NCBI GenBank assembly: GCA_035510735.1
Contig: DATKGN010000002.1
Location: 125,118 to 189,117 of the forward strand
Length of the DNA stretch: 64,000 bases
Direction of reading: 5' to 3'
Origin: Patescibacteria group bacterium
Lineage (GTDB): Bacteria > Patescibacteriota > Microgenomatia > UBA10105 > UBA927
In this document: one piece after another, positions 1 to 64,000 of the stretch
How positions within the stretch are numbered: the stretch's first letter is position 1
Layout of the letters: every line of letters starts with the position of its first letter
Notes under the pieces: model-generated
Databases searched by the model: none
The model's input: the letters and a program-made list of their open reading frames with translations, nothing else
What the model was told of the DNA's origin: nothing
Position numbers and translations under genes: made by a program

Positions 1-389
1 CCCATCCTTACATTTATAAATGACAGATCGAGACGGTTTTAAATTTAAGGGTAGTTGAGTAATCCCAGAAAGGGAGACGAGCCTTCTTAACTCACTGAAA
101 TATTTTTTTTCATATTGAGTTAGCTTCAATATAAAAATACGTTTTTCCCTTTTTAGCCTGCTTTTTTTACCCATTTTAACGAGAATAAAAACTCATTTAT
201 TGTGAATATATTAAAACTGAACTGTTAAATTAGCAATAAATACTGCAAAGTCACTTTTTTTTGAATTTATGACGTTATTATGCCACAAAAGTCCCACTGT
301 TCCTATATGAAATATAATAGCGAGTTAAGTTCGAACTAAAATGCAGATTAGCCCTAATTTATGCCCTAAAGTGGTAAAATGCGGGTACT

Positions 390-1046
390 ATGGTGGAGGT
401 AACACCGAAATCGCTTGAAGACACGCGTAAAGAAAAATTTACTCTCGCGCTAACGCATAGGTATATTTACTACCATTGGGAAAATAGTAAAGGATCGCTT
501 GGCATCCCAACCGAACTTACCGAGCAATTCGCCCTCGTTTGGGGGGACTACACGGGTAATCAAAGTCATAAAGCACGGGAAGCCCACTTCGAATTTTTAA
601 GCAACTACGGATCATTCAATCTCAATATGTGGGTCGTAGACAAGGAACGAAAACAAATCTTCGTGAATGCAGATTTGTATACTCTGGGACTCTCCGGCGA
701 GATCAGAGGAAAAGGAAAAGACGGACTACACGGCATCCATCGAACCCTCCAATCCCTTTCAAATGCCTCAGGATACACGATCTTCCATATAGCAACACCC
801 AATGAGGTATCAGCTCCATTATTTACGGCGGCTGAAGGATATCGGCCGTTTACGACCTCTGACAGAAAACTTTTGGGTAAAGACTTAGACAAATTCAGTA
901 AGTCCAGATGGAACCGGCTCATGCGAACGGCGACATCCTCGCCCTCAAAAATAAAACAGTATGATCCTTCACAAACCGATCTTCACCTACTCCCCCGCGA
1001 ACAACAGGAAATCGATACCATGCTCCCTCTGGTTTTTCTTAAATAG
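390..1046 (+). CDS. hypothetical protein (218 aa)
   Basis: Long ORF after an AT-rich 390 bp leader; no motif I can assign; convergent with the next ORF. Confidence 0.45.
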   Translation: MVEVTPKSLEDTRKEKFTLALTHRYIYYHWENSKGSLGIPTELTEQFALVWGDYTGNQSHKAREAHFEFLSNYGSFNLNMWVVDKERKQIFVNADLYTLGLSGEIRGKGKDGLHGIHRTLQSLSNASGYTIFHIATPNEVSAPLFTAAEGYRPFTTSDRKLLGKDLDKFSKSRWNRLMRTATSSPSKIKQYDPSQTDLHLLPREQQEIDTMLPLVFLK

Positions 1047-1051
1047 AGTAC

Positions 1052-1618
1052 TTATGAAAGTAATTCAGGCTGAACAGGAGCCTGTCCGTAACTATTTGAG
1101 GCAAATTTTTCGACCAATGGAGATGGTGCAGGAAATCTGTAGCCTATTCCCGATTCGTGGAGGTTAAGTTCAAAATACACTGCTCGCTCCATGAGGTCTC
1201 TTGCTTTCACTCCTCCGATTTGAATGGGTAACGTAGCGATCTCTTCACCCGACAAATGCTGAAGGCCGTCATACTTTCGAAGGAGGTCTCTCACGGTGTA
1301 CGGATCGTGAGCATCCAAAGGTACCCAGACACGCAACCAGTCTTCTTCCGGTGTTCTCGTTAAAAGTAACGTTTCACTATTCTTCTTTTGAAAACTGATG
1401 ATACCATCACTACTGAATATCTCGTGTACGGAAAGATTTTTTCTATCTAACTCATCCAGCTGTAAAACGGTGCGGATTTTTCCGGATTTGTCTTTATAAT
1501 AAATATCCAATCCCTCACGATCAAAAGTATTATTAGGAAGAGCTTCCAGTCGCTTTTCAACCTCACCTTGCCATACCCAACCAAGCACTCGGAGAAACCC
1601 TCCATCTTCATACTTCAT
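1052..1618 (-). CDS. hypothetical protein (188 aa)
   Basis: ORF without recognisable motifs; convergent with 390-1046. Confidence 0.45.
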   Translation of the reverse strand: MKYEDGGFLRVLGWVWQGEVEKRLEALPNNTFDREGLDIYYKDKSGKIRTVLQLDELDRKNLSVHEIFSSDGIISFQKKNSETLLLTRTPEEDWLRVWVPLDAHDPYTVRDLLRKYDGLQHLSGEEIATLPIQIGGVKARDLMERAVYFELNLHESGIGYRFPAPSPLVEKFASNSYGQAPVQPELLS

Positions 1619-1667
1619 AATGAGCGGAGTATAACAAAAACGTGTGATTTTGCAACGAGACCCTCCA

Positions 1668-3809
1668 CTACTGCCACGAGGTCACTTTGTATAAACGAAA
1701 ACCCTGCAATGAATCCTCAGCTATGAGCTGAGCGCCTTTTGACGCTTTTTCCCACAATATGTGGTAGACATAATAAAACCGGGTATCGTAGGCGTTAAAC
1801 TCACTCTGGTTTATAAAAAAACAAAACGGCAGTTTGGGTTTCAGGGTGTCAATCTGTTCCGTCGATACGATATACCCCCGAACATATGCATATTGCGTCG
1901 CGGGCGCCACACCCAAAGCCGCGAGTAAATCAAACTCGTACGCATCAACACTCAATAGCGGACAACCGGACGGCAAGTGTTTTACTAAAAACTGATATTC
2001 GGGCAGGTCTTTTGTATTCCAATGATTTATCGAAGATTGTATAAATGCCGAAGACTCTTTTCCGATAGACGCGGCCGCAACTCCATACGGAATCATCATA
2101 AGCGTGCCGCGAAGCGCGCCCAGAACAATGATAAATAAACACAAAAACGTTCCGACCACGAGTACATAATCTTTTTTGACCGATGAACGGTTTTTCCAGG
2201 CTAAATCAACAAGTAATCCGGCCACAATAATAAACGGCATACTCACGCCATAGAGCGTGTGCGGCATGCTCCTCCCCATGTAATACGGAAATGATGTCAA
2301 CTGAATGACGGCGATATAGACGCACGCAATACCCAGTACATCCCGTTTCTTGAGAACGGCATACATACCGGCGATAACGCCCACCAGACTCACGAATAGT
2401 GGGAATATATAGGCGATATCGCCTCCAATGGGGACAAGGTAAACACCGCCTCCGAAAAAGCGTGCAAAATACGTGTACATACCGATATCCGGCAACCGAC
2501 CGGATTTAAAAAGCGTATAGGCGGATACTGCAGCGAAACTGCAAAGCACTGTCCCTCCGATTGGCACGATTACCGATCGCACGAAAAATGCTGGCTGTTT
2601 TTTTGCTACCGCACGAAGCAGCAATAGTGCCAACGCAGCAACGAAAAGCCCCGCGCCGATCTCCACCGAAAAAAATAACCCAAGCGTACTTGCGATAAGG
2701 AACAACGTAAAATAGAGTTCTTTTTTTGACTGGATAAACAACATCAACAACCCGAGAGGGATTAAACAAGCGCCGAAACGAAGGGGTGTAAATGCCGGGT
2801 GGCCTACGAGCGCAATTTTATATCCCGGAAACCCCCAGTACCGTATGAGGATCGTATAAAAAAATACGGCAATGGTCGTACTGAGTGCGAGAAGCCGGCT
2901 CGCGAATAATTTATAAAGGATGACAGTCAAGAGTCCGAAATAGACCACAAGAAATATCATGGTCGCGACAAGGCTCATCTCATACGAAACCGGAAGCTTG
3001 GGAAAAGCGAGAATCCACAAAATCCAGGGGATGAGATACCCATAGCCATATTGACTGTACACATCGATAAACGGAATACCTCCGTGCGCTATGTGGTAGG
3101 CCGATCCGAAGGTGATAAACATATCCCATGCGTCTTCGTACAGAAGCATAAACCGGAGAAGCGCCAGGGATATGAGTGATAGTACAACGACCAGCGGCAC
3201 CCACCTGGGTATTCGACTCACCCACCTCACTACATTCCTGTGTTGCCGTGTCAACCCGTAAAGAATTATGCCGATTGCGCATACGGCGATAAGATAAAAG
3301 TATTGTGTGTATATCGCAGGATCTGCACCGATATCAAAAAAGATCCCACTGGGTAAAAGATATTTCAACAGGGTGCCGCCCATAATAATACCAATAAATG
3401 ATTGCGGTATATCGCGTTTTAAAACATACGATCGCACGGCCCAAATACCTACAACCAAAAATCCCAACGGCACGATATTGAAAACAACATGCGTCATATT
3501 GATTGACGGGTAACAAAGAGCATATAACGTACAGGCGACCGCGGATATACGGGCTAGCGAGATAAACTTTTTATGCTGACGGAATCGGATGAATAACACA
3601 GAGAGGAGCGCCGAGCTCAAAAAAAATAGACCCACAAATGCGATGTAAACAATGTTATCGATTTCATGAGTAAAAATATCCAGAGGATTGAGCAAATGAA
3701 TGGATCCGACCGGGATGCGCCAGAAAAACGGAAATAATGCCCGAATGACCCATGAGGCAATAACTCCCGAAAAAATAGCTGCATAATACATCCACTCAAC
3801 AGGAAACAT
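1668..3809 (-). CDS. large polytopic integral membrane protein (713 aa), GT-C-like architecture (possible glycosyl/lipid transferase)
   Basis: More than 12 predicted TM helices in the N-terminal ~560 aa followed by a ~150 aa soluble C-terminal domain; the function is inferred from architecture only. Confidence 0.55.
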   Translation of the reverse strand: MFPVEWMYYAAIFSGVIASWVIRALFPFFWRIPVGSIHLLNPLDIFTHEIDNIVYIAFVGLFFLSSALLSVLFIRFRQHKKFISLARISAVACTLYALCYPSINMTHVVFNIVPLGFLVVGIWAVRSYVLKRDIPQSFIGIIMGGTLLKYLLPSGIFFDIGADPAIYTQYFYLIAVCAIGIILYGLTRQHRNVVRWVSRIPRWVPLVVVLSLISLALLRFMLLYEDAWDMFITFGSAYHIAHGGIPFIDVYSQYGYGYLIPWILWILAFPKLPVSYEMSLVATMIFLVVYFGLLTVILYKLFASRLLALSTTIAVFFYTILIRYWGFPGYKIALVGHPAFTPLRFGACLIPLGLLMLFIQSKKELYFTLFLIASTLGLFFSVEIGAGLFVAALALLLLRAVAKKQPAFFVRSVIVPIGGTVLCSFAAVSAYTLFKSGRLPDIGMYTYFARFFGGGVYLVPIGGDIAYIFPLFVSLVGVIAGMYAVLKKRDVLGIACVYIAVIQLTSFPYYMGRSMPHTLYGVSMPFIIVAGLLVDLAWKNRSSVKKDYVLVVGTFLCLFIIVLGALRGTLMMIPYGVAAASIGKESSAFIQSSINHWNTKDLPEYQFLVKHLPSGCPLLSVDAYEFDLLAALGVAPATQYAYVRGYIVSTEQIDTLKPKLPFCFFINQSEFNAYDTRFYYVYHILWEKASKGAQLIAEDSLQGFRLYKVTSWQ

Positions 3810-3842
3810 AGATTAGAGTATACCGTATCATCCATTCGTGTA

Positions 3843-3900
3843 AACAGTTGTAAGATTTCTTACAATTGTCCTTGACAGGAAGCTGTACATTTGTTTATAT
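3843..3900 (+). promoter_or_regulatory. sigma70-like promoter preceded by an operator-like palindrome
   Basis: The near-perfect inverted repeat ACAGTTGTAAGAtTTCTTACAATTGT (3843-3868) abuts TTGACA (3872-3877), then a 17-18 nt spacer and a TATATG -10-like hexamer; lies upstream of 3907/4127. Confidence 0.45.
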
Positions 3901-3906
3901 GTCTCT

Positions 3907-4128
3907 ATGATAACGGCGCTTGTTATTCTTTATCTATTCCTTTTTCTCTCGCCCGCTCTCTCACAGGCGCACGCGTATCTGGACCCCGGCAACGGCAGTT
4001 ATATGATCCAATTACTTTTCGGCGGAGCCCTTGGCCTTATTGTCAGCGTTAAATTATTCTGGAAACAAATACACCATTTTTTTTCCCGACTCTTTCATAA
4101 AAAAACAGATGACAAAAACGAGGGTTAA
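3907..4128 (+). CDS. small membrane/secreted protein (73 aa), uncertain
   Basis: Hydrophobic N-terminus (signal-like) plus a second hydrophobic segment; it lies downstream of a TTGACA-17-TATATG-like promoter; it could alternatively be the leader of the next gene. Confidence 0.3.
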   Translation: MITALVILYLFLFLSPALSQAHAYLDPGNGSYMIQLLFGGALGLIVSVKLFWKQIHHFFSRLFHKKTDDKNEG

Positions 4129-5503
4129 CGTGCCAACAACCCGGCTTGGCAGCTCATTCCGCGACCCGAGCGGTCATGTCATTGCCGATAAGGGAATCCT
4201 GAAGCGGACCATTTCCGCGTCTTATATACCAATATACCGGAAGGCCGAAGGATCAGGATTATATGACCGGCTGATGAAGGATGCGTTATTAATCCCCCAC
4301 CGGGAACTCCCGCGCAATAATAGAAAAAATAATCTTGTCATTCAACCTGACGTCATCCCATTCATCTCTTATCCATATGAGTGGTGTTTTGGTGAGCTTC
4401 ATGACGCAGCGCTCACGACGCTCAACATCCAAAAGACCGCCCTCGCATACGGTTTTTCCCTTAAAGACGCGAGTGCGTATAATATCCAGTTCTATAACGG
4501 AAAACCGATTCTTATTGACACGCTGTCGTTTGAGCCGTATGTAGCGGGCTCGCCATGGATTGCATACCGCCAGTTCTGTATGCATTTTCTTATGCCTTTA
4601 CTTCTTATGAGCCGAAAATCCGCAGATTTCAACAAATTATTCATCACGCACCTTGACGGTATACCGCTATCGCTTGGCAGCTCACTATTGCCCAAAACGA
4701 CACTATTGAACCCGTCGCTTCTTGCACACATCCATCTGCACGCCATGATGGAACAAAAACTCGCGGGGAACACAGCACGACACGGCAACAATACACTGTC
4801 CAAAGATGCGTTTGTAACACTTCTTAACAATCTCGAGTCAACCATCAGGCATTTGAAATTACGGGATTCACAAAGCCAGTGGAGCTCATATGAAGAAACG
4901 CATTCATATGGCGTGGGCGGCATGAGGGAGAAAAAGAAAATTGTAACGACACTGCTGCGGAAAATTCATGCGGAATCTGCGCTCGACATCGGTGCAAATA
5001 CCGGTGCATTTACCGCACTTTGTATAGCGGGCGGGATAAATACAATCGCCGTTGATAATGACCACGGGTGCATTGAAAAACTGTATGCCGCAAACAAACG
5101 CAATAACGTAACCAATTGCCTCCCCCTTTGCATCGATATCACGAATCCGAGTCCTTCAATCGGATGGGAGAATAACGAACGGTCATCATTTCTGGATAGG
5201 ACAGACGTTGATCTCGTCCTGGCGCTCGCGCTTATTCATCATATCGCGATTGGCAATAATGTGCCGTTTGATTATATCGCCCGTCTCATGAGCCGACTCG
5301 GCCGCTATCTCATCATAGAATTCGTACCGAAAACCGATATCATGGTCCGACAGATGCTCGCCAATCGCGTTGATGTTTTCACGAACTACACAAAAAAACT
5401 GTTTGAACGGGAATTTAGCGTATATTTCCGAGTGCTGGGTACTTTTCCGGTCTTGAACACCGGGAGAGTCATCTATCTCATGGAGCGAAAACGAGGCGTA
5501 TGA
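4127..5503 (+). CDS. class I SAM-dependent methyltransferase with an N-terminal uncharacterised domain (RLGSSFRDPSGHV)
   Basis: Glycine-rich SAM-binding motif LDIGANTGAFT...AVDND in the C-terminal half; the ORF track starts at 4031, but that extension overlaps the small ORF, and the start at 4127 (MTKTRVNV) is preferred. Confidence 0.6.
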   Translation, partial: NVPTTRLGSSFRDPSGHVIADKGILKRTISASYIPIYRKAEGSGLYDRLMKDALLIPHRELPRNNRKNNLVIQPDVIPFISYPYEWCFGELHDAALTTLNIQKTALAYGFSLKDASAYNIQFYNGKPILIDTLSFEPYVAGSPWIAYRQFCMHFLMPLLLMSRKSADFNKLFITHLDGIPLSLGSSLLPKTTLLNPSLLAHIHLHAMMEQKLAGNTARHGNNTLSKDAFVTLLNNLESTIRHLKLRDSQSQWSSYEETHSYGVGGMREKKKIVTTLLRKIHAESALDIGANTGAFTALCIAGGINTIAVDNDHGCIEKLYAANKRNNVTNCLPLCIDITNPSPSIGWENNERSSFLDRTDVDLVLALALIHHIAIGNNVPFDYIARLMSRLGRYLIIEFVPKTDIMVRQMLANRVDVFTNYTKKLFEREFSVYFRVLGTFPVLNTGRVIYLMERKRGV

Positions 5504-7068
5504 AAAAACTATTTCAATCACCCATTCATATATTCCTTCTCCCTTTGTTCCCAATACTTTCCCTTATCGCACACAACTACAGTGAGTTATTCCCTTCTCA
5601 GATATTTTTTGCCATCGGCTATGTTCTTGTGCCGGTCATATTCCTGTGGATTCTTCTTGATCTTATATTCCTCAAGGACGTAAGGAAGTCAGCGATAGCC
5701 GTCTCCATCGCCTTCTTCATTTTTAAACCGTTTGCCTCAATCGATTTTTTGTCGGAAAATATAGAGCTCAGGCAGTTTATTGCGCTTCATAATGACACGG
5801 TATTCTGGATACTCGGTACTATTATTGTTTTGGCGATTATCATAAAATTCTTCAAACGGAAATTTAACAAAATAACCCTGGTGTTAAATATATTCAGTAT
5901 TTCATTTCTCATCCTGCCGGTCGGTTCCATTCTGTACAGCCAGTCAATCCGCACATTTTTTCCGATACGTCTCCTCCACCCGATACAATATACAAATGAG
6001 GGCAAAAACATAACGACGGCACCGGACATCTACTACATCATCTCCGACCGGTACGCCAATGCAGAGACACTCTCAGATTATTACGGCTACGATAACAGCG
6101 CATTTTACAATGCACTGGGCTCGCGGGGCTTTTACGTGGCGACGAACAGCGCGGCAAATTACCCCTTCACAGAGCCGTCATTGGCATCTTCACTCAATCT
6201 GAATTACTTCGATGTGACACATAGTAATAAACAATCAAGCGATGATACGCCAATACTTGATATTATCGAGAACAATGAAGCGGTGAAGTATCTCAAATCA
6301 CGCGGCTACACGTACTATCATTTCGGCGCCGAGTGGGTGACACCGGTTAATAAAAATGCTGACTTCCAGTACAGTTATAAAACCAAAACGCTCTCACAGG
6401 CCCAAATAGAGCTTATTTCGCTAAATGCCGATTCAAACGCTCTCGGTGAATATTTACATAATAATCGATACGCGACATCGACGTTTCTTTTGTCACAGCC
6501 CCAAAATCACGGCAGTTATATGCTCGACCAGCTCCTGGAACTTTCTAAAATCATCGCAAACCCGGGACCGAAGTTCGTATTCGTCCATTTACTATTAACC
6601 CATGATCCGTATGTGTTTACAAAAGACGGATATTATACAAACAGGACGGCCACCAACCTGAGAAGCGGAGCAAATCCCCTATATCTCGGGCAGCTGCAAT
6701 TTGCAAATAAGATCCTGCTTGCGACTATTGACACGATTTTAAAAAGTTCCAAAAAGCCACCGATTATCATCCTCCAATCCGATGAAGGACCGTACCCCAA
6801 AGCGTTTCGCGATAATTTAAACGGTTTCAGCTGGAAGAAGGCTACAATTGCCGAAATGCGCGAAAAAATTCGGATTCTTAATTCTTTTTATCTCCCAGGT
6901 CAGACATCGACTCCACTCTACGACAACATCTCACCGGTGAATAGTTTCCGAATGATCTTTAACCTATATCTCGGAGAACACTTGCCCCTGCTTCCGGATA
7001 AAAGTTATGCGCAAACCTATCTTCAGCGGAATTACGACTTCTTCGAAGTTACGAATATCGTAAAATAA
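5500..7068 (+). CDS. LtaS-like sulfatase / phosphoglycerol-transferase family membrane protein
   Basis: N-terminal ~5 TM helices then an extracytoplasmic alkaline-phosphatase-superfamily domain (IYYIISDRYANAE..., FVFVHLLLTHDPY, IIILQSDEGP); 4-nt overlap with the upstream MTase. Confidence 0.7.
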   Translation: MKKLFQSPIHIFLLPLFPILSLIAHNYSELFPSQIFFAIGYVLVPVIFLWILLDLIFLKDVRKSAIAVSIAFFIFKPFASIDFLSENIELRQFIALHNDTVFWILGTIIVLAIIIKFFKRKFNKITLVLNIFSISFLILPVGSILYSQSIRTFFPIRLLHPIQYTNEGKNITTAPDIYYIISDRYANAETLSDYYGYDNSAFYNALGSRGFYVATNSAANYPFTEPSLASSLNLNYFDVTHSNKQSSDDTPILDIIENNEAVKYLKSRGYTYYHFGAEWVTPVNKNADFQYSYKTKTLSQAQIELISLNADSNALGEYLHNNRYATSTFLLSQPQNHGSYMLDQLLELSKIIANPGPKFVFVHLLLTHDPYVFTKDGYYTNRTATNLRSGANPLYLGQLQFANKILLATIDTILKSSKKPPIIILQSDEGPYPKAFRDNLNGFSWKKATIAEMREKIRILNSFYLPGQTSTPLYDNISPVNSFRMIFNLYLGEHLPLLPDKSYAQTYLQRNYDFFEVTNIVK

Positions 7069-7074
7069 TCCCGA

Positions 7075-8547
7075 TTACATCCGTGATAACTGCGCAAATA
7101 CCCCTGGCTGTTTTGCCTTGATAATATCCCGTATTTTCGTAATGGTCTGAAGCATATGAATGACTTCACGGTCGCTGCTTTTTATACCCCAAGGCGCGAG
7201 TATGCGCTGGATATTCTCTGCTTCCTCGCCGATGGTGACTCTCAGGCGGTCAAGAAGATATTGCGGTCTGGTTTCGGGCTCGACGAGTAATCCTAACTCT
7301 TCCCAATAATTCTCCAACGGACCCTGGAGCGCGCTACGGAGAAGATACAGCTCATTTTTATTCTTCGTCAATCCAGTGCGTTCCATCTGCTTGGCCACGT
7401 CAGCACCCCAGACATAGGCAGCCATCAATACCAGCCGTTTTTCCTCGGCAGAAAGATGCCGATCACGAAGCACCTGAACCCCGAAGTCAGCACTCATGCG
7501 TTCTAGTGCCGCCCGTTTCTCATCAGGCGGCATCGGTAATACGGCAACACCGGTCAACGAATCAAAAATCCGTACGAGCTTTTCCTGCGTTGAGCGGATG
7601 ACACGATCGTTTTCACTTTCCAAAATTGTTGGATCGAAATTCCCTCGTTCCCGCGCCCGATAATGCGCGAAGGCGCTTTCGGTTATATAATTTTCTTCGG
7701 AGAGCATTTCACCCGGAAAAGTATTTCTGGTAAACCAATCTAATCTGCCCATAACATCAATCGAATATAACTGCCCTTCCGGACGCCATATCCAAAACTG
7801 AACCAAGTCGGACATCCCGGGAGAAGTATTTGTAAACATCTGAATCTCTAGAACGTGTTGCCGCGACAAATATTGAAGTATACGCATGGTATCCGTCTTA
7901 ATAGACACCCTATCGCCATGCTCGCCATCGCGCATATCAGGCAAATGCATGAGATGTTCCTGTTTTGAAAACCAAAACATCATAGGTATAACATCTCGAA
8001 ATAACCGTCGAGCAACGACCTCATTGTCACCCAAGGTCTTACCCAGTGCTTCATAGGCCCCCTGCACAATACGTTTAATCTGGGCATAGTGCTCTACAAA
8101 ATAGTTGGGATTATTACGGCTTTCGGAATACGCTTCTTCAACGCGCGTCCAGATTACCTCTTCCTGTGGGCGCACGAATTGATAGATTGCATCAATATCC
8201 GGATACGGCAACCGCTTAATAATGCCGTTGGCATAAAATCCCCCTCCGGCACCGCCCGCATCTCCTATTTTCTCAATAAACTCATGCACCTTTTGACTTC
8301 GACTTCCTTCACCGCCCAAAAGTAATTCGATCAGCTGATCGGTTTTATAACGGGCAACCTCTACATCCGTCGCCGCCAGTCTACCTAAGAGATCCATGTC
8401 TTCAAATCGATACTCCTCAACCAATCGGGCGACATTTCGCGTGGCGATAAGATAGTTTGTTATATCGGCAGATCCCAAATCTTCCCGGGGAAAGGAGAGA
8501 AGCATATTGAGTCCTTCTTTATCCCGTATCGGCGTATAGCCGAGCAT
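7075..8547 (-). CDS. hypothetical protein (490 aa)
   Basis: Long ORF; Gly-rich stretch GDAGGAGGGFYANG; a possible metal-binding HLMHLPDMRDGEHGDR segment; no confident family assignment. Confidence 0.55.
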   Translation of the reverse strand: MLGYTPIRDKEGLNMLLSFPREDLGSADITNYLIATRNVARLVEEYRFEDMDLLGRLAATDVEVARYKTDQLIELLLGGEGSRSQKVHEFIEKIGDAGGAGGGFYANGIIKRLPYPDIDAIYQFVRPQEEVIWTRVEEAYSESRNNPNYFVEHYAQIKRIVQGAYEALGKTLGDNEVVARRLFRDVIPMMFWFSKQEHLMHLPDMRDGEHGDRVSIKTDTMRILQYLSRQHVLEIQMFTNTSPGMSDLVQFWIWRPEGQLYSIDVMGRLDWFTRNTFPGEMLSEENYITESAFAHYRARERGNFDPTILESENDRVIRSTQEKLVRIFDSLTGVAVLPMPPDEKRAALERMSADFGVQVLRDRHLSAEEKRLVLMAAYVWGADVAKQMERTGLTKNKNELYLLRSALQGPLENYWEELGLLVEPETRPQYLLDRLRVTIGEEAENIQRILAPWGIKSSDREVIHMLQTITKIRDIIKAKQPGVFAQLSRM

Positions 8548-8562
8548 AAATAAAAAAACTTT

Positions 8563-9051
8563 TCAGTAGTTTGATGCGGTCATCGAAGGTTCTTTACGGT
8601 CGGTAAGCACATCCTTGAACCTTTGCGTAGCCATCGTAAGCGTTGCGAGTCTATTAGCTACCAAATAGGTGAACTTTCTCCGATCCAACTCCGCATTTTG
8701 AAATGATTTGTGGTCACGCTCTTTATTGGCAAACGCTCGTTGATACTCCTGCCAAAACTGATCGCTCACCAAGCCCTTGCCGCAGCCTGCAAGTCGTCCA
8801 GCCTGTGTTATCGTGTCGTTATTTATGCTTTCGTGTTTAATCCCTTGAGTCCTAACGACTGACACGAGTGTATCGTAAGCATCAAAAATATGAAGCCATG
8901 CACCATCATCCGAGGTCATTCCGAACGCCGCAAACTCAAGGGATTTTCGGGCTTTCGATGCGGGATCGACGAACGATTCCAAACGAGCGGCCAGCGCCGC
9001 CGTGATTTGCTCCCTGGATCGCGGTTTTTCCTGTTCTGCATCGTTTCCCAT
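8563..9051 (-). CDS. hypothetical protein (162 aa), co-operonic with 7075-8547
   Basis: 16-nt gap to the downstream gene on the same strand; no recognisable motif. Confidence 0.5.
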   Translation of the reverse strand: MGNDAEQEKPRSREQITAALAARLESFVDPASKARKSLEFAAFGMTSDDGAWLHIFDAYDTLVSVVRTQGIKHESINNDTITQAGRLAGCGKGLVSDQFWQEYQRAFANKERDHKSFQNAELDRRKFTYLVANRLATLTMATQRFKDVLTDRKEPSMTASNY

Positions 9052-9187
9052 AGCTATATATCCTTCCGACCTACATAATCCACCCTATAATTGTATCATG
9101 TACCGCCTCCAATCGAACAATATAATTCTTTTCAGCGTCCTTTCAGCGAACCCGATTAGATTATTCGGTGGAAAGAAGGTGAATACT

Positions 9188-9445
9188 ATGTATATGTACT
9201 ATGGCTCGCGCTTCGCAGGACCCGGTCCAGGTTTCGGACTTTTCTGGCCTATCGCATTTGTATTATTTATCATTCTTATAGTATGGATAATAAGTACTCA
9301 TATGGGCACAAATTCCCATAATGATGATGTTAACGATAGTGAATTACCGGAACAGGAGTCAGCTCTTGAGATTCTCAAAAAACGCTATGCACGGGGCGAA
9401 ATCACGAAGCGCCAATATCTTGAAATGAAAAAAGATATCAGCTGA
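9188..9445 (+). CDS. small membrane protein with a C-terminal SHOCT domain
   Basis: TM helix (FGLFWPIAFVLFIILIVWII) followed by ALEILKKRYARGEITKRQYLEMKKDI (SHOCT-like); start moved to the ATG at 9188, which is preceded by GGAAAGAAGGTG. Confidence 0.6.
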   Translation: MYMYYGSRFAGPGPGFGLFWPIAFVLFIILIVWIISTHMGTNSHNDDVNDSELPEQESALEILKKRYARGEITKRQYLEMKKDIS

Positions 9446-9502
9446 TAATTGATTGAACTTTGTGATCTTTTAGCGTAAAATAAGTAAATCTTTTGGTAAT
9501 CT

Positions 9503-10582
9503 ATGACACAAAGCTCAATTCGTATCGCTATTGTTGGTGTCGGAAACTGCGCCTCGTCGCTCGTTCAGGGATTAACCTACTATAAAAATGTAAAAGGCGA
9601 TGCTCCTGTTGTTGGTCTCATGCACAACAGTATAGGCGGCTACAGTATAAAAAACATTGAAGTTGTCGCTGCATTTGACGTCAATAAAACCAAAGTTGGA
9701 AAAGACGTCGCTGAAGCCATATTCGCCCATCCGAACAATACGAAAAAATTCTCGGACGTTGCTAAGACCGGCGTCATTGTGCAAAACGGGCAGGTATTAG
9801 ACGGCATCGGAGAGTTTGTGAAAGATGTTGTCATCCCAAGCGATGCTCAGATGCCTGATCCCGTTGAGATTTTGAAAAAATCAGGTGCACAGATTCTGGT
9901 CAGCTACCTCCCAGTCGGCAGCCAGAAAGCAACGGAATATTGGGCCAATGTATGTCTCAAGGCAAAAGTTGGTTTGATCAATTGCATACCTGTGTTTATC
10001 GCGTCCAATCCCGAGTGGGCGAAAAGGTTTACGGACGCGGGCGTGCCGATTATCGGCGATGACATTAAGTCCCAGGTAGGCGCAACGATTCTCCACCGGA
10101 CGCTCGTCAATCTCTTTCTTGACCGCGGGATGCCGATTGACCACACGTATCAACTCAACGTGGGCGGCAATACGGACTTCCAAAACATGCTTGAACACGC
10201 ACGTCTGACGAGTAAGAAATTATCGAAAACCCGTTCAGTCACGTCGCAGTTTAAATTGCGGGATAAAACGATTGCTGACGAAGATGTCCATATAGGCCCG
10301 AGCGACTATGTTCCGTGGCTTCACGATAATAAACTCGCGTTCATCAGAATTGAAAGCCGCCACTTCGGCGATATACCGATGAATGTGGAGGTCCGTCTCT
10401 CGGTTGAGGATTCGCCCAATTCCGCGGGCGTCGTTATCGATGCGATCCGCTGTTGTAAGGTCGCTCTTGACCGTAAAGTCGCGGGTCCGCTTGAAGGCCC
10501 AAGCGCATATTTTATGAAATCCCCTCCCCGCCAGATGAACGACCATGAAGCTAAAGCTTCAGTTGAAACGTTTATAAAATAA
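9503..10582 (+). CDS. ino1: myo-inositol-1-phosphate synthase (bacterial/archaeal type)
   Basis: IAIVGVGNCASSLVQG NAD-binding N-terminus, SYLPVGS, IGDDIKSQVGATI, LNVGGNTDF, SPNSAGVVIDAIR; near-collinear with my recollection of actinobacterial Ino1. Confidence 0.9.
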   Translation: MTQSSIRIAIVGVGNCASSLVQGLTYYKNVKGDAPVVGLMHNSIGGYSIKNIEVVAAFDVNKTKVGKDVAEAIFAHPNNTKKFSDVAKTGVIVQNGQVLDGIGEFVKDVVIPSDAQMPDPVEILKKSGAQILVSYLPVGSQKATEYWANVCLKAKVGLINCIPVFIASNPEWAKRFTDAGVPIIGDDIKSQVGATILHRTLVNLFLDRGMPIDHTYQLNVGGNTDFQNMLEHARLTSKKLSKTRSVTSQFKLRDKTIADEDVHIGPSDYVPWLHDNKLAFIRIESRHFGDIPMNVEVRLSVEDSPNSAGVVIDAIRCCKVALDRKVAGPLEGPSAYFMKSPPRQMNDHEAKASVETFIK

Positions 10583-10628
10583 ACTTTCCTTCTGGGTAAT
10601 CCCATCAGCGAAACTATATAAGAATGTA

Positions 10629-11459
10629 TTAAGGATATACTTCTCCAACAGTAGCTAACTGGAATTGCTGCGGTGCCGTCGTCACAGAAATAGCGTCAAG
10701 CGCTTGTGCGAAAAGCTGCGTGCCCTCATCGAGTTTATTGTGCAAACCCGATCGTACGTTATCATGCATCTGTAATGCGTCGATTTTATTACTGCAACTA
10801 CGAAACTCCGGTAAGAGTTCGAGATTTACAAAGTTGCGCCAAAAATCTTGTTCGTTCCGAATACCATTTAAGGGATGAACCGGCGAATAACGCCCGCTTT
10901 TAATGAGTTGACGAAGTACTTCTAAATATTCATAAATATGATACTCACTTCCTCCGAGGCCGTGACGGGATAACCTGATGTTAATAACCGGAATCGATAG
11001 CTGCTCCTGATAGGGTGAAAAATGGTAGCCATTTTTGTTTTTTTTAGACATCTGAAGTGTAACATCAAATAACAAAAACGGTTTGTAGCCGGAGTCCGTC
11101 TCATGTGCGATTAATATATCCGCGCCTCTGGATTTCTTGTTTTTATCAAGAGACTCCGGAGTCAACACAGCCCGCAGCGGAACACCATGATCCGATGGTA
11201 TAGATTGGACAAGACACTGCAATACATCACGCGTCCAAACTTCTGCAAGTTGTGAACGGGCATATCGTTCAGAATCCGGATGAAGTCCATCGCGGCCAAG
11301 GACCCACGCCTTTAAAATCATTGATGTTGATAAAACTTTTCTAAGATCATAAAAATCCGGAGAATACAAATACCCTCCAAGCACTAATGGCGACATCCGT
11401 TCTCGGTAGTAATTTGCGCTTAAATCTGAGGCCGTTATTAGGCCTGGTAATTCATTCAT
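10629..11459 (-). CDS. hypothetical protein (276 aa)
   Basis: ORF convergent with ino1; no motif assigned. Confidence 0.45.
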   Translation of the reverse strand: MNELPGLITASDLSANYYRERMSPLVLGGYLYSPDFYDLRKVLSTSMILKAWVLGRDGLHPDSERYARSQLAEVWTRDVLQCLVQSIPSDHGVPLRAVLTPESLDKNKKSRGADILIAHETDSGYKPFLLFDVTLQMSKKNKNGYHFSPYQEQLSIPVINIRLSRHGLGGSEYHIYEYLEVLRQLIKSGRYSPVHPLNGIRNEQDFWRNFVNLELLPEFRSCSNKIDALQMHDNVRSGLHNKLDEGTQLFAQALDAISVTTAPQQFQLATVGEVYP

Positions 11460-11535
11460 GCGGGCATTCTACTATACGTTAATTCGAAATAAAATATCCG
11501 TTCCGGCACTGGTCAGTTACGAGCAAGTTTCCCAG

Positions 11536-12027
11536 TTACAACTCAAGAGTCTTATAGGTAAACCGAATCCCCACTTCTTCGTGGAACTCATCAAAAAGAA
11601 CTTTTTTAAACCGTGAAAAATCGGGGAAAAACGTGTCAGCTCCCGGAGCCTCGGCGTCAACGATGGTGAGGTATAAACGATCTGCTTTACCTATCACCTG
11701 CGCGTAGATCTGCCCTCCGCCGATGACAAAGATTTCTTCGCTTCCCGGGGATTTATTTGCTACGTCAATAGCTTCATCAAAAGAATGAACGATAACGAAT
11801 CCTTCCTTCTGATAGGTCACATCATGGGTGATGACAATATTTGTCCGACCGGGAAGCGGGGCGCCACCTTTGTATTGGAACGTGGCATGGGTTTTCCTGC
11901 CCATGATAACGGGGTGGCCCCAGGTCAGTTTCTTAAATCTCGGAAGATCGCCGGGGATGTGCCACAGGAGCTCGTTCTTTTCCCCTAATTCTCTATTCTT
12001 TCCTATGACCGCAATAATGGATAACAT
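11536..12027 (-). CDS. folA: dihydrofolate reductase
   Basis: MLSIIAVIGKNRELGEKNELLWHIPGDLPRFKKLTWGHPVIMGRKT classic DHFR N-terminus; 163 aa. Confidence 0.9.
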   Translation of the reverse strand: MLSIIAVIGKNRELGEKNELLWHIPGDLPRFKKLTWGHPVIMGRKTHATFQYKGGAPLPGRTNIVITHDVTYQKEGFVIVHSFDEAIDVANKSPGSEEIFVIGGGQIYAQVIGKADRLYLTIVDAEAPGADTFFPDFSRFKKVLFDEFHEEVGIRFTYKTLEL

Positions 12028-12035
12028 ACCAAAGT

Positions 12036-12119
12036 TGTCATTGCGAGACCGTTCTTACGGCAAAGCAATCTCTCAAAAAATGAGATCGCCACGTCTCGAA
12101 GACTCGACTCGCGATGACA
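12036..12119. repeat. nested palindromic intergenic repeat, copy A (TGTCATTGCGAG...CTCGCGATGACA)
   Basis: 84 bp element between the thyA stop and the folA start; an 11-bp outer inverted repeat plus inner hairpins (ccgttcttacgg; gcaatctct/agagat); homologous to the copies at 48554 and 49533. Confidence 0.7.
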
Positions 12120-12124
12120 AAAAA

Positions 12125-13132
12125 CTAAAACCCACCAACAACAGTTATGTCACCTTTAATCGGCGGGTGCGGATCGTAGCCGACAAGCTCAAAATCCTCG
12201 AATTTGAAATCATCAATATTCTTCACCTTCGGATTGATTTTCATCGTCGGGAATGGCCGCGGAGTCCGTGACAGCTGCTCTTTACACTGATCAAAATGAT
12301 TTTCGTAGATGTGGACATCGCCGAACACATGGACGAAATCACCGGGTTTATAGCCCGTGACCTGCGCAAGCATCATGGTTAAGAGTGCGTATGACGCAAT
12401 ATTAAACGGCACTCCCAGGAAAAGATCCGCACTCCGTTGGTAAAGGAGTAAGGACAACCGGTCGCCGGTGATGTTGATGTGGTACATCGTGTGACACGGT
12501 GCAATGACCATAGAGGCGCTATGGCTCCCGCTCATCTCATAGATACATCCCGCATTCCACGCGGAGATCACATAGTGCTTTTTCATCGGGTACTTTTTTA
12601 TCTTTTCGATCGCCCAACCGAGCTGATCGACCGTACGCGTCCGAAAACCGGGCTTGCCCGCCGAAGCTTCAGCGTAGGTGGGCCACTTGCGCCACTGGAC
12701 GCCGTACACAGGCCCCAACTCTCCCCATTTCTTCAGGAACTTCGGATCGCTTTGGGCATTTTGCATAAATGTCTCAAACGGCATGGGCTTTGCTTTTTTT
12801 CCTGCCTGCGCAGGCAGGTCTTTCACCGCCCATTCGTACTTTTTGTACGCCCACTCGTCCCAAATGTGCACATTGTTGTCGACGAGATATTTGATATTGC
12901 TTGAACCCGAGAGAAACCAGATGAGCTCGTGGATAATACCGCGGGTAAAAACCTTTTTGGTCGTAAGAACCGGGAGGCCTTTTGAAAGGTCATAGCGGCA
13001 CATGCGGCCGAAGACGCTTTTGAGCTTTACGCCGGTCGAGTGGCTTATTTTCCATTTTCCGTTGTCCATGATGTCTTGCATGAGATCAAGATATTGGTAT
13101 TCGGGATGGGTGTGATTGGTTTTTGTAGACAT
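12125..13132 (-). CDS. thyA: thymidylate synthase (ThyA, long form)
   Basis: PCHTMYHINITGDRLSLLLYQRSADLFLGVPFNIASYALLTMMLAQVTGY active-site region; 335 aa. Confidence 0.95.
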   Translation of the reverse strand: MSTKTNHTHPEYQYLDLMQDIMDNGKWKISHSTGVKLKSVFGRMCRYDLSKGLPVLTTKKVFTRGIIHELIWFLSGSSNIKYLVDNNVHIWDEWAYKKYEWAVKDLPAQAGKKAKPMPFETFMQNAQSDPKFLKKWGELGPVYGVQWRKWPTYAEASAGKPGFRTRTVDQLGWAIEKIKKYPMKKHYVISAWNAGCIYEMSGSHSASMVIAPCHTMYHINITGDRLSLLLYQRSADLFLGVPFNIASYALLTMMLAQVTGYKPGDFVHVFGDVHIYENHFDQCKEQLSRTPRPFPTMKINPKVKNIDDFKFEDFELVGYDPHPPIKGDITVVGGF

Positions 13133-13255
13133 ATTTCCCCCTCGTGTTAAAAGCGCTTTCGTTCGTGGTGAAATTTTCTCGAATCGCAGCTCGCGAGATT
13201 GCCTATTTTAGTTGCTTCTCCTTGCTTAGCTCGGTTGCGCTCATCGAAAATTTTA

Positions 13256-13837
13256 TCACTCACCGCGCGAAATCTTTATTGTTTTCAATTCAGTTACGAT
13301 GGCCGTTACCCGAACATCATACGATGAGTGAGGGACTTCTGCAATAACCTGAAAATCATACGCAAGTCCAATTTTAGGAACGGCTATATCTCTCAGTAAT
13401 CGATCGTAATATCCCCTACCCCTTCCGAGGCGGTTTCCTTGTCTGTCAAATGCTATGCCGGGAACAATGAATAGGTCTATTGTTGATATGGGCACTATTG
13501 TGCCTGTATTCCTCGGCTCAAGAATATGGAAAACGCCGGGTGCAAGATCATCAAGCGTTGTGATTTTATAAAGACTCATGACGCTCTTCGAAATAACTTT
13601 CGGCACCACAACGGTCTTTTTTTGCAAAAGTAATGCAGTAATTATCTTCTTTGTATCAACCTCATCGGGAAGTGAAACGTAGGAACAAACAACATTGGCA
13701 TTAATTATTAAAGGAATGTGTATTAATCGCTTCGTTATTAAGTCATCTGCGCGTTTCCGCTCATGTGGTGTAAAACGACGATTCGCGAGCGTAATCCCTT
13801 TTCGTATCGAATCTTTCGCAGTGTGACTATCAAGCAT
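13256..13837 (-). CDS. 5-formyltetrahydrofolate cyclo-ligase
   Basis: GNRLGRGRGYYDR motif, size ~190 aa; start trimmed to M20 (MLDSHTAK) to avoid overlap with the upstream gene. Confidence 0.7.
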   Translation of the reverse strand: MLDSHTAKDSIRKGITLANRRFTPHERKRADDLITKRLIHIPLIINANVVCSYVSLPDEVDTKKIITALLLQKKTVVVPKVISKSVMSLYKITTLDDLAPGVFHILEPRNTGTIVPISTIDLFIVPGIAFDRQGNRLGRGRGYYDRLLRDIAVPKIGLAYDFQVIAEVPHSSYDVRVTAIVTELKTIKISRGE

Positions 13838-13847
13838 AAGAATGTTT

Positions 13848-14480
13848 TCACGAAATTGCCGTCCTCCGCTTTTTTGCTGATATAAATGAAGCAAGCTCAG
13901 CGATGCTAGCGGCGCCGATAAGAGCGCTCCACGCCAGGCGTCCCTGAAACATTACGTGAAGTGTAATTATCCACATGGTGACGTACGTGAGCGCATGGAT
14001 TTTATTCCACCAATCGCCCAGCCACTTCACGCTAAAATCATTGGATGTAATAAAAAGGAAAAAAAGCAATACTGCGGCAATAAGACCGAAGACCTCAAAG
14101 CCCCGTGTCGGCAGAAAGAATCCGCCCATCCCGATTGATGAAAATAACCAAACCGCAGACAGATGATTGATAACAAACATGAAAGAAGCAATACCGATGT
14201 ACCGCCGGAACATCATAAGGATTGAAATAAATTTATGTGATATTCCGTACCTCCGGGCCATGCCGGGGATCGTGGTTAAGATAAAGCAGATAATCGCCGC
14301 CTCAGCGCATTTTTTTCCGAGGGAATAAAACAGATCATAATTCCCCTGTAGAAGCACGAAGACGCGGTACTCGAAGTATAAGAATACGAGCTGAAGGACG
14401 TAAAATATCTGAAATAGTCGGACAATGGTATTTCGCCACGCAACGACGAAGCGGAAAAGAGCATTGATGAATGCATCCAT
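13848..14480 (-). CDS. ferric-reductase-like transmembrane heme-binding protein (MsrQ/YedZ family)
   Basis: 6 TM helices with conserved His in TM helices (FLFITSN...WLGDWWNKIHALTYVTMWIITLHV); start moved to MDAFINALF; no MsrP partner adjacent. Confidence 0.5.
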   Translation of the reverse strand: MDAFINALFRFVVAWRNTIVRLFQIFYVLQLVFLYFEYRVFVLLQGNYDLFYSLGKKCAEAAIICFILTTIPGMARRYGISHKFISILMMFRRYIGIASFMFVINHLSAVWLFSSIGMGGFFLPTRGFEVFGLIAAVLLFFLFITSNDFSVKWLGDWWNKIHALTYVTMWIITLHVMFQGRLAWSALIGAASIAELASFISAKKRRTAIS

Positions 14481-14485
14481 ATACC

Positions 14486-15022
14486 TTATTCTTCGGGCGG
14501 AGCCGGCTGTTCGAGCTGTTCGCCGGGTTTGAGCCAGTGGACGAACGTGCATCCGGTGGCAATTCGTTTCTCCCGGTCCCAACCAGATGTCGAACATTTT
14601 TTCATCCGTTTTCCTGCCGCAGTCGTGTAGAGAACGAGTTTGCTCCCGCACTCCGGACACTCTTCATCCAAAGCAACAGTCGTCCCGTTAATCCACTCGA
14701 TGTAATCGCAACCTGTTGCTTTTTTGGCGACTTTATCCCATCCGCCGGTAGAGCATTTCTTCATCTTTTTGCCGAAGCGTGTAACGACAAGGACGAGCGG
14801 ATTTCCGCATTTCGGACATTTCTCATCTAAGGGCTGTGGTGGCACCTCAAGCCATTTAACGTAGTCGCATCCTTCATTCTTTTTTGTCTCGGAATTCCAG
14901 CGGCCCGTGCTGCATCGCTGCAACCGTTTGCCGCTTGGAGTGGTCGTCACTTCACCGAGCGGGTTACCGCATTTCGGACACACCTCTGTACTGGGTTTAG
15001 AAGAACTGTCTGTTGTATTCAT
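14486..15022 (-). CDS. protein with three tandem topoisomerase-type C4 zinc-ribbon repeats
   Basis: Three ~55-aa repeats of CPKCG-x(n)-CS-x-GxW-x(n)-C-x-Y/F-x-W; 5-nt gap to the downstream MsrQ-like gene. Confidence 0.6.
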   Translation of the reverse strand: MNTTDSSSKPSTEVCPKCGNPLGEVTTTPSGKRLQRCSTGRWNSETKKNEGCDYVKWLEVPPQPLDEKCPKCGNPLVLVVTRFGKKMKKCSTGGWDKVAKKATGCDYIEWINGTTVALDEECPECGSKLVLYTTAAGKRMKKCSTSGWDREKRIATGCTFVHWLKPGEQLEQPAPPEE

Positions 15023-15064
15023 AATTTAGAAATCGTATCACAAATGAGAGGATGAAAAAATAGG

Positions 15065-16033
15065 TCATCTCACAAATTTCAGCATTTCTTCTATGATGGG
15101 ATAGACTTCTTCAGGTTTTTTTGTCTCCATGACGCGCATCCGCCACTGTGACGCTCCGTCAAATCCTCTGAGGTAGATTTTGAAAAACTTTTTGAGAATC
15201 GCATACGGCTTCTTTTTACCCCAAACTTCGGTAAAGAGTTCTATGTGGCGCCGCATGAGATTCATATGTTCACCGATTGAATGGGAAACGCCGGGATGTA
15301 TCCGGTCAAATGCCCACGGATTTTCAAAAATGCCCCGGCCGATCATAATGCCGTCCACATGATATTTTTTGACTTTGGTAAGTCCGTCCGTCGCATCGAC
15401 CACATCACCGTTCCCGATGATGAGCGTATTAACCTTCATCTGATTACGTATGGCCACTGCTTTCCCGATCTCATCCCAGTGCGCAGGAACCTTCGACATC
15501 TCGGCCGCTGTCCTCCCGTGAACCGTTAATGCCGCAATATCAAGAGATAAGAGAAACGAAATCCATTCTTCCGTTGCAATTGATTGAAACCCGATTCTCG
15601 TCTTCACGCTCACCGGAATCTTCCGACCTGCGCCTTCTTTTGTTGCAAGAATGATCTCGCGGCCAAGCGAAGGGTTTTTGATGAGCGCAGCGCACCCGCC
15701 GTGAGCGACCACTTTCTTCTCAGGGCACCCCATATTGATATCAATGCCGTCAAATCCGGCGCTAACCAATTCTTGCGCAGTTCGGTAATAATTTTCTGGG
15801 CGCTTTCCCCAAACCTGAGCGACAATCGGATGTTCACTATCTGCATATTTCAGGCGGTTGGCAACGACATCATGTCCCGCCGATTGGATGCCGTCGACGT
15901 TGGTAAATTCCGTAAAAAATATATCCGGACGGGCACATGAGGCGACGATCTGCCGGAACACGGTATCCGAGACATCCTCCATAGGAGCAAGGATAAATAT
16001 GGGCGTAGCAATAGTTTTCCAAATGGATTTCAT
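15065..16033 (-). CDS. dus: tRNA-dihydrouridine synthase
   Basis: IFILAPMEDVSDTVFRQI FMN TIM-barrel N-terminus; catalytic Cys region GCP; start moved to MKSIWK because the first 11 codons of the ORF track form a perfect hairpin (ccgatggct-gag-agccatcgg). Confidence 0.85.
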   Translation of the reverse strand: MKSIWKTIATPIFILAPMEDVSDTVFRQIVASCARPDIFFTEFTNVDGIQSAGHDVVANRLKYADSEHPIVAQVWGKRPENYYRTAQELVSAGFDGIDINMGCPEKKVVAHGGCAALIKNPSLGREIILATKEGAGRKIPVSVKTRIGFQSIATEEWISFLLSLDIAALTVHGRTAAEMSKVPAHWDEIGKAVAIRNQMKVNTLIIGNGDVVDATDGLTKVKKYHVDGIMIGRGIFENPWAFDRIHPGVSHSIGEHMNLMRRHIELFTEVWGKKKPYAILKKFFKIYLRGFDGASQWRMRVMETKKPEEVYPIIEEMLKFVR

Positions 16034-16204
16034 ATCCGTATTGAAGCTCCGATGGCTGAGAGCCATCGGACTCTTTTATTGTATATCAATCTGCTTCAGG
16101 GATCTTAAAGCTTCAAATCCCACGAAGCGGTATCAACAACGCTTCTACCGAGCGTGTATTGCCCTTCGGGATACCGCGTAGTGGGATTATCGCACAAATA
16201 GGCG

Positions 16205-18680
<2,476 letters not shown>

Positions 18681-18684
18681 AGTA

Positions 18685-20160
18685 TTATTGTTGACTGGAT
18701 TCTCCGGTCACAAACTCTTCCTTCACATCCCCGGCGATGGCAATAATCTTATTCTTAAGTTCATCATCAAACGCACGCTCGTGAATGGCAGAGAGGACAT
18801 CGCCATAGCGCGTCTGGACAAGCTCGCGCACATGGCGTTCAAAATCCCGCCACTGTGTATGATCCAGGTCATCAAAATATCCATGTTCGACGAGATAAAA
18901 GAGAACGACCTGTTCCGCCCAGGGTATCGTCTCATGTTTATCCTGTTTGAGAAGTTCCAAAATGAGCTCTCCTCGATAAATCTTTTTCTTCGATGCTGCA
19001 CTAACTGTCGTTTCAAGCTGGGTCAGTTTCTGGAGCTCCTTTTGCTGAGCTAGTGCCAACCGCAAACCACCGGTGACCTCTTTCAGTGCCGCGTGCTGAG
19101 CTTTGGATCCGACTCGGGAAACCGAGAGTCCGACATTAACGGCGGGGATAAACCCTTTTTGATACAATCCGCGCTCAAGATAAATCTGCCCGTCAGTTAT
19201 GGAGATAATGTTGGTTGCGATATAAGAAGTGATATCACCCTCCTGCGTTTCAATAATCGGGATAGCCGTAATTGATCCGCCACCTAACTCTTTTTTTCGC
19301 TTGCCCGCACGCTCCAATAGTTGTGCATGAAGGGAAAAAACATCTCCGGGGTACGCCTCACGACCCGGCGCGCGCCCGAATAAAAGCGCGGTGTCGCGGT
19401 AACTGTTGGCATGCTTGGTTAAATCGTCGTAAATAATAAGGACATCACTCCCTTTATTTCTCAGGTATTCCGCAATGGTTATGCCAGTGAAGGGGGCAAG
19501 ATAATGAGCGGCATACGAATCGCCGGAGGTCGCGGCCACCACGGTCGTGTAACGGAGTGCGCCTGACTCTTCAAACAGCCCGACGGCCTCCTGAAGTTTT
19601 TGGACCGGCTGGCCGATAAGAACATAGATGCAATACACCTTGGGGTCCGCACGCCGCTGGTGGATAACCATATCCTGTGCTATCGTCGACTTGCCGAGTT
19701 TCCGGTCCCCGATGAGGAGTTCCCGTTGTCCGCGGCCAATGGGCAGCGTGGTGTCTATTATCTTAATTCCAGTCGTAACAGGAGTTGCAACCGGCTCACG
19801 GTCGATGATCGGCATGGCAGGCCCAAATAGTGAAACACGATCGCCCTCAATTTTACCCGGCCGGTCAATGGGATGACCAAATCCGTCAACGACGCGTCCC
19901 ACATACGTATCCGACACCGGGATGCTGACCGGGAGGCCGCTTCTGTACAACGATGACTCAACGTCCAGTTGATCAGTCATGAGGAGCGCATCAACAGCGT
20001 GTTCGTTAAATCCAACGACAACGCCAACTGCCGCCCCGTCTCCGTCTACAAGCGCTTCGTTGAGAAACACATGCGGAAGTCCTGTAATTTTAGCGACCCC
20101 CGAGAATAGAGACTCTATGTGACCGACTTCTTTACGGTGTCTCGTTGTGGTGTATGGCAT
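18685..20160 (-). CDS. atpA: ATP synthase alpha subunit
   Basis: GDRKLGKSTIA P-loop, 491 aa. Confidence 0.95.
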   Translation of the reverse strand: MPYTTTRHRKEVGHIESLFSGVAKITGLPHVFLNEALVDGDGAAVGVVVGFNEHAVDALLMTDQLDVESSLYRSGLPVSIPVSDTYVGRVVDGFGHPIDRPGKIEGDRVSLFGPAMPIIDREPVATPVTTGIKIIDTTLPIGRGQRELLIGDRKLGKSTIAQDMVIHQRRADPKVYCIYVLIGQPVQKLQEAVGLFEESGALRYTTVVAATSGDSYAAHYLAPFTGITIAEYLRNKGSDVLIIYDDLTKHANSYRDTALLFGRAPGREAYPGDVFSLHAQLLERAGKRKKELGGGSITAIPIIETQEGDITSYIATNIISITDGQIYLERGLYQKGFIPAVNVGLSVSRVGSKAQHAALKEVTGGLRLALAQQKELQKLTQLETTVSAASKKKIYRGELILELLKQDKHETIPWAEQVVLFYLVEHGYFDDLDHTQWRDFERHVRELVQTRYGDVLSAIHERAFDDELKNKIIAIAGDVKEEFVTGESSQQ

Positions 20161-20881
20161 AGGTGATGTCTTCCAACAAATGATGGTTTAATTGATAGCC
20201 CGCAAATTCCAGGCGGTACCCGCTGATGAGATCCGGCTTTTCTTTGGTTTCCAGAGAGATTTCCCGTCCGGTTTTATCATGGAGCGTTGACTTCACCCTA
20301 TCGATATCAGCGCCGTCAGGCGCGACACCGTATTCAAGAACGCCGTGCGATGCGTCACCAGAGATTGAGGGAAGCGACGCGATCTCATGAGTGAGTTGTT
20401 CAAGATATCCGCGCTCAAGATCCTTAAGACTATTGGTGTTTGCCATTTTGACAAATGATTCCTTGAGCCGCTGCCGCACCCGACTGGCAAGTTTCTGTTT
20501 TTCCTCATCACGGGCGCTCTCCGCTTCATTTTTGAGCTGCTCGCTCGTTTGATTAAGGAGGACCTGTTTGGCATCTTCTGTTTCCTTTTGAATCGTGAGG
20601 CGTACCATCTCCCCGACCCGTTCCGCTTCTTCAAGAATATGTTCTGAGCGCTTCTTGGCTTCAGTAAGCGTCTGGTCACGCTCTATGATGGTTTTCTTCT
20701 TTTCCTCTTCAAGATGTTTTACATCGTCAACGAGTTTCTGCTTTTCCTTTTCTTCCTTATCAACAAGCTTCATGAGGGGTTTATAGACAAATTTCGTGAG
20801 GATCCACAACAACAGCACAAAGTTGATGATTTGTGCAATGAGCGACCAAAAATCGATACCGAGTGTGCCTAATACTTCCAT
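20132..20881 (-). CDS. atpFH: ATP synthase fused b/delta subunit
   Basis: N-terminal TM helix plus charged coiled-coil (b-like), C-terminal ~90 aa OSCP/delta-like; there is no separate atpH in the operon. Confidence 0.65.
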   Translation of the reverse strand: MEVLGTLGIDFWSLIAQIINFVLLLWILTKFVYKPLMKLVDKEEKEKQKLVDDVKHLEEEKKKTIIERDQTLTEAKKRSEHILEEAERVGEMVRLTIQKETEDAKQVLLNQTSEQLKNEAESARDEEKQKLASRVRQRLKESFVKMANTNSLKDLERGYLEQLTHEIASLPSISGDASHGVLEYGVAPDGADIDRVKSTLHDKTGREISLETKEKPDLISGYRLEFAGYQLNHHLLEDITYAIHHNETP

Positions 20882-20885
20882 ACGT

Positions 20886-21098
20886 TCACGCGATAAACTT
20901 CAAAAGTAACGATACGACAAGCGCGTAAATGGCGATTGCCTCAGCGAAGGCAATTGCAATAATCATTGTCGTCTGAATCTTATCCGCATGCTGGGGGTTT
21001 CGCGCGATTCCTAAGAGCGCCGCAGCTCCTATGATTCCGATTGCCAGCGCCGGTCCTATCGTTCCGACTCCCATGACAAATGCTGTTGCATTATTCAT
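20886..21098 (-). CDS. atpE: ATP synthase c subunit
   Basis: Two-helix hairpin GIIGAAALLGIARNPQ...FAEAIAIYALVV; start trimmed to MNNATAF. Confidence 0.85.
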   Translation of the reverse strand: MNNATAFVMGVGTIGPALAIGIIGAAALLGIARNPQHADKIQTTMIIAIAFAEAIAIYALVVSLLLKFIA

Positions 21099-21861
21099 TG
21101 TATGAGAGCACCTCCTTCCCGACTTCTTCCCCGCCACCCGTACTTATTGAGATAAATGACAGGGTAAGCGTTGCGAAAATAAATGCCTGGATAAATCCGA
21201 CAAACACCTCAAGTGCCATAAACGGCACGGGTAAAATAAACGGCACGAGGAATGCACAGATCAGAAGGAGTACTTCGCCTGCAAACATATTACCGAATAA
21301 CCGGAAAGAAAAAGACAGAAGCTTTGTAAGTTCACTTACTAGTTCAAAAAATCCGATAACCGCCTTCAAAGGGCTACCGAAATTAATAAACCGCCCAAGG
21401 TACGCCCTCAATTTCAACTGCCGCAGGGAAAAATACTGCGTGGCCGCCACCGAAATGACCGCAAGCGCGAGGGTCGTTGAGAGATCGGTATTGGGCGACC
21501 GTAAAAACGGATATTTCGCGCCGGAGGAGGCAATGACATACAAGGATCCCAGGAATCCCGGGAAAAGGGCGAGCAGATTTGCCGTCAGGATGAATAGGAA
21601 AAACGTCGCGATAAGGGGTAACACCCTGCGGGACATGGCGGGATTATGGGTCACGGCATCAATACGCCGTATCCACTCATGCATGGCGAGCATCAGAAGC
21701 TTCACGAACACACTTTTCGGTTTATTGACTTCTCTGGAAAACGAAATAGCAAGTATTGTAAGGACAATTGTCACGAGAATGCTCGTCACAAATGTATTGG
21801 TCATGGGGAGACCGAGTACCCGAAGGACGACCGCTGAACGTATATCGACAGGTATGTGCAT
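21091..21861 (-). CDS. atpB: ATP synthase a subunit
   Basis: FRLFGNMFAGEVLL conserved Arg-containing helix. Confidence 0.85.
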   Translation of the reverse strand: MHIPVDIRSAVVLRVLGLPMTNTFVTSILVTIVLTILAISFSREVNKPKSVFVKLLMLAMHEWIRRIDAVTHNPAMSRRVLPLIATFFLFILTANLLALFPGFLGSLYVIASSGAKYPFLRSPNTDLSTTLALAVISVAATQYFSLRQLKLRAYLGRFINFGSPLKAVIGFFELVSELTKLLSFSFRLFGNMFAGEVLLLICAFLVPFILPVPFMALEVFVGFIQAFIFATLTLSFISISTGGGEEVGKEVLSYNE

Positions 21862-22101
21862 GGGCAGGTAACCACTATCTTATGCTGGTTTGTCACGTAA
21901 GTGCGTGACCAAAGCAGCTTAGATATGGTTATACTTCTCTACGTTACCACAAAATAATCATTTTGAGAATGAATCGTGTTAGGTGTTTTACAGAGACCGC
22001 CGCGATGATATAGTAGATATATGAGTATCGGCATCCATCATTGGCACAAACGTCATGCGAAAAAAACAGTAAACTATAAAAAGGGACTTCAATCCGAACG
22101 A

Positions 22102-22359
22102 ATGAAAGAGTTCCTGGATAAGTTAGTATACTTATCCTCAATAACAGCGGTTGCGGCCAACATCCCTCAGCTTTACACCATATGGTTTCTCCATAAAACC
22201 GACGGTGTCTCATCAATTTCGTGGATCACGTTTTTCCTTAGCTCCCTCTTCTGGCTTTTCTACGGCTACGTCCACAAGAGTAAACCGATCATACTCCTCA
22301 ATACCTCGCTCGCATGTGTCCAGCTTGCGATCGTCGTCGGCATCCTCGTAAAACCGTAA
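22102..22359 (+). CDS. SemiSWEET / PQ-loop family small transporter
   Basis: 86 aa, 3 TM helices, PQ motif in TM1 (AANIPQLYTIW); start moved to the ATG at 22102. Confidence 0.5.
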   Translation: MKEFLDKLVYLSSITAVAANIPQLYTIWFLHKTDGVSSISWITFFLSSLFWLFYGYVHKSKPIILLNTSLACVQLAIVVGILVKP

Positions 22360-22439
22360 TTTACCGCCTTGCTCCGCGCACAAATTGCAGCACCGTCACG
22401 AGCATAAGACTATGACAGTCTTTTTAACGCGTTTGTCGC

Positions 22440-22900
22440 CAACGACATTGAGATCCGGGCTTCAGTTTCACTCGTGAAATATGGTTTTACCTTCCATCAA
22501 GATTCTTCTCACTCGCAAAGTGAATCCGGACTCAATGCTGTTGGCTCCCTCGCGGTTAGTCCAACTAGATTACGAAATAGTCTCAAGCGTTGGCGGATGT
22601 CCTCGATCCTGAGATCAAGGATCTAAGGGCGCAAAAATTGTGCGTGCTCGCCGCGTTTATTAATCTCTTAGCTGGTATTAAAAGAAACCGTCACCAGAAT
22701 CCTCACGACTGCCACCGCTCTTAAATATAAAAGGGTTCATTGGCATTTCTCGAGCATCGCAACCCCGAGCCAACTGACTCTCAGCAAACCCGATGAGCGT
22801 ACATTTTACGTAAATGCAGGGGAAATAACAGAACTCCGGCGATGCGAGGAAATGACAAAAGAACCCGGGTTACGACATATAAAACTTCCGCTTGGGTTCC
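22440..22900 (+). ncRNA. rnpB: RNase P RNA (bacterial type A-like)
   Basis: 500-bp ORF-free region. AAAGTGAATCCGGACTCAATG matches the P4 5' strand GGAAAGUCCGGGCUCCAUAG. CTAAGGGCGCAAAAATTGTGCG matches AAGGGUGAAAGGGUGCG. AAATATAAAAGGGTTCATTGG matches AAAUAGGGGUUCAUAAGG. GAGGAAATGACAAAAGAACCCGGGTTACG matches GAUGAAUGAC..ACAGAACCCGGCUUA (the P4 3' strand). The exact ends (P1) are not resolved. Confidence 0.7.
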
Positions 22901-23562
22901 GGAAACTTTTCGATCGCGTACCGGAGCATCGTCCGTGGCATGGTTTTGTAATGTTTGTTGAGGAATGCAATTTCAGCCGCCTCATCCATCTTCCCCAATT
23001 CCCGTAGCATCCACCCGACGGCTTTGTGAATAAGATCATGGTCGTCATGAAGGAGAATTTCAGAGATGGCGAAGGTCTCATTAAATTGTTTTTGGCGAAG
23101 AAGTGCGTAACACGCAACCATCGAAATCCTTCGTTCCCACAGGCTTTTTGATTTGGCGAGCCGAAGGAGTAGCGTTCGCTCTTTGGGATGGTCAAGGAGA
23201 TACGTTCCTACAATTTCGTGAGAGGATAAATCGACAAGATCCCAGTTATTAATGTATTTGGTATTGGCGAGGTACAGGTCAACAATCTTTTTCCGTTCTT
23301 CATCCCCCGCTTTCTCAATTTTATAGCAAAGGATGAGAAGGGCCGTCAGGCGGTATTCGTGAAGCTTGTTATGAAGGAGCATCTCAACTTCGGTAAGCGG
23401 CAGATTTGTATATTTCTTTGCAACCGCCCGCTGGTCGGGTACCGTGATCCCCAAAAACACGTCACCTTCGCCGTACTGTCCCTTCCCGGTTTTGAAGAAC
23501 CGGAGGAGGAACACCGCTTTTTCCTTGTTTGCAAGCTTATTTAAATCCTGGGTAACACTCAT
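22870..23562 (-). CDS. DNA alkylation repair protein (AlkD/AlkC-like HEAT-repeat glycosylase)
   Basis: HEAT-like repeats, YINNWDLVDLSSHEIVG motif; start trimmed to M24 (MSVTQDL) to remove overlap with the upstream gene. Confidence 0.65.
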   Translation of the reverse strand: MSVTQDLNKLANKEKAVFLLRFFKTGKGQYGEGDVFLGITVPDQRAVAKKYTNLPLTEVEMLLHNKLHEYRLTALLILCYKIEKAGDEERKKIVDLYLANTKYINNWDLVDLSSHEIVGTYLLDHPKERTLLLRLAKSKSLWERRISMVACYALLRQKQFNETFAISEILLHDDHDLIHKAVGWMLRELGKMDEAAEIAFLNKHYKTMPRTMLRYAIEKFPEPKRKFYMS

Positions 23563-23572
23563 CACGCCTATT

Positions 23573-23935
23573 CTACTCCATGGGGGTCGCAAGTTGGAAG
23601 TAGTTGCCGTCCGGATCTTCAAATGTCGCAAGCGTCATTTCGGAACTCTCACCCGGATGATACGGAGCGGCCACCACTTTGGCGCCGGTCGCTTTAATCC
23701 GTTTAAATTCCTCTTCGACGTTCTTGGTCTCAACGTTGAACATCATGCGCTCCGGGTTTTTATTTTTACCTTTTACCTTATCGTGCGGTCCGACCATGAC
23801 GAAGCCCGTCCCGACTTGAAATCCCGAGTATTCACCCTGTTTCCATCCGGGATCGACGTTGAAGACCTTCTTATAAAATTCTGCAAGCTTACCGGGATTT
23901 TCCGAAAATATAAGTAGAGAATTAAATGACAACAT
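23573..23935 (-). CDS. VOC/glyoxalase-bleomycin resistance family protein
   Basis: 120 aa, beta-alpha-beta-beta-beta pattern, metal-ligand-like H/E positions (VMVGPHD..., FEDPDGNYFQL). Confidence 0.65.
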   Translation of the reverse strand: MLSFNSLLIFSENPGKLAEFYKKVFNVDPGWKQGEYSGFQVGTGFVMVGPHDKVKGKNKNPERMMFNVETKNVEEEFKRIKATGAKVVAAPYHPGESSEMTLATFEDPDGNYFQLATPME

Positions 23936-23987
23936 ATGCTTGAACCTCCTTCAGGTCCACCCAGCATATATGTAATCTATATTACAG

Positions 23988-24851
23988 TCAAGAAGTCAAA
24001 GTGGTAAGGATTTCCTCCGCGTGGGAAACGGAAATAAAATGTCCTTCCCCTGGATAAACCGTCAGCACGCTTCCCGCGATATGTGAATGGTAATACTTCC
24101 CCATGTTAAGTGATACGTTCCGGTCGTCCTCTCCGTAAAACAAAAATGCTTTTGCATGGATTGCACCGACGTCAAATCCCCAATCGGTACAATAGAGCTT
24201 AAGATCGAGCTCGGGTCCTCTGATCCCCTGCCGGAATGCCTCGCGGTAGTTTGCGAGAACCGATTCCGAAAGCTTCGGGTTCCTATACAGTTTGCGGTCT
24301 TCTTTCGCCCCGAAAAAATACTTGTGAAGCCCCAAATGGATTCCGTAATACGCATTTATATACTGAATCAACGTTGAAATTCTGCGGACAACGGGATATT
24401 TCCTATAATTCGCCCAGCCGATTTTACTCATCCACATCATGCCGTCAAGCGATTCAGGGCCGATAATGGGCGCAAGTCCGACAACAATCCCGGCTTTTGT
24501 AATCCGCTCCGGGATTTTATACGCACACACCGCAGCGTACGGCCCGCCGCCGGATTGACCCATGACGGCAAACGTCTTGATCTTCAGATGATCAGTAAGA
24601 GCGGTGACGTCGCCCGGCCAATCGAGAAGCGTCCGGTCTTTTTGGTAATCAGAATATCCGAATCCGGGCCGGTCAGGAGAAATGATGCGGATATGGAGTT
24701 TTTTGGCGAGTGCATCGTTTTTTGCCGCAAATAACCGTGACGAAGGCCAACCATGGAAAAAGAATACCGGTTTCCCTTTGAGATCGCCGTACTCGTTATA
24801 TGCGAGGTACCGCCCGTCTTTCAGCCTGCAAAGTTCAAACGCATCGTTCAT
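23988..24851 (-). CDS. alpha/beta hydrolase
   Basis: HGWPSS oxyanion motif, GQSGGG nucleophile elbow; start trimmed to MNDAFEL. Confidence 0.75.
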   Translation of the reverse strand: MNDAFELCRLKDGRYLAYNEYGDLKGKPVFFFHGWPSSRLFAAKNDALAKKLHIRIISPDRPGFGYSDYQKDRTLLDWPGDVTALTDHLKIKTFAVMGQSGGGPYAAVCAYKIPERITKAGIVVGLAPIIGPESLDGMMWMSKIGWANYRKYPVVRRISTLIQYINAYYGIHLGLHKYFFGAKEDRKLYRNPKLSESVLANYREAFRQGIRGPELDLKLYCTDWGFDVGAIHAKAFLFYGEDDRNVSLNMGKYYHSHIAGSVLTVYPGEGHFISVSHAEEILTTLTS

Positions 24852-24852
24852 A

Positions 24853-25200
24853 TTACTTTTTCTTTTTGGCCCGCAGTGCCGCTTCATATGCTGCAATCGC
24901 CCAAGGATAAATCGCCTCTGGGTTGTCGGCAACAATCCCAGGCACTTCCCAAAACGACAGCGCTACCGTTTTCCCCGTGTGGCCGGTATACATAAAGGGT
25001 TTACTCCCTTCTGCTTCGTAATCCTTCTGACTTACCGAATCGACCTTAAAGTACAACATGCCAGAGTGGATTAAGCCGATGCAAACTCCATGCCGGTAAA
25101 TCCCGTGTCCGCCGAACAGTGTCCGAACACTGATCCCGTCAACCTCACGCAGTAATTCATCCTCGACATATTCCTTAAAACTGTCATCTTTATGTGCCAT
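24853..25200 (-). CDS. TfoX N-terminal domain protein
   Basis: 115 aa, TLFGGHGIYRHGVCIGL motif typical of TfoX_N; no C-terminal TfoX domain. Confidence 0.55.
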   Translation of the reverse strand: MAHKDDSFKEYVEDELLREVDGISVRTLFGGHGIYRHGVCIGLIHSGMLYFKVDSVSQKDYEAEGSKPFMYTGHTGKTVALSFWEVPGIVADNPEAIYPWAIAAYEAALRAKKKK

Positions 25201-26064
25201 AGGTGCATTGTATCAAAGCCAAAGACTCCGGCAAGTTATATTTACTATAAGATTGATTATTACCTTATAGTAAGGTATACTTACTTTATGTTTTACGCAG
25301 AAAGAGTCGACAAACACAGCCCGCGTTATGCCATTGAATCATTTTATGATAGTGCGAAGTTGTATCTGCCTTCCGGTCTGACACCATATAAAGAAAAATA
25401 TGATTCAAATAATCAAATAGCGTTTAATTCCCCCAATGGCGATTTGGTAACCGTATATTTGGAAAAAACCCAGGGGTTAGACCAAAGACATGGCACATAT
25501 GCATATGTAGTGGCGAGAAGGAACAAACAGGATAGTGGGTTTGTTTGGATGGCATTAAAATTTCATCAACGACAACATGAACCGTTTTTCCAATCTATTC
25601 TGAACCAAGACCATTATAATAAACAATTAGGATATACCGTCTTTTCCCTTAATCGGAACAGTCATAAGGGAGAGGTAAATATGGGTATAGATTTCAACAG
25701 AAGTCCTAATCGTAATCCAAGTCTTACAAAACCTGCTCACGCAAAGCTCTATATATTTGATCTCTGGAAATATCATCGGGCAAAGTTGATAGTTACCGCA
25801 GATTCCCGTGATGAAAACTACTCCGAGTTGTTATTTGGACCTGATTCAGGCGGCTTATATGATGAAAATGGCGGTGATCTTCAGTTACCGGACACAATTC
25901 CCCAGCTCACACGGTTTCGCATATCAACTGATATGCCGCTCATAAAGGCAGCGTTTAATGAGCACATCGGCAACAAAGGAGAACCAATAAATCCATTTGT
26001 CTCTTTTCCCCAGGCGTACACAAAGATTGAGCGGTACGCGCTTAACTCTCTGAAGGCGGAATAG
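25192..26064 (+). CDS. hypothetical protein
   Basis: ORF; the real start is possibly at MFYAERVD; its 3' end overlaps the convergent ORF by 23 nt. Confidence 0.4.
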   Translation: MCHRCIVSKPKTPASYIYYKIDYYLIVRYTYFMFYAERVDKHSPRYAIESFYDSAKLYLPSGLTPYKEKYDSNNQIAFNSPNGDLVTVYLEKTQGLDQRHGTYAYVVARRNKQDSGFVWMALKFHQRQHEPFFQSILNQDHYNKQLGYTVFSLNRNSHKGEVNMGIDFNRSPNRNPSLTKPAHAKLYIFDLWKYHRAKLIVTADSRDENYSELLFGPDSGGLYDENGGDLQLPDTIPQLTRFRISTDMPLIKAAFNEHIGNKGEPINPFVSFPQAYTKIERYALNSLKAE

Positions 26065-26692
26065 CCTCTTCTTCCTTATCTTTCCTATCGTAATTAATGA
26101 AGGGAGGGTTGTAGTCAGGCATCACGGTTCTCATATTTTTAGTAAATGCGATTAAGCTGTTTTGTGACGGGCAGATGCGTTTGAGGTCGTCTGCTTTAAG
26201 CACCGCGAGCTCCGGAACCGTGTGCAGTTTCTCATCAATCATCCGATTATAGAGATAACGCCCGGGTTTAATAGTTTCCAGAGCTCTGTCGCCAAAATAC
26301 CATCTGCGCCACACGCGGACCAAAACCCAATATAACTCCTGCCGGAAGTCGCCGATCTTCGGGTCTCCGCTCGTCTGGGCTTTGATCTCTGACTCCGTCA
26401 GAAACCGTTTGTACTTCCCCTCTCCCTGCCGGTCGATAGACAAGGTTAAGATTAATACATCATGCGGGGAAAGCACCTGATCAACGGTAAATTGACCGCT
26501 CGCCTGAATTTCCGTAATGTTGTAGCGGAGCTGGTCCCGAAACGGGTGGGTAAACCGCCTATCCTTCAGTTCGTTCTTCTGTAATACGTCGTGGTCAACA
26601 TGTTCCGGCATCCACGATTTCCTGACAACCTCACGGACCTCAACGCCTGCAAACTCAGGTAACATCTGTGGATTCCCCTCCGGCAAAGTCAT
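26042..26692 (-). CDS. hypothetical protein (216 aa)
   Basis: ORF, no motif. Confidence 0.45.
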   Translation of the reverse strand: MTLPEGNPQMLPEFAGVEVREVVRKSWMPEHVDHDVLQKNELKDRRFTHPFRDQLRYNITEIQASGQFTVDQVLSPHDVLILTLSIDRQGEGKYKRFLTESEIKAQTSGDPKIGDFRQELYWVLVRVWRRWYFGDRALETIKPGRYLYNRMIDEKLHTVPELAVLKADDLKRICPSQNSLIAFTKNMRTVMPDYNPPFINYDRKDKEEEAIPPSES

Positions 26693-26813
26693 AGGAAGCT
26701 ATTGTAGTATATATACCCTCTTAATCTAAAATAGATTAACACCCGCCCGCAATTCCGATTGCGAGGGGTAGATCACGTATATACTTGATGTGTCACACCC
26801 GGTAATTTATTTA

Positions 26814-27503
26814 TTATCCTGTCACCTCTGTAACACCAAATATTTCAACACCGTCGTAACTAGTTTGAACTTGCAATATTCGGGTGCCAACCTTAATAAC
26901 AATTATCCTGGGGCCGGGTTCTTGAGATATTGAAATAATTTTGGCAGTTTCTAGCCATCCTAATTCCCGTAATTTCTCAATAACTAAAGAGTAATAATTT
27001 TCTCTTTGTGATTGATAAGTCTCCTTCTTCCGAATATCTTCAAGCCAAATAAATATAATAAACGTAGTCGATGTTAGCATTGCCCCATAACTTAACCATT
27101 GGCAAAAAATTGCGAAGTTCATGATATTAGGTTGAATAATATTTTTTGAGGAAATAATAAATATAAAAACTAAAAGTGAAGCGAAAAACAACTTTATCAA
27201 ATTTTTTAAAAATCCATAAGCAATCTTTTCAGGAGCTACGTATGGCGCCGGCTGAGTCGGATTACTATTCGTCCGTATCATAAAGAAGTTAGATTTCCAG
27301 TACGAGTAAATTGCGATTGTAATTATTGAAAAAAATAAAACGATGATATTTACTAAATTTAAATTTTCATGGTTTAGGAGCAGTGAGTTGAGCTTTAATC
27401 TGTCTGAAAAATCCACTGCGAAAAATGCAAAAACCTGTACCAAAGCGGGTGTTAAAGATATTATCGTATTAAAAATATTATTTGCAAAATCCTTGTGTTT
27501 CAT
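26814..27503 (-). CDS. hypothetical membrane protein in an AT-rich segment
   Basis: 4 TM helices plus a C-terminal soluble ~60 aa; the local sequence is visibly much more AT-rich than its flanks. Confidence 0.5.
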   Translation of the reverse strand: MKHKDFANNIFNTIISLTPALVQVFAFFAVDFSDRLKLNSLLLNHENLNLVNIIVLFFSIITIAIYSYWKSNFFMIRTNSNPTQPAPYVAPEKIAYGFLKNLIKLFFASLLVFIFIISSKNIIQPNIMNFAIFCQWLSYGAMLTSTTFIIFIWLEDIRKKETYQSQRENYYSLVIEKLRELGWLETAKIISISQEPGPRIIVIKVGTRILQVQTSYDGVEIFGVTEVTG

Positions 27504-27516
27504 AAGTTGATATCTA

Positions 27517-28032
27517 CTATTTCCACTGAAATATCGCGCCGAGGAGCGTCATCATCGGTGAAACGTTCCACCACTGGAACGACGGCGTGGTTGCAGGCTG
27601 TGGCGGCATGTACGTTGGCGTTGCGGTAACCGTTACCATTGCAGTCGGTGTCGCTGTCGGCGTAGTTATTTCGGTCGGCGCTGGGGTAAGCGTTACCGTC
27701 CCCACCTTCGCTGAAGCTTCGGTGGGTAAAGGCGTTGGCGTATAGGTTGCAATCGGCGCGTAGGCCGCAGGCGGTAGGATATATCGGGTGGGTGGAACGG
27801 TGACAACCGGCGCCTGTGTAGTAACGGTATTATTCGTGCTTCCGCCGCACATGACCATGGAAGCATACGAGCAGGATGAACCGGTCCAGCCGTCATTGCA
27901 GATCACATTGCCATTCCCCTGCGGCCCCACACCACAATTGACGCCGCTATGACCCGAACAACAGCCACTGGTTGCAAAAACAATTGAAGGAAAAAGTAAG
28001 AAAAGTGCGGGCAGGAGGAATATTTTTTTCAT
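27517..28032 (-). CDS. secreted Cys-rich protein with a Thr/Pro-rich linker
   Basis: Signal peptide MKKIFLLPALFLLFPSIVFA, then 10 Cys in ~45 aa (CCSGHSGVNCG...), a TP-rich low-complexity region and a short hydrophobic C-terminus. Confidence 0.6.
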   Translation of the reverse strand: MKKIFLLPALFLLFPSIVFATSGCCSGHSGVNCGVGPQGNGNVICNDGWTGSSCSYASMVMCGGSTNNTVTTQAPVVTVPPTRYILPPAAYAPIATYTPTPLPTEASAKVGTVTLTPAPTEITTPTATPTAMVTVTATPTYMPPQPATTPSFQWWNVSPMMTLLGAIFQWK

Positions 28033-28160
28033 ATGCCTCCCTGATCATCGGCATACTACCACAAACCGTCGGGTTTACCAATACGAAGTTACCGAAACGG
28101 AATCTGTGGCATGCAGGCCATTTTGTACTTACCCGATGTTCCTTGGTATAATGAGCGTTC

Positions 28161-28715
28161 ATGAATCCTATTGTTCCGCCTATTGCCAAATTCTTAACCG
28201 CAGGCACGATTCTTGCCGATATCGCAATCGTCGCCTACGTTATCGGGTGGCTTGTGGGATTGGCTATCAAGCCCATTACTGCGCTCCGCAATAAGGCAAT
28301 TGAGATGATCGCGCCATACGCCCGCATCCTCGGATTTCTTCTCGCTCTCTCAGCTATGGCAGGTAGCCTGTTTTACTCGGAGATCGCCAAGTATCCGCCG
28401 TGCTTCCTCTGCTGGTGGCAGCGGATTTTCATGTATCCGCAGGTGCTTCTTATCGCCATGGGGATAATGAAGGATGACAAGAAAGTTGCTGATTACACGA
28501 TCGCCATGTCTATTATCGGTTTTGTCATTTCCGTCTACCAATATTACATCCAGATGGGCGGAGGCCAGCTTTTCCAATGCGATCTCAATGGCGGCGTCTC
28601 CTGCACCCAGCATTTCCCCTTGGAATTCGGCTACGTGACGCTGCCCATGATGGGCCTGACGGCTTTTGCGGGGCTCATTATCCTTATGTGGATTTCAAAA
28701 AAGCACGCGAAGTAA
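28161..28715 (+). CDS. disulfide bond formation protein B (DsbB/BdbC family)
   Basis: 4 TM helices, CFLCWWQRIFMYP first Cys pair and a second Cys pair CDLNGGVSC in the second periplasmic loop. Confidence 0.7.
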   Translation: MNPIVPPIAKFLTAGTILADIAIVAYVIGWLVGLAIKPITALRNKAIEMIAPYARILGFLLALSAMAGSLFYSEIAKYPPCFLCWWQRIFMYPQVLLIAMGIMKDDKKVADYTIAMSIIGFVISVYQYYIQMGGGQLFQCDLNGGVSCTQHFPLEFGYVTLPMMGLTAFAGLIILMWISKKHAK

Positions 28716-28716
28716 G

Positions 28717-29862
28717 TTATTTCTTCTTTGATCTCACCATTTGTACCATCCCGCCTAAACCCCAGATGACAGCGAGAAATCCGACGATCCCGCCGACAAA
28801 CGGCGCCTTAAACATGAACCAGAGGACGGGCACCCCGACGGCAATCTGAAGGAATGTGTTATCTTTCGTTTTCGCTTTGAAACTATCGAGTATATACCAC
28901 CCGACCCAGAGGGCGACAAACAGGCGGCTTATGGCAATCGCGATAATGTAAAGTAAAACAAGAAGTAACGCAAACGGGATTCCAATAATGGTCACAGCGA
29001 GAATGACGGCAACCACGGGAACGACCATAAGATACACAAACCCCTTCAGCGCTACGGCTATAGGATCTTCCTTCATGACGGTGAATATCTTCTGCGTGAC
29101 TGCCGGCATAAACTTGAGCATAAGAAGACCTACAACGAGAAAAAATAAAATAGACGGAATTGCATTGGCCGGCCAGGGATTGGGAGCGGGCTTTGCGGCA
29201 GCCTGCTGTTTATTCTGCTTCGCAGTAGGCTCATTGGTGACCATCCCGAGAATGGATGCGCTCTTCGGTACAACCACTTTCGTATCGCTCACATAGTGAA
29301 GATTTCCGTACACTTTTGCGGAATCTCCCAAAATAAGTGAACTGGTCTCTACATCAACATTTCCGTGAACTTTCCCGTTAATACCGATCGTTTCCCCGTA
29401 CCCGCCGAGCGATTTTCCGATAATGCCGTTCTGTGTCAGTGTCTGTGCGGCAACAAATAACTCACCCGATACAGAGCTTGCTTGCGATTGGGTAAGCGTT
29501 TGTCCGAATGCGGTAACATTCCGTTTTACCGGTCCTTCGATAGTGATCGTTTGACCGGCGAGTCGTAGATTTCCGTCAACAACTCCACTCACCCGAAGCA
29601 TTTGAGCTGCACAGATGACATCGCCCTCAACAGTCCCTGATATGGTCACATCGTTTCCTGCACAATAGACGTCACCGTGTACGACTCCGTCCACTTTCAC
29701 CGATTTGGCACCAATAAAAAGAGATCCATCAATGACCTGATCTCGGCTTACGTCTACCATCTCCCCGCTTTCGACTTCAAATGCGTGCGCCGCTGGAACC
29801 ACGCGGAATGCGGCAAATAAAATGGTTATGGCAAGTATAAACCGAACAAACTTCATATTCAT
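28717..29862 (-). CDS. signal-peptide protein with a bactofilin-like beta-helix repeat domain and a C-terminal 4-TM domain
   Basis: Repeats of G-x-V-x-G-D/N-V (VDGVVHGDVYCAGNDVTISGTVEGDVICAA...) after the signal peptide; multi-TM C-terminus; 12-nt gap to the upstream ATPase gene. Confidence 0.55.
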   Translation of the reverse strand: MNMKFVRFILAITILFAAFRVVPAAHAFEVESGEMVDVSRDQVIDGSLFIGAKSVKVDGVVHGDVYCAGNDVTISGTVEGDVICAAQMLRVSGVVDGNLRLAGQTITIEGPVKRNVTAFGQTLTQSQASSVSGELFVAAQTLTQNGIIGKSLGGYGETIGINGKVHGNVDVETSSLILGDSAKVYGNLHYVSDTKVVVPKSASILGMVTNEPTAKQNKQQAAAKPAPNPWPANAIPSILFFLVVGLLMLKFMPAVTQKIFTVMKEDPIAVALKGFVYLMVVPVVAVILAVTIIGIPFALLLVLLYIIAIAISRLFVALWVGWYILDSFKAKTKDNTFLQIAVGVPVLWFMFKAPFVGGIVGFLAVIWGLGGMVQMVRSKKK

Positions 29863-29874
29863 ACTATATCATAA

Positions 29875-31665
29875 TTATCGGCTGGCACGAAGCGCATTAA
29901 ATATGACGCTCACATCAATAGCTTCCTGGATAAATGCACCCAAAAGCGGTGGAATCATGCCGAGCGCCGCCAAAATCATCCCGATGATGCTTAAGCCGAT
30001 ACCGACCCAAATACTCTGAAGCGCAATTGCGATTGTCCGCCGTGCAATCGTGAGCGATTCAAGGACGACCGAAAAGCTTCCGCCCAAAAACACGAGGTCA
30101 GCCGCCTCGGAGGCCGCCGTTTGCTCCTCATTACTGAAAACCATTCCGACGTCGGCGGACGCTAGAGCGGGCGCATCGTTAATCCCGTCCCCGACCATAG
30201 CCGTCACCCGTCCAAGCTGACGCAAATGCTTAATACCGTTCATCTTATCCTGAGGTGTGCATTCCGTTTTTATATCGATATCTAATCCGAGCGATTTGAC
30301 AACCTCCTGGGCTGTTTCTTTTTTGTCCCCGGTAAATATGGATAAATGAAGTCCCCAGGCATGAAGTTGTGAGAGAATTTTACGCGACTCCGGCTTAATC
30401 CGGTCCTCAAACTGGATAACGGCGATACGCCTCCGGCCCTCCCGGAGTTCAATACCGTATCCAACTGATTCTTTCACCTTTGAAAGGACATAGTGATGGT
30501 TGTCGATGGTGCCGAGTATTCCGTAGCCTATTTTTTCAGACACGCCGCGCGCGACCAAATGCTTCACCGTGCGGCTCCTTGCTTCCATAACGATAGCTTT
30601 TGCAAACGGATGTAAACTATTGCGTTCTATGGCTTCGCTCATTGCCAGTATCTGATTCTCCGTATACTTCTTATTCTTGATGATGACCCCGGATACCTGC
30701 GGTTTACCCAGCGTAATCGTCCCCGTCTTATCAAACATAATATCGGTTACCCGCGAAAGCGTCTCGATACTTGAAAGGGTTTTGACAATCACTTTACGCC
30801 GCGCGAGCGCATTCATGCCGCCGATAAGAGCAATCGGCGTTGCAAGAATAAGCGGACACGGGGTGGCGATGACGAGAACAGCAAGGACATGGTGGATATT
30901 ACCTGAAACGAGATAGGCCGCTCCGGCAAGCAAAAGGGTAACTAGGGTAAAAATACTGCTGTAGCGGTCGGCAATGCGGACAAGCGGCGATTGTGCTTCT
31001 TGCGCCTGACGCACCATATCAATAATTTTCCGGTACGTGGAATCTTTATCAGACTGGGTAACGCGGACAATCATAGGCCGCCTGATATTGATCGTGCCGC
31101 TACGAATCTGATCACCAAGAAGTTTCTCCATTTCGTAGGGTTCTCCTGTTAGCGATGATTCATCCGCCATGCCGTCCTCACTGACGAGAATGCCATCAAG
31201 CGGAATGACCTCACCTTTCCGGACGAAAATCTGCTCCCCTACCGCAACCTCGCTGATTTTTACCTTTTTTCCGATGTCATTATCCTTCCAAAGCAAAACA
31301 CTATCGGGAATCCGGCTGGTGAGAGCCGTCAGTGATTTTTTGGCCCGGGAAACCGCATATTTCTCAAGCGCCTCTCCGCCCGCAAGCATGAGGACGATAA
31401 CGGCAGCAACTAAAAATTCACCGGAAATAAGACCGGTCGTGATCGCAAGAAGAGCGATGTAATCAAGAGCAAACTGCCTATGTATGAGTGCAACGATAGC
31501 GTCACGCACCTGATCGATGCACCCGAAGAGGATAGCGACAACAATAACCGCATCGGCGAAAAACCAGTTATGAAACCCATACAGAAGAATAAGATACGCA
31601 ATAATACCCAGTACTTCAATTGCGGGCAATAAAAACAGGGTAATAAATTGTCTATACCGTTTCAT
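29875..31665 (-). CDS. P1B-type (PCP-motif, P1B-5-like) metal-translocating P-type ATPase
   Basis: DKTGTIT, TGDKKETA, GDGINDAPAL; TM6 ATPCPLILATP (a PCP rather than CPC motif); no N-terminal metal-binding domain; start moved to MKRYRQ (the 130-codon upstream extension looks non-coding). Confidence 0.8.
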   Translation of the reverse strand: MKRYRQFITLFLLPAIEVLGIIAYLILLYGFHNWFFADAVIVVAILFGCIDQVRDAIVALIHRQFALDYIALLAITTGLISGEFLVAAVIVLMLAGGEALEKYAVSRAKKSLTALTSRIPDSVLLWKDNDIGKKVKISEVAVGEQIFVRKGEVIPLDGILVSEDGMADESSLTGEPYEMEKLLGDQIRSGTINIRRPMIVRVTQSDKDSTYRKIIDMVRQAQEAQSPLVRIADRYSSIFTLVTLLLAGAAYLVSGNIHHVLAVLVIATPCPLILATPIALIGGMNALARRKVIVKTLSSIETLSRVTDIMFDKTGTITLGKPQVSGVIIKNKKYTENQILAMSEAIERNSLHPFAKAIVMEARSRTVKHLVARGVSEKIGYGILGTIDNHHYVLSKVKESVGYGIELREGRRRIAVIQFEDRIKPESRKILSQLHAWGLHLSIFTGDKKETAQEVVKSLGLDIDIKTECTPQDKMNGIKHLRQLGRVTAMVGDGINDAPALASADVGMVFSNEEQTAASEAADLVFLGGSFSVVLESLTIARRTIAIALQSIWVGIGLSIIGMILAALGMIPPLLGAFIQEAIDVSVIFNALRASR

Positions 31666-31774
31666 AGAAATCTTCCCTAGTATAGAATTGACGCCGCGCG
31701 TTGTCCATACACACCAGGAGCGCACCCGCACCGAATTGACAAGACTTTGATCTCGTGGAACAATACAAGTACAT

Positions 31775-32173
31775 ATGTTTCGAAATAAGAATGTATGGCT
31801 TTTGGGAAGCGTAGGACTTATTGTTATTGCGATCGGACTCGTTGCGATTCTTGATAGAACGAGCTCCCCGGGTAATTCTCCAAATGATGTACGAGCCAGG
31901 GCCGCCACCGCAAATACGCTCCAGTTCAACGGTACAGTGAGCGTTGTCAATGAAACCAAAGGAACAGTCGTTATTTCCGATTTATATTTTGCAAGCGTCA
32001 GCCGTTCGGGCGATGCGACGAATCTGGGGACATGGACCGTGACGGCGCCGCCCAATTTTGATTACACAACAATTTCGCAGGGAGCAAATGTTGTGGTAGG
32101 CATTGACGCAAAAACATTTCTTGCAACATCGCATACGTTGACGGCAATTACGCTTGTCCCCGGTACAAGATAA
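31775..32173 (+). CDS. hypothetical N-terminally anchored protein (132 aa)
   Basis: Single N-terminal TM helix then a Thr/Val-rich beta-like domain; divergent from the ATPase. Confidence 0.4.
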   Translation: MFRNKNVWLLGSVGLIVIAIGLVAILDRTSSPGNSPNDVRARAATANTLQFNGTVSVVNETKGTVVISDLYFASVSRSGDATNLGTWTVTAPPNFDYTTISQGANVVVGIDAKTFLATSHTLTAITLVPGTR

Positions 32174-32179
32174 TCTTCA

Positions 32180-34438
32180 TTATCCGAACGGAAAGTTATC
32201 CCCAGATTGAACAACCTTTTCGCGGCCGTTCCGTATAAGATGAACCATCCCAACGCCTAATACTTGAGACTCGTGCCGGGTCACATCGACGACGCATGCT
32301 GTTTGTTCATCAATCCCCAGTATCGTCATCCCGCCGGGCAACAGACTAACAAGCTTCTCAAACCGGCTGACCCCCATATAGCAGCGCGTCGTATCAAAGT
32401 CCTCCCCCTCCTGATTATTCCAGTGCGGGATAATGACCACGTTGGGAATCCATTGTTTAAACAGATTTATTCCCGCTATCCAATGCAGCTCCTCCCCTAC
32501 TTTAAATATTTCATAGACGGGAAGGACCTGCGCGCCCACGGCCATCGCGGTAGCTGACCCCAGACAGACGGTCATTCCGGTTTGAAACGCTTTTTCAATA
32601 TTGTGAGCCGCGCGCGAACCCTTGAGGTGCTTTACCGTATAACCGGGAGAACCGGCCCCGCAGTAGAGATAGTCTTCATGGAGAATTGAATCCACAGTTG
32701 CAGGATCATTTGTAGAATTTTGGCCGTCACAACGCCATGCACGAATTCTCGTAATCTCAGGCTTTATATTGATGAGTTTCGTCTTGAAAAATTGCTCCAT
32801 CCGCTCGGGCCACCCGTGAATCGCATTCACTTCAAAGCCTGTCGGTGTTTCAAGGATGCCGATCTTCACTCCGGCCGTTAATCCAGCCTGCTTTATTACC
32901 GTCTCATGAATTTTTCTTCCGGTCGGAGACATCTCGCCGGAGCCAAATAGGACAATTAGACCTGGTTCCCCGCGACGGAGTTTATCCTGAGCATTGCCGA
33001 AGGACTCGGGGTGAAAAATTGATTTGTTTGTCAATTTTTCATTTTTTTTTACGCGGATTCCTTGTGGAGTATCTTCAATGACGTACCCTTTGTCTTCAAT
33101 TTCGCGGCGGACGGCATCGGCATCGGCAAACCGTTTTTCCTTGCGAAGTGCTTCGCGCTTTGCCAATAAATCAGAAATTTCCTTTGGCACCGCAACTTCT
33201 TCGCTTTTGGCACTGGCAAGATCAAGTCCTAATACGCCATCGAATGATATGAGCAAATCATACCGCTCTTTTGGACTTAAGGATTGTGCCCGTATAACCT
33301 CCCAAACCACTGCAAGAGCTCTGGGAATATTTAAATTATCTTCGAGTGTTTCTTTGAATTTTTGTACGAATTCCTGCCGCAGCGGCGTCTGGTCTTTTGA
33401 TGCAAAAGATTCGCTTCTTAAGGCTGCGACAGCACTAATCAGTTCGTGTCGTGCGTTTTTGGACGCATCAAGCGCTGTCCAGGTGAAGTTGAGAAATGCC
33501 CGGTAATGTGCAGTCAGATAGAGATACCTAAGGTCTAACGGATCGTAACCCTTAGATTCAATATCTGCTAACCGGTAAAAATTCCCTTTGCTTTTGGCCA
33601 TCTTGGCGCCGTCAACCATGATGAATTGCCCGTGCACCCAATACCGCACAAACGGAGATTTGCCGGAAGCGGCTTCCGACTGGGCAATCTCATTGGTATT
33701 ATGAATGGGAATAAGATCAGCGCCGCCGGTGTGGATGTCGATCTGATCGCCTAAATGCTTTTTACTCATCGCGGAACATTCGATATGCCAGCCGGGAAAT
33801 CCCACACCCCACGGGCTCTCCCACTCCATATCCCGTTTCGGTCCTTTCGGGGAAAATTTCCAAAGGGCGAAATCGGTCGGATTCTTCTTCTGCGGATTTG
33901 GTTCTACGCGTGCGCCTTCCTTAAGTTCATCAAGGCTTTGACCCGTTAATTTTCCGTAGTCTTTAAATTTACTGGTGTCGAAATAGATCCCGTCATCAAT
34001 CTTGTAGGCGAATCCTTTAGAAAGGAGCATTTCTACCATAGCGATTTGCTCGGCAATGTGTTCGGTCGGCTTCGGCCGGACATCCGGGTCCAGGAGATTC
34101 AACTTCTTACTGTCCGCCAAAAACGCATCGGTGTAAAATCTCGCGATGTCCCACGCGGTTTTCCCCTCACGTTTGGCGCCCTTTTCCATCTTATCTTCAC
34201 CGCTATCGGAATCGGAAACAAGGTGGCCGACATCGGTAATATTGGAAACGTATTTAACCGGATACCCCAGGTATTTAATCGTCCGTACCAGAAGATCCGA
34301 CATTGTATACGTCCGGAAGTTGCCGATATGCGCATAGTCATACACCGTCGGGCCGCAGCAATAGACCGTTACCAATTTCGGATCTCTTGGAGTAAATGTT
34401 TCAACTTTTTTCCCTAATGTATTGAAGAGTCTGAGCAT
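32180..34438 (-). CDS. cysS: cysteinyl-tRNA synthetase fused to a ~290-aa C-terminal domain (peptidase S51/GATase1-like?)
   Basis: VYCCGPTVYDYAHIGN (HIGH), KMAKSKGN (KMSKS), Cys ligands; the CysRS core ends at about aa 465; the extension has GSGE and CLGSATAMA motifs. Confidence 0.85.
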   Translation of the reverse strand: MLRLFNTLGKKVETFTPRDPKLVTVYCCGPTVYDYAHIGNFRTYTMSDLLVRTIKYLGYPVKYVSNITDVGHLVSDSDSGEDKMEKGAKREGKTAWDIARFYTDAFLADSKKLNLLDPDVRPKPTEHIAEQIAMVEMLLSKGFAYKIDDGIYFDTSKFKDYGKLTGQSLDELKEGARVEPNPQKKNPTDFALWKFSPKGPKRDMEWESPWGVGFPGWHIECSAMSKKHLGDQIDIHTGGADLIPIHNTNEIAQSEAASGKSPFVRYWVHGQFIMVDGAKMAKSKGNFYRLADIESKGYDPLDLRYLYLTAHYRAFLNFTWTALDASKNARHELISAVAALRSESFASKDQTPLRQEFVQKFKETLEDNLNIPRALAVVWEVIRAQSLSPKERYDLLISFDGVLGLDLASAKSEEVAVPKEISDLLAKREALRKEKRFADADAVRREIEDKGYVIEDTPQGIRVKKNEKLTNKSIFHPESFGNAQDKLRRGEPGLIVLFGSGEMSPTGRKIHETVIKQAGLTAGVKIGILETPTGFEVNAIHGWPERMEQFFKTKLINIKPEITRIRAWRCDGQNSTNDPATVDSILHEDYLYCGAGSPGYTVKHLKGSRAAHNIEKAFQTGMTVCLGSATAMAVGAQVLPVYEIFKVGEELHWIAGINLFKQWIPNVVIIPHWNNQEGEDFDTTRCYMGVSRFEKLVSLLPGGMTILGIDEQTACVVDVTRHESQVLGVGMVHLIRNGREKVVQSGDNFPFG

Positions 34439-34453
34439 GGAGTAAGCTTACTA

Positions 34454-35356
34454 TTAAATCTTCAACTTTTCAACGCCGATGCCGGCCGCAATAATAAGTA
34501 GTCCGCCAAAAATCTGGATAAGCGTGAGTGACTCCCCGAGAAACGAAAACGCCAATACCGACACGATAACCGGCGTCAATGAAAAAATCATGGTAACAAA
34601 TGACGCGGACGACTCCTTAAGCGCCCGGTAACGGAACGTCGTAATAAGAATTTGACATATCGTTAGGGCAATGATGAGCGGGATCCCTGACGGGATGACC
34701 AAGGCATGTTGCCACCACGTGACGATGAGAAGCGGAATGAATCCCAACAGCGTGCTTACCGACGCTGCAACATCACTGTGAACAATTTTCGCAGCTATTC
34801 GGCCCAACACATTATTTCCCAAACTGATAAGCAATGCCTCAGTAATGGTGAGTATGTCGCCGGTTGATAGAGACAGTACACGTCCTTTTGTGGTAAGAAA
34901 ATACGACCCGACAAGTATAACGACTGCAAGAATAATTTTCTTTTTCGTTAACGGTTCCTTAAGGAAAATATATGCTTCAAGAATGGTAAAAAGTATAACC
35001 GTCCGAATGAGAAATGAATAATTTACGGCAGGACTGTATGTCAACGCATAAACTTCCGTAATAGTGACGCCGACAGAACTCACAAGAGCAATACCCAACA
35101 AAACTCCCCACGCTTTTGCATTCAACGATCTAATATCCCGTCTAAATTGAAACGCCTTTATCATCCAATACGGCAACTCAAATATTGAAGCCCAAATAGC
35201 GACGGTCAGCGTGAGATTTGACGTTTGGTGTAAAAGAATCCGTTCGAGAATAATCGCGATTGCCCAAACGATTGCTGCAATTGTGGCGTACCGGAATCCT
35301 GAGCTCATATACTTATAATGTAACCGCCTTCGGTAATGAGTAATTAAATTGTTCAA
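34454..35356 (-). CDS. EamA/DMT-family transporter
   Basis: 10 TM helices in two 5-TM halves. Confidence 0.65.
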   Translation of the reverse strand: MNNLITHYRRRLHYKYMSSGFRYATIAAIVWAIAIILERILLHQTSNLTLTVAIWASIFELPYWMIKAFQFRRDIRSLNAKAWGVLLGIALVSSVGVTITEVYALTYSPAVNYSFLIRTVILFTILEAYIFLKEPLTKKKIILAVVILVGSYFLTTKGRVLSLSTGDILTITEALLISLGNNVLGRIAAKIVHSDVAASVSTLLGFIPLLIVTWWQHALVIPSGIPLIIALTICQILITTFRYRALKESSASFVTMIFSLTPVIVSVLAFSFLGESLTLIQIFGGLLIIAAGIGVEKLKI

Positions 35357-37136
35357 TACTCTTCCATTGGTCCGTTGTTATGTGTGGTATTTTATTGTTT
35401 TTTATATACAGACAGGACGGCGCATTATCGTGATCGAGCCGAACGTAAAGATACGCTAATTGAGGCGGCATCGTGGTAAATTCGTTCGATTTCCCCCAGC
35501 ACCGGCCGTAAAAAAAGACCGGAGGATCCTTTTTGAGCATTTCATCGCGCGCTTTTGTATACACCGTAAAATACGGCATGAGCGATGTATACCAGCTGTA
35601 CGGGTAATCGGAATACCTGCCAGCCTGCCAGTAAATAAGATCATCCTGACCGTCAAGGAATAGGGTGTCAGCGGGATTGGATAATAACCGTACCGTTTCT
35701 CCGACGACATAATATTGATTGTAATTTGTCGTGAACTCCGTTTGCCGGTCAACCTGTTCATGAAGATAGGATGCGGGCGACACAAGCGCATATACCGATA
35801 ATCCCAAAAATACCGCCCCGCCGATAAGAGAAATCCATCGTACATTTCTGTACTGCCATACTTTTACCAACAGGCTCAGAACGGTGAATATGACCAGCGC
35901 ATACCACTCTATATGATGAAACGTGCCGTAATAGAGACTTCCGGGGATAATCGTCCTAATGTTTGCGAGTGTTAACACAGCAAGCGCAATAATGACGCCT
36001 GATATATTTTTCGATTTCACCAATACCAAAATTCCAAATAAAATAAGTAATGCCATGAGGCCTGCTTCCACCTCACGAAATAGATTCCAATTCCCTTCAT
36101 AAAATACCTGCAGTGGATATAAAAAAACACTCCACGTTCCCCCGCTTTGAGCAGCAACCTGCGTGGCTTCGATAGTGATGTTATGTTCATTAACCGTAAA
36201 CACGTTAAACATAAAATCGTTTATGCCAAAGTACGTAACAGAAGCGAGTGACATAAGAAAAAGAAGTATTCCCGACCACCAAATCCAGACAGTTTTTCTC
36301 ATAAACCAGAGCATTACGGCAAATAGCATAAGAACGAGCGGAATATACGGTTCGCGGGTAAATACGACAAACCATGTAAATATGGTTGCGAGAAATACTT
36401 CGAAGGGTGACACGCGCTTCTTTTGCAAAAATTCCCACACAAGACCCCACAAATACACGACCGGGTAGACGATGATGGGCTCGGCCAAAAACCGGTCGCC
36501 GAAAATAAACCCTTTTGTCGATTCAAAGAGAATGGCAAATCCGAATCCGACAACGCCAAACCGTAGTGTGAGGAAGATGTCAGCAATAATGGACAGATAA
36601 ATCATAAACATCCGGTGCTGGTAAATAAGCATGTAGATGGAATCCGGTTTCGTCAGGTGCTGGATAAGGGCGCTTATGTAGGCCATCGACGGCATGTGGT
36701 TAAAGAAAATTTCAGAGAACATCTTTTTGCCGTGAAGGAGGAAATACCCGCCCATCATGTTATTGCAGTCGTCGAAACACCCGAATGCACCGATCCGGTC
36801 GCGGTAAATTGAACGAAGATATATCCATAACGGGATGAGGAGAAAAACGAAAAGCAATCTTAGGGAGAAGCGCTTTGGTCGCTGCGCCTTTTGTGCGCAT
36901 CCGTCAGTGCTTGAGTCGCGGGTGACGCGGGACGGAGGGCCTCCACCGGCCGGGGTCCCCTTCGTGGGTGGCCGTGGAGGAAAACCCGCGGCAGGACCCG
37001 CACTCTGATCTTGCGCAGTGACGGTGCTGACAAAACGTGCAGCTCCCCGCGCTTCTCTGTTCTTTTGATTATTCTGAATATTAATCCTGTCTAACGTTGC
37101 GGTTTTCCGTCGCGGTTTGTTTGGCTTTTTTGCCAT
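35313..37136 (-). CDS. large polytopic membrane protein with a basic low-complexity N-terminal tail
   Basis: More than 10 TM helices plus a C-terminal soluble domain; start chosen at MAKKPNKPRRK; the ORF-track extension overlaps the upstream gene. Confidence 0.5.
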   Translation of the reverse strand: MAKKPNKPRRKTATLDRINIQNNQKNREARGAARFVSTVTAQDQSAGPAAGFPPRPPTKGTPAGGGPPSRVTRDSSTDGCAQKAQRPKRFSLRLLFVFLLIPLWIYLRSIYRDRIGAFGCFDDCNNMMGGYFLLHGKKMFSEIFFNHMPSMAYISALIQHLTKPDSIYMLIYQHRMFMIYLSIIADIFLTLRFGVVGFGFAILFESTKGFIFGDRFLAEPIIVYPVVYLWGLVWEFLQKKRVSPFEVFLATIFTWFVVFTREPYIPLVLMLFAVMLWFMRKTVWIWWSGILLFLMSLASVTYFGINDFMFNVFTVNEHNITIEATQVAAQSGGTWSVFLYPLQVFYEGNWNLFREVEAGLMALLILFGILVLVKSKNISGVIIALAVLTLANIRTIIPGSLYYGTFHHIEWYALVIFTVLSLLVKVWQYRNVRWISLIGGAVFLGLSVYALVSPASYLHEQVDRQTEFTTNYNQYYVVGETVRLLSNPADTLFLDGQDDLIYWQAGRYSDYPYSWYTSLMPYFTVYTKARDEMLKKDPPVFFYGRCWGKSNEFTTMPPQLAYLYVRLDHDNAPSCLYIKNNKIPHITTDQWKSIEQFNYSLPKAVTL

Positions 37137-37587
37137 ACAGATCTCCTCGCGGGCGCTTACTTGTGGCCATCGGCAGCGATTGAGCCGACTGCTGCGCCTG
37201 ATTTTGGGCAAGCACGTTTTTTTTCTGTTCCTGCTCCTGCTGTAGTCGTTCCCAGATGGACGGCTCTTTCTTCTTTGCGATGGCGCCGCTTGTGAGCTCC
37301 TCAAGAGCCCGACGCGCCATATGGCGCTTCACTGCCTGGTCATTTTCCCCGTCAATCTGCTCCCAGGCTGTAGCCGGCTTTCCACCCTCTCCGGGAGTCC
37401 CTGACGTCACGACCGTTTGTCCTTTGGAATTTTTCGAACTTGAAGTTCCGAGGCTTTCGAGCGCCTTCCCTGCAATATCTTTGGGAACTTTTGCAACCTC
37501 CGTGCCGATCTGTTTGCCGATCTGACCGAGCTCAGAGATTATTGATCCGCCGATATTGCCGCTGTCTGCCATAATTCCTCTTGTCAC
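37081..37587 (-). CDS. hypothetical low-complexity (G/Q/K-rich) protein
   Basis: ORF; coiled/low-complexity composition. Confidence 0.4.
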   Translation of the reverse strand: MTRGIMADSGNIGGSIISELGQIGKQIGTEVAKVPKDIAGKALESLGTSSSKNSKGQTVVTSGTPGEGGKPATAWEQIDGENDQAVKRHMARRALEELTSGAIAKKKEPSIWERLQQEQEQKKNVLAQNQAQQSAQSLPMATSKRPRGDLYGKKAKQTATENRNVRQD

Positions 37588-37590
37588 AAC

Positions 37591-37893
37591 TTAGGAAAAC
37601 CCGAGCTGCATTTTCGCCTCTTCACTCATTGTATCAGGTGTCCACGGCGGATCAAAGGTAAGTTCTACCTCAACTTTCTTCACTCCCTTGATGGCACCGA
37701 CCGTATCTTTAATAGGCTCAGCTATCTGATCAAAGAGCGGGCATCCGAGGGTCGTTAAAGTCATCACAACTCTGACATTACCCTTTTTATCAATTTCAAT
37801 TCTATAAATGAGCCCGAGCTGTAAAATGGAAACTCCGATCTCAGGATCCGGAATTTTGTCTAGCACAGACTCGACCTGTTTTTTCGTTACCAT
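37591..37893 (-). CDS. DUF59/MIP18-family Fe-S cluster assembly protein
   Basis: 100 aa, conserved Cys in TLTTLGCPLFDQI. Confidence 0.65.
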   Translation of the reverse strand: MVTKKQVESVLDKIPDPEIGVSILQLGLIYRIEIDKKGNVRVVMTLTTLGCPLFDQIAEPIKDTVGAIKGVKKVEVELTFDPPWTPDTMSEEAKMQLGFS

Positions 37894-37895
37894 AG

Positions 37896-38561
37896 TTAAT
37901 ATTCCGTACGGCCTTCAAGCGCACGGCGCAGCGTCACTTCATCGGCATATTCAATGTCTGCTCCGACCGGAAGCCCGTGGGCTAGGCGCGTCACTTTAAT
38001 TTTATGGTTATTATTGTTACTTGTTACTTTGTTAATTTGTTTATGTATGTACATTGCCGTTGCCTCCCCCTCCATATTGGGGTTCATGGCTAAGATAACC
38101 TCGGCAACTTTTGATGAATCTGCGGCCACCCGCTTTACCAAATCCTCAATATAGATCTCATCCGGACCGATATTATTTAAAGGATCTATGGCGCCGTGAA
38201 GCACGTGATAGACACCGTTAAAGTGCCCGGTCCGTTCAATGGAGAGGACATCACTCGGACTCTCGACGACACAAATAATCGTATGATCGCGCGACGGATT
38301 ATCGCAGATGATGCACGGATCCTGTTCGGCAACGTTCTTACAAATGCCGCAGAGAATCGTATCTTTTTTTAGGCCCGATAAACTTTTGGCGAATAAGTCG
38401 AGGTCTTCCTGCGGAACGTGAAGAAGATAAAACGCAAGCCGCTGGGCGGTTTTTGGTCCTACGCCCGGCAGACGCTCAAACGACTCAATAACCCGCGAAA
38501 CCGCTTTCGGAAGAATTGCCATCTTGTTATTTGTCATCGCGAATCCCGATACGATCGGCAT
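37896..38561 (-). CDS. recR: recombination protein RecR
   Basis: HhH LPGVGPKTAQRLAFYLL, C4 zinc finger CGICKNV...CIICDN, Toprim domain. Confidence 0.9.
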   Translation of the reverse strand: MPIVSGFAMTNNKMAILPKAVSRVIESFERLPGVGPKTAQRLAFYLLHVPQEDLDLFAKSLSGLKKDTILCGICKNVAEQDPCIICDNPSRDHTIICVVESPSDVLSIERTGHFNGVYHVLHGAIDPLNNIGPDEIYIEDLVKRVAADSSKVAEVILAMNPNMEGEATAMYIHKQINKVTSNNNNHKIKVTRLAHGLPVGADIEYADEVTLRRALEGRTEY

Positions 38562-38636
38562 GTGGCGATCTCATATAAATATTGTGTTTGGATTGCTTCG
38601 CCGTGTGAACGGTCTCGCAATGACAATATAGTAATT

Positions 38637-39551
38637 TTACCTTACCAGCGTTGAAATTGCATTGGCGATCAAAGGAGCGATAGAGACCGTATGCAACTTA
38701 TCGAATTTTTTGTCCCCGATGATATCAATCGAGTTGGTGACGATGATTTTATCAATCGGCGCATGGGACAACTTTTCAACCGCTTCACCGGCTAGTACGC
38801 CGTGAGTAGCAAGCGCGATCACACTTGTCGCCCCCGCCTGCCGGAGAGACTCAGCCGCCTGTACCGTTGTACCGCCCGTTGAAATAATATCATCGATAAT
38901 GATCGCTGTTTTATCATTGACGTCGCCTATGATCTGATAGGTTTCGCTCGTATCATGCTTATCCAGGAATCTCCGCTTTTCCATAACGACCATTGGAAGA
39001 TCAAGCGCATAGGCCAAATTGCGGGCACGCTTGACTCCGCCGACATCGGGTGAGATCACAACGCCGTTTTGAATGTTCATCTTCTTGATCTCGTCCGCTA
39101 ATACCTGAAGGGCAGAAATATGCATAACAGGGATCTGGAAAAATCCCACAATGGCATCATTATGAAGATCGACGCAGATAATCTCATCAAACATGCTGAC
39201 TTCCAAGAATTTCGCAATCACGCGCGCGGAGACCGGCTCGCCCAACCGATGGAGCTTATCCTGACGGGAATATCCCATATACGGGATAACGGCAATGACG
39301 GCCCGGGGCGCACAACGGCGGATCGCGTCTCCCATAAGGACCATCTCCATAATGTGCTCATCCATGGGGAAGGAAAAAGACTCAAGAACGATAACTGTTT
39401 TATCCCGTATATCATCCTGAATCCACGGCCGGAGCTCGCCATCCGCAAACCGCGTTAAGTCAACGTGACCAAGCGTTATATGGAGGGATTTTGCGACTTC
39501 ATGCGCAAGAGGTAAATTACTGGAACCGGCATACAAAATAAAGTCTTTCAT
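38637..39551 (-). CDS. prs: ribose-phosphate pyrophosphokinase
   Basis: 304 aa, PRPP-binding IIDDIISTGGT, DLHNDAIVGFF. Confidence 0.9.
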   Translation of the reverse strand: MKDFILYAGSSNLPLAHEVAKSLHITLGHVDLTRFADGELRPWIQDDIRDKTVIVLESFSFPMDEHIMEMVLMGDAIRRCAPRAVIAVIPYMGYSRQDKLHRLGEPVSARVIAKFLEVSMFDEIICVDLHNDAIVGFFQIPVMHISALQVLADEIKKMNIQNGVVISPDVGGVKRARNLAYALDLPMVVMEKRRFLDKHDTSETYQIIGDVNDKTAIIIDDIISTGGTTVQAAESLRQAGATSVIALATHGVLAGEAVEKLSHAPIDKIIVTNSIDIIGDKKFDKLHTVSIAPLIANAISTLVR

Positions 39552-39593
39552 TTTAATTTGTCATCCCTTCTATGCCACTATACTACTCCCAAA

Positions 39594-40301
39594 TCAGGCT
39601 ATTGAAAAGAGGGATAAGACCGAAGGATCCATGAGAGAATTCACGATAAGGTCAGGGTTTTCCTTAGCGAGTTCATTAGGGCTTCCGTGCATGCCCGTCG
39701 TGACGGCGATCGTGAAAGCGCCGATAGCCTTGCCGCAGCGGATATCAAATACGGTGTCGCCGATTATTACAACCTCGCCGGGCGCGAGATCCAATCCGAA
39801 TTGTTTCTTCGCTTTCGCAAACACCTGACCCGCGAGCTCAATACGGTCATCGGCTTCATCTCCATAGAGACCGAATGAAAAATACTTGGAAATTCCCGTA
39901 TGGGATAACTTCCAATCTGCAATTTTCCTCGCATTACCGGTCAAAATCCCGCGAATAACACCCGGGTGATTCTTTTTCAGGAATTGTACAAAAGCGACGG
40001 CATCGGGAATAATTTTAAATAATTTCACGTTCTTTCCCCACTGCGTCAACAATCCGTGCATGACGTTGACGTAATCAGGAAATTTTTTCAGGAATTCCTC
40101 ACGGCTTATCTTTCCCGCTTCTTTTACAAGTTCCCACGCGAGGAGCCGCTCCACCGTCCCGTTATACTGCATCACATTATATGTGCCGGTGATGCCGTAG
40201 ACTTTCCGTAACCCCTCATAATACTGCTCTTCCCATTTACGGATACCGACATGGTACACGAGCGTGCCGTCTATATCAAATAACACTATTTTTTTATTCA
40301 T
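39594..40301 (-). CDS. HAD-family hydrolase (phosphatase)
   Basis: LFDIDGTL motif I; start trimmed to MNKKIVLFDIDGT. Confidence 0.7.
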   Translation of the reverse strand: MNKKIVLFDIDGTLVYHVGIRKWEEQYYEGLRKVYGITGTYNVMQYNGTVERLLAWELVKEAGKISREEFLKKFPDYVNVMHGLLTQWGKNVKLFKIIPDAVAFVQFLKKNHPGVIRGILTGNARKIADWKLSHTGISKYFSFGLYGDEADDRIELAGQVFAKAKKQFGLDLAPGEVVIIGDTVFDIRCGKAIGAFTIAVTTGMHGSPNELAKENPDLIVNSLMDPSVLSLFSIA

Positions 40302-40489
40302 GGTAATGCTTTTCAATGAGCGCGTGAAATACGTTTTTTTAGACAACTGCACGTTTGCCCGCATTATTGTGAATCATATCCCGAATATGCAAACGTGCAT
40401 TTAGTGAAATATGGAAATGCCTCATGATCTGTTATGACTGATGAACGGGTCTAAAAAATGTATTTCGCACGCTCCCCACACCCAAGGCA

Positions 40490-41693
40490 CTATTTATTAT
40501 ATTCGGTGAGGGCTTTTGAGAGAAGCTCGACACTTCGTTTCAATGCTTTTGTGTTTAGGACGTATGCGATGCGCACTTCATTTTTCCCAAGTCCGCGGGT
40601 GGCATAGAAGCCGGCAGCGGGAGCGACCATCACCGTCTCGTTGTTGTCCCGGAAATCCGTAAGAAGCCACTTAGCAAAGTCTTCGGAATCACTTATGGGA
40701 AGTCCGACAATAGAATAAAATGCCCCTTCGGGTTTCGGAATCGTCACGCCGGGAATCTTTTTTAATCCTTCGTACAGCACATCGCGCCGCTTGGCCCATT
40801 CCTCATGCGTTTGATGAAGCCAGCTCTCAGGAACTTCCGTAAGTTTTGCCGCAATCATCTGGTCGACAATTCCGCTTGAAAGCCTCCCCTGCCCGATCCG
40901 AAGAACCCCGGCCATAACGTCGGCGTTGAGTGATACGAGTACGCCGAGTCTGACGCCGCACAAATTATAGCGTTTGGACATACTATCAAGCATAATGGCC
41001 TGATCGGGAATTTCCTGCATATAGGACAAAAGCGAGGTTTGCATGCGGCCGTCATACGTATATTCGCGGTAGACTTCATCAACCAGCATAAATAATCCGT
41101 GTTTTTTGGCGAGCCCGACAAGCATATCCATCTCCGCCTTTGTAAATACCGTGCCCGTAGGATTATTGGGTGAACAGATGAGAATTGCTTTCGTTCTCTT
41201 AGAAATATGCTTTTCTATAACGGATTTTTCTGGCAAGTGAAATCCGTTTTCAATCGATGTTCTCACTGGCACCAATTTCACCCCGTTGACAACCGCATAC
41301 GTGTTGTAATTTGCGTAAAACGGCTCAAAGACGATAACCTCATCGTCGGGTTCACTAATGGCAAAGAGCGCCATGGATATGGCCTCTGATCCGCCGCTTG
41401 TGACCTGAATATTCGGGATATCGATGAAGCCGTAACCTAAGCGGTTGTAATAAATTTTTAATGCTTCCAAAAACTCCGGCTGCCCCTGCGACTGGCTGTA
41501 ACCGATGGGATCAATGTTCCAGTTTTTAAGGACGTCCATCATGACGCCCGGTGTTTTAATATCCGGATCCCCGATGTTGAGATGATAGACGTGAACGCCG
41601 GCTTTTTTCGCAGCCATTGCGAATGGAACGAGTTTTCTGATCGGGGACGCCGGAACATTGAGAAGTCTTTTTGATACCGTTACCATAGTGTAT

Positions 41694-41713
<20 letters not shown>
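40490..41713 (-). CDS. class I/II PLP-dependent aminotransferase
   Basis: 407 aa, SMSKRYNLCGVRLG PLP-lysine region. Confidence 0.85.
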
Positions 41714-43804
<2,091 letters not shown>

Positions 43805-44356
43805 CTACACAAGAGGCAGGTACATAACTATTTGGCCAATATAGCTTCCTTTAAATAATATCGCTTCCGGTATAACACCCGTCTTCTTAAACCCGAGTGA
43901 CTCGTAGAGATGCAATCCGCAAACATTATTTTCAAAACAATGAAGCATAAGTAATCGTAATCCTAATTTTTTTGACTCGTCTATTAGAGTTTGAAATAAC
44001 ACTTTTCCTATACCCTCGCCTCTGTATTCTCCGGCAATAGAAATCCCCGGAATTCCGACGTGATGACTTCGGTATTTTTCTCTCGCAATACCTGCCATGC
44101 CGCAAACAGTTTTGTTAATTTCAACAATAATGGAAATCTCTTCATCCTTTTCTATATTCTTCAACCTATCATTTAAAAACGTCATTTCTTCGCGCCTAGT
44201 AATTGGTTTGCCGCTTATAAGGACGTACGTGTCTTCTGCGATAAGGTTATTGGCATAGGCAAGGATTTGATCAATGTCATCATGCATAGGAGTGCGCATA
44301 GTAATGACATTTCCCTTTTTACTTGTAAAAGTCTTAATGATTTCACCGGGTTTCAT
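43805..44356 (-). CDS. GNAT family N-acetyltransferase
   Basis: 183 aa, acetyl-CoA-binding RGEGIGKVLFQ. Confidence 0.7.
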   Translation of the reverse strand: MKPGEIIKTFTSKKGNVITMRTPMHDDIDQILAYANNLIAEDTYVLISGKPITRREEMTFLNDRLKNIEKDEEISIIVEINKTVCGMAGIAREKYRSHHVGIPGISIAGEYRGEGIGKVLFQTLIDESKKLGLRLLMLHCFENNVCGLHLYESLGFKKTGVIPEAILFKGSYIGQIVMYLPLV

Positions 44357-44455
44357 GGGTTACATTCAGTAATTATTATAACAGTCAAGGAACTCGAACC
44401 CCTCGCCCTTTATAATACCAGTACTCACACGTATCTGCTATAATTCTTTATAATT

Positions 44456-45403
44456 ATGCCGGAAGAAAATATACAATCACAAAAACTTGTTGCAGAGCAT
44501 GAAATAGCCGGTAAAAAACTGGACGAGCTAAAAAGAAATGGAGTTGCCCTTCTCGGTGCAGATTTCGACGGTACTGTATTTGATAGAACTGACCCACGGT
44601 ATAATCTTCAACAAGTTATCCAATTAGCTTATGATGTAACCAGTAAAAAAGCGGACTTTGCCTTAATTTCTGCCCGAAATACAACATTAGAACTCACGTT
44701 AAGACAGGAGGTAGTACAGTTTTGCAGAAAAAGAAATACCTCATTCTCCCTATGGAGATCAGGAGGAAATGGAATGAATTTAAGTAAGGTCACAAGTAGT
44801 CCTGAAGGAGTAAAAGTAGAACCCATCTACTCTCATTATTTGACTCTGGAGGATGCACAAAAGTCCCTGGAAGCTTACAGATCCTTGCATATCGACCCTG
44901 ATGTCCCATCACAAAAATTCTTTCAAACCTTTCTACAACAGGATATACCGGAAGACCTCGTACCAAAAAACTTTCTGGCATTAGCAAAACCATATGATGG
45001 TTTAGTTTTCGGGGAAGCCGTTAAAATCTCCTTTGTGTTACCTACCGCAATTAAGGACCAGGAAACATGCATCGAGTCTCTTAGAAAATCCCTTGAGCCG
45101 CATGGTTTAGTTGTTGGTTGGGCGAGAATGCCGTTTGCTGACATTAGCAAACAATCCGTCGTAGACGGGAAGTTATTCGCAATTCAACGTGTAATGGAAC
45201 AATTAGGAGTAGATGGTTCACACGTTGGTACATTTGGTGACGCCCCTAACGATAGTGATAAAGGATTAGTATGTCTTCCATACGGATTTACAAATCATCA
45301 AGAAGTTGAAAAAACCGATATCAATAGCCCGCCTTTTATACTTGACGTTAAAGATTCACCCGTCGGGACGGTTCATCAGGCTATACAGTTTCTGATACAA
45401 TGA
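44456..45403 (+). CDS. HAD-IIB-like phosphatase
   Basis: GADFDGTV motif I and GDAPNDSD motif IV. Confidence 0.5.
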   Translation: MPEENIQSQKLVAEHEIAGKKLDELKRNGVALLGADFDGTVFDRTDPRYNLQQVIQLAYDVTSKKADFALISARNTTLELTLRQEVVQFCRKRNTSFSLWRSGGNGMNLSKVTSSPEGVKVEPIYSHYLTLEDAQKSLEAYRSLHIDPDVPSQKFFQTFLQQDIPEDLVPKNFLALAKPYDGLVFGEAVKISFVLPTAIKDQETCIESLRKSLEPHGLVVGWARMPFADISKQSVVDGKLFAIQRVMEQLGVDGSHVGTFGDAPNDSDKGLVCLPYGFTNHQEVEKTDINSPPFILDVKDSPVGTVHQAIQFLIQ

Positions 45404-45407
45404 ATTC

Positions 45408-45761
45408 ATGAAGAAACTCACCGCACAGGATGCATACACGAATAACACTGAAGCACAGGATGCTTGGTATTATCAGCTTCCTGAGATAAATGGCGGTACA
45501 TCAGTCATTTACTCGGAGGTTACAGGGGACCACGGTCAGAGAGTCATTGGTCCACATCCTCGTATTTACTATATATTTGAGGGAGAGGGAGAATTTACAA
45601 TAAATGGAGAAACGACTATCGGGAAACCAAAAGATGTCATTGTTATTCCCCCGCTTGCCACCTATACCTATCATGCGACCAAACCCGTGCTCAAACTTCT
45701 GCTCGTTATGGATTTAATTGATCTGACCAAACTCCCTCCAAAAAAACCAGTCAAGAAATAA
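45408..45761 (+). CDS. cupin-domain protein
   Basis: 117 aa, small beta-barrel pattern YYIFEGEGEFTINGE. Confidence 0.45.
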   Translation: MKKLTAQDAYTNNTEAQDAWYYQLPEINGGTSVIYSEVTGDHGQRVIGPHPRIYYIFEGEGEFTINGETTIGKPKDVIVIPPLATYTYHATKPVLKLLLVMDLIDLTKLPPKKPVKK

Positions 45762-45769
45762 AGAAGACT

Positions 45770-46720
45770 TTACAGCTTTATCGTCGTTCCGAAATTCTCT
45801 TTATACCGTGCGATAAATTCTTTTTTTGTAAAATCATGAGTTTGCGTGCCGTATTTCTCGACCGTATAGACAGCGGCTACCGATCCCATCTGTCCGCACA
45901 CGGGAAGATCATACCCCCGTAAGTAACCGGCAACAAATCCTGCGCGATACGCGTCCCCGGCGCCGGTCGGGTCACTGATATTTTTTGGCGTTGCGGGTTT
46001 AATATGCATAGCATCATGGCGTGTCTCAATGATTGATCCTTTGGCTCCGAGCGTCGTCACAAGCACCGGCACCAAAAGGATAAGTTCCTCGTGACTGATT
46101 CCTATCTTTTCCTCAATAAGGGCGATTTCATAATCATTGCCGATAAGGATCTTTGCGTGTTCAATGCCGCGCTTCAATTCATCGGCAGAAAAATTGGCGA
46201 CTTGAAATGCCGGATCGTACATGTAGGGAAAGTTTTTCTGTGCGCATTCGAGGACGTATGTATTCATGGCTGAGGGTTCCGTCGCCGACAGGACAACGAA
46301 GGATTGCTTCGGCACTTTGGATATTGTCAGGTTTTTTGCAAACTTTGTAGCTCCTAAATAAAACGAACCGATCTGATTATCATCGCTATCCGTCATAACG
46401 AAATACGAGCTGGTTGAGACGTGATTGTGGAGGGAAATATATTTCGTTGATATCTTATGCTTCTTCAAGTGACGCTCATACAACTCGAAGTCTTTCCGGC
46501 CCGCAGGCGCTAGAACCCATGGCACGACTCCTAATATATTGAGCGTATAGGCAATGTTGCCTGCGGTACCGCCGAATTGTTTATGGAGGCGGTCGACAAG
46601 AAAACTCAGCGAAAGGCTATGGATTTTATCCGCCATGATGCGGTCTCCAAACCGGCCGCTGAAATCCATGATGTAATCGAAGCTGATCGTTCCGGTGACA
46701 ACGACGTGAATGGGCGGCAT
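45770..46720 (-). CDS. PfkB-family carbohydrate/nucleoside kinase
   Basis: DPTGAGDAYRAGFVAGYLRG signature; start trimmed to MPPIHVV. Confidence 0.8.
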   Translation of the reverse strand: MPPIHVVVTGTISFDYIMDFSGRFGDRIMADKIHSLSLSFLVDRLHKQFGGTAGNIAYTLNILGVVPWVLAPAGRKDFELYERHLKKHKISTKYISLHNHVSTSSYFVMTDSDDNQIGSFYLGATKFAKNLTISKVPKQSFVVLSATEPSAMNTYVLECAQKNFPYMYDPAFQVANFSADELKRGIEHAKILIGNDYEIALIEEKIGISHEELILLVPVLVTTLGAKGSIIETRHDAMHIKPATPKNISDPTGAGDAYRAGFVAGYLRGYDLPVCGQMGSVAAVYTVEKYGTQTHDFTKKEFIARYKENFGTTIKL

Positions 46721-46721
46721 G

Positions 46722-46988
46722 TTACTGTCCCATCGACTTTGAAAGTTCGGCAAGCTTGCCTGCGGCAGCTTGTTGCGAACGTTTGATAGCATCGTTAATT
46801 GCCTTAACCATATCCGGCTGATACACGCCGTCTACCTCAACGGTTTTGACGTTCTGATTGCCGGTAATGACAATACGGACATTCCCCGTAATGACCTCAA
46901 ATTCTTCTTTCTCAAGCGCCTGCTGGATTGCCATCGCCTGTTTCCGCATGGCATTCATGTCGCCTAATGCCTTAAATGGATTCATCAT
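46722..46988 (-). CDS. ybaB: nucleoid-associated protein YbaB/EbfC
   Basis: 88 aa, MRKQAMAIQQALE...VEVDGVYQP pattern; lies next to dnaX. Confidence 0.85.
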   Translation of the reverse strand: MMNPFKALGDMNAMRKQAMAIQQALEKEEFEVITGNVRIVITGNQNVKTVEVDGVYQPDMVKAINDAIKRSQQAAAGKLAELSKSMGQ

Positions 46989-47112
46989 ATAACCCCTTTC
47001 TTTTTAAATCCAAAATCCAAATTTCTAAATCCAAAATACTATCAAATGTCTCAAATTTCAATTTTCAAAACATTTTGAATTTATTTTGATTTTTGGATTT
47101 TGTGCTTAAATA

Positions 47113-48543
47113 TTACTTTTTACCTAATACTACATCCACCTTCACCTTTTCCCCGAATAATTTATTCAGAACGTTCCCTATCACTTCCCTGGTCTTCACT
47201 TCCGATAATTTATCCTTATGAAATGTATAAAACGCCTCGATAGTCACTATACCACCTGCGACGGACTTCGGTCTAGTGGAACGCATTACGCCTGCGACCG
47301 AATGATTAAACGGCTTAAGTTCCGCTATCACATCGCCCCAATGGTCCGTGAGCTTCTCAAGCGTGAGCAATCCCGTGGACTCTTCACCTGCCGGTTGTAC
47401 CGCAACGCGTACACTCTTCTCTATAGTCGGCGCGATGCCAACAGTTGACCCGAAAGTTTTGAAAGAAACAGAGTCAGTCACCCCTTCATTTTTTGATACA
47501 GTCCCGGTTTGTCTCTTTTCCATGTCGCAATATTCGACGACCGCAAGTTCAAGAGGAAGCTCAGAAATCGGCGCCCCTTTTATCTCCGTATATGCCTGTG
47601 AAAGTTTGTGAATGATCTGCGTCAAATCTTCCCGCGTCCAGCCGCCGGGCGAGCTCCCCCGAACTTGTGCAATAAGAGTTTTTTCAAGCGAAGACAGGCA
47701 ATCAACGACAAACATCTTGATATCTTTCCCTTCTTTTGCCAACTGTTGTATAACCACAAGCGATTCTGTTGTTTTTTTTGCGCGAAGAGACGTAAGGAAT
47801 AATTCTTTTATTTTCTCCTCACTTAAGGCAAGTATTGACCGGACTACTTCGGCATTGATTTTCCCCTTATGAAAACTCACCTGTTCGAGATATTTAACCG
47901 CATCCCGGAATGCTCCGTCGACACTGCTCGCGATGATCGTCAACGCTTCATCATCAATCTGAATTTTTTCCTTCACTACAATTCGTTTGAGCGCGTTGGT
48001 AAGCTCTTCAGTTGATGCTTTCGAAAAAACGAAAGAAACACAGCGTGATTTTATCGTCACCGGTACTTTCTGGGAATCGGTCGTTGCGAGCACAAATACG
48101 GCGTGGGCGGGCGGCTCCTCAAGCGTTTTAAGAAGCGCATTAAACGCTTCAGTCGTCAACATGTGTACTTCGTCGATAATGTAAATTTTATACGCGCCTG
48201 AGGACGGCGTCAGATTAATTCCGTCGCGAAGCGTTCTCATTTCATCAATCCCTCGGTTACTTGCAGCATCGATCTCAAGAATATCCAAATCCCGGCCCTC
48301 AGAGATGGAAACGCATGCCTCACACAAACCGCAGGGGCCCGACTTCGTGGGTTTCTGGCAATTAAATAATTTTGCTATAATCCGTGCGGCCGTTGTTTTT
48401 CCGGCGCCTCTGGGGCCACTGAAAAGAAACGCGTGAGGCAGATCTTTTTTGGGTTTTTCAAGAAGCCGAAGGAGGGCGTCCCGCACGGAAACATTATCGA
48501 TTTCATCGATAACCTGCGGACGATAAATACGATAGAACGACAT
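47113..48543 (-). CDS. dnaX: DNA polymerase III subunit gamma/tau
   Basis: GPRGAGKTTAARIIAK Walker A, CGLCEAC zinc module, DEVHML. Confidence 0.9.
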   Translation of the reverse strand: MSFYRIYRPQVIDEIDNVSVRDALLRLLEKPKKDLPHAFLFSGPRGAGKTTAARIIAKLFNCQKPTKSGPCGLCEACVSISEGRDLDILEIDAASNRGIDEMRTLRDGINLTPSSGAYKIYIIDEVHMLTTEAFNALLKTLEEPPAHAVFVLATTDSQKVPVTIKSRCVSFVFSKASTEELTNALKRIVVKEKIQIDDEALTIIASSVDGAFRDAVKYLEQVSFHKGKINAEVVRSILALSEEKIKELFLTSLRAKKTTESLVVIQQLAKEGKDIKMFVVDCLSSLEKTLIAQVRGSSPGGWTREDLTQIIHKLSQAYTEIKGAPISELPLELAVVEYCDMEKRQTGTVSKNEGVTDSVSFKTFGSTVGIAPTIEKSVRVAVQPAGEESTGLLTLEKLTDHWGDVIAELKPFNHSVAGVMRSTRPKSVAGGIVTIEAFYTFHKDKLSEVKTREVIGNVLNKLFGEKVKVDVVLGKK

Positions 48544-48553
48544 AATATTGTTG

Positions 48554-48637
48554 TGTCATTGCGAGTCCGTTCAAACGGCGAAGCAATCTTTTTTGTTAAA
48601 GATTGCCGCGCCTCGAAGACTCGGCTCGCAATGACAA
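48554..48637. repeat. nested palindromic intergenic repeat, copy B
   Basis: TGTCATTGCGAGTCCGTTCAAACGGCGAAGCAATCTTTTTTGTTAAAGATTGC...CTCGCAATGACA between the ybeY stop and the dnaX start; collinear with copy A. Confidence 0.7.
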
Positions 48638-48645
48638 GTGCATTT

Positions 48646-49050
48646 TCATTCCGGGTGGTGTATCCCCAATAAATGATTTAACCCGTGAAGCACCAAAAAT
48701 ACGATCTGATCATCGACCATTTTATTTTCCTCGGCGGCTTCAGAAACCGCCTGGGGAAATGAAACAATGATATCACCGAGCCGGAGTACGCCATCTGGAG
48801 TCTCAACAAATTGTGTCTCAGGTTTATCGCTCGGATCGTTGAGGGGAAATGAAAGCACATCAGTGGTGTCGTCGATATTTCTATACTGTTTATTAAGTCC
48901 GTGCATGCGACGGTCGCCGACGATGGTGACGCTAACCTCGGCCGGACCCTTTATTTTGCCCCCCAACTCGATGATGATGGAATCGATCACTTTTTTCCGG
49001 TCCACCGGAAAATGGGATTCTGTCTGGAATAACACGGTAATCATAAACAA
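48646..49050 (-). CDS. ybeY: rRNA maturation endoribonuclease YbeY
   Basis: HGLNHLLGIHH metal-binding motif; TTG start in the ORF track. Confidence 0.85.
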   Translation of the reverse strand: MFMITVLFQTESHFPVDRKKVIDSIIIELGGKIKGPAEVSVTIVGDRRMHGLNKQYRNIDDTTDVLSFPLNDPSDKPETQFVETPDGVLRLGDIIVSFPQAVSEAAEENKMVDDQIVFLVLHGLNHLLGIHHPE

Positions 49051-49073
49051 TTGAACAATACAACAATCCGGGA

Positions 49074-49538
49074 TTATTTGGAAGAGAGTAATTGCGTGAG
49101 CATCGCCGAAACCCGCCCGCCGTCCGCTTTGCCTTTGAGTTCACCCATTGCCATTTTCATAAGGAGTCCGAAATTCTTCTCCCCGCTTGCCGCAATAGGC
49201 GTAAGGATAGTCCTAAGTTCATCGTCTGACATCTCCTTCGGAGCAAATTCAGAAAGGATGGTGAGTTCATCCTTTTCTTTTTTGACAAGCTCCGCTCGGC
49301 CCGCATTCCCAAAAGCAGTGATGGATTCGTTATGCGCCTTTATTTGTTTTTTAACTCCGTCCGCGATATCTGCTTCCGTCAGCGACGTTTCCCATGCTGC
49401 TCCGTATTTGGCAATCGCAGCGTTGCGAATGGCGGCCATGAGCATCCGGAGCGTGCTCACCCGTTCAGCTTTCCCAGCCTTAAGGGAACTATTGAGATCC
49501 GCCTGTAGTTGAGCAATCGTCATATCTTTTCTTGTCAT
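49074..49538 (-). CDS. yqeY: GatB/YqeY domain protein
   Basis: 154 aa, characteristic all-helical sequence. Confidence 0.75.
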   Translation of the reverse strand: MTRKDMTIAQLQADLNSSLKAGKAERVSTLRMLMAAIRNAAIAKYGAAWETSLTEADIADGVKKQIKAHNESITAFGNAGRAELVKKEKDELTILSEFAPKEMSDDELRTILTPIAASGEKNFGLLMKMAMGELKGKADGGRVSAMLTQLLSSK

Positions 49539-49631
49539 TGCGAGGATCCCGAGCGTAGTCGAGGGAGACGCGGCAGTCCCATAAATTATTTAGAGATTGC
49601 TTCATCTCGCACACTCGATTCGCAATGACAA
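49533..49631. repeat. nested palindromic intergenic repeat, copy C (diverged)
   Basis: TGTCATTGCGAGG...CTCGATTCGCAATGACAA; its 5' arm overlaps the yqeY start codon (ATGACA); lies between the rpsU stop and yqeY. Confidence 0.65.
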
Positions 49632-49636
49632 CTGGG

Positions 49637-49825
49637 CTATCCTCTGTTTGGATGTCGAAGTCTGCGCGCTAGTTCGCGTTTTTTCTCCTTACGGACTTCC
49701 GCTGGCTTCTGATAAAATTCACGTTTCTTGAGATCCTGTAAAATTCCCTCGGCGAGAACTTTGCGGGTAAATTTTCGGATCAATGAATCGGATGAATCTC
49801 CTGGTTGTGCTTTAACAAATACCAT
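49637..49825 (-). CDS. rpsU: 30S ribosomal protein S21
   Basis: KAQPGDSSDSLIRKFTRKV... basic C-terminus; start chosen at ATG (MVFVKA) rather than the upstream GTG. Confidence 0.8.
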   Translation of the reverse strand: MVFVKAQPGDSSDSLIRKFTRKVLAEGILQDLKKREFYQKPAEVRKEKKRELARRLRHPNRG

Positions 49826-49842
49826 AAAAACAAACACCCCCT

Positions 49843-49960
49843 CTTAGAAACACTTAGCGAATATGAGTGAGCTTAGTGTTTCTTAGACCCGCCGATTACG
49901 CGCTCTTTGGGACGTGTACGAATAGTACTGAAAAGTCCCAAAGGAAGCGTAGGCGGGCTT
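49843..49960 (-). promoter_or_regulatory. structured rpsU 5' leader / HIT 3' region (two hairpins)
   Basis: A 17-bp imperfect hairpin TCTTAGAAACACTTAGC...GCTTAGTGTTTCTTAGA directly 5' of the GAGGGGG SD-like element, plus a nested stem (CCCGCC..CTTTGGGA-loop-TCCCAAAG..GGCGGG). Confidence 0.4.
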
Positions 49961-49986
49961 ACTTTCCTCCGTTATTATACCACGAT

Positions 49987-50319
49987 TTACAGATTTCGAT
50001 GTTTATCAATTGACCCTATGATATGGATGTGGACATGGCGTATTAATTCGGCTCCTCCGCCGTTATTCACGATGCGGTAGTTTTTTATCCCATGATCATG
50101 AATCATTTGTCCAACAACCTTCATCGACGTTGCAATTTCAGATGAGGAAAGTGCCGTAAAATCGGCTATATGAGCCTTCGGGATTACTAACAGATGGACG
50201 GGAGCCTGCGGGTGGATATCCTTTATGACAATTGTATCTGTGTCCTCAAATATGAGCGTCCGGGGTAGCTTCCCCGCTATAACGTCACAAAATACACATG
50301 TATCCGGCATATGAGCCAT
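49987..50319 (-). CDS. HIT-family protein
   Basis: Histidine triad HVHIHII. Confidence 0.8.
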   Translation of the reverse strand: MAHMPDTCVFCDVIAGKLPRTLIFEDTDTIVIKDIHPQAPVHLLVIPKAHIADFTALSSSEIATSMKVVGQMIHDHGIKNYRIVNNGGGAELIRHVHIHIIGSIDKHRNL

Positions 50320-50349
50320 GAACTATGAGCTATGAACCATGAACGAAAA

Positions 50350-50832
50350 TCATAATTTATAGCCGATCGTTCGCAAAAATTCTTTCCTCTTTTTTTCTTC
50401 TACTTTCGATTCCGTGCCTTTGGGCGTCCCGCCGTCAATAACACCCAAAACTCCCCTCCCTAGTTTTGTTTCAGCGACAATGACCTCCGTAGGATTTGCG
50501 GTCGCACAAAATATCGTGACGACCTCAGAAACATTTTTAATGGCAGAGAGAACATTAATCGGAAACGCATTTTCAAGGAAAATGAAAAATGTGTGCCCGG
50601 CGGCTACAGTGAGGGCATTTTTCGCGGCCAAATCAATCATCGCTTTATCCGTTCCGCTTGTTCGCACGAGCTGTGGGCCCGATGCTTCACAAAAAGCCAA
50701 TCCGAACTTAATGCCCGGAACACTTTCGGCCAAGGTCTCATGAAGATCTTCAACGGTTTTGATGAAATGTGACTGACCAAAAATAAAGTTTTTGGCCTCA
50801 GGATTGTGAACAGCAATATTTTTAATATCCAT
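50350..50832 (-). CDS. hypothetical protein; possibly adenosine-specific-kinase-like family
   Basis: ~160 aa; the assignment is a low-confidence recollection of family size and N-terminus only. Confidence 0.3.
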   Translation of the reverse strand: MDIKNIAVHNPEAKNFIFGQSHFIKTVEDLHETLAESVPGIKFGLAFCEASGPQLVRTSGTDKAMIDLAAKNALTVAAGHTFFIFLENAFPINVLSAIKNVSEVVTIFCATANPTEVIVAETKLGRGVLGVIDGGTPKGTESKVEEKKRKEFLRTIGYKL

Positions 50833-50885
50833 ACATTCCCTCCCTATAAACACTATCGTATTATCATGTTAACATGTTAATATAC

Positions 50886-51716
50886 TTACTTTATGTTTGT
50901 TATGACATCGATAACTTGTTGTAGTGTTTTTTTTGTGGCCCTCATATCCGGGTTTTTCGAACTTCCGTTTAAGACCATGTGATGGCTTGCGTGGAGGAAC
51001 CATGTGGCCTCCGGCTCCTGCGCTTTGAGAATATCGTAGACAGGTGTGAGATCAATCTCTTTTTTCGGAAATGCTTTCACACGAAGATATCCTTTTTTCG
51101 GATCCTTGCGGATGGCGATCATATATCCCATTTTTTGAGCGAGATGGACGACATCATCGTTAGGGGTCACGACGCCAATACCTTTCCCCCACTTCGTGGT
51201 AAATTCAACGCCTTTTTCCTTTAACTCCTTTTCCGCCCATACTTTATTCTGCAGTGATTTGTAAATACCATCGAGCGCATTCATTCCGAGATCGACAATT
51301 TTAATGGGATTGTCGGCGTAAAGAAGGCGCCACCCATCAATCTGGGCGACAAGTCCGAATTCCCAAAAATCCGCAGTCGGATTGGGAAAATACACTTCGC
51401 GGAAATGGTCAACATCGTTGACGATGGCAATAAGCCGCTCAAGGGCCGCGTCCGCTCCGCGCATCCTTTTGATCTCTTCGTAGATAAGTGTGGAGGCACA
51501 GATGTCTGCATCCGTCTGATGGTGGTCAAATTTCCCGAATCCGGTGTCCACATGAAGAATCTCTTCATCATCGTCAGGTGGAAGTTTCCCAAGCGTTGTC
51601 CCAGCAGGCACAAACGCATACGCCGCTTCTTCCCAACCCACGAGAAATGTTTTCACAAGCCAGACGCTCGTGACGGCATCGCAGTCAGGACCGATATGGG
51701 TGACAATCGTTTTCAT
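50886..51716 (-). CDS. DHH-family phosphoesterase
   Basis: Motif I HIGPDCDAV, motif II LHVDTG, motif III FDHH. Confidence 0.6.
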   Translation of the reverse strand: MKTIVTHIGPDCDAVTSVWLVKTFLVGWEEAAYAFVPAGTTLGKLPPDDDEEILHVDTGFGKFDHHQTDADICASTLIYEEIKRMRGADAALERLIAIVNDVDHFREVYFPNPTADFWEFGLVAQIDGWRLLYADNPIKIVDLGMNALDGIYKSLQNKVWAEKELKEKGVEFTTKWGKGIGVVTPNDDVVHLAQKMGYMIAIRKDPKKGYLRVKAFPKKEIDLTPVYDILKAQEPEATWFLHASHHMVLNGSSKNPDMRATKKTLQQVIDVITNIK

Positions 51717-51814
51717 AGAATTTGAGTATAGTCTAATAGCTATGCTTCCTCAATAGGTTTGCGTTTTGCCCGTCTGCATGCTATATTCAAGCGCTCTTAA
51801 AAAAGATCATACAT

Positions 51815-52240
51815 ATGCCATCAACACTAGCCGAACTCGCACGAGAGGCACAGCAAAGTACGCTTATCCTTCAAGAAAATGAAACGGTTCTCATTTCCCA
51901 ACTTTATAAGAATACCGAAAAAATGTTAGGCAAGGCTTACGCTTCCGCGTTTAATCTCCCCGGTGATACGTGTGCAAATATAACAATACATGAAGACTCC
52001 GAACATCCGGAACAAATTAATATCAAATTATCTGCCGGCGATATTATCCAAACCGGAGATCTACTTCATCATTATCAGCTTACCGAAAGCAACCTCACAG
52101 AAAACCAGCTCGAATCAGATTTTTCCATGCATCGCGAACCGTTCTCCCGTGAACAGGCTCTGAAATTACTGAGTGAAGTTATTGAACTCGGTAACAAGAA
52201 ACTGCACCCCGAAAAAAAGAAATTGAATTCTTCACATTGA
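51815..52240 (+). CDS. hypothetical protein (141 aa)
   Basis: ORF only. Confidence 0.35.
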   Translation: MPSTLAELAREAQQSTLILQENETVLISQLYKNTEKMLGKAYASAFNLPGDTCANITIHEDSEHPEQINIKLSAGDIIQTGDLLHHYQLTESNLTENQLESDFSMHREPFSREQALKLLSEVIELGNKKLHPEKKKLNSSH

Positions 52241-52307
52241 GATCAATACGCCCGGGCGAAGACCTAATAGCTTCTAGTGCACGCTGACTGAACTGGGATC
52301 GTTTGTT

Positions 52308-52826
52308 TCATACCTTTATGTATTTCCCATTTCTTGATAATTTACCATGGCGTATTTCATTGAGATACCGAATTAACTCATCATCATCTGATAATTCTAA
52401 AAACTTTTTAAACTGAATGGAAACCGCACAAAATTTAGTAAATTTGCTTCCGGTTACTAATTCTTTATGACCATGGTAGGAGAATAATTTTTCTACAGCG
52501 GATGCAAACCTATCATTTGTGTTAAATATGAGTTGTGTGTCATCTGTTAGGGTAAACCAGTCCGGAATATTGGATCCATTCCGGTATGTTTCATGGAGCG
52601 ATCCCAGTCCAATCCGAAACATGCCCGCATATAACGCCGCTGTTGGTAAATCCTGAGAGGAAGTAATGCTGTCTGCTGGCACAAAGTTCCCACGACAATT
52701 ACTATCTAAGTGGTTAAACCGAAAAAATAGACCCGTATTGCCGACTTCATAAACAGGACTATCTTTGGTAGTATAGCGAATACTATCGGTAACTTTTGCC
52801 AACCTGTCCAAAAAATTTTCACGCAT
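52308..52826 (-). CDS. hypothetical protein (172 aa)
   Basis: ORF only. Confidence 0.4.
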   Translation of the reverse strand: MRENFLDRLAKVTDSIRYTTKDSPVYEVGNTGLFFRFNHLDSNCRGNFVPADSITSSQDLPTAALYAGMFRIGLGSLHETYRNGSNIPDWFTLTDDTQLIFNTNDRFASAVEKLFSYHGHKELVTGSKFTKFCAVSIQFKKFLELSDDDELIRYLNEIRHGKLSRNGKYIKV

Positions 52827-52846
52827 TAAAAATTACTCGTTCAAAA

Positions 52847-54307
52847 TTAGTACGCCTGGGCAAATATCCACCGGTGTGTAGCCGGTTTTCCACAGTAAAC
52901 ACACTTCCCTTGTTCTTCTTTCGCATGAAGTGGTAAGCAACGCGTTGTCGCCTTCGTTTCCTTCTTAATCGCATCTTCACACGCGGCATCTTCACACCAA
53001 AACGCCCGGATGAATCCCCGATCCGTGGCCATAATATTTTTGAATTCCTGATAATTTTGCGCGTCACGCGTATTCTCATCAAGGAACTTCTTGGCTTTGG
53101 CGAAAAGGTTCGTCTGGATATCTTTGAGAATTTTCTCAACGGTCACAAGCATATTTTCCCGCTTCACGGTGATCTTTTCTCCGGTATCCCGGCGTGCAAT
53201 CGTCACACTCCGGTCATCGAATTCTTTTTGCCCGATCTCAAACCGGACCGGCACGCCCTTCACTTCCCATTCATTAAACCTTCGGCCGACGCTTGTCTCA
53301 GTCCGGTCGTCGAGTTTACTCCTTACCCCTCCATTATTGAGCGCTTCTTTTATCTCGCCGCAATACGCTGACAATAATGCCGAATCGTTCTCTTTTCTCA
53401 TGATCGGCATGAGAACAACTTGGATTGGAGCAATTTTAGGTGGCAGCACGAGACCACTGTCATCGCCGTGGACAAGGAATAATCCCCCTAAACTCCGGGT
53501 GGAAAGTCCCCACGACGTTTGCCAGGCAAATTCCATTTTGCCCTCACGGCTTTGGAACTGGATATCAAAGACTTTGGAAAAATTTTGCCCGAGATTATGT
53601 GACGTCCCTGCCTGGAGCGCTTTCCCATCCGGCATAAGCGCTTCGATTGCAAACGTTGCCTTGGCGCCCGCAAACTTTTCCGATTCGCTTTTCCGTCCTA
53701 ACACACAGGGAATTGCGTAATAATCTTCATACACCTGCCGGTACCAATCCAGTGCCTTCATGACGATATCGACGGCCTCCCGCTCCGTCTCGTGAACCGT
53801 ATGCCCCTCCTGCCAAAGAAATTCAGTCGTCCTCAAGAACAAATACGTGCGCTTCTCCCACCGAACCACATTGTTCCATTGATTGATGAGCATCGGGAGG
53901 TCGCGCCAGCTATGAATCCACTTTTTATACATTTCATACATGATGGTTTCGCTCGTTGGCCGGACCACAAGAGGATCCTTAAGCGTTTCACCGCCGCCGA
54001 TCGTCACAATCGCAAGCTCCGGTGAAAACCCCTTGACGTGCTCTTTTTCCTTTTCGAGTAACGAATACGGGATAAATAAAGGAAAATATGCATTCTCAAC
54101 ACCCGCCGGCCGGATCATCCCGTTAAATATCTCCTGCACTTTTTCCCAAAGCGCATACCCGTATGGACGGATCACCATTGTGCCTTTGACGGGTCCGTAA
54201 TCGGCAAGTGTCGCTTTGAGAATCACATCGGTATACCAATCCGACAGGTTTTCACTTTTCTTCTTCAATTCCTTTTTATCAAATTGTTTTGCCATATATT
54301 CCTCCAC
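52847..54307 (-). CDS. proS: prolyl-tRNA synthetase, archaeal/eukaryal-type
   Basis: 486 aa class II core with a C-terminal Zn-binding domain (CVYCGKPATHRW) and no INS editing domain. Confidence 0.9.
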   Translation of the reverse strand: MEEYMAKQFDKKELKKKSENLSDWYTDVILKATLADYGPVKGTMVIRPYGYALWEKVQEIFNGMIRPAGVENAYFPLFIPYSLLEKEKEHVKGFSPELAIVTIGGGETLKDPLVVRPTSETIMYEMYKKWIHSWRDLPMLINQWNNVVRWEKRTYLFLRTTEFLWQEGHTVHETEREAVDIVMKALDWYRQVYEDYYAIPCVLGRKSESEKFAGAKATFAIEALMPDGKALQAGTSHNLGQNFSKVFDIQFQSREGKMEFAWQTSWGLSTRSLGGLFLVHGDDSGLVLPPKIAPIQVVLMPIMRKENDSALLSAYCGEIKEALNNGGVRSKLDDRTETSVGRRFNEWEVKGVPVRFEIGQKEFDDRSVTIARRDTGEKITVKRENMLVTVEKILKDIQTNLFAKAKKFLDENTRDAQNYQEFKNIMATDRGFIRAFWCEDAACEDAIKKETKATTRCLPLHAKEEQGKCVYCGKPATHRWIFAQAY

Positions 54308-54338
54308 AAAAAAACCGTTCCTCCATAAGGACGAACGG
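54308..54338 (-). terminator. intrinsic terminator (expression platform of the T-box leader)
   Basis: 10-bp GC-rich stem (one mismatch), 4-nt loop, a 7-U tract, 3 nt before the SD/ATG of proS. Confidence 0.6.
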
Positions 54339-54525
54339 CTGTTCGTGGTACCACCTTAATTTAGGGTTTAGGGATTAGAGTTTAGAATTTAGTTATCCTA
54401 AACTCTAATGCTCTACACTCTAAGCTCTCTTATTTACAGCTATTTCGGGCTTATCCGTCCCCGTTCTTAGCGGGACCGCTCGCTATGCTCGGAACATAGC
54501 GTTCCCTCTAAAGGATCGCGTTGCT
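54308..54525 (-). promoter_or_regulatory. probable T-box riboswitch leader of proS
   Basis: Read on the minus strand: a TTGACA-17-TAGAGT promoter (54530-54558), a ~215-nt structured leader, the T-box motif AAUUAAGGUGGUACCACGAAC (at 54341-54362), and a terminator CCGUUCGUCC-UUAU-GGAGGAACGG followed by UUUUUUU (54308-54338); ACGAAC upstream can pair with GUUCGU of the terminator 5' arm (antiterminator). Confidence 0.6.
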
Positions 54526-54580
54526 CTCTACTCTACGGGTTTTCCATCCTGTTGTCAAGAATACAGCGATCATCGTTTCT

Positions 54581-55429
54581 TCAATTTCCATGCCCCTTAC
54601 CAAATCCGCTACCATACCCATTATTTCCGTATCCGTTGCTGTTTCCGTTGTTATTCCCGTTCCAATAATTATTCTGATGGCCCCCCGGCGTCGAAGTGGG
54701 TGTCGGCGAATTGGTCGTCTGAAGCGAGGACTCTTGAAAGGCCGGAGCAGGAGAAGGTGAGGGTGTCGGTGTAAATGTCGGTTGAGGTGTGGGCGCGGGT
54801 GTCGGCGTTACAGTATTTTGCTGTTCTGAATTTGCAGGTTGATACGTATTAAGCAGTTGAACATCATGAATGATGGTGGTGATTTGATTTTGCGTGGTAT
54901 CTATTTGATGTATTACCTCGACAACCTGCGTCACCTGGGTTACATGATTCACAATAATCACTTCCCGATGAACGACAGATGGTGCTGTATTAATGGATCC
55001 CGATGAAACACTTGCGCCGTTATATTTGTTGAATATCTGTTTTTGTTGTTCAAGCTGACTGGACGCATTTTGAAGCGCCGTTACATACTGAATAGTCATC
55101 TGATCCCGTGACGGACCGGGAGGTGCTTGTGCGATAGCCAGTTTTGCCGCCTCCGCCTGCTCTGTAAAATACGCGAGACCATCCGGCGATGCGCTGTTGT
55201 TAAGAAGCGTCGTCGCTTCAGAAAATCGTTGATTGGTGAATGCTATCTGCAATTCTCCTTTCGCCTGACTCGTCGGCGCGAGCGCTAAAACCGTATTTTC
55301 CATGGCGATCTTCACACCGTACAACCGGTTTCCGGGAACATCGTTCCATGAAGCAACCGCAAGTCCGCTCGGAATTAAAAATAGGAGCAACAATATCCAA
55401 ATCGTCGTATCAATCCAGGAACTCCGCAT
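54581..55429 (-). CDS. secreted/anchored low-complexity protein (TP-rich and G/N-rich C-terminus)
   Basis: N-terminal hydrophobic anchor, Q/T-rich middle, PTPAPTPQPTFTPTP and GNNNGNSNGYG tails. Confidence 0.5.
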   Translation of the reverse strand: MRSSWIDTTIWILLLLFLIPSGLAVASWNDVPGNRLYGVKIAMENTVLALAPTSQAKGELQIAFTNQRFSEATTLLNNSASPDGLAYFTEQAEAAKLAIAQAPPGPSRDQMTIQYVTALQNASSQLEQQKQIFNKYNGASVSSGSINTAPSVVHREVIIVNHVTQVTQVVEVIHQIDTTQNQITTIIHDVQLLNTYQPANSEQQNTVTPTPAPTPQPTFTPTPSPSPAPAFQESSLQTTNSPTPTSTPGGHQNNYWNGNNNGNSNGYGNNGYGSGFGKGHGN

Positions 55430-55463
55430 GCTATGTCAGCGTAAATGATATTCTTTCTCCCTG

Positions 55464-56588
55464 TCAACCACCCTGGGCCAACCTGAGAATATCGTGTATT
55501 GAAATAAGAACGACCAGAGCCAAGAGTATGAGCATCCCAATCTGATGGGTCGAACGCTCAAACGCGGGGGCGATTTTCCGCCCTAATATTTTTTCAAGAA
55601 ATACAAATAGCACACGGCCTCCATCAAGCGCGGGAATCGGAAGAACGTTTAACACCGCCAAATTTAATGACAAAAGACTCATAAACTCCAGAACCGCGCG
55701 GAAACCGAACTTAACCGCCTGACCGGTTACTTGAGCTATCCCGATCGGTCCTGCTACATCTGCGCCCACCGGCTTTAACTGTGCCACCTTCACGATAAGA
55801 CCCCAGATACCGGTAAACATATCACCCGCCCGCGCCACGTTTTGTTTTACTGCGACCCACGGCGCGCGCGATAACGGATACGTCTTAAACTCCAAGTCCG
55901 AAACTGCAACACCCATCGGCCCCTCCCCTGCCGGAAACGTTTTACGCGGAACCAACGAGACCGGAAATGTCGAACTGTTCCTCACGATAGTAAAAGTTAT
56001 AGACTCGCCTTCATGTGCGTGGGTAAACGTCACTAAATCACTGGGCACAATGACGCTCTTTGTTTCACCACTTACACCTAAAGGCGAGTACGTTACGCGT
56101 GTGATGATATCGTTTTGCTTAATGCCGGCGGCGGCGGCCGGGCTTCCCGCGACAACACGTTCTATATGGACCTGACCAGTGGTTTCATAAACGCCTTGCG
56201 TCAAAAGATATGTCGTAATGCCAACGGCCAATAGAAAATTCATGGTCACACCAGCAAGGAGTATCGCGACGCGTTCCGTTTTACTCCGTGCCCAGAAATA
56301 TTGAGAAAGTGTCTGTTTGCTCGACCCTTTGCCCGCCGAAGCCTTGGCGGAGGGCGGGTCATCATCTTCTCCGGAGAGCTTCACAAACCCGCCGATCGGA
56401 AGCCAATTAATGGAGTATATTGTTTTCCCTATCTTTTTCCCCCAAATCCGGGGCGGCAATCCGAACCCGAATTCCTCAACGTGGACCCCTATGAGTCGCG
56501 CAACCGTATAATGGCCAAGCTCATGAACGAATACGAGGATACTGAGAATAATGAAAAATACGACAATGGTGATAATAGTGGTTATCAT
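55464..56588 (-). CDS. rseP: RIP metalloprotease RseP (site-2 protease)
   Basis: HELGHY zinc motif in TM1, PDZ domain, LDGG motif; start trimmed to MITTII. Confidence 0.85.
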   Translation of the reverse strand: MITTIITIVVFFIILSILVFVHELGHYTVARLIGVHVEEFGFGLPPRIWGKKIGKTIYSINWLPIGGFVKLSGEDDDPPSAKASAGKGSSKQTLSQYFWARSKTERVAILLAGVTMNFLLAVGITTYLLTQGVYETTGQVHIERVVAGSPAAAAGIKQNDIITRVTYSPLGVSGETKSVIVPSDLVTFTHAHEGESITFTIVRNSSTFPVSLVPRKTFPAGEGPMGVAVSDLEFKTYPLSRAPWVAVKQNVARAGDMFTGIWGLIVKVAQLKPVGADVAGPIGIAQVTGQAVKFGFRAVLEFMSLLSLNLAVLNVLPIPALDGGRVLFVFLEKILGRKIAPAFERSTHQIGMLILLALVVLISIHDILRLAQGG

Positions 56589-56664
56589 AAAAACAATATA
56601 ATGACCTGATGAAGCTATTATCCAATGATTCGGAGGTAGAAGTAAATAGGGATTAACTAAACTC

Positions 56665-57228
56665 TCACACCTGGAGAAGTTCTGCTTCTTTCTTTGCGCC
56701 GATTGCGTCAATTTCAGCAATCATCTCGTCCGTCATCTCCTGAACAAGTTTATCACCGTGCTCCTGTTGATCCTCTGAAATGGTTTTTTCATCGGCCTCT
56801 TTCTTCAGGTTTTTCATCGCCTCATGCCGTATCTGCCGTATCATGATGCGCCCGCCTTCAAGTTTGGCTTTTGCTAATTTCGTATATTCGAGGCGCCGTT
56901 CCTCCGATAATGGCGGAAGTGAAATCCGGATGATCTCTTTATCAATAACCGGGGTTAGGCCGCTACTTCCGGCTAAGATGCCCTTTTCAATTTCCGCTAG
57001 TTGTGATGGATCGTATGGTGATATCACAATCGTTTTGGCATCCATTGTCGAAATGGTCGCCATCTCCATGAGCCTCAAGTGCTGGCTCCCGCCATAGGAC
57101 GCAATCATAATATTTTCAACAAGTGCGGGAGTGGCGCGACCGGAACGAATCGTACTTAAATCCTGATTCGTGACCTCGAGGGCTTTTTTCATGTGGTCAC
57201 GCGTTCTTTGAAGTATTGTGTCAACCAT
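56665..57228 (-). CDS. frr: ribosome recycling factor
   Basis: 187 aa, typical RRF sequence. Confidence 0.9.
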   Translation of the reverse strand: MVDTILQRTRDHMKKALEVTNQDLSTIRSGRATPALVENIMIASYGGSQHLRLMEMATISTMDAKTIVISPYDPSQLAEIEKGILAGSSGLTPVIDKEIIRISLPPLSEERRLEYTKLAKAKLEGGRIMIRQIRHEAMKNLKKEADEKTISEDQQEHGDKLVQEMTDEMIAEIDAIGAKKEAELLQV

Positions 57229-57298
57229 TGCTGTAGGTATCTTACCCGCCTCCTGCCTTGAATGTCAAGAACCGTATAAGATCCAGGTCAGTTGAACG

Positions 57299-58288
57299 TT
57301 AATATCGCTTCGGAATAATAAGTTTATTATCAGATATCGCCCGCGTAACCGACCTAAACCTGCCGTTATTTCGGGCGTCATTCAGCGTCTCCGGGGTCTC
57401 ATCTTCTCCGAATATATGGAAAAAATAATCATGATCAAAATAGTAACGCACAACCTGTAGAAATGAATCGTAAGACGTATTCGGCAATGATAAAAGATAA
57501 TATTTACCTGAACCTGATTCTTTTGATCCTGTCTTTACATGGTCGATGAATGTCAGAGTTAAACCGCTTTTTTGAGCAAGTTTCTCGGGGTCATCATTTG
57601 AGCCAAAGTGATATGAGTTAAAAATACTTATGAACATATTCCGCTGCCAAAACGTTTCTTCGCCCTTCATAAATGCGAGTGTGTCTACGGTATTATGAGG
57701 GTCATTCTTCGCGGATTCGATTATCGAGAGACCAGAGTCAACTTTTATCAGGTTAGCATTATCATACGGCGAATCCTTAAGGGTAAAACGCACATAATTG
57801 ATGAGCCAACCGGCGACCAGTTCACCTGTTTTATACCGACTCATTTCGTACCGTGCCGCCGGGTTCCGGTCTGAAGAAAAAATCACATAGTCACCATCAA
57901 GTATTTCGTTTGCTTGGTGTGAGGTCAATTCATTCCGATCAGTAGTCGCCCATAAGAATATCGGCAACAGGTCCTTTGCGACTTTGAGTAAGCGAAGCTT
58001 AGCACGAATCTGAGGCCCGTCGATATACGGAGAGCTTATCGCCTCAACCGCTGTTTCTGCATTTTCATACATTACGCGCGCGTTGAACTTGTCCAACAGG
58101 TCTGCCTTTTCAAAAATTGAATGAACGAGTGTATTGCTTTCGTAGTTATCTCCGTTAGGATCAGACAAGTCACCCCGGACAATACCGATATCATGCGTGT
58201 GATTTGTTGCACCGTGCTCGAATAGTGTTCGTGCAAAAACTTGAGGATTTGTAGTTGAAGAATACTTTTCTACCGCACCTAATGCCAT
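57299..58288 (-). CDS. hypothetical protein (329 aa) occupying the position of pyrH
   Basis: ORF between tsf and frr; it lacks the Gly-rich amino-acid-kinase-fold motifs of UMP kinase. Confidence 0.5.
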   Translation of the reverse strand: MALGAVEKYSSTTNPQVFARTLFEHGATNHTHDIGIVRGDLSDPNGDNYESNTLVHSIFEKADLLDKFNARVMYENAETAVEAISSPYIDGPQIRAKLRLLKVAKDLLPIFLWATTDRNELTSHQANEILDGDYVIFSSDRNPAARYEMSRYKTGELVAGWLINYVRFTLKDSPYDNANLIKVDSGLSIIESAKNDPHNTVDTLAFMKGEETFWQRNMFISIFNSYHFGSNDDPEKLAQKSGLTLTFIDHVKTGSKESGSGKYYLLSLPNTSYDSFLQVVRYYFDHDYFFHIFGEDETPETLNDARNNGRFRSVTRAISDNKLIIPKRY

Positions 58289-58314
58289 ACGATTTGTACG
58301 TTTCCGGCAGGATC

Positions 58315-58770
58315 TTATTCCCCCAGCGCCATCCGCGTAAAGCGTGCTATGGTAATATTTTCCCCGACCTTTGCGATCGTCTGTTTGACGAGTGCTTCGA
58401 TCGTAAGCTTCGGATCACGGATATATTCACTTTTCAACAGGATTTTGACATCCTTGGGATTCATGGACGCAACCTGCAGGGCCAACTCATGCGTCAAGGT
58501 TTTAAATGCATCGGTCCGTGCCACGAAATCGGTTTCACAGCGGACTTCAACAAGGACGCCGACTTTCCCACCATGGACATAGGATTCAATAAGCCCTGCT
58601 CCTGTTTTGCGGTCTGCCTTCTTCGCCGCTTTTTCGACGCCGCGGGCGATAAGCAATTTTTTCGCCTTTTCGTAATCGCTGTTTGCGTCTTCAAGCGCCT
58701 GTCTGCAGTTCGACACACCTGCCGATGTTTCGGCCCGTAGTTTTTTCAGTAAATCAAGTGATATCTGCAT
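58315..58770 (-). CDS. tsf: elongation factor Ts (short form)
   Basis: UBA-like N-terminus LLKKLRAETSAGVSNCRQALEDANSDYEKAKKLL, single core subdomain, 151 aa. Confidence 0.85.
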   Translation of the reverse strand: MQISLDLLKKLRAETSAGVSNCRQALEDANSDYEKAKKLLIARGVEKAAKKADRKTGAGLIESYVHGGKVGVLVEVRCETDFVARTDAFKTLTHELALQVASMNPKDVKILLKSEYIRDPKLTIEALVKQTIAKVGENITIARFTRMALGE

Positions 58771-58772
58771 AG

Positions 58773-59702
58773 TTATTTCCCCGCTTTCTTTGTGACTCCT
58801 GGTTTAGCCAACTCGGGTGCCGCTTCCTTTTTTACTTCAACTTTGGCTGCGGCGGCTTTCTTCGCCATTTTCTCTGCCTCGCGTTTTTGCTCTTCTTTTA
58901 ATGACAACACTTTTTTAGCATCTTCATCCTGTTTTTTCTTTGCTTCTTCAGCTTTTACTCTGAGCTCCTCATTTTTTACTTGTTCTTCTTCCTTCCGCCT
59001 GTTAAGAATATCTTTGCCTTCCTGATACGCTGTGGCTATGTAATGAACGATATAGGTAACCGAACCGACCGCATCATCGTTTGCAGGAATGACGTAATCA
59101 ATTCCTGTCGGATCTGAATTGGTATCAACGACACCGACAACCGGAACTACACGCCGCTGTGCTTCACGAACAGCAGCAATTTCTTTACGAGTGTCTACGA
59201 CAAATAATACTGCTGGCACCTGCATGAGGTGAAGTACTCCGCCATAATATATTTTTATCCTACTTAAATACCGTGCCATCTTCGTTTGTTCGTGCTTGGG
59301 AAATTTTTTCCACGCGCCTGTTGCCTGTTCATCGGTCATCCGGTTAATTTTCTCAATATTTTTCCGGATCTGGTCCCAATTCGTTAAAAATCCGCCGATC
59401 CATCGTTCGGAAAAATATGGCGCACCGACTGCTTCGGCTTCCTGTTGCAAAATTCCCCGTGCCTGGCGCTTCGTCCCGACAAACAATACCTCACCCCCGC
59501 CTGCTACCACGGATTTAATATGTTCTCCCGCCGCCTCAAGACCTGCTTTGGTTTTGGCTAAATCAATAATGTGGATTCCGTCTTTCTCGGTATAAATAAA
59601 TTGGGACGCTTTCGGGTGCCAACGCTCAGATTTGTGGCCAAAATGACAACCCGCTTCAAGTAATGCCTGTAGTGTAATTTCTTGCATAATTATATTTGTC
59701 AT
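58773..59702 (-). CDS. rpsB: 30S ribosomal protein S2 with a K/E-rich C-terminal extension
   Basis: Conserved S2 core (HFGHKSERWHPK...), ~70-aa lysine/glutamate-rich tail. Confidence 0.9.
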   Translation of the reverse strand: MTNIIMQEITLQALLEAGCHFGHKSERWHPKASQFIYTEKDGIHIIDLAKTKAGLEAAGEHIKSVVAGGGEVLFVGTKRQARGILQQEAEAVGAPYFSERWIGGFLTNWDQIRKNIEKINRMTDEQATGAWKKFPKHEQTKMARYLSRIKIYYGGVLHLMQVPAVLFVVDTRKEIAAVREAQRRVVPVVGVVDTNSDPTGIDYVIPANDDAVGSVTYIVHYIATAYQEGKDILNRRKEEEQVKNEELRVKAEEAKKKQDEDAKKVLSLKEEQKREAEKMAKKAAAAKVEVKKEAAPELAKPGVTKKAGK

Positions 59703-60028
59703 TCCCGCGTAGGCGGGAATCTCCTCGCTATCCTCCTTCGCTCAAATTCGTCTTGTGGTTTACATCCACACATCCGAATGTTCGCTTCGGCGGATTGATC
59801 ATATCTAAACTCTCCCTCGACAAACTCGGGATCGTTAAGCTATGAATCAAAAAAAGCACCGATACGCCGGTGCTTAAACCTTCTTGCGTATCTCTTTAAA
59901 CAAACACTCAATTGCCCTTCGACTCAGCCGGAGGGAAGAGATAGCTTATTGAGTGCGATAATGAACGTATTATACGGTCAAATCAAATTATTTGCAATAC
60001 AGTACATAGTACGGTATTGTAAGCTCAT

Positions 60029-60487
60029 ATGATTGATTTTAATGCGGTTTATAATGTCTTCATCGATTCACTGTCATTTAATGATATTCCTCAACAGTTT
60101 AAAACTGAATTGATCTTATCTATTCCGACAGGACAGGACCGGATCGCGGCAGGAGCGGCTCAAATGGTTGAATCATGGCGAAACGATTGGGCGAAAGACT
60201 ATAAGAACATTGAAAAATCCAATCTTATCGACGACGTAGCAGATAAACGGGTGCGCATTGAACAAAAGGAAACAGAAGCTCCCGAAGAAATCCATATTCA
60301 GAGGCTACTTGAAGATATTATCCCCGGTTTCAAGGATGGAACATACCAACAGGCTCTTGATGAGCGCGATATGTATGTTGTAACCCAAATGGCTGATTTC
60401 CTAGGCCGCATCGGCAAACCTGTTCCGCACGCCGTAACGACTTTCTTCAATGAACGGCTCTCGGTCCCCCCGACAAAACATACATAA
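60029..60487 (+). CDS. hypothetical protein (152 aa)
   Basis: ORF only; it is the only plus-strand gene in a minus-strand block. Confidence 0.4.
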   Translation: MIDFNAVYNVFIDSLSFNDIPQQFKTELILSIPTGQDRIAAGAAQMVESWRNDWAKDYKNIEKSNLIDDVADKRVRIEQKETEAPEEIHIQRLLEDIIPGFKDGTYQQALDERDMYVVTQMADFLGRIGKPVPHAVTTFFNERLSVPPTKHT

Positions 60488-60497
60488 ACCTCCGATG

Positions 60498-61820
60498 TTA
60501 CGGAACGGGAAATTTTCTGGCAAACAGTTTCACCTCGCGCCCTATTCGCAACAAATTTTTATTCTTCCATAATTCAACCTTCACTTGCTTTACGAACGCG
60601 CTTCGTTCTTCCTTGGCCTCCGGCAACCGGTAATGAGAAACTTCACAGACAACCTCATAAATCCACGCACTAATCGTTTTCATATCTTCCTCTTTCATGC
60701 CCCGCGTCGTCAAAATCGGCGTCCCCAAGCGGACTCCTGACGGATACATCGGCGGGTTCGTATCGTGCGGCACCGTGTTGTAATTAGCCACAATATTGGC
60801 CACCTCCAACGCTTCCGCAACGATGTTGCCTATGACCTTCTCCTTGCGTAAATCTATAACGATCAAATGACTATCCGTGCCGCCGGTCGTTAACGTCAGG
60901 CCTTTGGCCGTTAGCCCCGCGGCTAAAGCTTTGGCATTTTTCACGATCTGGTGGCCGTATTTTTTAAACGCAGGGGTTGCCGCTTCTTTCATGCAGACGG
61001 CGATAGCTGCTGACACATTATCATGCGGCCCACCCTGAAGCCCCGGAAATATCGCACGATCAATCTTTTTCCCCATATCCGCGTCTTTCTGCAATCCCTG
61101 GTCGGTAACGAGAAGGACGGCTCCGCGGGGACCCCTCATCGTTTTGTGTGTCGTGAACATGACGACATCAACATACGCTACGGGCGTCGGATACGCGCCG
61201 ACTGCCACCATGCCGGCAACGTGAGAAATGTCAGCTAAAAGAAAAGCGCCCACGGAATCGGCAATGGCTTTCCATTTTGCCCATTCTAGAACCCTCGGAT
61301 ATGCAGTCGTTCCGATTGCCATCATCTTCGGTTTTTCTATTTTGGCAAGAGCTGCCACTTTATCCATATCAATCCAACCGTCCTGCTCAACATCAAACTG
61401 CGCGGAAGTAAAATATTTGCCTGAAAACGTGACATTTGGATGTCCGTGCGTCAGATGCCCCCCGCCGGAAAGCTTTAATCCCATGATTTTGTCACCGGGA
61501 GCAAGAAGCGCGAAGTACACGGCGGCATTCGCCGGTGATCCGGAATATGGTTGCACATTGGCGTGGGGCACACCAAACAGTTTCTTTGTACGCTCTACGG
61601 CAGTTAATTCAATTTCATCAACAAACCGGTTCCCCTGATAATACCGCTTATTGGCGTATCCTTCTGAATATTTATTGGTAAGAATACTTCCGAGTGCTTC
61701 ACGCACTGCGGCCGATGCATAATTTTCACTGGGGATCATTTCAAGCACATCTCGTTGTCTCTTATCCTCTAAGTCAATGAGTTTCGCAATTTGCGGATCT
61801 GTTTGTTTTAATGTCTTCAT
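60498..61820 (-). CDS. glyA: serine hydroxymethyltransferase
   Basis: PLP-Lys region TTHKTMRGPRGA, 440 aa. Confidence 0.95.
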   Translation of the reverse strand: MKTLKQTDPQIAKLIDLEDKRQRDVLEMIPSENYASAAVREALGSILTNKYSEGYANKRYYQGNRFVDEIELTAVERTKKLFGVPHANVQPYSGSPANAAVYFALLAPGDKIMGLKLSGGGHLTHGHPNVTFSGKYFTSAQFDVEQDGWIDMDKVAALAKIEKPKMMAIGTTAYPRVLEWAKWKAIADSVGAFLLADISHVAGMVAVGAYPTPVAYVDVVMFTTHKTMRGPRGAVLLVTDQGLQKDADMGKKIDRAIFPGLQGGPHDNVSAAIAVCMKEAATPAFKKYGHQIVKNAKALAAGLTAKGLTLTTGGTDSHLIVIDLRKEKVIGNIVAEALEVANIVANYNTVPHDTNPPMYPSGVRLGTPILTTRGMKEEDMKTISAWIYEVVCEVSHYRLPEAKEERSAFVKQVKVELWKNKNLLRIGREVKLFARKFPVP

Positions 61821-61950
61821 ATGTAGTCTCCTTTAATAAAATAACGTACGGGCAGAAATAATAAGCAAAACGAAGGTAATGAAGAAGATGTTAGATCATA
61901 CAATTACACTTATAATAGTGTATCTATTTTCCCTTTGCAAGAAAGAAATA

Positions 61951-63036
61951 TCAGAGGGTATAATTGGCGCCGGGATCACGTATCACAATGCTGTGCGGGT
62001 GACTTTCGATGAGACTGGCTGGCGTTATCCGGACAAACCGTGCTTTCGCTTGGAATTCCGCCATTGTCTTGGCGCCGACATAATAAAATGAAGAACGCAA
62101 AGACCCCGTCACCTGGTCAAAATAATCCGTAACGTTTCCTTTATATGGCACCAAGCCTTCGACACCCTCCGATATGAGTTTCTTCTGCTCTGTCTCTTTC
62201 GATTGCCCATACCGCTCGGCACTCCCCTTTTTCATGGCGCTCACTGATCCCATGCCTCGGTATTGCTTGTACTTTGCGCCATTAATTATGGTAACTTCAC
62301 CCGGAGATTCGTCATATCCTGCGAGCAAGCTCCCGAGCATGACGGCGGCGGCTCCTATCCCAAAGGCTTTGGCCATATCGCCGATTTGGCGTATTCCCCC
62401 GTCAGCAATAATGGTGACGCCAGTCCCCTTTGCCGCTTTCACGGCTTCGGCAATAGCGGTCAGCTGCGGCACACCCATACCAGTGATAATACGGGTTGTA
62501 CAGATGCTCCCCGGGCCCATTCCAACCCGCAGGATATCCGCGCCTGCATCAATTAACCGTTTGGCGCCGTCATATGTGGCAACATTACCGGCCATAACAA
62601 CTACATCCGAAAAACGTTTTTTAATCAACTGGACCGAATCGACAACAAACTTCGTATTTCCGTGACCGGAATCGACAACCAATACGTCAACCTTCGCGTT
62701 CACAAGAGCATCAACCCTGGCTTCCAAGTCGGTGCCCGCGCCAACTGCCGCTCCAACTTGGTAATTTTTCTGTTTTACACCGGAAACCTGCTTCGCTTGA
62801 TCATCGATTGATAAATTTCTGTGAATAATCCCAAGACCACCTGCTTGCGCCAGGACCACTGCCATGGTTTCCTCAGTAACCGTATCCATCGGAGAAGAAA
62901 TGATGGGGAGTTTTAATTGAAGCCGCTTATGGAGTTTCGTTGTCAGATCGACATCCGCACGTTTAAAATCCGTATAGCCCGGCAGAAGTAGTACGTCATC
63001 GAATGTAATTCCCTCTTTCGAAATTTTATCCTCCAT
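61951..63036 (-). CDS. IMP dehydrogenase/GMP reductase family protein (no CBS domains)
   Basis: 361 aa, catalytic Cys loop [14 protein letters not shown] barrel; could be GuaB (CBS-less) or GuaC. Confidence 0.85.
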
Positions 63037-63045
63037 ATTGCCTCC

Positions 63046-64000
63046 TTATCGCACAAATGTCGCCTCGAGTGCCGCCTTCGTACATGCCGTAATGTCAGAA
63101 ACGGTCATGATATGCTTATCCAGTAACAATTCAAATTCTTCCCTAACGCTTGTCCCCAACAACTCAGGCCCGTCAGAGTTGATGGTAAGCGGCACATGGT
63201 GCGTGAGAAGTGTTTGAATAACTGTTTTCATCTCTTCCCAGGTTTTGACGGCACTAGTCTGAAGATTCGAGAGCGGACAAACCTCAAGTGTAATCTTCTC
63301 ATCACGTAAATATTCCATTAATTTGGGATCATCAACACAGCGGATACCGTGGCCTATACGGTCCGGGGATAATGTTTTAATGACTTCCCACATCTCCGCG
63401 ACTCCCGTCACCTCACCAGTATGGATAGTAATTTTCACTCCCGCTTCACGGGCTATCTTTACGGCACCGACAATATCGCTCACACGAAACGAGGAGGTTA
63501 TCGGCCCTGCGATATCCAGCCCGACAACGCCTTCAGGAGCAAATTTCGCGGCTTTTCCGGCAATAATTTCGTTTTGTTCTTTGGTAAACCGCCGGTCCAT
63601 CATGAGAATGAGTCCCGCGCGGACGGGATATTCCATACACGCCCGTTTGATACCCACGACCGCACCGAAAATGATCTTATCAAGATCCTGCTGCCCGCTC
63701 CTGTTCCGGAGCATCGGATTAAACCGGATTTCCATCGTGCGCACATTCCCCTTCCGGTATGCACGACTCACAGCCTGATGGGCCGCCCGCTCAATTGCAT
63801 ATGTCGAAGACTGGATAAGTTCCGTAAGGTCAAAAAACTTGAGGTATTTGTCATACGTTATTTGTTCTTTGATGGTAATCGAATCGATGAAGGTAAAATA
63901 GTCTTTTTCCTTAAGCCGTATCCCCTGTTCGTGGGCAAGTTCCCAGAGAAAATGCGGCGTAGATGATGAACCCAAATGAAGGTGAAGATCGACAAGATTT
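63046..64000 (-). CDS. add: adenosine deaminase (partial, N-terminus beyond the window end)
   Basis: HTGE, GHGIRC, SDGPEL/DDP motifs; the HxHLDG N-terminal motif is missing, so the gene continues past 64000. Confidence 0.8.
   Translation of the reverse strand, partial: NLVDLHLHLGSSSTPHFLWELAHEQGIRLKEKDYFTFIDSITIKEQITYDKYLKFFDLTELIQSSTYAIERAAHQAVSRAYRKGNVRTMEIRFNPMLRNRSGQQDLDKIIFGAVVGIKRACMEYPVRAGLILMMDRRFTKEQNEIIAGKAAKFAPEGVVGLDIAGPITSSFRVSDIVGAVKIAREAGVKITIHTGEVTGVAEMWEVIKTLSPDRIGHGIRCVDDPKLMEYLRDEKITLEVCPLSNLQTSAVKTWEEMKTVIQTLLTHHVPLTINSDGPELLGTSVREEFELLLDKHIMTVSDITACTKAALEATFVR

Follow-up and report, generated by a model that had tools for sequence, protein, structure and literature searches.

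The locus at positions 7075–9445 raises the question of whether two adjacent open reading frames (ORFs) that resemble nothing familiar are a pair of genes with a joint task or have some other origin. It lies in a 64,000-nucleotide stretch of contig DATKGN010000002.1, which is referred to here as the window. The original prediction described the two ORFs as a two-gene operon. Both are present on the minus strand: the upstream ORF (8563–9051; 162 codons plus TGA) encodes 162 aa, and the downstream ORF (7075–8547) encodes 490 aa when read from the ATG at 8547, or 476 aa when read from the ATG at 8505. Each is annotated by NCBI as a hypothetical protein (VMR81_00735/HUD18956.1 for the 162-aa ORF and VMR81_00730/HUD18955.1 for the 490-aa ORF). 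The distance between them, first given as 16 nt, is 15 nt. Rather than being two independent frames, the ORFs occupy one and the same reading frame, separated by a single TGA codon at 8563–8565 (minus strand).

A comparison with a sister lineage explains this arrangement. There, the corresponding 1977 nt make up a single, unbroken ORF of 658 aa (P0002), which is found on two contigs and is about 82% identical to the window at the nucleotide level. The split and fused versions are collinear over all 658 codons without gaps, and the TGA falls at codon 163, where it aligns with an ATG (Met163) of the sister lineage. The N-terminal fragment is 73–74% identical in amino acid sequence to residues 1–162 of P0002, and the C-terminal fragment is 84% identical to residues 169–658. 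The operon description therefore does not hold, as the shared frame contains one in-frame TGA and the only other lineage with the gene makes a single 658-aa protein. Synteny of the pair elsewhere also fails, since the only other genome has a single gene in its place. By this alignment, the two ORFs are shown to be two halves of one protein-coding gene of 658 codons, called gene X here. The source metagenome-assembled genome is labelled "Patescibacteria group bacterium" by NCBI and the sister contig "Gammaproteobacteria", so that the two taxonomic labels conflict.

The difference between the two versions is confined to the junction. Between the stop codon and the next ATG lies an A/T-rich spacer of 15 nt (AAAGTTTTTTTATTT; 8548–8562, minus strand), which contains a homopolymer of seven T residues at 8552–8558 where the sister lineage has six. 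Relative to the sister lineage, the window has lost the A of ATG163 and gained one T in the run 13 nt away, and these two indels are the only ones in the 1977 nt of gene X. The 1-nt deletion (ATG to -TG A) and the 1-nt expansion of T6 downstream thus leave both parts of the gene in the same frame. The five codons of the spacer specify a conserved peptide (KVFLF in the split version versus KSFLF in the sister), and 28 nt of junction DNA are free of substitutions. The interruption appears to be real and not an assembly or sequencing error. The same TGA junction occurs in four further contigs (L002, L003, L004 and L006) from ENA and Logan assemblies of four other datasets, the split allele being identical in the first three and 99.94% identical in L006; because the datasets may share reads, the five assemblies are only partly independent. 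In L006, the C-terminal part is possibly cut at about codon 97 and joined to an arsC-like gene, an arrangement that was seen in one sample and may be a chimera.

Both parts of gene X bear the marks of a protein-coding sequence. Between the two lineages, substitutions in the C-terminal part number 50, 37 and 154 at codon positions 1, 2 and 3, and pairwise omega is 0.195 for the N-terminal part and 0.12–0.13 for the C-terminal part, with a value of 0.03 over the final 108 codons; these pairwise values are averages over both lineages and cannot be assigned to the split branch without an outgroup. Neighbouring genes have omega values of 0.03–0.15. The preference for the third codon position, together with an omega of 0.13–0.20, indicates that the ORFs are more than chance. 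The GC content of gene X (0.479, with GC3 of 0.486) matches the rest of the genome. Gene X has thus been shown to be native chromosomal DNA that evolved under purifying selection. Synonymous divergence is low at codons 282–316; a hidden antisense gene was considered as a source of this and was rejected, as the plus-strand ORF at 8089–8325 has a stop codon in the sister lineage.

The statement that neither ORF belongs to a nameable family has been borne out. Neither the two ORFs nor the fused ortholog nor any of four fragments matched a family in Pfam, NCBIfam, PADLOC or PHROGs; two weak matches (phrog_1003, E = 0.049; AvrPtoB-E3, E = 0.26) were dismissed as noise. Word-indexed searches with the C-terminal part, the N-terminal part and a two-sequence profile retrieved the same two lineages only, as did an exhaustive phmmer search of 1.84 billion representatives and searches of GTDB genomes and JGI metagenomes. 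Viral, phage and plasmid collections, including IMG/VR, yielded no relative, and phmmer and hmmsearch against the PDB gave no sequence match. Overall, among about 15 billion proteins, gene X is known from two closely related uncultured lineages only; a stand-alone homolog of the N-terminal or the C-terminal part was absent from the collections searched, and no paralogs or internal repeats of the gene were found, the C-terminal fragment being without a paralog.

The 658-codon product would be a soluble protein of about 75 kDa, predicted to be cytoplasmic and mainly alpha-helical. Its C-terminal fragment has a pI of 5.5, has no transmembrane segment and carries a conserved core that includes GDAGGAGGGFY.NG and HLMHLPDMRDGE. 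The Gly-rich and His/Asp-rich motifs previously pointed out in the large ORF (GDAGGAGGGFYANG and HLMHLPDMRDGEHGDR) are both there. Of the His/Asp-rich segment, the distal half is not conserved: the window has EHGDR where the sister lineage has ENEGR. Motif scans of gene X for Walker A, HExxH, HxxEH and GxGxxG were negative. AlphaFold2 (AF2) modelling of the full-length fused protein from a 3-row alignment predicted helices with a pLDDT of 40 and a pTM of 0.25; the C-terminal 181 aa, which are the most constrained part, were modelled as a helical bundle (pLDDT 57, pTM 0.51). The fold search was limited to the latter model because matches to a full-length model with a pLDDT of 40 would be meaningless, and Foldseek found nothing in the PDB at E ≤ 0.001 for these 181 aa, only generic or designed helical bundles. 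The AF2 models are too poor for fold assignment.

One specific function can be put forward, namely that gene X encodes a divergent Pol-beta-type nucleotidyltransferase with its site (GG-x13-DIDA, fused residues 270–288) set in a helical scaffold. The loose signature G[GS]x9-13Dh[DE]h has a single match, inside the most conserved block of the protein, and is found in 3% of composition-preserving shuffles, a rate that is not significant after correction because seven motifs were tried. The strict signature (hG[GS]x9-13Dh[DE]h) is not matched, as the hydrophobic residue before G[GS] is absent. No Pfam nucleotidyltransferase family reached even E ≤ 10 with the whole protein or its fragments, the PDB sequences gave no match, and around the putative site the AF2 model is unusable (pLDDT 21–46), which reflects the 3 rows of the alignment. 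An assignment to this enzyme class is very unlikely to be right.

The divergently transcribed neighbour (9188–9445, plus strand) encodes a protein of 85 aa with one transmembrane helix and a C-terminal SHOCT domain, as had been predicted; the match to PF09851 lies above the gathering score (E = 4.7e-8; 33 bits against a cut-off of 27) and covers residues 121–146 of the listed 147-aa ORF (9002–9445), which are the last residues of the 85-aa gene. Its start is placed at ATG 9188, which is preceded by an AGGTGA Shine–Dalgarno (SD) sequence, and gene calls give 84–85 aa. With this start, the divergent intergenic region of 136 bp also holds. The neighbour resembles other SHOCT-domain membrane proteins in its small size and its typical architecture of a transmembrane helix followed by a C-terminal SHOCT domain (PMC3581485; PMC11237479). 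SHOCT has no established function: a role in oligomerization found no support when tested, and anchoring close to the membrane has been suggested (PMC3581485; PMC11237479). In the sister lineage, the protein is 73% identical and its SHOCT part is invariant, and its adjacency to gene X is uninformative on a functional link since it is seen only in two near relatives. Downstream, ino1 is adjacent as claimed (PF01658, E = 1e-33). On the left, the supposed envelope-biogenesis cluster was not borne out, its genes giving sub-threshold methyltransferase matches or no match at all; for the 522-aa neighbour, an identity as a sulfatase or LtaS-type enzyme was considered and found no support in Pfam and PDB searches. 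The right flank is made up of housekeeping genes (dihydrofolate reductase, ThyA, F1 ATPase and aminoacyl-tRNA synthetases), and 5-FTHF cyclo-ligase and Dus are also among the neighbours. The four neighbouring genes shared with the sister lineage are all intact. No tRNA gene was found in the window, and a Pfam scan of 27 window ORFs, a minority of those present, showed no integrase or transposase family.

How the split gene might be expressed can be read from its start signals. The TATAAT-like box reported in the intergenic region exists at 9086–9091 on the plus strand but is not conserved between the lineages; the box that is conserved lies on the strand of gene X. This extended -10-like box (TGATACAAT; 9090–9098, minus strand) lies about 38 nt upstream of the start codon of gene X, in a block that is identical between both lineages within an otherwise divergent intergenic region. 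It is likely the promoter of the whole locus, an assignment that rests on a consensus match only, the box being absent from the list of a simple promoter scan. For the C-terminal fragment, two starts can be considered. The ATG at 8547 follows the A/T-rich spacer and has no SD sequence, although just 10 of 36 genes in the window have one. The ATG at 8505–8503 (Met15 of the 490-aa ORF; element at 8503–8516, minus strand) is preceded by AAGGA at 8516–8512 with a spacing of 6 nt and is the start chosen by gene callers on three contigs, giving the 476-aa P0001. The Met codons of both starts are kept in the fused sister protein.

From these elements, the best explanation, which is favoured by a modest degree, is that the locus is one split gene X whose C-terminal fragment is re-initiated downstream of the stop and whose two chains act together. 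Transcription would begin at the conserved TGATACAAT box, and ribosomes would make the 162-aa N-terminal fragment and terminate at the UGA. By termination–reinitiation, they would restart on the same mRNA at the AUG 15 nt downstream, across an unstructured A/U-rich spacer; alternatively, the restart would use the AUG that follows an SD sequence and lies 57 nt beyond the stop. Either way, the product would be a C-terminal fragment of 476–490 aa, and the C-terminal part is probably re-initiated in this manner. The N- and C-terminal chains would then work jointly, like the single-chain protein of the sister lineage. In the most economical history, the deletion of the A would first have made the stop, and the T run would have slipped later, within the only 15 nt of the locus that were by then unconstrained.

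Two other explanations keep the ORFs as separate genes. A two-component defence, toxin–antitoxin or stress module, as the original prediction suggested, would fit a small upstream and a large downstream ORF that are both unannotated and lie beside a small membrane protein. In the sister lineage, however, the candidate module is one gene, and a search of PADLOC-DB v2 returned nothing at E ≤ 1 for the 490-aa ORF, the 162-aa ORF, the SHOCT protein or a 276-aa orphan. PHROGs was likewise empty, and the gene has no phage, plasmid or viral relative. An association with a defence island is contradicted by the housekeeping neighbours, above all on the right flank, by the lack of a tRNA gene in the window and by a native composition with nothing foreign about it. 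Its restriction to two near-identical lineages also sets gene X apart from defence genes that move horizontally. A role in defence or stress is highly improbable. Less remote, yet still rather unlikely, is an ancestral two-gene operon, encoding two interacting partners, that the sister lineage turned into a Rosetta-stone fusion. With only two lineages, the polarity of fused versus split fits either direction; the window arrangement (a stop, 15 nt and then an ATG) resembles a coupled pair, and the existence of a fused form in one genome would point to joint action of both parts. Against this, the ORFs are already in frame, so that one substitution of the TGA would fuse them, whereas the actual difference consists of two indels. 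The KVFLF versus KSFLF spacer peptide and the 28 nt without substitution also disfavour an ancestral operon, since both would follow more readily from a spacer that had been coding until a short time ago.

The remaining explanations accept a single gene and differ on what the TGA means. If it were a recent inactivating lesion, gene X would be a fresh pseudogene, with the locus decaying and neither fragment useful. This is a possibility of some substance, even if it is not the one preferred. The ortholog is intact where this gene is interrupted, a second indel lies beside the first, and both halves would still look intact if the nonsense mutation were recent. As a tiny, lineage-restricted family, gene X is plausibly dispensable; the truncated C-terminal part joined to an arsC-like gene in L006, if it reflects a real population, would argue the same. 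Conversely, there are zero further stops or frameshifts within the 652 codons of the split gene and the indels are confined to the 15-nt junction, the split allele is the sole one seen for the window lineage in five assemblies, and the intact state of the four shared neighbours gives no sign of general genome decay. All of these points remain compatible with a very recent event. Translational recoding would instead allow the 658-aa protein to be made, the UGA being read through or decoded as selenocysteine, or as Gly under code 25. In some Patescibacteria lineages (Gracilibacteria/Absconditabacteria), UGA is indeed reassigned to Gly under this code. Recoding would explain why two indels restored the frame: they compensate exactly and keep the N- and C-terminal parts in frame, an outcome with a chance of one in three. 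Yet TGA is an ordinary stop in the window, since 14 of 53 long ORFs end on it, and when read with table 11 the housekeeping genes come out at normal length. At the position of the TGA, the sister lineage has ATG (Met) and no codon for Cys, Sec or Gly. An Rfam scan of 6900–9600, SECIS included, gave no match, and the RNA flanking the stop shows no unusual degree of structure (z = -1.7; 11 of 200 shuffles fold as well), with a small downstream hairpin that is not conserved in the sister lineage (L005). Recoding is thus very unlikely. The best reading of the locus is a lineage-restricted orphan gene that was recently split, or freshly pseudogenized, at a homopolymer.

For annotation, VMR81_00730 and VMR81_00735 are to be treated as fragments of one gene, neither an operon nor a candidate defence pair. 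Should the split form turn out to work, gene X would mark a natural boundary between domains of an orphan protein and serve as a small, clean case of a gene that underwent fission at a homopolymer and uses translational reinitiation. Should it be a pseudogene, the lesson is limited to the dispensability of this clade-specific gene. In neither case does the result touch a long-standing question. A bolder proposal is that gene X founds a truly new family of proteins, perhaps one with a fold of its own, that is limited to one small clade of uncultured, Patescibacteria-labelled bacteria. Its conserved Gly-rich/acidic core would be a candidate for a divergent site of nucleotide binding or nucleotidyl transfer, and the compensated pair of indels would have produced a functional two-chain form here by termination–reinitiation. 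Taken as a whole, this proposal is speculative and rather unlikely. If true, the two-chain form would amount to a "split-protein" experiment of nature that marks a domain boundary at residue 162/163.

Genomes of the Candidate Phyla Radiation (CPR)/Patescibacteria are rich in families of unknown function. Like the lineage-restricted hypothetical families of the CPR, gene X is without a domain, homolog or structure match; unlike the usual ones, it is extremely narrow in distribution, being limited to two lineages. Programmed recoding is exemplified by the +1 frameshift of prfB at CUU UGA, the -1 slippage of dnaX on A AAA AAG and the decoding of UGA as selenocysteine. Gene X shares with such sites an in-frame UGA, located 4 nt upstream of a seven-U run in an otherwise continuous frame. 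Unlike them, its slippery run comes after the stop and is accompanied by no stimulatory structure, Rfam element or conserved hairpin, and nothing indicates that the junction is programmed. A further parallel is with the interrupted or split coding sequences of bacteria, in which one ORF in a relative corresponds to two adjacent same-strand ORFs. As in other genes split at homopolymers, the lesion of gene X involves a classic slippage site (T6 to T7), and as in other split genes, an ATG lies close behind the stop and could support coupling or reinitiation. Gene X differs from typical split genes in that its stop arises from a shifted reading of ATGA and in that its two halves are kept in frame by compensating indels 13 nt apart.

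The two ORFs that the original prediction read as a two-gene operon, 8563-9051(-) (162 aa) and 7075-8547(-) (490 aa), lie where it placed them, but they are the two parts of one gene (gene X), split in the window lineage by a stop codon from a compensated pair of indels at a homopolymer. Both ORFs share one frame; one TGA (8565-8563) and five codons lie between them, and these five codons make a spacer of 15 nt rather than the 16 nt first counted. Translation of 7075-9051(-) yields one 659-codon frame with 1 internal stop (…MTASNY*KVFLFMLGYTPIRD…), whereas the sister lineage encodes a single protein, P0002, of 658 aa (162 + 1 + 5 + 490) that runs uninterrupted through the junction (…MTASNYMKSFLFMLGYIPIRD…). 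The junction reads TAC TGA AAA GTT TTT TTA TTT ATG in the window and TAC ATG AAA AGT TTT TTA TTT ATG in the sister lineage, for which the simplest alignment would have the A of ATG lost and one T gained in the T-run (T6 to T7, 8552-8558). No other indel separates the two lineages in the 1977 nt of gene X, and the 28 nt around the junction hold zero substitutions besides these 2 indels, against differences at 18% of positions in the gene overall. The split allele recurs on contigs from other datasets and assemblers (L002, L003 and L004, 100% identical; L006, 99.94%), and because all four carry the same sequence, it is no one-off error. In this genome TGA works as a regular stop: 14 of the 53 long ORFs end with it, and translation table 11 gives housekeeping genes of the usual size.

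In a search of 5.8 billion clustered proteins, the 490-aa ORF matched only itself (P0001, 476 aa, started at Met15) and P0002 (84% identity). No further relative emerged from an exhaustive phmmer search of this ORF against 1.84 billion representatives, from a search with the 162-aa part or from a two-sequence profile at E <= 10, and PDB sequences, JGI metagenomes, IMG/VR, phages and plasmids gave zero matches. Pfam, NCBIfam, PADLOC and PHROGs assign no family to either ORF, the fused protein or fragments, in line with the earlier failure to name one. Since nothing was found beyond P0001 and P0002, the family is an orphan limited to two lineages. In the NCBI annotation the two window ORFs are hypothetical proteins, VMR81_00735 and VMR81_00730, from a MAG named ‘Patescibacteria group bacterium’, and the fused copy sits on a 13-kb contig (L005) from a MAG that carries the label ‘uncultured Gammaproteobacteria bacterium’. 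Nucleotide identity between the two contigs is 79%, and gene order is identical, over 6.8 kb; thus, one of the taxonomic labels is presumably wrong. The window also encodes ThyA, DHFR, SHMT, SAH hydrolase, ino1, F1 ATPase, bactofilin and an archaeal-type ProRS.

Gene X is a real gene. Between window and sister lineage, omega (nonsynonymous/synonymous ratio, Nei–Gojobori) is 0.195 for the N part, 0.124-0.126 for the C part and 0.03 for the last 108 codons, compared with 0.033 for ino1, 0.054 for the neighbouring 522-aa membrane protein and 0.145 for a methyltransferase-like protein. The C part has 50/37/154 substitutions at codon positions 1/2/3, GC and GC3 resemble the rest of the window, and the gene has no paralog or internal repeat. 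Its synonymous divergence is very uneven, with low blocks at 8104-8208 and 7570-7700 (fused codons 282-316 and 451-495); codons 281-316 carry 5 substitutions against about 18 expected. The dS of gene X (0.69-0.94) is well under that of its neighbours (1.29-1.37), and its last 108 codons reach 1.56. Patchy recombination or nucleotide-level constraint is a possible cause. An antisense ORF over the first block, 8089-8325(+), fails to explain the pattern, having a stop in the sister lineage.

The product would be a soluble, cytoplasmic and, by prediction, mostly helical protein. None of its segments reaches the hydrophobicity of a TM helix, and AlphaFold2 models are mainly helical but too unreliable to use (pLDDT 40 over the whole protein and 57 over the C-terminal 181 aa); Foldseek with the 181-aa model found no PDB match at E <= 0.001. 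A few blocks are very conserved: fused residues 250-320 and 452-495 and a predicted C-terminal bundle. The motifs quoted in the original prediction are present, including the His/Asp-rich segment, whose distal part is not conserved (EHGDR vs ENEGR). GG-x13-DIDA at residues 270-288 fits the loose Pol-beta nucleotidyltransferase signature, a weak lead: the loose signature, one of seven motifs tried, turns up in 3% of shuffles, the strict one is unmet, and nucleotidyltransferase profiles gave zero matches.

The locus lies in unremarkable chromosomal DNA and not in a defence island. The SHOCT and ino1 neighbours named before are real. Divergent from gene X is an 85-aa TM-plus-SHOCT protein (9188-9445; AGGTGA Shine-Dalgarno motif; 73% identical in the sister lineage), SHOCT being a domain without established function (PMC3581485; PMC11237479). 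Past it lie ino1, a 276-aa orphan, DHFR, ThyA, 5-FTHF cyclo-ligase, Dus and F1 ATP synthase, and farther on CysRS, ProRS, DnaX, RseP and SHMT; the left flank holds the 522-aa membrane protein, the weakly methyltransferase-like protein and then orphans. The order from ino1 through SHOCT, gene X and the 522-aa protein to the methyltransferase-like protein is kept in the sister lineage, but this order carries no functional information, because it is common to two close relatives only; synteny breaks directly left of the methyltransferase-like gene. PADLOC has zero matches at the locus, the window has no tRNA gene, and a Pfam scan of 27 of its ORFs, a minority of the total, turned up no integrase or transposase family. 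The proposal of a stress or defence two-component module is unsupported and failed every test applied.

Gene X and the 522-aa protein gene are convergent, with 6 nt (7069-7074) and no terminator-like hairpin between their stop codons. The 276-aa orphan, 10629-11459(-), sits between ino1 and DHFR, has no Pfam, NCBIfam, PADLOC or PHROGs match and has a GC3 of 0.39, clearly below the 0.48-0.62 of other genes; L005 stops just past ino1, short of this position. Large ORFs without a Pfam family also occur at window 390-3809 and 35313-37304 (218, 188, 713 and 663 aa) and at L005 7006-11484 (527, 252, 329 and 287 aa). L006 tracks the window, TGA split included, for 1622 nt at 99.94% identity and departs inside gene X at a GD|AGGAGGG motif (window 8260) into 322 nt (1623-1944) that the window lacks. 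Read on its reverse strand, this tail codes for the last 89 aa of an ArsC/low-molecular-weight phosphatase (PDB 8p5n_A, E = 3e-17; B. subtilis ArsC 1jl3, 9e-13). The junction reflects either chimeric assembly or a genuine rearrangement that truncates gene X in one population.

The gene X strand of the 136-bp intergenic region carries an extended -10-like box, TGATACAAT, inside a block conserved between lineages. The TATAAT noted earlier is there, on the + strand, but is not conserved in the sister lineage. Nor, unlike the TGATACAAT block, is a promoter-like site at 9146-9119 (gene X strand), because of a 56-nt sister insertion (L005:1600-1660, between window 9119 and 9120). SD-like motifs precede 10 of the window's 36 genes, and many instead show a hexamer resembling TATAAT or TATACT 6-12 nt 5' of the ATG, for instance 1052-1618(-), 1668-3809(-), 26042-26692(-), 28161-28715(+), 43805-44356(-), 44456-45403(+) and 50886-51716(-). 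This pattern suggests that leaderless mRNAs are widespread in this organism.

That one lineage has them fused means that the two parts form a single functional unit, whichever state is ancestral. The reading we favour, by a little over even chances, is that the split gene is a functional two-chain version. Its transcript would begin at the conserved -10 box, and UGA would end translation of the 162-aa N fragment. For the C fragment, translation could resume at the AUG lying 15 nt past the stop, where the RNA is A/U-rich and shows no significant fold, or at AUG 8505, which AAGGA precedes at 6-nt spacing; both Met codons already exist in the fused sister protein. In the most economical order, the A deletion would have created the stop and the T-run would have slipped later, within 15 nt that were by then the sole unconstrained stretch of the locus. 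A very recent pseudogene in the window lineage is a less likely account of the same stop. Low-level UGA readthrough would account for the restored frame but gains no positive support from the stop-codon census, an Rfam scan or RNA fold, and is improbable. The result is of modest value for annotation, and there is a small chance that gene X, in its two-chain form, is a neat natural split-protein case. As a lineage-restricted orphan gene with an in-frame stop, it is a known kind of thing.

What the first reader, a model, noticed from the sequence alone, without database searches (positions are those of the whole stretch)
27517..28715. Secreted 10-Cys protein with a TP-rich stalk adjacent to a dedicated DsbB-like oxidase
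The signal-peptide protein packs 10 cysteines into about 45 residues (CCSGHSGVNCGVGPQGNGNVICNDGWTGSSCSYASMVMCGG). These are followed by a Thr/Pro-rich linker and a short hydrophobic tail. It is divergently adjacent to a BdbC/DsbB-type membrane oxidoreductase (CFLCWWQR). The pairing suggests a disulfide-knotted surface or secreted effector with its own oxidative-folding partner: an adhesin-like, pilin-like or bacteriocin-like molecule in a genome that otherwise encodes little periplasmic machinery.
Basis: partly seen in the sequence, partly recalled or inferred. Interest (0 to 1): 0.5.

Follow-up and report, generated by a model that had tools for sequence, protein, structure and literature searches.

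The report
Stalked surface protein, Dis2-like cysteine knot
A small exported protein of a Patescibacteria (CPR) bacterium carries a six-cysteine head related to Dis2, a Legionella secretion-machine protein so far called Legionella-specific; the DsbB gene next to it is a housekeeping gene, not a dedicated partner.

Summary
Both genes are real. The Cys-rich ORF (27517..28032, minus strand, 171 aa) has a signal peptide, a Cys head, an 85-residue Thr/Pro stalk and a short Trp-flanked hydrophobic tail. The head has 6 cysteines, not 10. The neighbour (28161..28715, plus strand) is a genuine DsbB/BdbC-type oxidase.

The head belongs to a large family with no model in the libraries searched: 1037 cluster representatives, mostly CPR, a few phages. 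Its profile matches both lobes of Legionella Dis2/Lpg0823 (PDB 7MUC; E 2e-8; hhalign 91%). Published cryo-EM places all ten Dis2 cysteines in disulfides. Positions 24 and 54 are both Cys or both non-Cys in 182 of 184 relatives, which supports a C24-C54 disulfide.

The "dedicated oxidase" idea fails. None of 30 other loci encoding the domain has a DsbB within 6-8 kb or less. DsbB sits in a conserved backbone (abhydrolase, DsbB, bactofilin-like protein, P-type ATPase, CysRS). The Cys gene lies in a variable 3.2-kb insert where relatives carry signal peptidase I.

Best reading: a surface-displayed, disulfide-stabilised binding head that probably depends on the cell's general DsbB. Its ligand is unknown. 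Moderate-to-low interest; the Dis2 link is the useful result.

The parts
27517..28032 (-). Whole gene for the 171-aa exported protein with a Cys head, Thr/Pro stalk and hydrophobic tail
   Evidence: ORF. A 100%-identical protein, P0001, is annotated as hypothetical in a Patescibacteria MAG, and 46 homologues were found. GGGAGG ribosome-binding site upstream.
27970..28032 (-). Signal peptide, residues 1-21 (MKKIFLLPALFLLFPSIVFA|T). Cleavage by signal peptidase I after VFA is inferred.
   Evidence: Kyte-Doolittle hydrophobic segment over residues 1-27. 175 of 184 relatives have a hydrophobic segment directly before the domain. The small-x-Ala pattern is conserved in the alignment. No SignalP run was available.
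27841..27969 (-). Dis2-like six-Cys head, residues 22-64 (TSGCCSGHSGVNCGVGPQGNGNVICNDGWTGSSCSYASMVMCG)
   Evidence: Invariant C25, C33, C45, C62, H28 and D47. 1037 representatives at E<=1e-3. Hit to PDB 7muc_AN (Dis2) at E 2e-8. hhalign 91%, E 1.1e-6. C24/C54 concordant in 182 of 184. Domain-only AF2 model with pLDDT 81.8.
27583..27840 (-). Thr/Pro/Ala-rich stalk, residues 65-150
   Evidence: Composition (measured on residues 67-150). Variable-length P/T-rich linkers occur in homologues. In 50 of 184 relatives, P+T+S make up at least 40% of the sequence after the head.
27517..27582 (-). C-terminal tail, residues 151-171 plus stop (PSFQWWNVSPMMTLLGAIFQWK*). It is a short Trp-flanked hydrophobic segment and a possible membrane anchor.
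   Evidence: Conserved in 9 close homologues and in loci L001, L002, L006, L008 and L013. AF2 places a helix at 159-167. It does not reach a 19-residue transmembrane threshold.
28161..28715 (+). DsbB/BdbC-type membrane thiol oxidase (184 aa). It is a housekeeping neighbour and a probable but non-dedicated oxidant for the head.
   Evidence: Pfam DsbB 48.2 bits and NCBIfam PRK03113 112.9 bits. Cys 81, 84, 140 and 148. 204 homologues, many named DsbB in CPR phyla. Backbone synteny.
24853..28032 (.). Variable insert between the conserved abhydrolase and DsbB genes. It holds a TfoX_N gene, three ORFs with no family match (one at 32% GC) and the Cys-head gene.
   Evidence: tblastn synteny with L034, L035 and L036. 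Gene-by-gene GC. Relatives carry signal peptidase I in this slot.

Best explanation
The gene encodes a Sec-exported cell-surface display protein.

Shown:
- It has a hydrophobic signal-like N-terminus, a 43-residue Cys head, an 85-residue Thr/Pro stalk and a short hydrophobic Trp-flanked C-terminal tail.
- The head is one member of a large family. At the profile level the family is homologous to each lobe of Legionella Dis2 (Lpg0823), a small protein of the Dot/Icm outer-membrane cap.
- Positions 24 and 54 covary across the family.
- The neighbouring DsbB is a conserved housekeeping gene. It lies beside the Cys gene only because that gene sits in a variable insertion slot.

Inferred:
- Signal peptidase I cleaves after VFA21.
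- The head is locked by three disulfides. C24-C54 follows from covariation. C25-C45 and C33-C62 follow from elimination, because Dis2 lobe 2 lacks the equivalents of both C33 and C62.
- Those disulfides are made by the cell's general extracytoplasmic oxidation system, with DsbB as the membrane oxidase and an unidentified DsbA/BdbD-like carrier.
- The stalk holds the head away from the membrane, and the tail tethers the protein.
- The head is a binding module for a protein or glycan on the cell's own envelope or on a host or partner cell. This rests on the recurring head-linker-anchor layout, where the anchor is a transmembrane segment, SLH, PG_binding_1 or SH3_3. It also rests on the invariant H28, N46, D47, W49 and Y56, and on Dis2's purely contact-making role. 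The ligand is unknown.

The confidence of 0.65 applies to the structural and genomic reading: an exported, disulfide-stabilised Dis2-like head on a stalk, next to a housekeeping DsbB. The binding or adhesion function on its own is about 0.35.
For: - ORFs and anatomy.
- Family conservation.
- Family size and position: 1037 representatives, with the domain starting at about residues 10-60 in the 150 listed. 175 of 184 have a signal-like segment just before it.
- Fusion partners: SLH in 6 of 64, PG_binding_1 in 2, SH3_3 in 2, EGF-like repeats. C-terminal transmembrane segment plus basic tail in 39 of 184.
- Dis2 homology: hmmsearch against PDB gives E 2e-8, with both lobes aligned. hhalign gives 91%, E 1.1e-6. 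phrog_6000 matches Dis2, the short viral forms and, weakly, a CPR member. A Dis2-family HMM hits only domain carriers among 1247 locus ORFs. Short viral forms look intermediate.
- Disulfides: Dis2's two lobes hold five disulfides with strong density (PMC8486379). C24/C54 are concordant in 182 of 184, with about 6-7 coupled switches on an NJ tree. Dis2 lobe 2 lacks the C33 and C62 equivalents together.
- DsbB is housekeeping.
Against: - The window protein alone scores only 15.9 bits against the Dis2-family HMM.
- The full-length AF2 model was poor in the head.
- The tail is too short to be a classical transmembrane helix.
- No DsbA/BdbD-like partner lies in the 64-kb window.
- Nothing here tests the binding function, and Dis2 itself is dispensable with unknown function (PMC12716638).
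- L006, the only other locus with a DsbB nearby, carries a protein with the same stalk and tail. Weak lineage-specific linkage therefore cannot be fully excluded.
Confidence: 0.65

Rival explanations
1. One reading: the Cys-rich protein and the adjacent DsbB are a dedicated substrate-oxidase pair, kept together because this DsbB exists to fold this protein.
For: The two genes are divergent and 128 bp apart. L006, from a related genome, has a protein with the same stalk and tail (YHYH head, 4 Cys) 1.1 kb from a DsbB.
Against: - None of 30 other loci encoding the domain has a DsbB within the flanks fetched, up to 6-8 kb.
- No thiol-oxidoreductase family is enriched among 144 neighbouring genes.
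- DsbB keeps its backbone neighbours (signal peptidase I, bactofilin/DUF8173, P-type ATPase, CysRS) in relatives that have no Cys gene nearby.
- DsbB of this type is widespread in CPR.
Confidence: 0.06
2. The invariant four Cys plus His28 and Asp47 form a metal site (Zn or Cu) rather than disulfides. The protein would be an extracellular metal-binding or chaperone domain, perhaps linked to the nearby P1B-type ATPase.
For: C25, C33, C45, C62, H28 and D47 are invariant. A heavy-metal-type P-ATPase (TPCP motif) lies 1.8 kb away, and an ATPase lies within 8 kb in 4 loci. A YHYH domain replaces the head in P0047 and has been predicted to bind Zn (PMC7824862).
Against: - In Dis2 all ten Cys are modelled as disulfides with strong density, and the text read mentions no metal.
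- Dis2 lobe 1 replaces the His with Met and the Asp with Asn.
- The C24/C54 pair behaves as a disulfide pair.
- The ATPase linkage is backbone synteny among close relatives, not family-wide.
Confidence: 0.1
3. It is a freely secreted bacteriocin-like or toxin peptide, or a pilin-like subunit.
For: It is small, Cys-rich and exported, and it lies in a variable, foreign-looking region.
Against: - It has a Sec-type signal, not a double-glycine leader or a class III pilin signal (sequence).
- There is a long stalk, and relatives carry C-terminal anchors such as a transmembrane segment with a basic tail, SLH or PG-binding domains.
- No immunity, ABC-exporter or pilus genes recur nearby.
Confidence: 0.03
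4. It is a lipoprotein, with Cys24 (or Cys25) as the lipidated residue of a lipobox (ATSG|C).
For: The window sequence A-T-S-G-C fits a permissive lipobox pattern (sequence).
Against: - About half the family have Lys or Arg at position -3 (AKSGC, ARSGC), which is incompatible with a lipobox.
- Dis2 has D-G-C-C and is modelled from residue 40 with these Cys in disulfides.
- C24 is replaced by Ala in 74 of 184 members.
Confidence: 0.03

Closest known systems
[quoted passage not shown]
   Same: It has a signal peptide followed directly by the GCCxxHGGV...VCNDG...C motif. Both Dis2 lobes align to the window's head. It is a small, disulfide-pinned extracytoplasmic module, and no enzymatic role has been described for it.
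   Different: - Dis2 is two tandem lobes with no stalk or anchor. It sits in a Gram-negative periplasm inside a T4SS, contacting DotK, DotC and DotD (PMC12716638).
- The window protein has one lobe with a different sixth-Cys position, a Thr/Pro stalk and a tail, and it comes from a CPR bacterium.
- No T4SS gene family appears in the neighbour census of related loci.
- The papers describe Dis2 as Legionella-specific (PMC12716638).
phrog_6000 (PHROGs v4, unknown function) and Pfam PF27300 (recorded on some Dis2 homologues)
   Same: phrog_6000 matches Dis2, the short viral and proteobacterial forms, and weakly the CPR member P0039. PF27300 is recorded for several Dis2 homologues.
   Different: The window protein itself does not reach E<=0.01 against phrog_6000. 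PF27300 is not in the local Pfam copy, so membership could not be tested. It is not recorded on any of the 47 close homologues, but that record is patchy: only 5 of the 120 listed Dis2 homologues carry it.
BdbC/DsbB membrane thiol oxidases (Bacillus subtilis BdbC; E. coli DsbB)
   Same: The neighbour gene has the DsbB fold signature, a CxxC in the first loop, a second Cys pair, and the Arg after CxxC.
   Different: It is about 45 residues longer at the N-terminus, with an extra hydrophobic helix that CPR homologues share. It scores below the NCBIfam cut-off for the BdbC subfamily (112.9 against 124). No BdbD/DsbA partner lies in the window.
Hevein/knottin-type small disulfide-rich binding domains (Pfam Chitin_bind_1)
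   Same: It is of similar size, Gly-rich, with a CCS motif and conserved aromatic and polar residues. This resemblance is from memory and is a lead only.
   Different: There is no Pfam match at E<=0.1, and the Cys spacing differs. It is not a member.
YHYH domain proteins (NCBIfam NF033223)
   Same: In P0047 a YHYH head occupies the same position on the same stalk and tail.
   Different: The sequence motif is unrelated (HPGNTDGNGCHTC...YHRH). The domain has been predicted to be a Zn hydrolase (PMC7824862). The window protein has no YHYH motif.

Membership tests
Dis2-like Cys domain (Lpg0823 lobes / phrog_6000) | Significant sequence-profile match to the Dis2 lobes | tested here: met
   A family profile against PDB gives E 2e-8 with both lobes aligned. 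hhalign gives 91%, E 1.1e-6. The reciprocal Dis2 HMM hits only domain carriers among 1247 ORFs, but the window protein alone scores only 15.9 bits.
Dis2-like Cys domain (Lpg0823 lobes / phrog_6000) | Shared motif G-C-C-x-x-H-G-G-V ... V-C-N-D-G ... C directly after a signal peptide | tested here: met
   Alignments. The window has SGCCSGHSGV...VICNDG...SSC.
Dis2-like Cys domain (Lpg0823 lobes / phrog_6000) | All cysteines engaged in disulfide bonds | not testable with these tools
   This is shown for Dis2 only, by cryo-EM (PMC8486379). Here there is only covariation of C24 and C54.
Dis2-like Cys domain (Lpg0823 lobes / phrog_6000) | Structural superposition on the Dis2 lobe | tested here: inconclusive
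Dis2 orthologue (T4SS outer-membrane cap component) | Two tandem lobes, and membership of a Dot/Icm-type T4SS | tested here: not met
   The window protein has a single lobe with a stalk and tail. No T4SS family appears in the families listed for neighbours of related loci or among the window genes scanned. The organism is a Patescibacteria MAG.
DsbB/BdbC thiol oxidase (neighbour gene) | Pfam DsbB above the gathering score; CxxC in loop 1 and a Cys pair in loop 2 | tested here: met
   48.2 bits against a cut-off of 22.1. C81xxC84 and C140/C148.
DsbB/BdbC thiol oxidase (neighbour gene) | Quinone-coupled reoxidation and a DsbA/BdbD partner | not testable with these tools
   No thioredoxin-fold CxxC ORF was found in the window. 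The whole genome was not available.
Dedicated oxidase-substrate gene pair | Conserved co-localisation of the two genes across relatives | tested here: not met
   DsbB was found only in the window and L006, among the window and 33 fetched loci. The neighbour census shows no thiol oxidoreductase.
Sortase (LPXTG) substrates | LPXTG-type motif before a C-terminal transmembrane segment and basic tail | tested here: not met
   There is no LPXTG in the window protein or the aligned homologues. The only signal is a sub-threshold TIGR01167 hit on P0041 (14.0 bits against 15.9).
Hevein / chitin-binding type 1 | Pfam Chitin_bind_1 match and its 8-Cys spacing | tested here: not met
   No hit at E<=0.1 or E<=10.

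The most novel reading that the evidence does not exclude
The Dis2-like knot may be a widespread extracytoplasmic ligand-binding head. Episymbiotic CPR and DPANN cells, and some of their phages, would display it on stalks to attach to partner or host envelopes. In Gottesmanbacteria-like genomes it would be one of several interchangeable heads (Dis2-like, YHYH) on a common cassette of signal peptide, Thr/Pro stalk and WWNxSP tail. On this reading, Legionella's 'species-specific' Dis2 is a recruited, duplicated copy of this module.
Probability: 0.15. Interest if true: 0.55.

Novelty: new variant of a known kind. Interest (0 to 1): 0.33.

Why it matters
The Legionella papers read here call Dis2 Legionella-specific and report no structural relatives, so its function could not be inferred. 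This work places its lobes in a family of more than 1000 protein clusters. The family is concentrated in ultra-small CPR bacteria and is nearly always an N-terminal head on a linker and an envelope anchor. That gives both fields something to test. Dis2 provides a structural template and disulfide evidence for an uncharacterised CPR surface protein. The CPR architectures suggest that Dis2-type lobes are generic envelope-binding modules. It also removes a tempting but wrong inference: gene adjacency to DsbB here reflects an insertion hot spot, not a dedicated folding system.

Tried and rejected
- Full-length AF2 model: the head had pLDDT of about 45-50 and was unusable.
- Pfam and NCBIfam on the Cys protein gave only sub-threshold EGF/DSL-like noise. 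PF27300 is absent from the local Pfam copy.
- tblastn of a short-form member against annotated phage and plasmid collections found one 'hypothetical protein' in each.
- Literature searches for YHYH and for Patescibacteria plus DsbB gave only one relevant passage, on YHYH.
- Metagenome scan for the WWNxSP tail: the first pattern was mistyped by one N. The corrected pattern found nothing in JGI contigs, although it matches 5 loci already fetched.
- All-against-all clustering of flanking ORFs found no conserved partner, only local synteny among close relatives.
- The lipoprotein, LPXTG-substrate, pilin, bacteriocin and hevein readings were considered and rejected (see rivals and membership tests).

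Full report
**1. Observation**

The window holds an ATG ORF at 27517..28032 on the minus strand (171 aa) and a divergent ORF at 28161..28715 on the plus strand (184 aa), separated by 128 bp.

The 171-aa protein has four parts:
- a hydrophobic N-terminus, MKKIFLLPALFLLFPSIVFA;
- the segment TSGCCSGHSGVNCGVGPQGNGNVICNDGWTGSSCSYASMVMCGG;
- an 85-residue stalk, counted on residues 67-150 as 24 Thr, 18 Pro and 12 Ala;
- the tail FQWWNVSPMMTLLGAIFQWK.

Six Cys in 39 residues is still far from chance. Cys makes up 0.82% of 65 non-overlapping window ORFs, giving P of about 8e-7, and this is the densest Cys cluster in the window. A GGGAGG ribosome-binding site lies 4 nt upstream of the ATG.

The gene is real. 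An identical protein is annotated as hypothetical in a Patescibacteria MAG, and 46 homologues share a nearly invariant head.

The neighbour is a true DsbB. Pfam DsbB scores 48.2 bits against a cut-off of 22.1, and NCBIfam PRK03113 (BdbC-type) scores 112.9 bits. It has C81-F-L-C84 followed by the Arg of CxxCxxxR, and a second Cys pair at 140 and 148.

**2. What the head is**

No model in the local Pfam or NCBIfam copy covers it.

A profile of 32 head sequences, scored against 1.84 billion cluster representatives, finds 1037 proteins at E<=1e-3 and 353 at E<=1e-10. In the 150 listed, the match starts at about residues 10-60. In 175 of 184 collected members a hydrophobic signal-like segment lies directly before it.

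Genome hits are mainly CPR: Gottesmanbacteria, Shapirobacteria, Parcubacteria, Peribacteria and Dojkabacteria. There is also a Woesearchaeota bin, a Bacilli bin and a few others. Seven viral contigs carry it. One homologue sits antisense inside a phage tail module.

What follows the head varies:
- a P/T-rich linker plus a transmembrane segment and basic tail (39 of 184 by a strict threshold);
- SLH domains (6 of 64 longer members), PG_binding_1 (2), SH3_3 (2), or EGF-like Cys repeats.

The recurring layout is head, then linker, then envelope anchor.

**3. Link to a solved structure**

The same profile, searched against all PDB sequences, hits one protein at E 2e-8. It is chain AN of 7MUC/7MUD and related entries, deposited as 'neurogenic locus notch protein homolog'. 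Both halves align: residues 37-68 (AADGCCSKMGGINYCDSSAGRLVCNNGFYSTC) and 83-114 (GCCLWHGGVYPQLNSSGLVVCNDGYVSEECSL).

This chain is Dis2 (Lpg0823) of the Legionella pneumophila Dot/Icm T4SS outer-membrane cap. [quoted passage not shown] A later paper calls Dis2 Legionella-specific and shows it is dispensable for T4SS assembly and effector translocation. It contacts DotK, DotC and DotD (PMC12716638).

Four further results corroborate the homology:
- hhalign of a 72-sequence head alignment against a 48-sequence Dis2 alignment gives 91% probability, E 1.1e-6.
- phrog_6000 (unknown function) matches Dis2 (2.1e-5), short viral forms (1.6e-8 and 2.7e-6) and, weakly, the CPR member P0039 (7.7e-3).
- A Dis2-family HMM run against 1247 ORFs from all fetched loci hits only carriers of the domain. 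The window protein alone scores just 15.9 bits.
- Short viral forms such as SGCCSYHGGVSHCDTSTGRQVCNDGSYSPSCTC look intermediate between Dis2 lobe 1 and the CPR form.

I put profile-level homology at about 0.85.

**4. Disulfides**

Across 184 family members, positions 24 and 54 are Cys/Cys in 108, both non-Cys in 74 (mostly Ala/Val) and mixed in only 2. On a neighbour-joining tree built with those two columns masked, Fitch parsimony gives 7 and 6 changes for the two positions and 7 for the joint state. The switches therefore coincide and happened several times. The tree rests on about 45 columns and is rough. This is the pattern expected of a C24-C54 disulfide.

C25, C33, C45 and C62, with H28 and D47, are invariant. 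Dis2 lobe 2 lacks the equivalents of both C33 and C62. Lobe 1 has the C33 equivalent plus a Cys two residues after the C54 equivalent. Counting 3 + 2 gives the five published disulfides. I therefore infer C25-C45 and C33-C62 by elimination; this was not verified on coordinates.

A metal site formed by Cys, His and Asp remains a minority alternative.

**5. The DsbB pairing**

Four lines of evidence bear on it:
- phmmer with the window DsbB found a DsbB only in L006 among the 26 loci held at that point. A profile of 120 CPR DsbBs, run on all 33 loci held later plus the window, found it only in L006 and the window. None of the 30 other loci that encode the domain has one within the fetched flanks, which reach 6-8 kb where the contig allows.
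- L006 does not encode the Cys head. It encodes P0047, which has the same stalk and tail but a YHYH head (NF033223, 29.5 bits against a cut-off of 30).
- A Pfam census of 144 genes within 2.2 kb of the domain gene in 28 loci shows no family in more than three loci and no thiol oxidoreductase among the 25 families listed. All-against-all clustering likewise found only local synteny among close relatives.
- The DsbB has 204 homologues of about 180 aa in many CPR phyla, already named DsbB by NCBI and JGI. Its own neighbourhood is conserved: L035 reads signal peptidase I, DsbB, bactofilin/DUF8173, P-type ATPase; L036 reads MtN3, DNA_alkylation, hypothetical, abhydrolase, signal peptidase I, DsbB..., CysRS.

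tblastn maps this backbone onto the window:

| Backbone gene | Window coordinates |
|---|---|
| DNA_alkylation | 22873-23556 |
| abhydrolase | 23991-24851 |
| DsbB | 28161 onwards |
| bactofilin-like | 28720-29868 |
| P-type ATPase | 29878-31665 |
| CysRS | 33044-34243 |

The 3.2 kb between abhydrolase and DsbB (24853..28032) is lineage-specific. It holds a TfoX_N gene, three ORFs with no family match and the Cys gene, with GC ranging from 32% to 55% against a window mean of 46.5%. Relatives carry signal peptidase I in that slot.

The adjacency is therefore best explained as insertion next to a housekeeping gene. DsbB remains the plausible oxidant for the head, but it is not a dedicated one. 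No DsbA/BdbD-like ORF was found in the window.

**6. Mechanism proposed**

Shown: the domain anatomy, family membership, the profile-level Dis2 link, the Cys covariation, and the non-conservation of the DsbB adjacency.

Inferred:
- Sec export and signal peptidase I cleavage after VFA21. The small-x-Ala pattern is conserved. A lipobox is excluded family-wide by Lys or Arg at -3 and by Ala replacing C24.
- Three disulfides introduced by the general DsbB-dependent pathway.
- A stalk of roughly 25 nm if fully extended.
- Tethering by the short Trp-flanked tail, which is weaker than in the relatives that carry clear transmembrane anchors.
- A binding role for the head.

The binding role rests on three things: the head-linker-anchor layout, the invariant polar and aromatic residues (H28, N46, D47, W49, Y56), and Dis2's purely contact-making role. 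The ligand is unknown.

**7. Novelty and score**

Neither gene is extraordinary. DsbB is already annotated. The Cys protein is one member of a large family with no assigned function.

The unanticipated result is that Dis2, treated as Legionella-specific in the papers read here, has lobes belonging to this widespread, mostly CPR family. A secondary observation is that the same stalk and tail carry different heads.

I rate interest at 0.33 and novelty as a new variant of a known kind.

Noticed in passing
window 26814..27503 (-): A 229-aa multi-pass membrane ORF at 32% GC (window mean 46.5%), only 13 bp downstream of the Cys gene. It has no Pfam, NCBIfam or PHROG match. It looks like foreign cargo, possibly co-transcribed with the Cys gene.
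   Followed up: partly
window 24853..28032; L035 3-293; L036 2489-3985: This is a variable slot between the conserved abhydrolase and DsbB genes. Relatives carry a 498-aa signal peptidase I (S26) with a long C-terminal extension directly upstream of DsbB. tblastn finds no match to it anywhere in the 64-kb window.
   Followed up: partly
window 27517..27582; L001 6469-6528; L006 2311-2370; L008 8412-8471; L013 8370-8429: The C-terminal tail F(H/Q)WW(N/D)xSPxxxxxGxxFxWK-stop is shared by proteins with a Dis2-like head and by one with a YHYH head (P0047). That amounts to a head swap on a common stalk and tail. The tail was found only in a few Gottesmanbacteria-like genomes and may be a lineage-specific anchor or sorting signal.
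   Followed up: partly
window 28161..28715 (+): This DsbB and its CPR homologues are about 180 aa, with an extra N-terminal hydrophobic helix (residues ~7-42) ahead of the Pfam DsbB match (55-175). From general knowledge, not tested here, CPR genomes usually lack quinone synthesis, so the electron acceptor of this DsbB is an open question.
   Followed up: no
window 29875..32055 (-) and 31775..32173 (+): The P-type ATPase ORF (TPCP motif, heavy-metal type) probably starts near 31665 rather than at the TTG at 32055; the homologue is 597 aa. A conserved 132-aa gene lies on the opposite strand at 31775..32173.
   Followed up: partly
window 32180..34438 (-): Cysteinyl-tRNA synthetase is fused to a ~270-aa C-terminal domain (weak Peptidase_S51 match). 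In relative L036 the equivalent is a separate gene that overlaps CysRS by 4 bp.
   Followed up: partly
L003 5075-6531: A family member (P0039) and an upstream 313-aa membrane protein lie antisense inside a phage tail-gene cluster (Dit, tube, HK97-gp10-like genes), arranged like a moron.
   Followed up: no
L024 7386-7979 and 8082-8525: A Desulfobacterales contig has two adjacent family members. One is a lipoprotein-like ORF with the short-form domain at its C-terminus, so the domain is not always N-terminal.
   Followed up: no
window 28717..29862 (-): A bactofilin-repeat protein with a signal-like N-terminus and a multi-pass C-terminal membrane domain (DUF8173 in relatives) is conserved immediately downstream of DsbB, in convergent orientation.
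   Followed up: no

Follow-up and report, generated by a model that had tools for sequence, protein, structure and literature searches.

Two neighbouring minus-strand genes of a Patescibacteria contig, one encoding a P1B-5-type pump and the other a halofilin B (HalB)-type protein, are most probably functionally independent and adjacent through the local gene order of a single Patescibacteria (Microgenomates-like) lineage. Both are further members of known families that lie side by side. The original prediction had cast the second protein as a possible periplasmic partner or metallochaperone-like component of the first; a comparison of about 150 loci (n = 80 at the species level for the HalB-like gene and n = 76 for the ATPase) and the HalB architecture of the protein speak against that role.

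The window, i.e. the whole stretch of DNA that was analysed, is 64,000 nucleotides long. Within it, the ATPase gene (29875..31665, minus strand; 596 aa) was recognised as encoding a P1B-5-type (PCP) heavy-metal P-type ATPase from TIGR01525, Pfam, motifs and a tree, and the HalB-like gene (28717..29862, minus strand; 381 aa; Pfam Bactofilin + DUF8173) from Pfam, hhalign and its architecture. The HalB-like gene is downstream of the ATPase gene on the same strand, and the gap from the ATPase stop to the HalB-like start, read from the sequence, is exactly 12 nt (29863..29874, minus strand), as had been noted. In this spacer, Shine-Dalgarno-like sequence, terminator-like sites and promoter-like sites are all absent; just upstream of the ATPase start lies a sigma-70-like promoter match (TGGACA-17-TATACT, 31679..31707, minus strand; 10/12 positions, a consensus match only). 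Co-transcription, which had been asserted outright, is plausible on this layout. In locus L161, the closest relative (ATPase identity 69%), both genes lie on one strand and overlap, and in the lineage of the window and L161 they probably form one transcript.

Convergent with the HalB-like gene is a gene for a DsbB-family disulfide oxidoreductase (28161..28715, plus strand), which matches Pfam DsbB (2e-12) and NCBIfam NF002849 (1.2e-32, under the curated cut-off of NF002849). A second secreted protein, rich in cysteine, is encoded on the far side of this DsbB-like gene. Paralogues of the ATPase or HalB-like gene elsewhere in the window, and Rfam matches and tRNAs anywhere within it, were not found.

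The ATPase among P1B subgroups

By its sequence, the ATPase is a P1B-5 member and an ordinary one for the PCP class. As predicted, all P-type motifs are present (TGE173, DKTGT312, H352-P353, TGD445 and GDGINDAP492), with the DKTGT phosphorylation motif located by motif search at residues 312-316 (30718..30732, minus strand). The protein matches E1-E2_ATPase and Hydrolase in Pfam, scores 451.5 bits against TIGR01525 (cut-off 346) and is 100% identical to a protein (P0121) named ‘heavy metal translocating P-type ATPase [Patescibacteria group bacterium]’.

Alignment locates the P1B-5 signature of the intramembrane metal site in the M4 helix (TM6) as VIATPCPLILATP (residues 265-277; 30835..30873, minus strand). 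This signature includes T268-P-C-P271, confirming the earlier reading of TPCPL in place of CPC, and its core, ATPCPLILA, is identical in Nia of Sinorhizobium meliloti; the PCP motif is the defining feature of P1B-5 (PMC13460109). M6 carries QEAID (Q580-E-A-I-D584; 29914..29928, minus strand; alignment and direct reading), common to Nia and the whole PCP clade, where the SPC type has HE(G/V)x and the ZntA type DxG. The aligned metal-site residues of M4, M5 and M6 are the same as in Nia and the PCP clade; the M5 and M6 signatures (QS..G..LS; QExxD...NALRA) come from our own alignment with Nia. TPCP is present in 120/120 of the nearest ATPase homologues and QExxD in 119/120.

Phylogenetic placement, which had been suggested as a check, puts the ATPase with Nia and not with CopA or ZntA. 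A neighbour-joining (NJ) tree of 25 sequences (586 columns), small and not maximum-likelihood, unites the window ATPase and its Patescibacteria homologues with Nia and three further PCP-type ATPases in a clade with a bootstrap of 100, apart from the ZntA, CadA, CopA and SPC types. BLASTP gives Nia 362 bits, as opposed to 197-248 bits for the ZntA, CadA, CopA, SilP and SPC types. The best plasmid-borne relative is encoded at S. meliloti pSymA 637601-639316, which we take to be nia (SMa1163) on account of its pSymA position, PCP motif and C-terminal tail of ~190 aa.

It is improbable that the protein is instead an exporter of Zn2+/Cd2+ (P1B-2-like) or Co2+ (P1B-4-like). The Cd family model TIGR01512 does score 414 bits against it (cut-off 313.5), and three homologues (P0159, P0168 and P0180) have been automatically named ‘cadmium-translocating P-type ATPase’; however, the ATPase has neither a CPC nor an SPC motif, its M6 reads QEAID and not DxG or HEGx, the bootstrap of 100 splits it from the ZntA, CadA and SPC types, and Nia outscores these by about 115-165 bits.

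The ATPase ends five residues past NALRA, without a C-terminal domain and hence without a hemerythrin domain, and an N-terminal metal-binding domain is missing as well. A C-terminal extension or hemerythrin tail was found in 0/120 of the nearest homologues, and its absence is therefore normal for the Patescibacteria/DPANN clade. The PCP-type ATPases of Agrobacterium, Pseudosulfitobacter and E. raffinosus also lack the hemerythrin domain, which occurs in some P1B-5 ATPases only and is not obligatory (PMC9388753). The original prediction was therefore right about the absence of this domain, though not in calling it usual.

As a P1B-5 pump, the ATPase would most likely run the usual Post-Albers cycle, in which D312 is phosphorylated and the TGE loop removes the phosphate, and would most likely move a divalent transition metal out of the cytoplasm. 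Its metal site would consist of the M4 Cys of TPCP together with the Gln, Glu and Asp of QEAID in M6. The pump has neither soluble metal-binding nor hemerythrin regulatory domains, and the same holds for the whole Patescibacteria/DPANN clade to which it belongs. The P1B-5 substrate had been described as unknown, but Nia is tied to Ni2+/Fe2+ (PMC4932525; PMC13460109); by analogy with Nia, the best candidate for the substrate of the window ATPase is Fe2+ or Ni2+.

The HalB-like protein

The downstream protein begins with a predicted Sec signal peptide (residues 1-27; 29782..29862, minus strand), recognisable from K4, R7, a hydrophobic core and A-H-A before F28; the region is modelled as a helix (residues 3-20) and kept across 33 homologues, and cleavage would be expected before F28. 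An extracytoplasmic bactofilin-like beta-helix follows (residues 28-211; 29230..29781, minus strand), predicted from the AlphaFold model, profile comparison and Foldseek, with ~9 regular strands recurring every 17 residues and two short terminal strands. A K/Q/P/A-rich linker modelled at low confidence (residues 212-233; 29164..29229, minus strand; pLDDT 61-66) leads to the DUF8173 membrane domain (28717..29163, minus strand; AlphaFold model and sequence). For this domain, predicted earlier to have four transmembrane (TM) helices, the model has five long helices (234-251, 267-290, 294-327, 336-351 and 356-378) and one short helix (253-265). Its Lys-rich loops and C-terminal RSKKK would be cytoplasmic, given the signal peptide and the positive-inside rule. 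The model has a pLDDT of 92, with block means of 92-98 over residues 31-210.

The signal peptide and the bactofilin-like beta-helix of the original prediction are thus borne out by sequence, Pfam and model. Pfam Bactofilin scores 41.9 bits (cut-off 27.9), the beta-helix has a profile match to the bactofilin 6ria (E 4.4e-5), and Foldseek aligns the model with 6rib (probability 0.99, TM 0.63) as a local bactofilin match; a full-length significant match was not found by Foldseek against the PDB. The alternative of a DUF4097/LiaG-like fold, which had been put forward alongside bactofilin for checking, was rejected: a Pfam scan at E<=5 returned only Bactofilin and weak matches to Sensor and FapA.

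Homologues of the protein bear PF26514/DUF8173, and no mention of DUF8173 or PF26514 was found in the literature. The Bactofilin+DUF8173 family is stand-alone and very large: at E<=1e-30 it comprises 9,022 representatives. Membership in the HalB family was assessed by proxy, with haloarchaeal proteins that share the architecture of HVO_1237 standing in for it. In hhalign, the protein matches a Halobaculum marinum protein with a probability of 99.7% (E 2e-26) and a 7-sequence haloarchaeal Bactofilin+DUF8173 alignment that includes Haloferax sp. with a probability of 100% (E 8.6e-41), and the homology spans both domains (Halobaculum, Haloferax sp. and Halorubrum proteins). Judged by sequence, model and these proxies for HVO_1237, the protein is a Bactofilin+DUF8173 member of the HalB-type (halofilin B) family. 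Its Sec signal peptide would direct export of the beta-helix, which a flexible linker and the five-helix membrane domain would then anchor on the outside of the membrane, and by analogy with Haloferax HalB it is probably a surface polymer that serves as an envelope scaffold.

Pairing across genomes and the conserved cysteines

Using an alignment of 10 closer sequences as the query for HalB-like loci, we found an ATPase within 8 kb of the HalB-like gene in 2/80 loci (L004 and L007), where it is 3.3 kb away and never adjacent; 74/80 of these loci have at least 1.8 kb of upstream sequence. When the search started from the ATPase, a HalB-like gene within 4 kb turned up in 0/76 loci. The co-occurrence analysis, on which the proposed partnership had been made to depend beforehand, thus finds that the partner is not kept next to PCP-type ATPases.

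Outside the window, the two genes are adjacent in L161 only. In L158 (68% ATPase identity), an opposite-strand histidine phosphatase gene lies between them; in L159 (58% ATPase identity), the order is reversed and eight genes intervene. Several near relatives have the two genes no more than about 5 kb apart, in varying arrangements. The syntenic locus L002 (Gottesmanbacteria) keeps the block CysRS / 131-aa gene / HalB-like / DsbB, and a 387-aa membrane-protein gene occupies the ATPase slot. Neighbours that recur by the HalB-like gene reflect housekeeping synteny only (Elp3-like, PGM/PMM, GlyA, FolD and TrpRS), and those recurring by the ATPase are a ~186-aa 2-TM protein, a histidine phosphatase, ComF-like, NUDIX and SmpB; the search of related loci turned up no functional neighbour conserved beside the ATPase or the HalB-like gene.

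Two cysteines of the exported beta-helix, Cys67 and Cys84, are exactly 17 residues (one strand repeat) apart, each within a GDVxCA motif. Both motifs are present in 115/120 HalB-like homologues, both are missing in three and one only is missing in two; haloarchaeal and Firmicute homologues lack both cysteines. Placed by the model on neighbouring strand repeats, the pair could conceivably coordinate a soft metal. The exported domain contains just 2 Cys, 3 His and 3 Met, and sequence inspection revealed no metal-binding motif in it.

These residues invite a reading in which the ATPase and the HalB-like gene form a lineage-specific functional pair, the Cys-bearing beta-helix receiving or buffering the exported metal at the outer membrane face, as in the partner role of the original prediction. 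The shared strand, the 12-nt gap without a terminator, the overlap of the genes in L161 and the presence of two near-invariant cysteines predicted to be extracytoplasmic speak for such a pair. We nevertheless regard it as very unlikely: the pairing is unconserved from either side (2/80; 0/76), another gene takes the ATPase slot in L002, the Cys pair occurs in 115/120 homologues, yet nearly all sampled loci lack a nearby ATPase, the exported domain has few Cys, His and Met residues and no metal-binding motif, and the family match is to HalB, a structural polymer. The fuller version, in which pump and beta-helix make up one transcription unit in a narrow lineage with Cys67/Cys84 as an extracytoplasmic metal acceptor or buffer, is more improbable still; if true, it would amount to a novel form of hand-off from pump to scaffold. 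The HalB-like protein is probably not a metal-binding partner.

A tentative alternative, which we hold to be possible but doubtful, links the HalB-like protein to the convergent DsbB-like gene: DsbB would drive the oxidation of Cys67 and Cys84 to a disulfide, which would tie two adjacent turns of the exported beta-helix together, with the ATPase a bystander. DsbB adjoins the HalB-like gene in the window, L161, L002 and L158, the 17-residue spacing equals one strand repeat, the Cys motifs are lost together in three homologues and singly in two (n = 120), and the second Cys-rich secreted protein lies beyond DsbB. Against this, the remaining 75 HalB-like loci have no DsbB homologue within 8 kb, DsbB adjoins the ATPase and not the HalB-like gene in L004 and L007, and the cysteines are missing from the haloarchaeal and Firmicute homologues. 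Such a disulfide would be compatible with the independence of the ATPase and HalB-like genes, and would refine that explanation.

The reading of two independent genes guards against labelling Bactofilin+DUF8173, a very large and uncharacterised-looking family, as metal-related through guilt by association, and Bactofilin+DUF8173 in Patescibacteria is now tied to the experimentally studied surface bactofilin HalB. A short, domain-less P1B-5-type pump, often automatically named ‘cadmium-translocating’, is common across Patescibacteria and also found in some DPANN archaea. Separately from the issue of pairing, the retention of a surface bactofilin in ultra-small episymbiotic bacteria may interest those studying envelope biology.

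Comparison with known systems

With 38% identity across 589 aligned positions, the P1B-5 ATPase Nia (SMa1163) of S. meliloti is the best-scoring characterised relative of the window ATPase; besides the M4 core, the two share M5 QS..G..LS and M6 QEAIDxxxIxNALRA. [quoted passage not shown] ZntA/CadA (P1B-2), CopA/SilP (P1B-1) and the SPC type (P1B-4) have the P1B core in common with it at 27-31% identity, but carry CPC or SPC in M4, other M6 ligands and N-terminal metal-binding domains, and fall into separate clades.

HalB (HVO_1237) of Haloferax volcanii (Curtis et al., PNAS 2024), the topology of which was validated experimentally, has a Sec signal peptide, an extracellular N-terminal bactofilin domain, an unstructured linker and five TM helices, with a short sixth helix parallel to the inner leaflet; its family also occurs in bacteria, candidate phyla among them, where the windings number up to 10 (PMC11459167). 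The window protein is predicted to have the same succession of signal peptide, bactofilin domain, linker and five helices with a short in-plane helix. HalB has 5 strand repeats, whereas the window protein has about 9-11; the disordered C-terminal tail of HalB is missing from the window protein, and the two conserved cysteines belong to the Patescibacteria subfamily only. Polymerisation and a role in cell shape are based on HalB and would extend to bacterial members by analogy only. The canonical cytoplasmic bactofilins (TtBac, 6RIA/6RIB; BacA, 2N3D) resemble the window protein in the sequence and fold of their beta-helix repeat, but form cytoplasmic polymers, with ~6 windings, that are either soluble or bound peripherally to the membrane, whereas the window protein is predicted to be exported and to have an integral membrane domain as its anchor.

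The ATPase and its class

The ATPase (window 29875–31665, minus strand; 596 aa) matches the Pfam families E1-E2_ATPase and Hydrolase as well as TIGR01525 (451 bits), the NCBIfam model for heavy-metal P1B enzymes, and it has the complete set of catalytic motifs (TGE173, DKTGT312, H352-P353, TGD445, and GDGINDAP492). Its M4 helix is VIATPCPLILATP, and its last helix, IQEAIDVSVIFNALRASR, runs up to the stop codon. When 72,556 plasmids were searched by tblastn, Sinorhizobium pSymA 637601–639316 was among the top-scoring matches. The record is unannotated there; from the pSymA position, the PCP motif, and the C-terminal tail, we take this open reading frame (ORF) to be nia (SMa1163), which encodes the characterized P1B-5 member Nia. 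It contains VIATPCPLILAVP and LLQEAIDIVAILNALRAL, the latter followed by ~190 further residues, where the hemerythrin-like domain is expected.

The reference ATPases were ZntA and CopA of Escherichia coli and, from plasmids, CadA, SilP, two SPC-type, three further CPC-type, and three further PCP-type proteins. Compared with the window ATPase by BLASTP, Nia scored highest (362 bits), followed by the other three PCP-type proteins (301–343 bits) and all CPC-, SPC-, and CopA-type proteins (197–248 bits). In a neighbour-joining (NJ) tree (586 trimmed columns, 100 bootstraps), the ATPase, ten Patescibacteria/DPANN homologues, Nia, and the other three PCP-type proteins form one clade (support 100) apart from the SPC, ZntA/CadA, and CopA/SilP groups, and the alignment contains clade-specific residues in M4, M5, and M6. 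Together, the scores, the clade shared with Nia, and these residues support placement in P1B-5, upholding the original prediction of a P1B-5-like rather than a canonical CopA/ZntA enzyme. The first motif position varies within the PCP clade, since a 598-aa member encoded within 1348–3225 of an Enterococcus raffinosus megaplasmid (L166) has SPCP instead of TPCP (M4, ASPCPLILA).

The 120 nearest homologues (505–622 aa; from Patescibacteria, Saccharimonadia, Roizmanbacteria, Dojkabacteria, and Woesearchaeota) all have TPCP, and 119 have QExxD. Because none of the 120 has a C-terminal extension, the short, hemerythrin-less form is the norm for the Patescibacteria/DPANN clade. The ATPase had been described as lacking its usual hemerythrin-like domain; the absence stands, but ‘usual’ does not, as only some P1B-5 members have the domain (PMC9388753). 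Nor is the substrate simply unknown, as had been stated: through Nia, P1B-5 has been connected with Ni2+/Fe2+ in reviews (PMC4932525, PMC13460109). On a Pseudosulfitobacter plasmid (L165), a hemerythrin-less PCP-type ATPase gene annotated as cadA (1315–3222) shares 4 nt with the VIT-family (vacuolar iron transporter-like) gene that follows it (3219–3920), a single case that hints at iron handling by PCP-type pumps. Three PCP-type homologues of the window ATPase (P0159, P0168, and P0180) are named ‘cadmium-translocating P-type ATPase’ in public records, probably because TIGR01512 scores exceed the cut-off of that model; the name is likely over-specific.

Layout and conservation of the gene pair

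Exactly 12 nt, TTATGATATAGT, separate the ATPase stop codon from the ATG of the downstream HalB-like gene (28717–29862, minus strand; 381 aa), so that ORF coordinates and spacer length match the same-strand arrangement originally reported. The spacer contains no Shine-Dalgarno-like sequence. Since a consensus scan placed a promoter-like site at 31679–31707, directly ahead of the ATPase start, and found neither a promoter-like nor a terminator-like site between the genes, we infer that a single transcript is plausible. Deposited Patescibacteria group bacterium MAG proteins, named ‘heavy metal translocating P-type ATPase’ and ‘polymer-forming cytoskeletal protein’, are 100% identical to the two proteins. 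No tRNA genes or Rfam families at threshold were found anywhere in window 1–64000.

The HalB-like protein had been proposed as a periplasmic partner of the ATPase, but the pairing is not conserved. Among 80 HalB-like loci from a one-genome-per-species collection (74 of them extending 1.8 kb or more upstream of the gene), only L004 and L007 have a PCP-type ATPase within 8 kb, 3.3 kb upstream and with several genes between. From the ATPase side, a HalB-like gene lies within 4 kb in none of 76 metagenome loci (at least 1.2 kb downstream in 48; most relatives 48–74% identical, a few distant P1B ATPases 26–32%). For each of the two genes, the recurrent neighbours are housekeeping genes of the kind usual in Patescibacteria synteny.

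In close relatives, the arrangement is lost step by step. L161 (ATPase identity 69%) keeps the window order of CysRS, then ATPase, HalB-like gene, and DsbB; in L158 (68%), an opposite-strand histidine-phosphatase gene separates the pair; in L004 and L007 (62–64%), the pair is 3.3 kb apart and DsbB adjoins the ATPase gene; and in L159 (58%), eight genes intervene and the HalB-like gene lies 4.7 kb upstream. Gottesmanbacteria L002 (HalB-like protein 49% identical) has no ATPase within 8 kb: CysRS, a 131-aa gene, the HalB-like gene, and DsbB are kept, and a 387-aa membrane-protein gene occupies the ATPase slot. Absence of the partner beside PCP-type ATPases had been set beforehand as the result that would refute a partnership, and this result was obtained. 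A partnership is thus not supported; the two proteins are further members of families already known, P1B-5 and HalB.

Several observations concern these neighbourhoods. The commonest neighbour of the ATPase clade is a gene for a ~186-aa protein that has two transmembrane (TM) helices and weakly matches DUF5673. It lies downstream in 21 of 73 loci (L082–L157; e.g. L143 2425–2985), shares the ATPase strand in 19 of these 21, and is absent from the compared 14-kb window stretch 24000–38000. The cysteinyl-tRNA synthetase (CysRS; 32180–34438, minus strand; 752 aa) has a ~290-aa C-terminal extension weakly similar to Peptidase_S51 (cyanophycinase/dipeptidase E-like); in L002 the two parts are separate, overlapping ORFs (4027–5454, 475 aa; 5451–6272, 273 aa); either the genes have fused, or assembly or a frameshift accounts for the difference. 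Patescibacteria-type gene order and genes, including those for HalB-like protein, PCP-ATPase, and DsbB, occur in many species-representative MAG records (L003–L007, L016, L019, L020, and others) under the title ‘uncultured Gammaproteobacteria bacterium’, and the organism labels of these records look unreliable.

The HalB-like protein and its cysteines

The HalB-like protein matches Pfam Bactofilin (41.9 bits; cut-off 27.9) and has no Pfam match to DUF4097, confirming the predicted bactofilin-like beta-helix; its homologues have a precomputed match to PF26514 (DUF8173). An AlphaFold model from a 33-sequence alignment (mean pLDDT 92) comprises an N-terminal helix (residues 3–20), a beta-helix with a strand every 17 residues (28–211), a low-confidence linker (212–233), and a membrane domain of five long helices and one short (234–251, 253–265 [short], 267–290, 294–327, 336–351, and 356–378), replacing the four TM helices first proposed. 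Ahead of F28, the N-terminus has K/R residues, a hydrophobic core, and AHA, and the membrane domain has Lys-rich loops and a C-terminal RSKKK; from these features we infer that the beta-helix lies outside the cell.

C67 and C84 (29610–29663, minus strand) belong to GDVxCA motifs spaced by exactly one strand repeat (17 residues). Both motifs occur in 115 of 120 aligned homologues, one in two, and neither in three; the cysteines are absent from the haloarchaeal and Firmicute (Desemzia) members examined, and the pair is a signature of the Patescibacteria subfamily. A disulfide between neighbouring beta-helix turns is a reasonable guess for this candidate pair. A DsbB-family gene (28161–28715, plus strand) adjoins the HalB-like gene in the window, L161, L002, and L158; in the window its other flank is a gene (27517–28032, minus strand) for a 171-aa secreted protein that is Cys-rich in its N-terminal half and Thr/Pro-rich in the middle and has a hydrophobic tail at its C-terminus. 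These three genes may form a small neighbourhood for extracytoplasmic disulfide formation.

Comparison with halofilin B

The HalB-like family is very large: at E ≤ 1e-30, an exhaustive profile search yielded 9,022 representatives at the 50%-identity level. In Desemzia sp. (L174), a Cys-less HalB-like gene (6001–7188) precedes a same-strand undecaprenyl-diphosphatase (BacA/UppP) gene (7386–8207), a cell-envelope context. Homology was assessed with haloarchaeal proteins of the HalB build other than Haloferax volcanii halofilin B (HalB; HVO_1237) itself: against the Patescibacteria profile, a Halobaculum marinum (Haloferacaceae) plasmid protein aligned over 330 columns and both domains (probability 99.7%, E 2e-26), and a seven-sequence alignment (Haloferax sp., Halobaculum, and Halorubrum; six sequences with both Bactofilin and DUF8173) reached a probability of 100% (E 8.6e-41). 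The HalB cluster comprises 2,304 proteins, 1,813 of them bacterial, candidate phyla included, with up to 10 windings (PMC11459167). The window protein has the same architecture as HalB of Haloferax volcanii, in which an extracellular bactofilin domain follows a Sec signal peptide and is joined by an unstructured linker to five TM helices and a sixth, short one running parallel to the inner leaflet, a topology that was confirmed experimentally (Curtis et al., PNAS 2024, PMC11459167).

Follow-up and report, generated by a model that had tools for sequence, protein, structure and literature searches.

A CysRS gene with an S51-like hydrolase domain

The 64-kb stretch of DNA analyzed here (referred to as the window) carries on its reverse strand a single open reading frame that joins a complete cysteinyl-tRNA synthetase (CysRS) to a domain with the predicted fold of S51 serine peptidases (Table 1). 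The frame contains no internal stops, and its product is deposited as HUD18986.1 under the name "cysteine--tRNA ligase [Patescibacteria group bacterium]." No second copy of cysS or of the S51 domain and no tRNA gene was found in the 64-kb window. An EamA-family transporter gene lies upstream of cysS, as it also does at locus L171.

Table 1. Features of the fused gene, in window coordinates
Feature	Residues	Coordinates	Strand	Basis or remark
Fused ORF (CysRS-linker-S51-like hydrolase), 752 aa plus stop	1-752	32180..34438	-	
Complete CysRS	1-465	33044..34438	-	TIGR00435 and PF01406 matches
CysRS C-terminal anticodon-binding module (Pfam CysS_C)	417-460	33059..33190	-	PF23493, 27.8 bits (cutoff 23)
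A9 homopolymer at CysRS/extension boundary	463-466	33042..33050	-	GTA AAA AAA AAT = V463 K464 K465 N466
Linker NEKLTNKSIFHPESFGNAQDKLRRGE, 26 aa	466-491	32966..33043	-	
S51-fold serine-hydrolase-like domain, 261 aa (predicted)	492-752	32183..32965	-	AF2 and Foldseek
GSGE motif, behind first beta-strand of S51-like domain	499-502	32933..32944	-	Common to 6nqc
GSATA motif, putative nucleophile Ser628	627-631	32546..32560	-	Aligned to SAGA of 6nqc, pseudo-CphB, and Lmo0363
PHWNN motif, putative catalytic His672		32414..32428	-	Aligned to PHFN/PHYNN of S51 structures
GIDEQTA motif, putative catalytic Glu711		32297..32317	-	Aligned to GIDE.TA of 6nqc and pseudo-CphB

The synthetase is intact. The TIGR00435 (cysS) model spans residues 2 to 465 end to end with 460.8 bits (cutoff, 340), in keeping with the initial annotation, which had placed the end of CysRS at about residue 465. 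The catalytic Rossmann domain matches PF01406 (Pfam tRNA-synt_1e; residues 15 to 327, E = 1e-97) and carries the class I signatures HIGN (residues 37 to 40) and KMAKS (residues 279 to 283). The zinc-site motifs CGPT (residue 28), HIEC (residue 218), and HNTNE (residue 246) are also in place, the zinc ligands being assigned by analogy with E. coli CysRS. The CysS_C module at the end of the synthetase is also seen elsewhere joined to S51-like domains without the rest of CysRS. Neither the sequence nor the length of the linker that follows it is kept among relatives, and the only codon in it that could serve as an in-frame start is a TTG. Beyond residue 465 the frame continues for 287 aa (about 290 had been estimated), and these residues occupy 32183 to 33043; the span of 32180 to 33045 previously assigned to the extension covers it but ends two bases past the frame boundary.

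The 2,259-nt gene is identical at every nucleotide in the Logan assemblies of four runs (SRR8676592, SRR8676594, SRR8693975, and SRR8693976), each assembled independently. The in-frame junction is therefore no assembly accident, and an assembly or frameshift artifact at this gene is ruled out. The initial annotation would have been refuted had the extension been an independent gene separated by a missed stop or sequencing error. This holds by half for relatives, where the extension is a separate gene directly downstream of cysS, but in the window genome it is reproducibly in frame. We conclude that the window gene is a genuine CysRS-hydrolase fusion.

A divergent S51-type domain with a conserved triad

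The AF2 model of the hydrolase domain has a pLDDT of 91 and a pTM of 0.90, and its 20 best PDB neighbors in Foldseek are S51 peptidases without exception (E = 1e-16 to 7e-07; TM, ≤0.81), among them 6nqc (1e-16), cyanophycinase (2e-12), and PepE (1e-10). A modeled family member from Chloroflexota likewise has only S51 structures as its top fold matches. The cyanophycinase- or peptidase E-type character suspected from composition is thus supported, for although direct sequence matches are weak, the family profile matches PDB entry 6nqc, a "cyanophycinase-like exopeptidase," with E = 2e-13. PF03575 stays under its gathering cutoff of 23.9 bits for the domain (20.4), for the full protein (17.9), and for relatives (14.9 to 17.3). 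We regard the domain as belonging to a divergent, separate S51 subfamily. The TIGR02069 cyanophycinase equivalog reaches 21.9 bits (cutoff, 126.6; E = 1e-4), over a 30-residue stretch only. No match to the known editing-domain families YbaK-INS, tRNA_SAD/AlaX, or DTD was obtained with Pfam or NCBIfam at E ≤ 1, and the domain is not basic (predicted pI, 6.2; median of stand-alone members, 6.75).

The motifs first singled out in the extension, namely, GSGE (residues 499 to 502), YLYCGAGSPGY (around residues 594 to 598), and CLGSATAMA (containing GSATA), are all present, but the supposed GxSxT nucleophile elbow is really G-S-A-T, the S51-type "S-A-G-A" nucleophile motif. Ser628, His672, and the D-E of GIDEQTA are invariant in three alignments (A1, A2, and A3) that together take in every architecture of the family, and GSGE is nearly so. 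The triad alignment also holds against the SAGA, PH.N, and GIDE.TA motifs of 6nqc, 7uqv, and 3l4e. Across Chloroflexota and Patescibacteria, the Ser, His, and Glu plus about 40 more positions are invariant at 38 to 79% overall identity. Modeling and alignment thus show the extension to have a predicted S51/class I glutamine amidotransferase-like fold with an aligned, putative Ser-His-Glu triad.

Repeated association with CysRS and its anticodon-binding module

The hydrolase-domain family has at least 594 species matches, in Chloroflexota and Microgenomates. Among 168 distinct loci, with the window gene counted separately, 135 encode the S51 domain followed at the C terminus by the CysRS anticodon-binding module, and 6 encode an N-terminal CysRS module followed by the S51 domain; these module-only fusions (141 of 168) are without the CysRS catalytic domain and lie far from cysS. 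At 7 loci the hydrolase gene is directly downstream of cysS, 2 loci encode full CysRS-hydrolase fusions in addition to that of the window, and 18 have no detectable CysRS module, several of these being cut by contig ends. The architecture is indeed nonstandard for CysRS, as first judged: 5.8 billion protein clusters yielded full fusions in three lineages only, the window included, and these have diverged to 51 to 54% identity. The other two surfaced only with a junction-spanning query; in an exhaustive search of representatives with the full protein, nothing scored above plain CysRS. Few further cysS-adjacent junctions were recovered because a metagenome scan yielded almost only Chloroflexota-type loci. 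A candidate for a fusion in the other order, P0130 (858 aa), proved instead to be CysRS duplicated in tandem or in part, and it bears no similarity to S51.

The identity of the module rests on several comparisons. Pfam CysS_C scores above its cutoff on S51 proteins at either terminus, and a sequence search of the PDB with the C-terminal tail of Chloroflexota members matched CysRS structures only (1li5/1u0b, residues 399 to 456, E = 8e-5). Foldseek with the whole Chloroflexota model gave no CysRS match, the S51 domain dominating, so that the tail was identified by sequence. The positions conserved in genuine CysRS tails are conserved in the fused modules as well, which therefore appear to be under the same constraint. 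Two separate clades carry the module on opposite sides of the hydrolase, and the full fusions are interleaved with split forms; we therefore infer that the association arose repeatedly. The proteins with an N-terminal module match the C-terminal third of the full fusion, kept as an independent gene.

Split cysS/hydrolase pairs overlap by 4 nt (ATGA or TTGA), as is typical of co-translated partners. There is no other conserved operon partner, the best neighbor family occurring in 13 of 80 loci, which argues for CysRS/tRNA-Cys, and against a pathway operon, as the partner. Genes for an M20 peptidase and an MFS transporter lie near some split loci but are not conserved family-wide. Neither Pfam nor NCBIfam has a model dedicated to this family, public records misname its members "cysteinyl-tRNA synthetase," and we found nothing relevant in the literature on S51 peptidases or cyanophycinase in connection with tRNA or CysRS, or on 6NQC.

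A conserved A-tract at the gene boundary

Apart from the A9 tract at the end of the CysRS part, the window contains no A/T run of 9 or more. With A8 the window frame would end as VKKMKN-stop, and with A10 as VKKK-stop. The sequence GTA-A8 at the boundary is identical in 9 of 9 lineages, whereas neighboring synonymous third positions are 42% identical; on a naive codon-usage expectation the chance of such conservation is about 1e-10. Split pairs have an A9 tract, and the two other fusions have A10, that is, one extra A relative to the split forms. The S51 ORF lies in the -1 frame at all seven split loci and is open through the A-run, and two of the loci (L006 and L091) have no canonical start ahead of the conserved PGLIVLFGSGE strand. 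The window gene has A9 as in the split loci, but its linker is re-phased; its fusion is therefore independent of tract length.

This layout matches known transcriptional-slippage sites by analogy, without transcript or protein data. RNA folding z-scores at the five split loci scored gave no consistent signal (downstream 75 nt, -2.1 to +0.5; upstream 60 nt, -1.7 to +1.2). Slippage on A9 needs no RNA structure. We found nothing relevant in the literature on slippage in CPR bacteria. Other possible explanations for the tract are that it remains from Lys codons, serves as an A-rich initiation signal for a coupled downstream gene, or is simply a mutational hot spot.

Proposed function and alternatives

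The initial annotation had suggested editing, amino acid sensing, or moonlighting as roles for the extension; the present evidence leans toward a function connected with tRNA-Cys. The comparisons above establish the predicted fold and the conservation of the triad, and they show that the fusion is genuine and that the family is linked time and again to CysRS and to its anticodon-binding module. That the substrate is aminoacyl-tRNA-Cys, that the chemistry is hydrolytic, and that the outcome is deacylation are inferences without activity data. Our preferred reading, offered tentatively and with somewhat less than even confidence, is that the domain is a catalytically competent S51-fold serine hydrolase directed to tRNA-Cys by the CysRS module and that it most likely deacylates an aminoacyl ester. 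The module would bring family members to tRNA-Cys; in the window protein, a flexible linker of about 26 aa would tie the hydrolase to the CysRS C terminus, right behind the anticodon-binding module. Ser628 would then attack the aminoacyl ester of acylated tRNA-Cys, and the resulting acyl-serine intermediate would be hydrolyzed, giving a deacylase or quality-control activity that would act in cis in the window protein and in trans in relatives with the module only. The aminoacyl ester is, by inference, the sole acyl group on the tRNA, and the cut that an S51 exopeptidase makes at the carbonyl of a free-amino residue would, by analogy, be the chemistry that such an ester needs.

Several points complicate the deacylase proposal. 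The anticodon-binding module sits about 70 Å from the acceptor stem, so the hydrolase must reach across, dimerize, or use another tRNA. To our knowledge, the S51 fold is not found in any editing domain. Nor is the domain basic, as its pI shows. The substrate cannot be read from homology, because PF03575 scores fall below the cutoff and cyanophycinase has other residues past the catalytic His. Furthermore, CysRS is regarded as accurate enough without editing (PMC7373986, review), so that there is no obvious mischarged substrate and a hydrolase on tRNA-Cys is unexpected.

It is conceivable, if unlikely, that the domain works as an ordinary S51 exopeptidase or dipeptidase and supplies CysRS with an amino acid for charging, such as cysteine, released from scavenged peptides; the module would then serve for co-localization or for control by uncharged tRNA-Cys. 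All characterized S51 relatives are peptidases, Patescibacteria rely on salvage, and the M20 and MFS genes near some split loci, together with the EamA-family transporter at the window locus and L171, would suit such a role. However, those M20 and MFS neighbors are not kept across the family, and a peptidase leaves unexplained why most loci carry the anticodon-binding module alone, away from cysS and without the CysRS catalytic domain. The recruitment evidence would serve equally for a Cys-tRNA-Cys-dependent aminoacyl transferase, in which the serine passes the cysteinyl group not to water but to an amine acceptor (a small-molecule thiol precursor, a peptide, or a cell-envelope component). Acyl-serine enzymes are often transferases, and the known aminoacyl-tRNA-dependent transferases span several folds, but no conserved neighbor gene points to an acceptor pathway and the S51 fold has no precedent for transfer; we consider this improbable.

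Two further readings deny the fusion any functional meaning or the domain a catalytic role, and we give very little credence to either. In 7 of 7 close split relatives, the domain has a gene of its own downstream of cysS, and the boundary is a hypermutable A9/A10 tract at which the two other "fusions" are a single A away from split forms; on these grounds, the fusion could be an incidental or artifactual read-through of adjoining genes (a homopolymer indel or assembly error) with no functional meaning. This fits poorly with the identity of the window gene in four independent assemblies, with a re-phased linker that makes its fusion insensitive to tract length, with the single possible TTG start in that linker, with fusion in three diverged lineages, and with proteins that keep the C-terminal third of the fusion as an independent gene. 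Similarly, the domain might be a noncatalytic appendage (structural, oligomerizing, or ligand sensing) derived from an S51 peptidase, for pseudo-enzymes of this fold exist, such as PDB 7uqv, named "pseudo-CphB." Against this stands the invariance of Ser, His, Glu, and about 40 other positions in both phyla, which is the pattern of an active enzyme.

Implications

That this hydrolase family is almost always joined to, or encoded beside, the anticodon-binding part of CysRS suggests an undescribed tRNA-Cys enzyme. CysRS is the textbook synthetase without editing, owing to its selective zinc-thiolate recognition (PMC7373986), and yet hundreds of species of Chloroflexota and Patescibacteria retain a conserved, apparently active hydrolase tied physically or genetically to the tRNA-Cys anticodon-binding module. 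An unrecognized step at tRNA-Cys is implied, for example, Cys-tRNA quality control, removal of damaged or noncognate aminoacyl groups, or tRNA-dependent transfer. If the enzyme is tRNA directed, it would add a new fold to the tRNA-directed hydrolases. Correct annotation would be a practical gain in itself, given that the family has no model and is misnamed. In addition, the conserved A9/A10 boundary sets split, slippage-dependent, and hard-wired forms side by side, a natural series in which the origin of gene fusions can be studied. More speculatively, and as a long shot, this could be the first proofreading, deacylating, or aminoacyl-transferring enzyme of tRNA-Cys, built on a peptidase fold never tied to tRNA, with the Microgenomates A9/A10 tract a site of programmed slippage that gives both free CysRS and the fusion, the default product being switched between lineages by single-A indels.

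Comparison with known systems

The closest solved structure is 6NQC, a peptidase from an acI-B1 Actinobacterium for which we found no published function (TM, 0.76 to 0.81; 22% identity). It has GSGE, G-G-D/S-P, S-A-G/T-A, PH.N, and GIDE.TA in common with the window domain, end to end. Unlike the window protein, it carries no CysRS module; no link to tRNA has been reported for it, and it lacks the family-specific motifs ETPxGFExN, LPVYEI.K.GE..HW, and PHWNN.EG..D. CphB (3EN0 and 7UQW) and PepE (1FY2 and 6A4R), of MEROPS S51, share the fold (TM of about 0.7 and 0.63, respectively) and, by alignment, an equivalent Ser-His-Glu arrangement, but they are only 14 to 17% identical to the window domain and differ in the segment past the catalytic His, which is acidic in the window domain. 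Both act on Asp-containing substrates as free-standing peptidases and have no connection to tRNA.

In their logic, the nearest parallels are YbaK/ProXp, AlaX, ThrRS-ed, and DTD, hydrolases that are, across taxa, appended to a synthetase or free-standing with a tRNA-recognition element. The present family meets that architectural pattern (among the 168 loci and the window, 3 genes are full fusions, 141 are fusions with the module only, and 7 adjoin cysS). However, those editing proteins have no sequence or fold kinship to the window domain and are not Ser-His-Glu acyl-enzyme hydrolases, and no editing factor is known for CysRS/tRNA-Cys (PMC7373986). For the gene boundary, the parallels are the transcriptional-slippage genes dnaX of Thermus thermophilus (A9) and mxiE of Shigella (Baranov et al. 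2005, PMC1088944). The window gene has the layout of dnaX, in which A9 is in frame for the long product and A8 or A10 leads to a stop within 1 to 4 codons, and its split relatives have that of mxiE, in which one extra A joins two overlapping ORFs.

Fusion of a cysteinyl-tRNA synthetase to an S51-like domain

The cysS gene studied here encodes a cysteinyl-tRNA synthetase (CysRS) whose reading frame continues through a short linker into a peptidase S51-like domain. The CysRS-S51 fusion is real. The initial annotation had proposed, from sequence alone, that the CysRS ORF runs on into a C-terminal domain, and this is confirmed by a single ORF whose 2259 nt are identical across Logan assemblies from four separate sequencing runs. 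The deposited protein record (HUD18986.1) reads 'cysteine--tRNA ligase [Patescibacteria group bacterium]'. No second cysS copy lies in the window, and the CysRS part, judged by sequence motifs, looks functional because the HIGN, KMAKS and zinc-site motifs are all present.

The motifs that the same annotation quoted as hydrolase-like lie inside the 261-residue domain. Curated models match this domain only weakly: Pfam Peptidase_S51 scores 20.4 bits (cutoff, 23.9), and the cyanophycinase model TIGR02069 covers only 30 residues (E=1e-4). Against PDB sequences, the single domain matched 6nqc ('cyanophycinase-like exopeptidase') over its full length (E=2.7e-5), as did a profile of 19 family sequences (E=2e-13). 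An AlphaFold2 model from the 19-sequence family alignment is confident (pLDDT 91, pTM 0.90), and its best 20 Foldseek matches in the PDB are S51 peptidases without exception. Matches include 6nqc (E=1e-16, TM 0.76/0.81), cyanophycinase 3en0/7uqw (E about 1e-12, TM 0.71) and peptidase E (E about 1e-10); those ranked after the S51 peptidases are unrelated (E>=0.01). Ser628, His672 and Glu711 are invariant across all alignments made. Because the fold matches are exclusively S51 and the Ser/His/Glu residues align, the S51/cyanophycinase-like fold first suggested is right and the domain looks catalytically competent, an activity inferred without an assay. An orthologue of cyanophycinase or PepE is ruled out, since both curated cutoffs are missed and the family has invariant motifs of its own (ETPxGFExN, LPVYEI.K.GE..HW and PHWNN.EG..D). 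We found no paper on the function of 6NQC.

Coordinates of features in the window, with counterparts at homologous loci from other genomes (L-numbers)
Feature	Position	Strand	Remarks
Whole fused ORF, 752 aa	32180-34438	-	Single ORF, uninterrupted
CysRS	residues 2-465		TIGR00435 (cysS equivalog) end to end, 460.8 bits, cutoff 340
Class I catalytic domain	residues 15-327		Pfam
Small C-terminal anticodon-binding module CysS_C	residues 417-460		Pfam PF23493
Linker, 26 aa	residues 466-491		
S51-like domain, 261 aa	residues 492-752		
Ser628	GSATA		Aligns with S-A-G-A nucleophile motif
His672	PHWNN		Aligns with PH.N
Glu711	GIDEQTA		Aligns with GIDE.TA
Junction GTA AAA AAA AAT (A9)	33042-33050	-	Sole A/T run of at least 9 in 64 kb
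Tract, split loci	L003 4984; L012 3951; L013 3960; L171 2466; L173 2460; L006 ~1769; L091 ~55		
A10 tract, fused loci	L174/L175 gene position 1497; L176 gene position 1425		
Small ORF, 132 aa	31775-32173	+	N-terminal hydrophobic segment; no Pfam match; convergent to S51-like gene
Small-ORF counterparts	L003 5839-6237; L006 2627-3025; L171 3300-3755; L174 5339-5740		
EamA-family transporter gene	34454-35356	-	Directly upstream of cysS
Other EamA genes	L171 177-1037; L007 2131-2985		
Large multi-pass membrane protein, 607 aa	35316-37136	-	Upstream; no Pfam match
P-type ATPase, mechanical ORF of 726 aa from TTG	29875-32055	-	

Family distribution and architectures

Homologues of the domain number in the hundreds (902 matches in the first search, at least 594 species matches among GTDB representatives and at least 586 matches in metagenomes). 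The family is without a model in Pfam or NCBIfam. Nearly all homologues come from Chloroflexota (Anaerolineae, Caldilineaceae, Dehalococcoidia and Thermomicrobia) or Microgenomates-type Patescibacteria (Gottesman- and Roizmanbacteria). They are named 'hypothetical', 'cyanophycinase-like exopeptidase' or, wrongly, 'cysteinyl-tRNA synthetase'. The last name, or 'cysteinyl-tRNA synthetase-like protein', is carried in NCBI and UniRef by S51-like proteins of 250-330 aa, stand-alone or with the module only, that lack the CysRS catalytic domain (KKS41980.1, MDO8497321.1, HCM37805.1 and others); this naming is an annotation error that is propagating.

Alignment revealed four architectures, which were counted with an HMM from 119 genuine CysRS tails scored on stop-to-stop ORFs of 168 distinct loci. 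The S51-like domain is followed by the CysRS-type anticodon-binding module at 135 of the 168 loci and preceded by it at 6; a complete cysS lies directly upstream in a different frame at 7, and 2 are full fusions, the window being a third. The module is not detectable at the remaining 18, several of which are cut by contig ends. Pfam CysS_C scores above its cutoff at the N terminus of one homologue (P0095) and the C termini of two others (P0110 and P0117). In the PDB, the tail of a Chloroflexota homologue (P0295) has CysRS as its only match (E. coli 1li5/1u0b residues 399-456, E=8e-5), and AlphaFold2 models it as helices plus a beta-hairpin (pLDDT 92-97). Fused modules share conserved positions with genuine CysRS tails (R..AR..D[FW]..AD..R....G....DT..G). 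No cysS catalytic core lies within 4 kb of module-only loci, and none of their other neighbours is conserved.

A junction-spanning search of a 5.8-billion-cluster collection recovered only three full fusions: that of the window, P0278 (782 aa, 54% identity; assembled both in an NCBI MAG and, independently, by Logan) and P0279 (768 aa, 51% identity). An exhaustive representative search returned nothing outscoring plain CysRS. In relatives with 55-79% S51-domain identity, the domain is a separate gene right after a cysS of 465-477 aa, usually overlapping it by four bases (ATGA or TTGA). Local gene order is as in the window: an EamA transporter gene lies upstream, a small ORF downstream is convergent, and a bactofilin/DUF8173 gene is close by. 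A quick neighbour-joining tree, computed without support values, intermingles fused with split forms: split L091 is the sister of the window, and split L173 that of P0278. N-module and C-module proteins fall into separate clades. Linkage to CysRS or to its anticodon-binding module has therefore arisen repeatedly, in either orientation. An N-module protein is equivalent to the final third of a full fusion, kept as an independent gene.

Among the closest CysRS relatives, other architectures were found: five representatives (P0155, P0164, P0194, P0267 and P0268; 709-818 aa) carry a C-terminal family-2 glycosyltransferase domain, two of them with His-rich C termini; P0217 (768 aa) has a PALP (cysteine-synthase-like) domain fused N-terminally; and P0130 (858 aa) is a tandem or partial CysRS duplication.

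At least five lineages have the small ORF in the corresponding position; in L171 and L174 it shares a few bases with the 3' end of the S51-like gene. A relative of 63% identity likewise has an EamA gene immediately before cysS. This family is very broad; because it includes cysteine/O-acetylserine exporters, a link to cysteine handling is possible. The P-type ATPase ORF exceeds the 596-aa gene called in L007 by ~130 aa, and its long N terminus is therefore probably untranslated.

The A-tract at the cysS boundary

An identical GTA-A8 occurs at the boundary in 9/9 cysS-adjacent or fused lineages, whereas in the preceding 60 nt the third positions of codons with the same amino acid are only 42% identical, the synonymous sites there being saturated. 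The joint probability of the tract from codon usage alone is about 1e-10, a naive figure because the lineages are related. Split loci carry A9, with the S51 ORF open across the tract in the -1 frame, so a CysRS-S51 fusion would result if the mRNA gained a single A or the ribosome slipped by -1. For L006 and L091, which represent the closest relative (79% identity), the -1-frame S51 ORF contains no ATG, GTG or TTG ahead of its conserved first strand, PGLIVLFGSGE. A10 is found in both remaining hard-wired fusions, whose ...VKKK-D-Q-L... is precisely what the split loci encode in the -1 frame; for L174 and L176, a sequencing error in the homopolymer is not entirely ruled out. The window's linker is re-phased: A9 gives the fusion, and A8 (VKKMKN*) or A10 (VKKK*) stops within 1-4 codons.

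In L006, cysS extends 20 further codons to TAA (1769-1840; 498 aa); the junction of L011, from the same species, is masked by N. Between L006 and L091 (1-130), flanking coding sequence is at least 90% identical and the ~60-nt linkers are completely different, so the linker is either hypervariable or exchanged.

The window tract has the layout of Thermus dnaX, where A9 places the long product in frame with a stop otherwise nearby, and the split-locus tract has that of Shigella mxiE, where slippage joins two ORFs (PMC1088944). Programmed slippage is an attractive hypothesis without transcript or protein evidence; no consistent RNA structure flanks the tract at the five split loci scored. The tract could instead be an A-rich signal for initiation, some 7 nt ahead of the coupled start codon, reflect Lys-codon inertia, or be a mere replication-slippage hotspot toggling fusion and fission.

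Possible function

The S51-fold domain with its invariant Ser-His-Glu, its in-frame fusion to a complete CysRS and the family-wide linkage to the module are established; activity and substrate are inferred, with no assay. Our favoured model, held tentatively and at somewhat less than even odds, is a tRNA-Cys-specific deacylase or quality-control enzyme, because the module would deliver the hydrolase to tRNA-Cys, the sole acyl group there would be the aminoacyl ester, and the chemistry may fit: S51 exopeptidases attack, by an acyl-serine route, the carbonyl of a residue whose amino group is free, as aminoacyl-tRNA deacylation would require. In the window it would act in cis on CysRS-bound or just-released tRNA, and elsewhere in trans. 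Several points count against this model. The anticodon and acceptor ends of tRNA lie far apart, so the hydrolase would have to reach across, work as a dimer or act on a second tRNA. Nor is the domain basic (pI 6.2). CysRS is also considered to have no need for editing (PMC7373986).

A peptidase that supplies or senses an amino acid, with the module serving co-localisation or control, is in our view unlikely, though the strongest competitor. A Cys-tRNA-dependent transferase would likewise use the module and is more doubtful still. We give very little credence to a non-catalytic appendage, set beside the invariant triad, and equally little to a meaningless read-through or artefact, set beside the agreement of independent assemblies.

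The fusion is more than a one-off: it sits within a large hydrolase family, so far uncharacterised, whose members are linked to the module that binds the tRNA-Cys anticodon. We found no paper that connects S51 or cyanophycinase-like proteins with CysRS or with tRNA. On the favoured model, the enzyme would be a tRNA-directed hydrolase, synthetase-appended or trans-acting, with a fold new to such hydrolases and serving a synthetase considered not to require one. It would work like known synthetase editing and trans-editing systems, but the S51-like domain belongs to none of those families.
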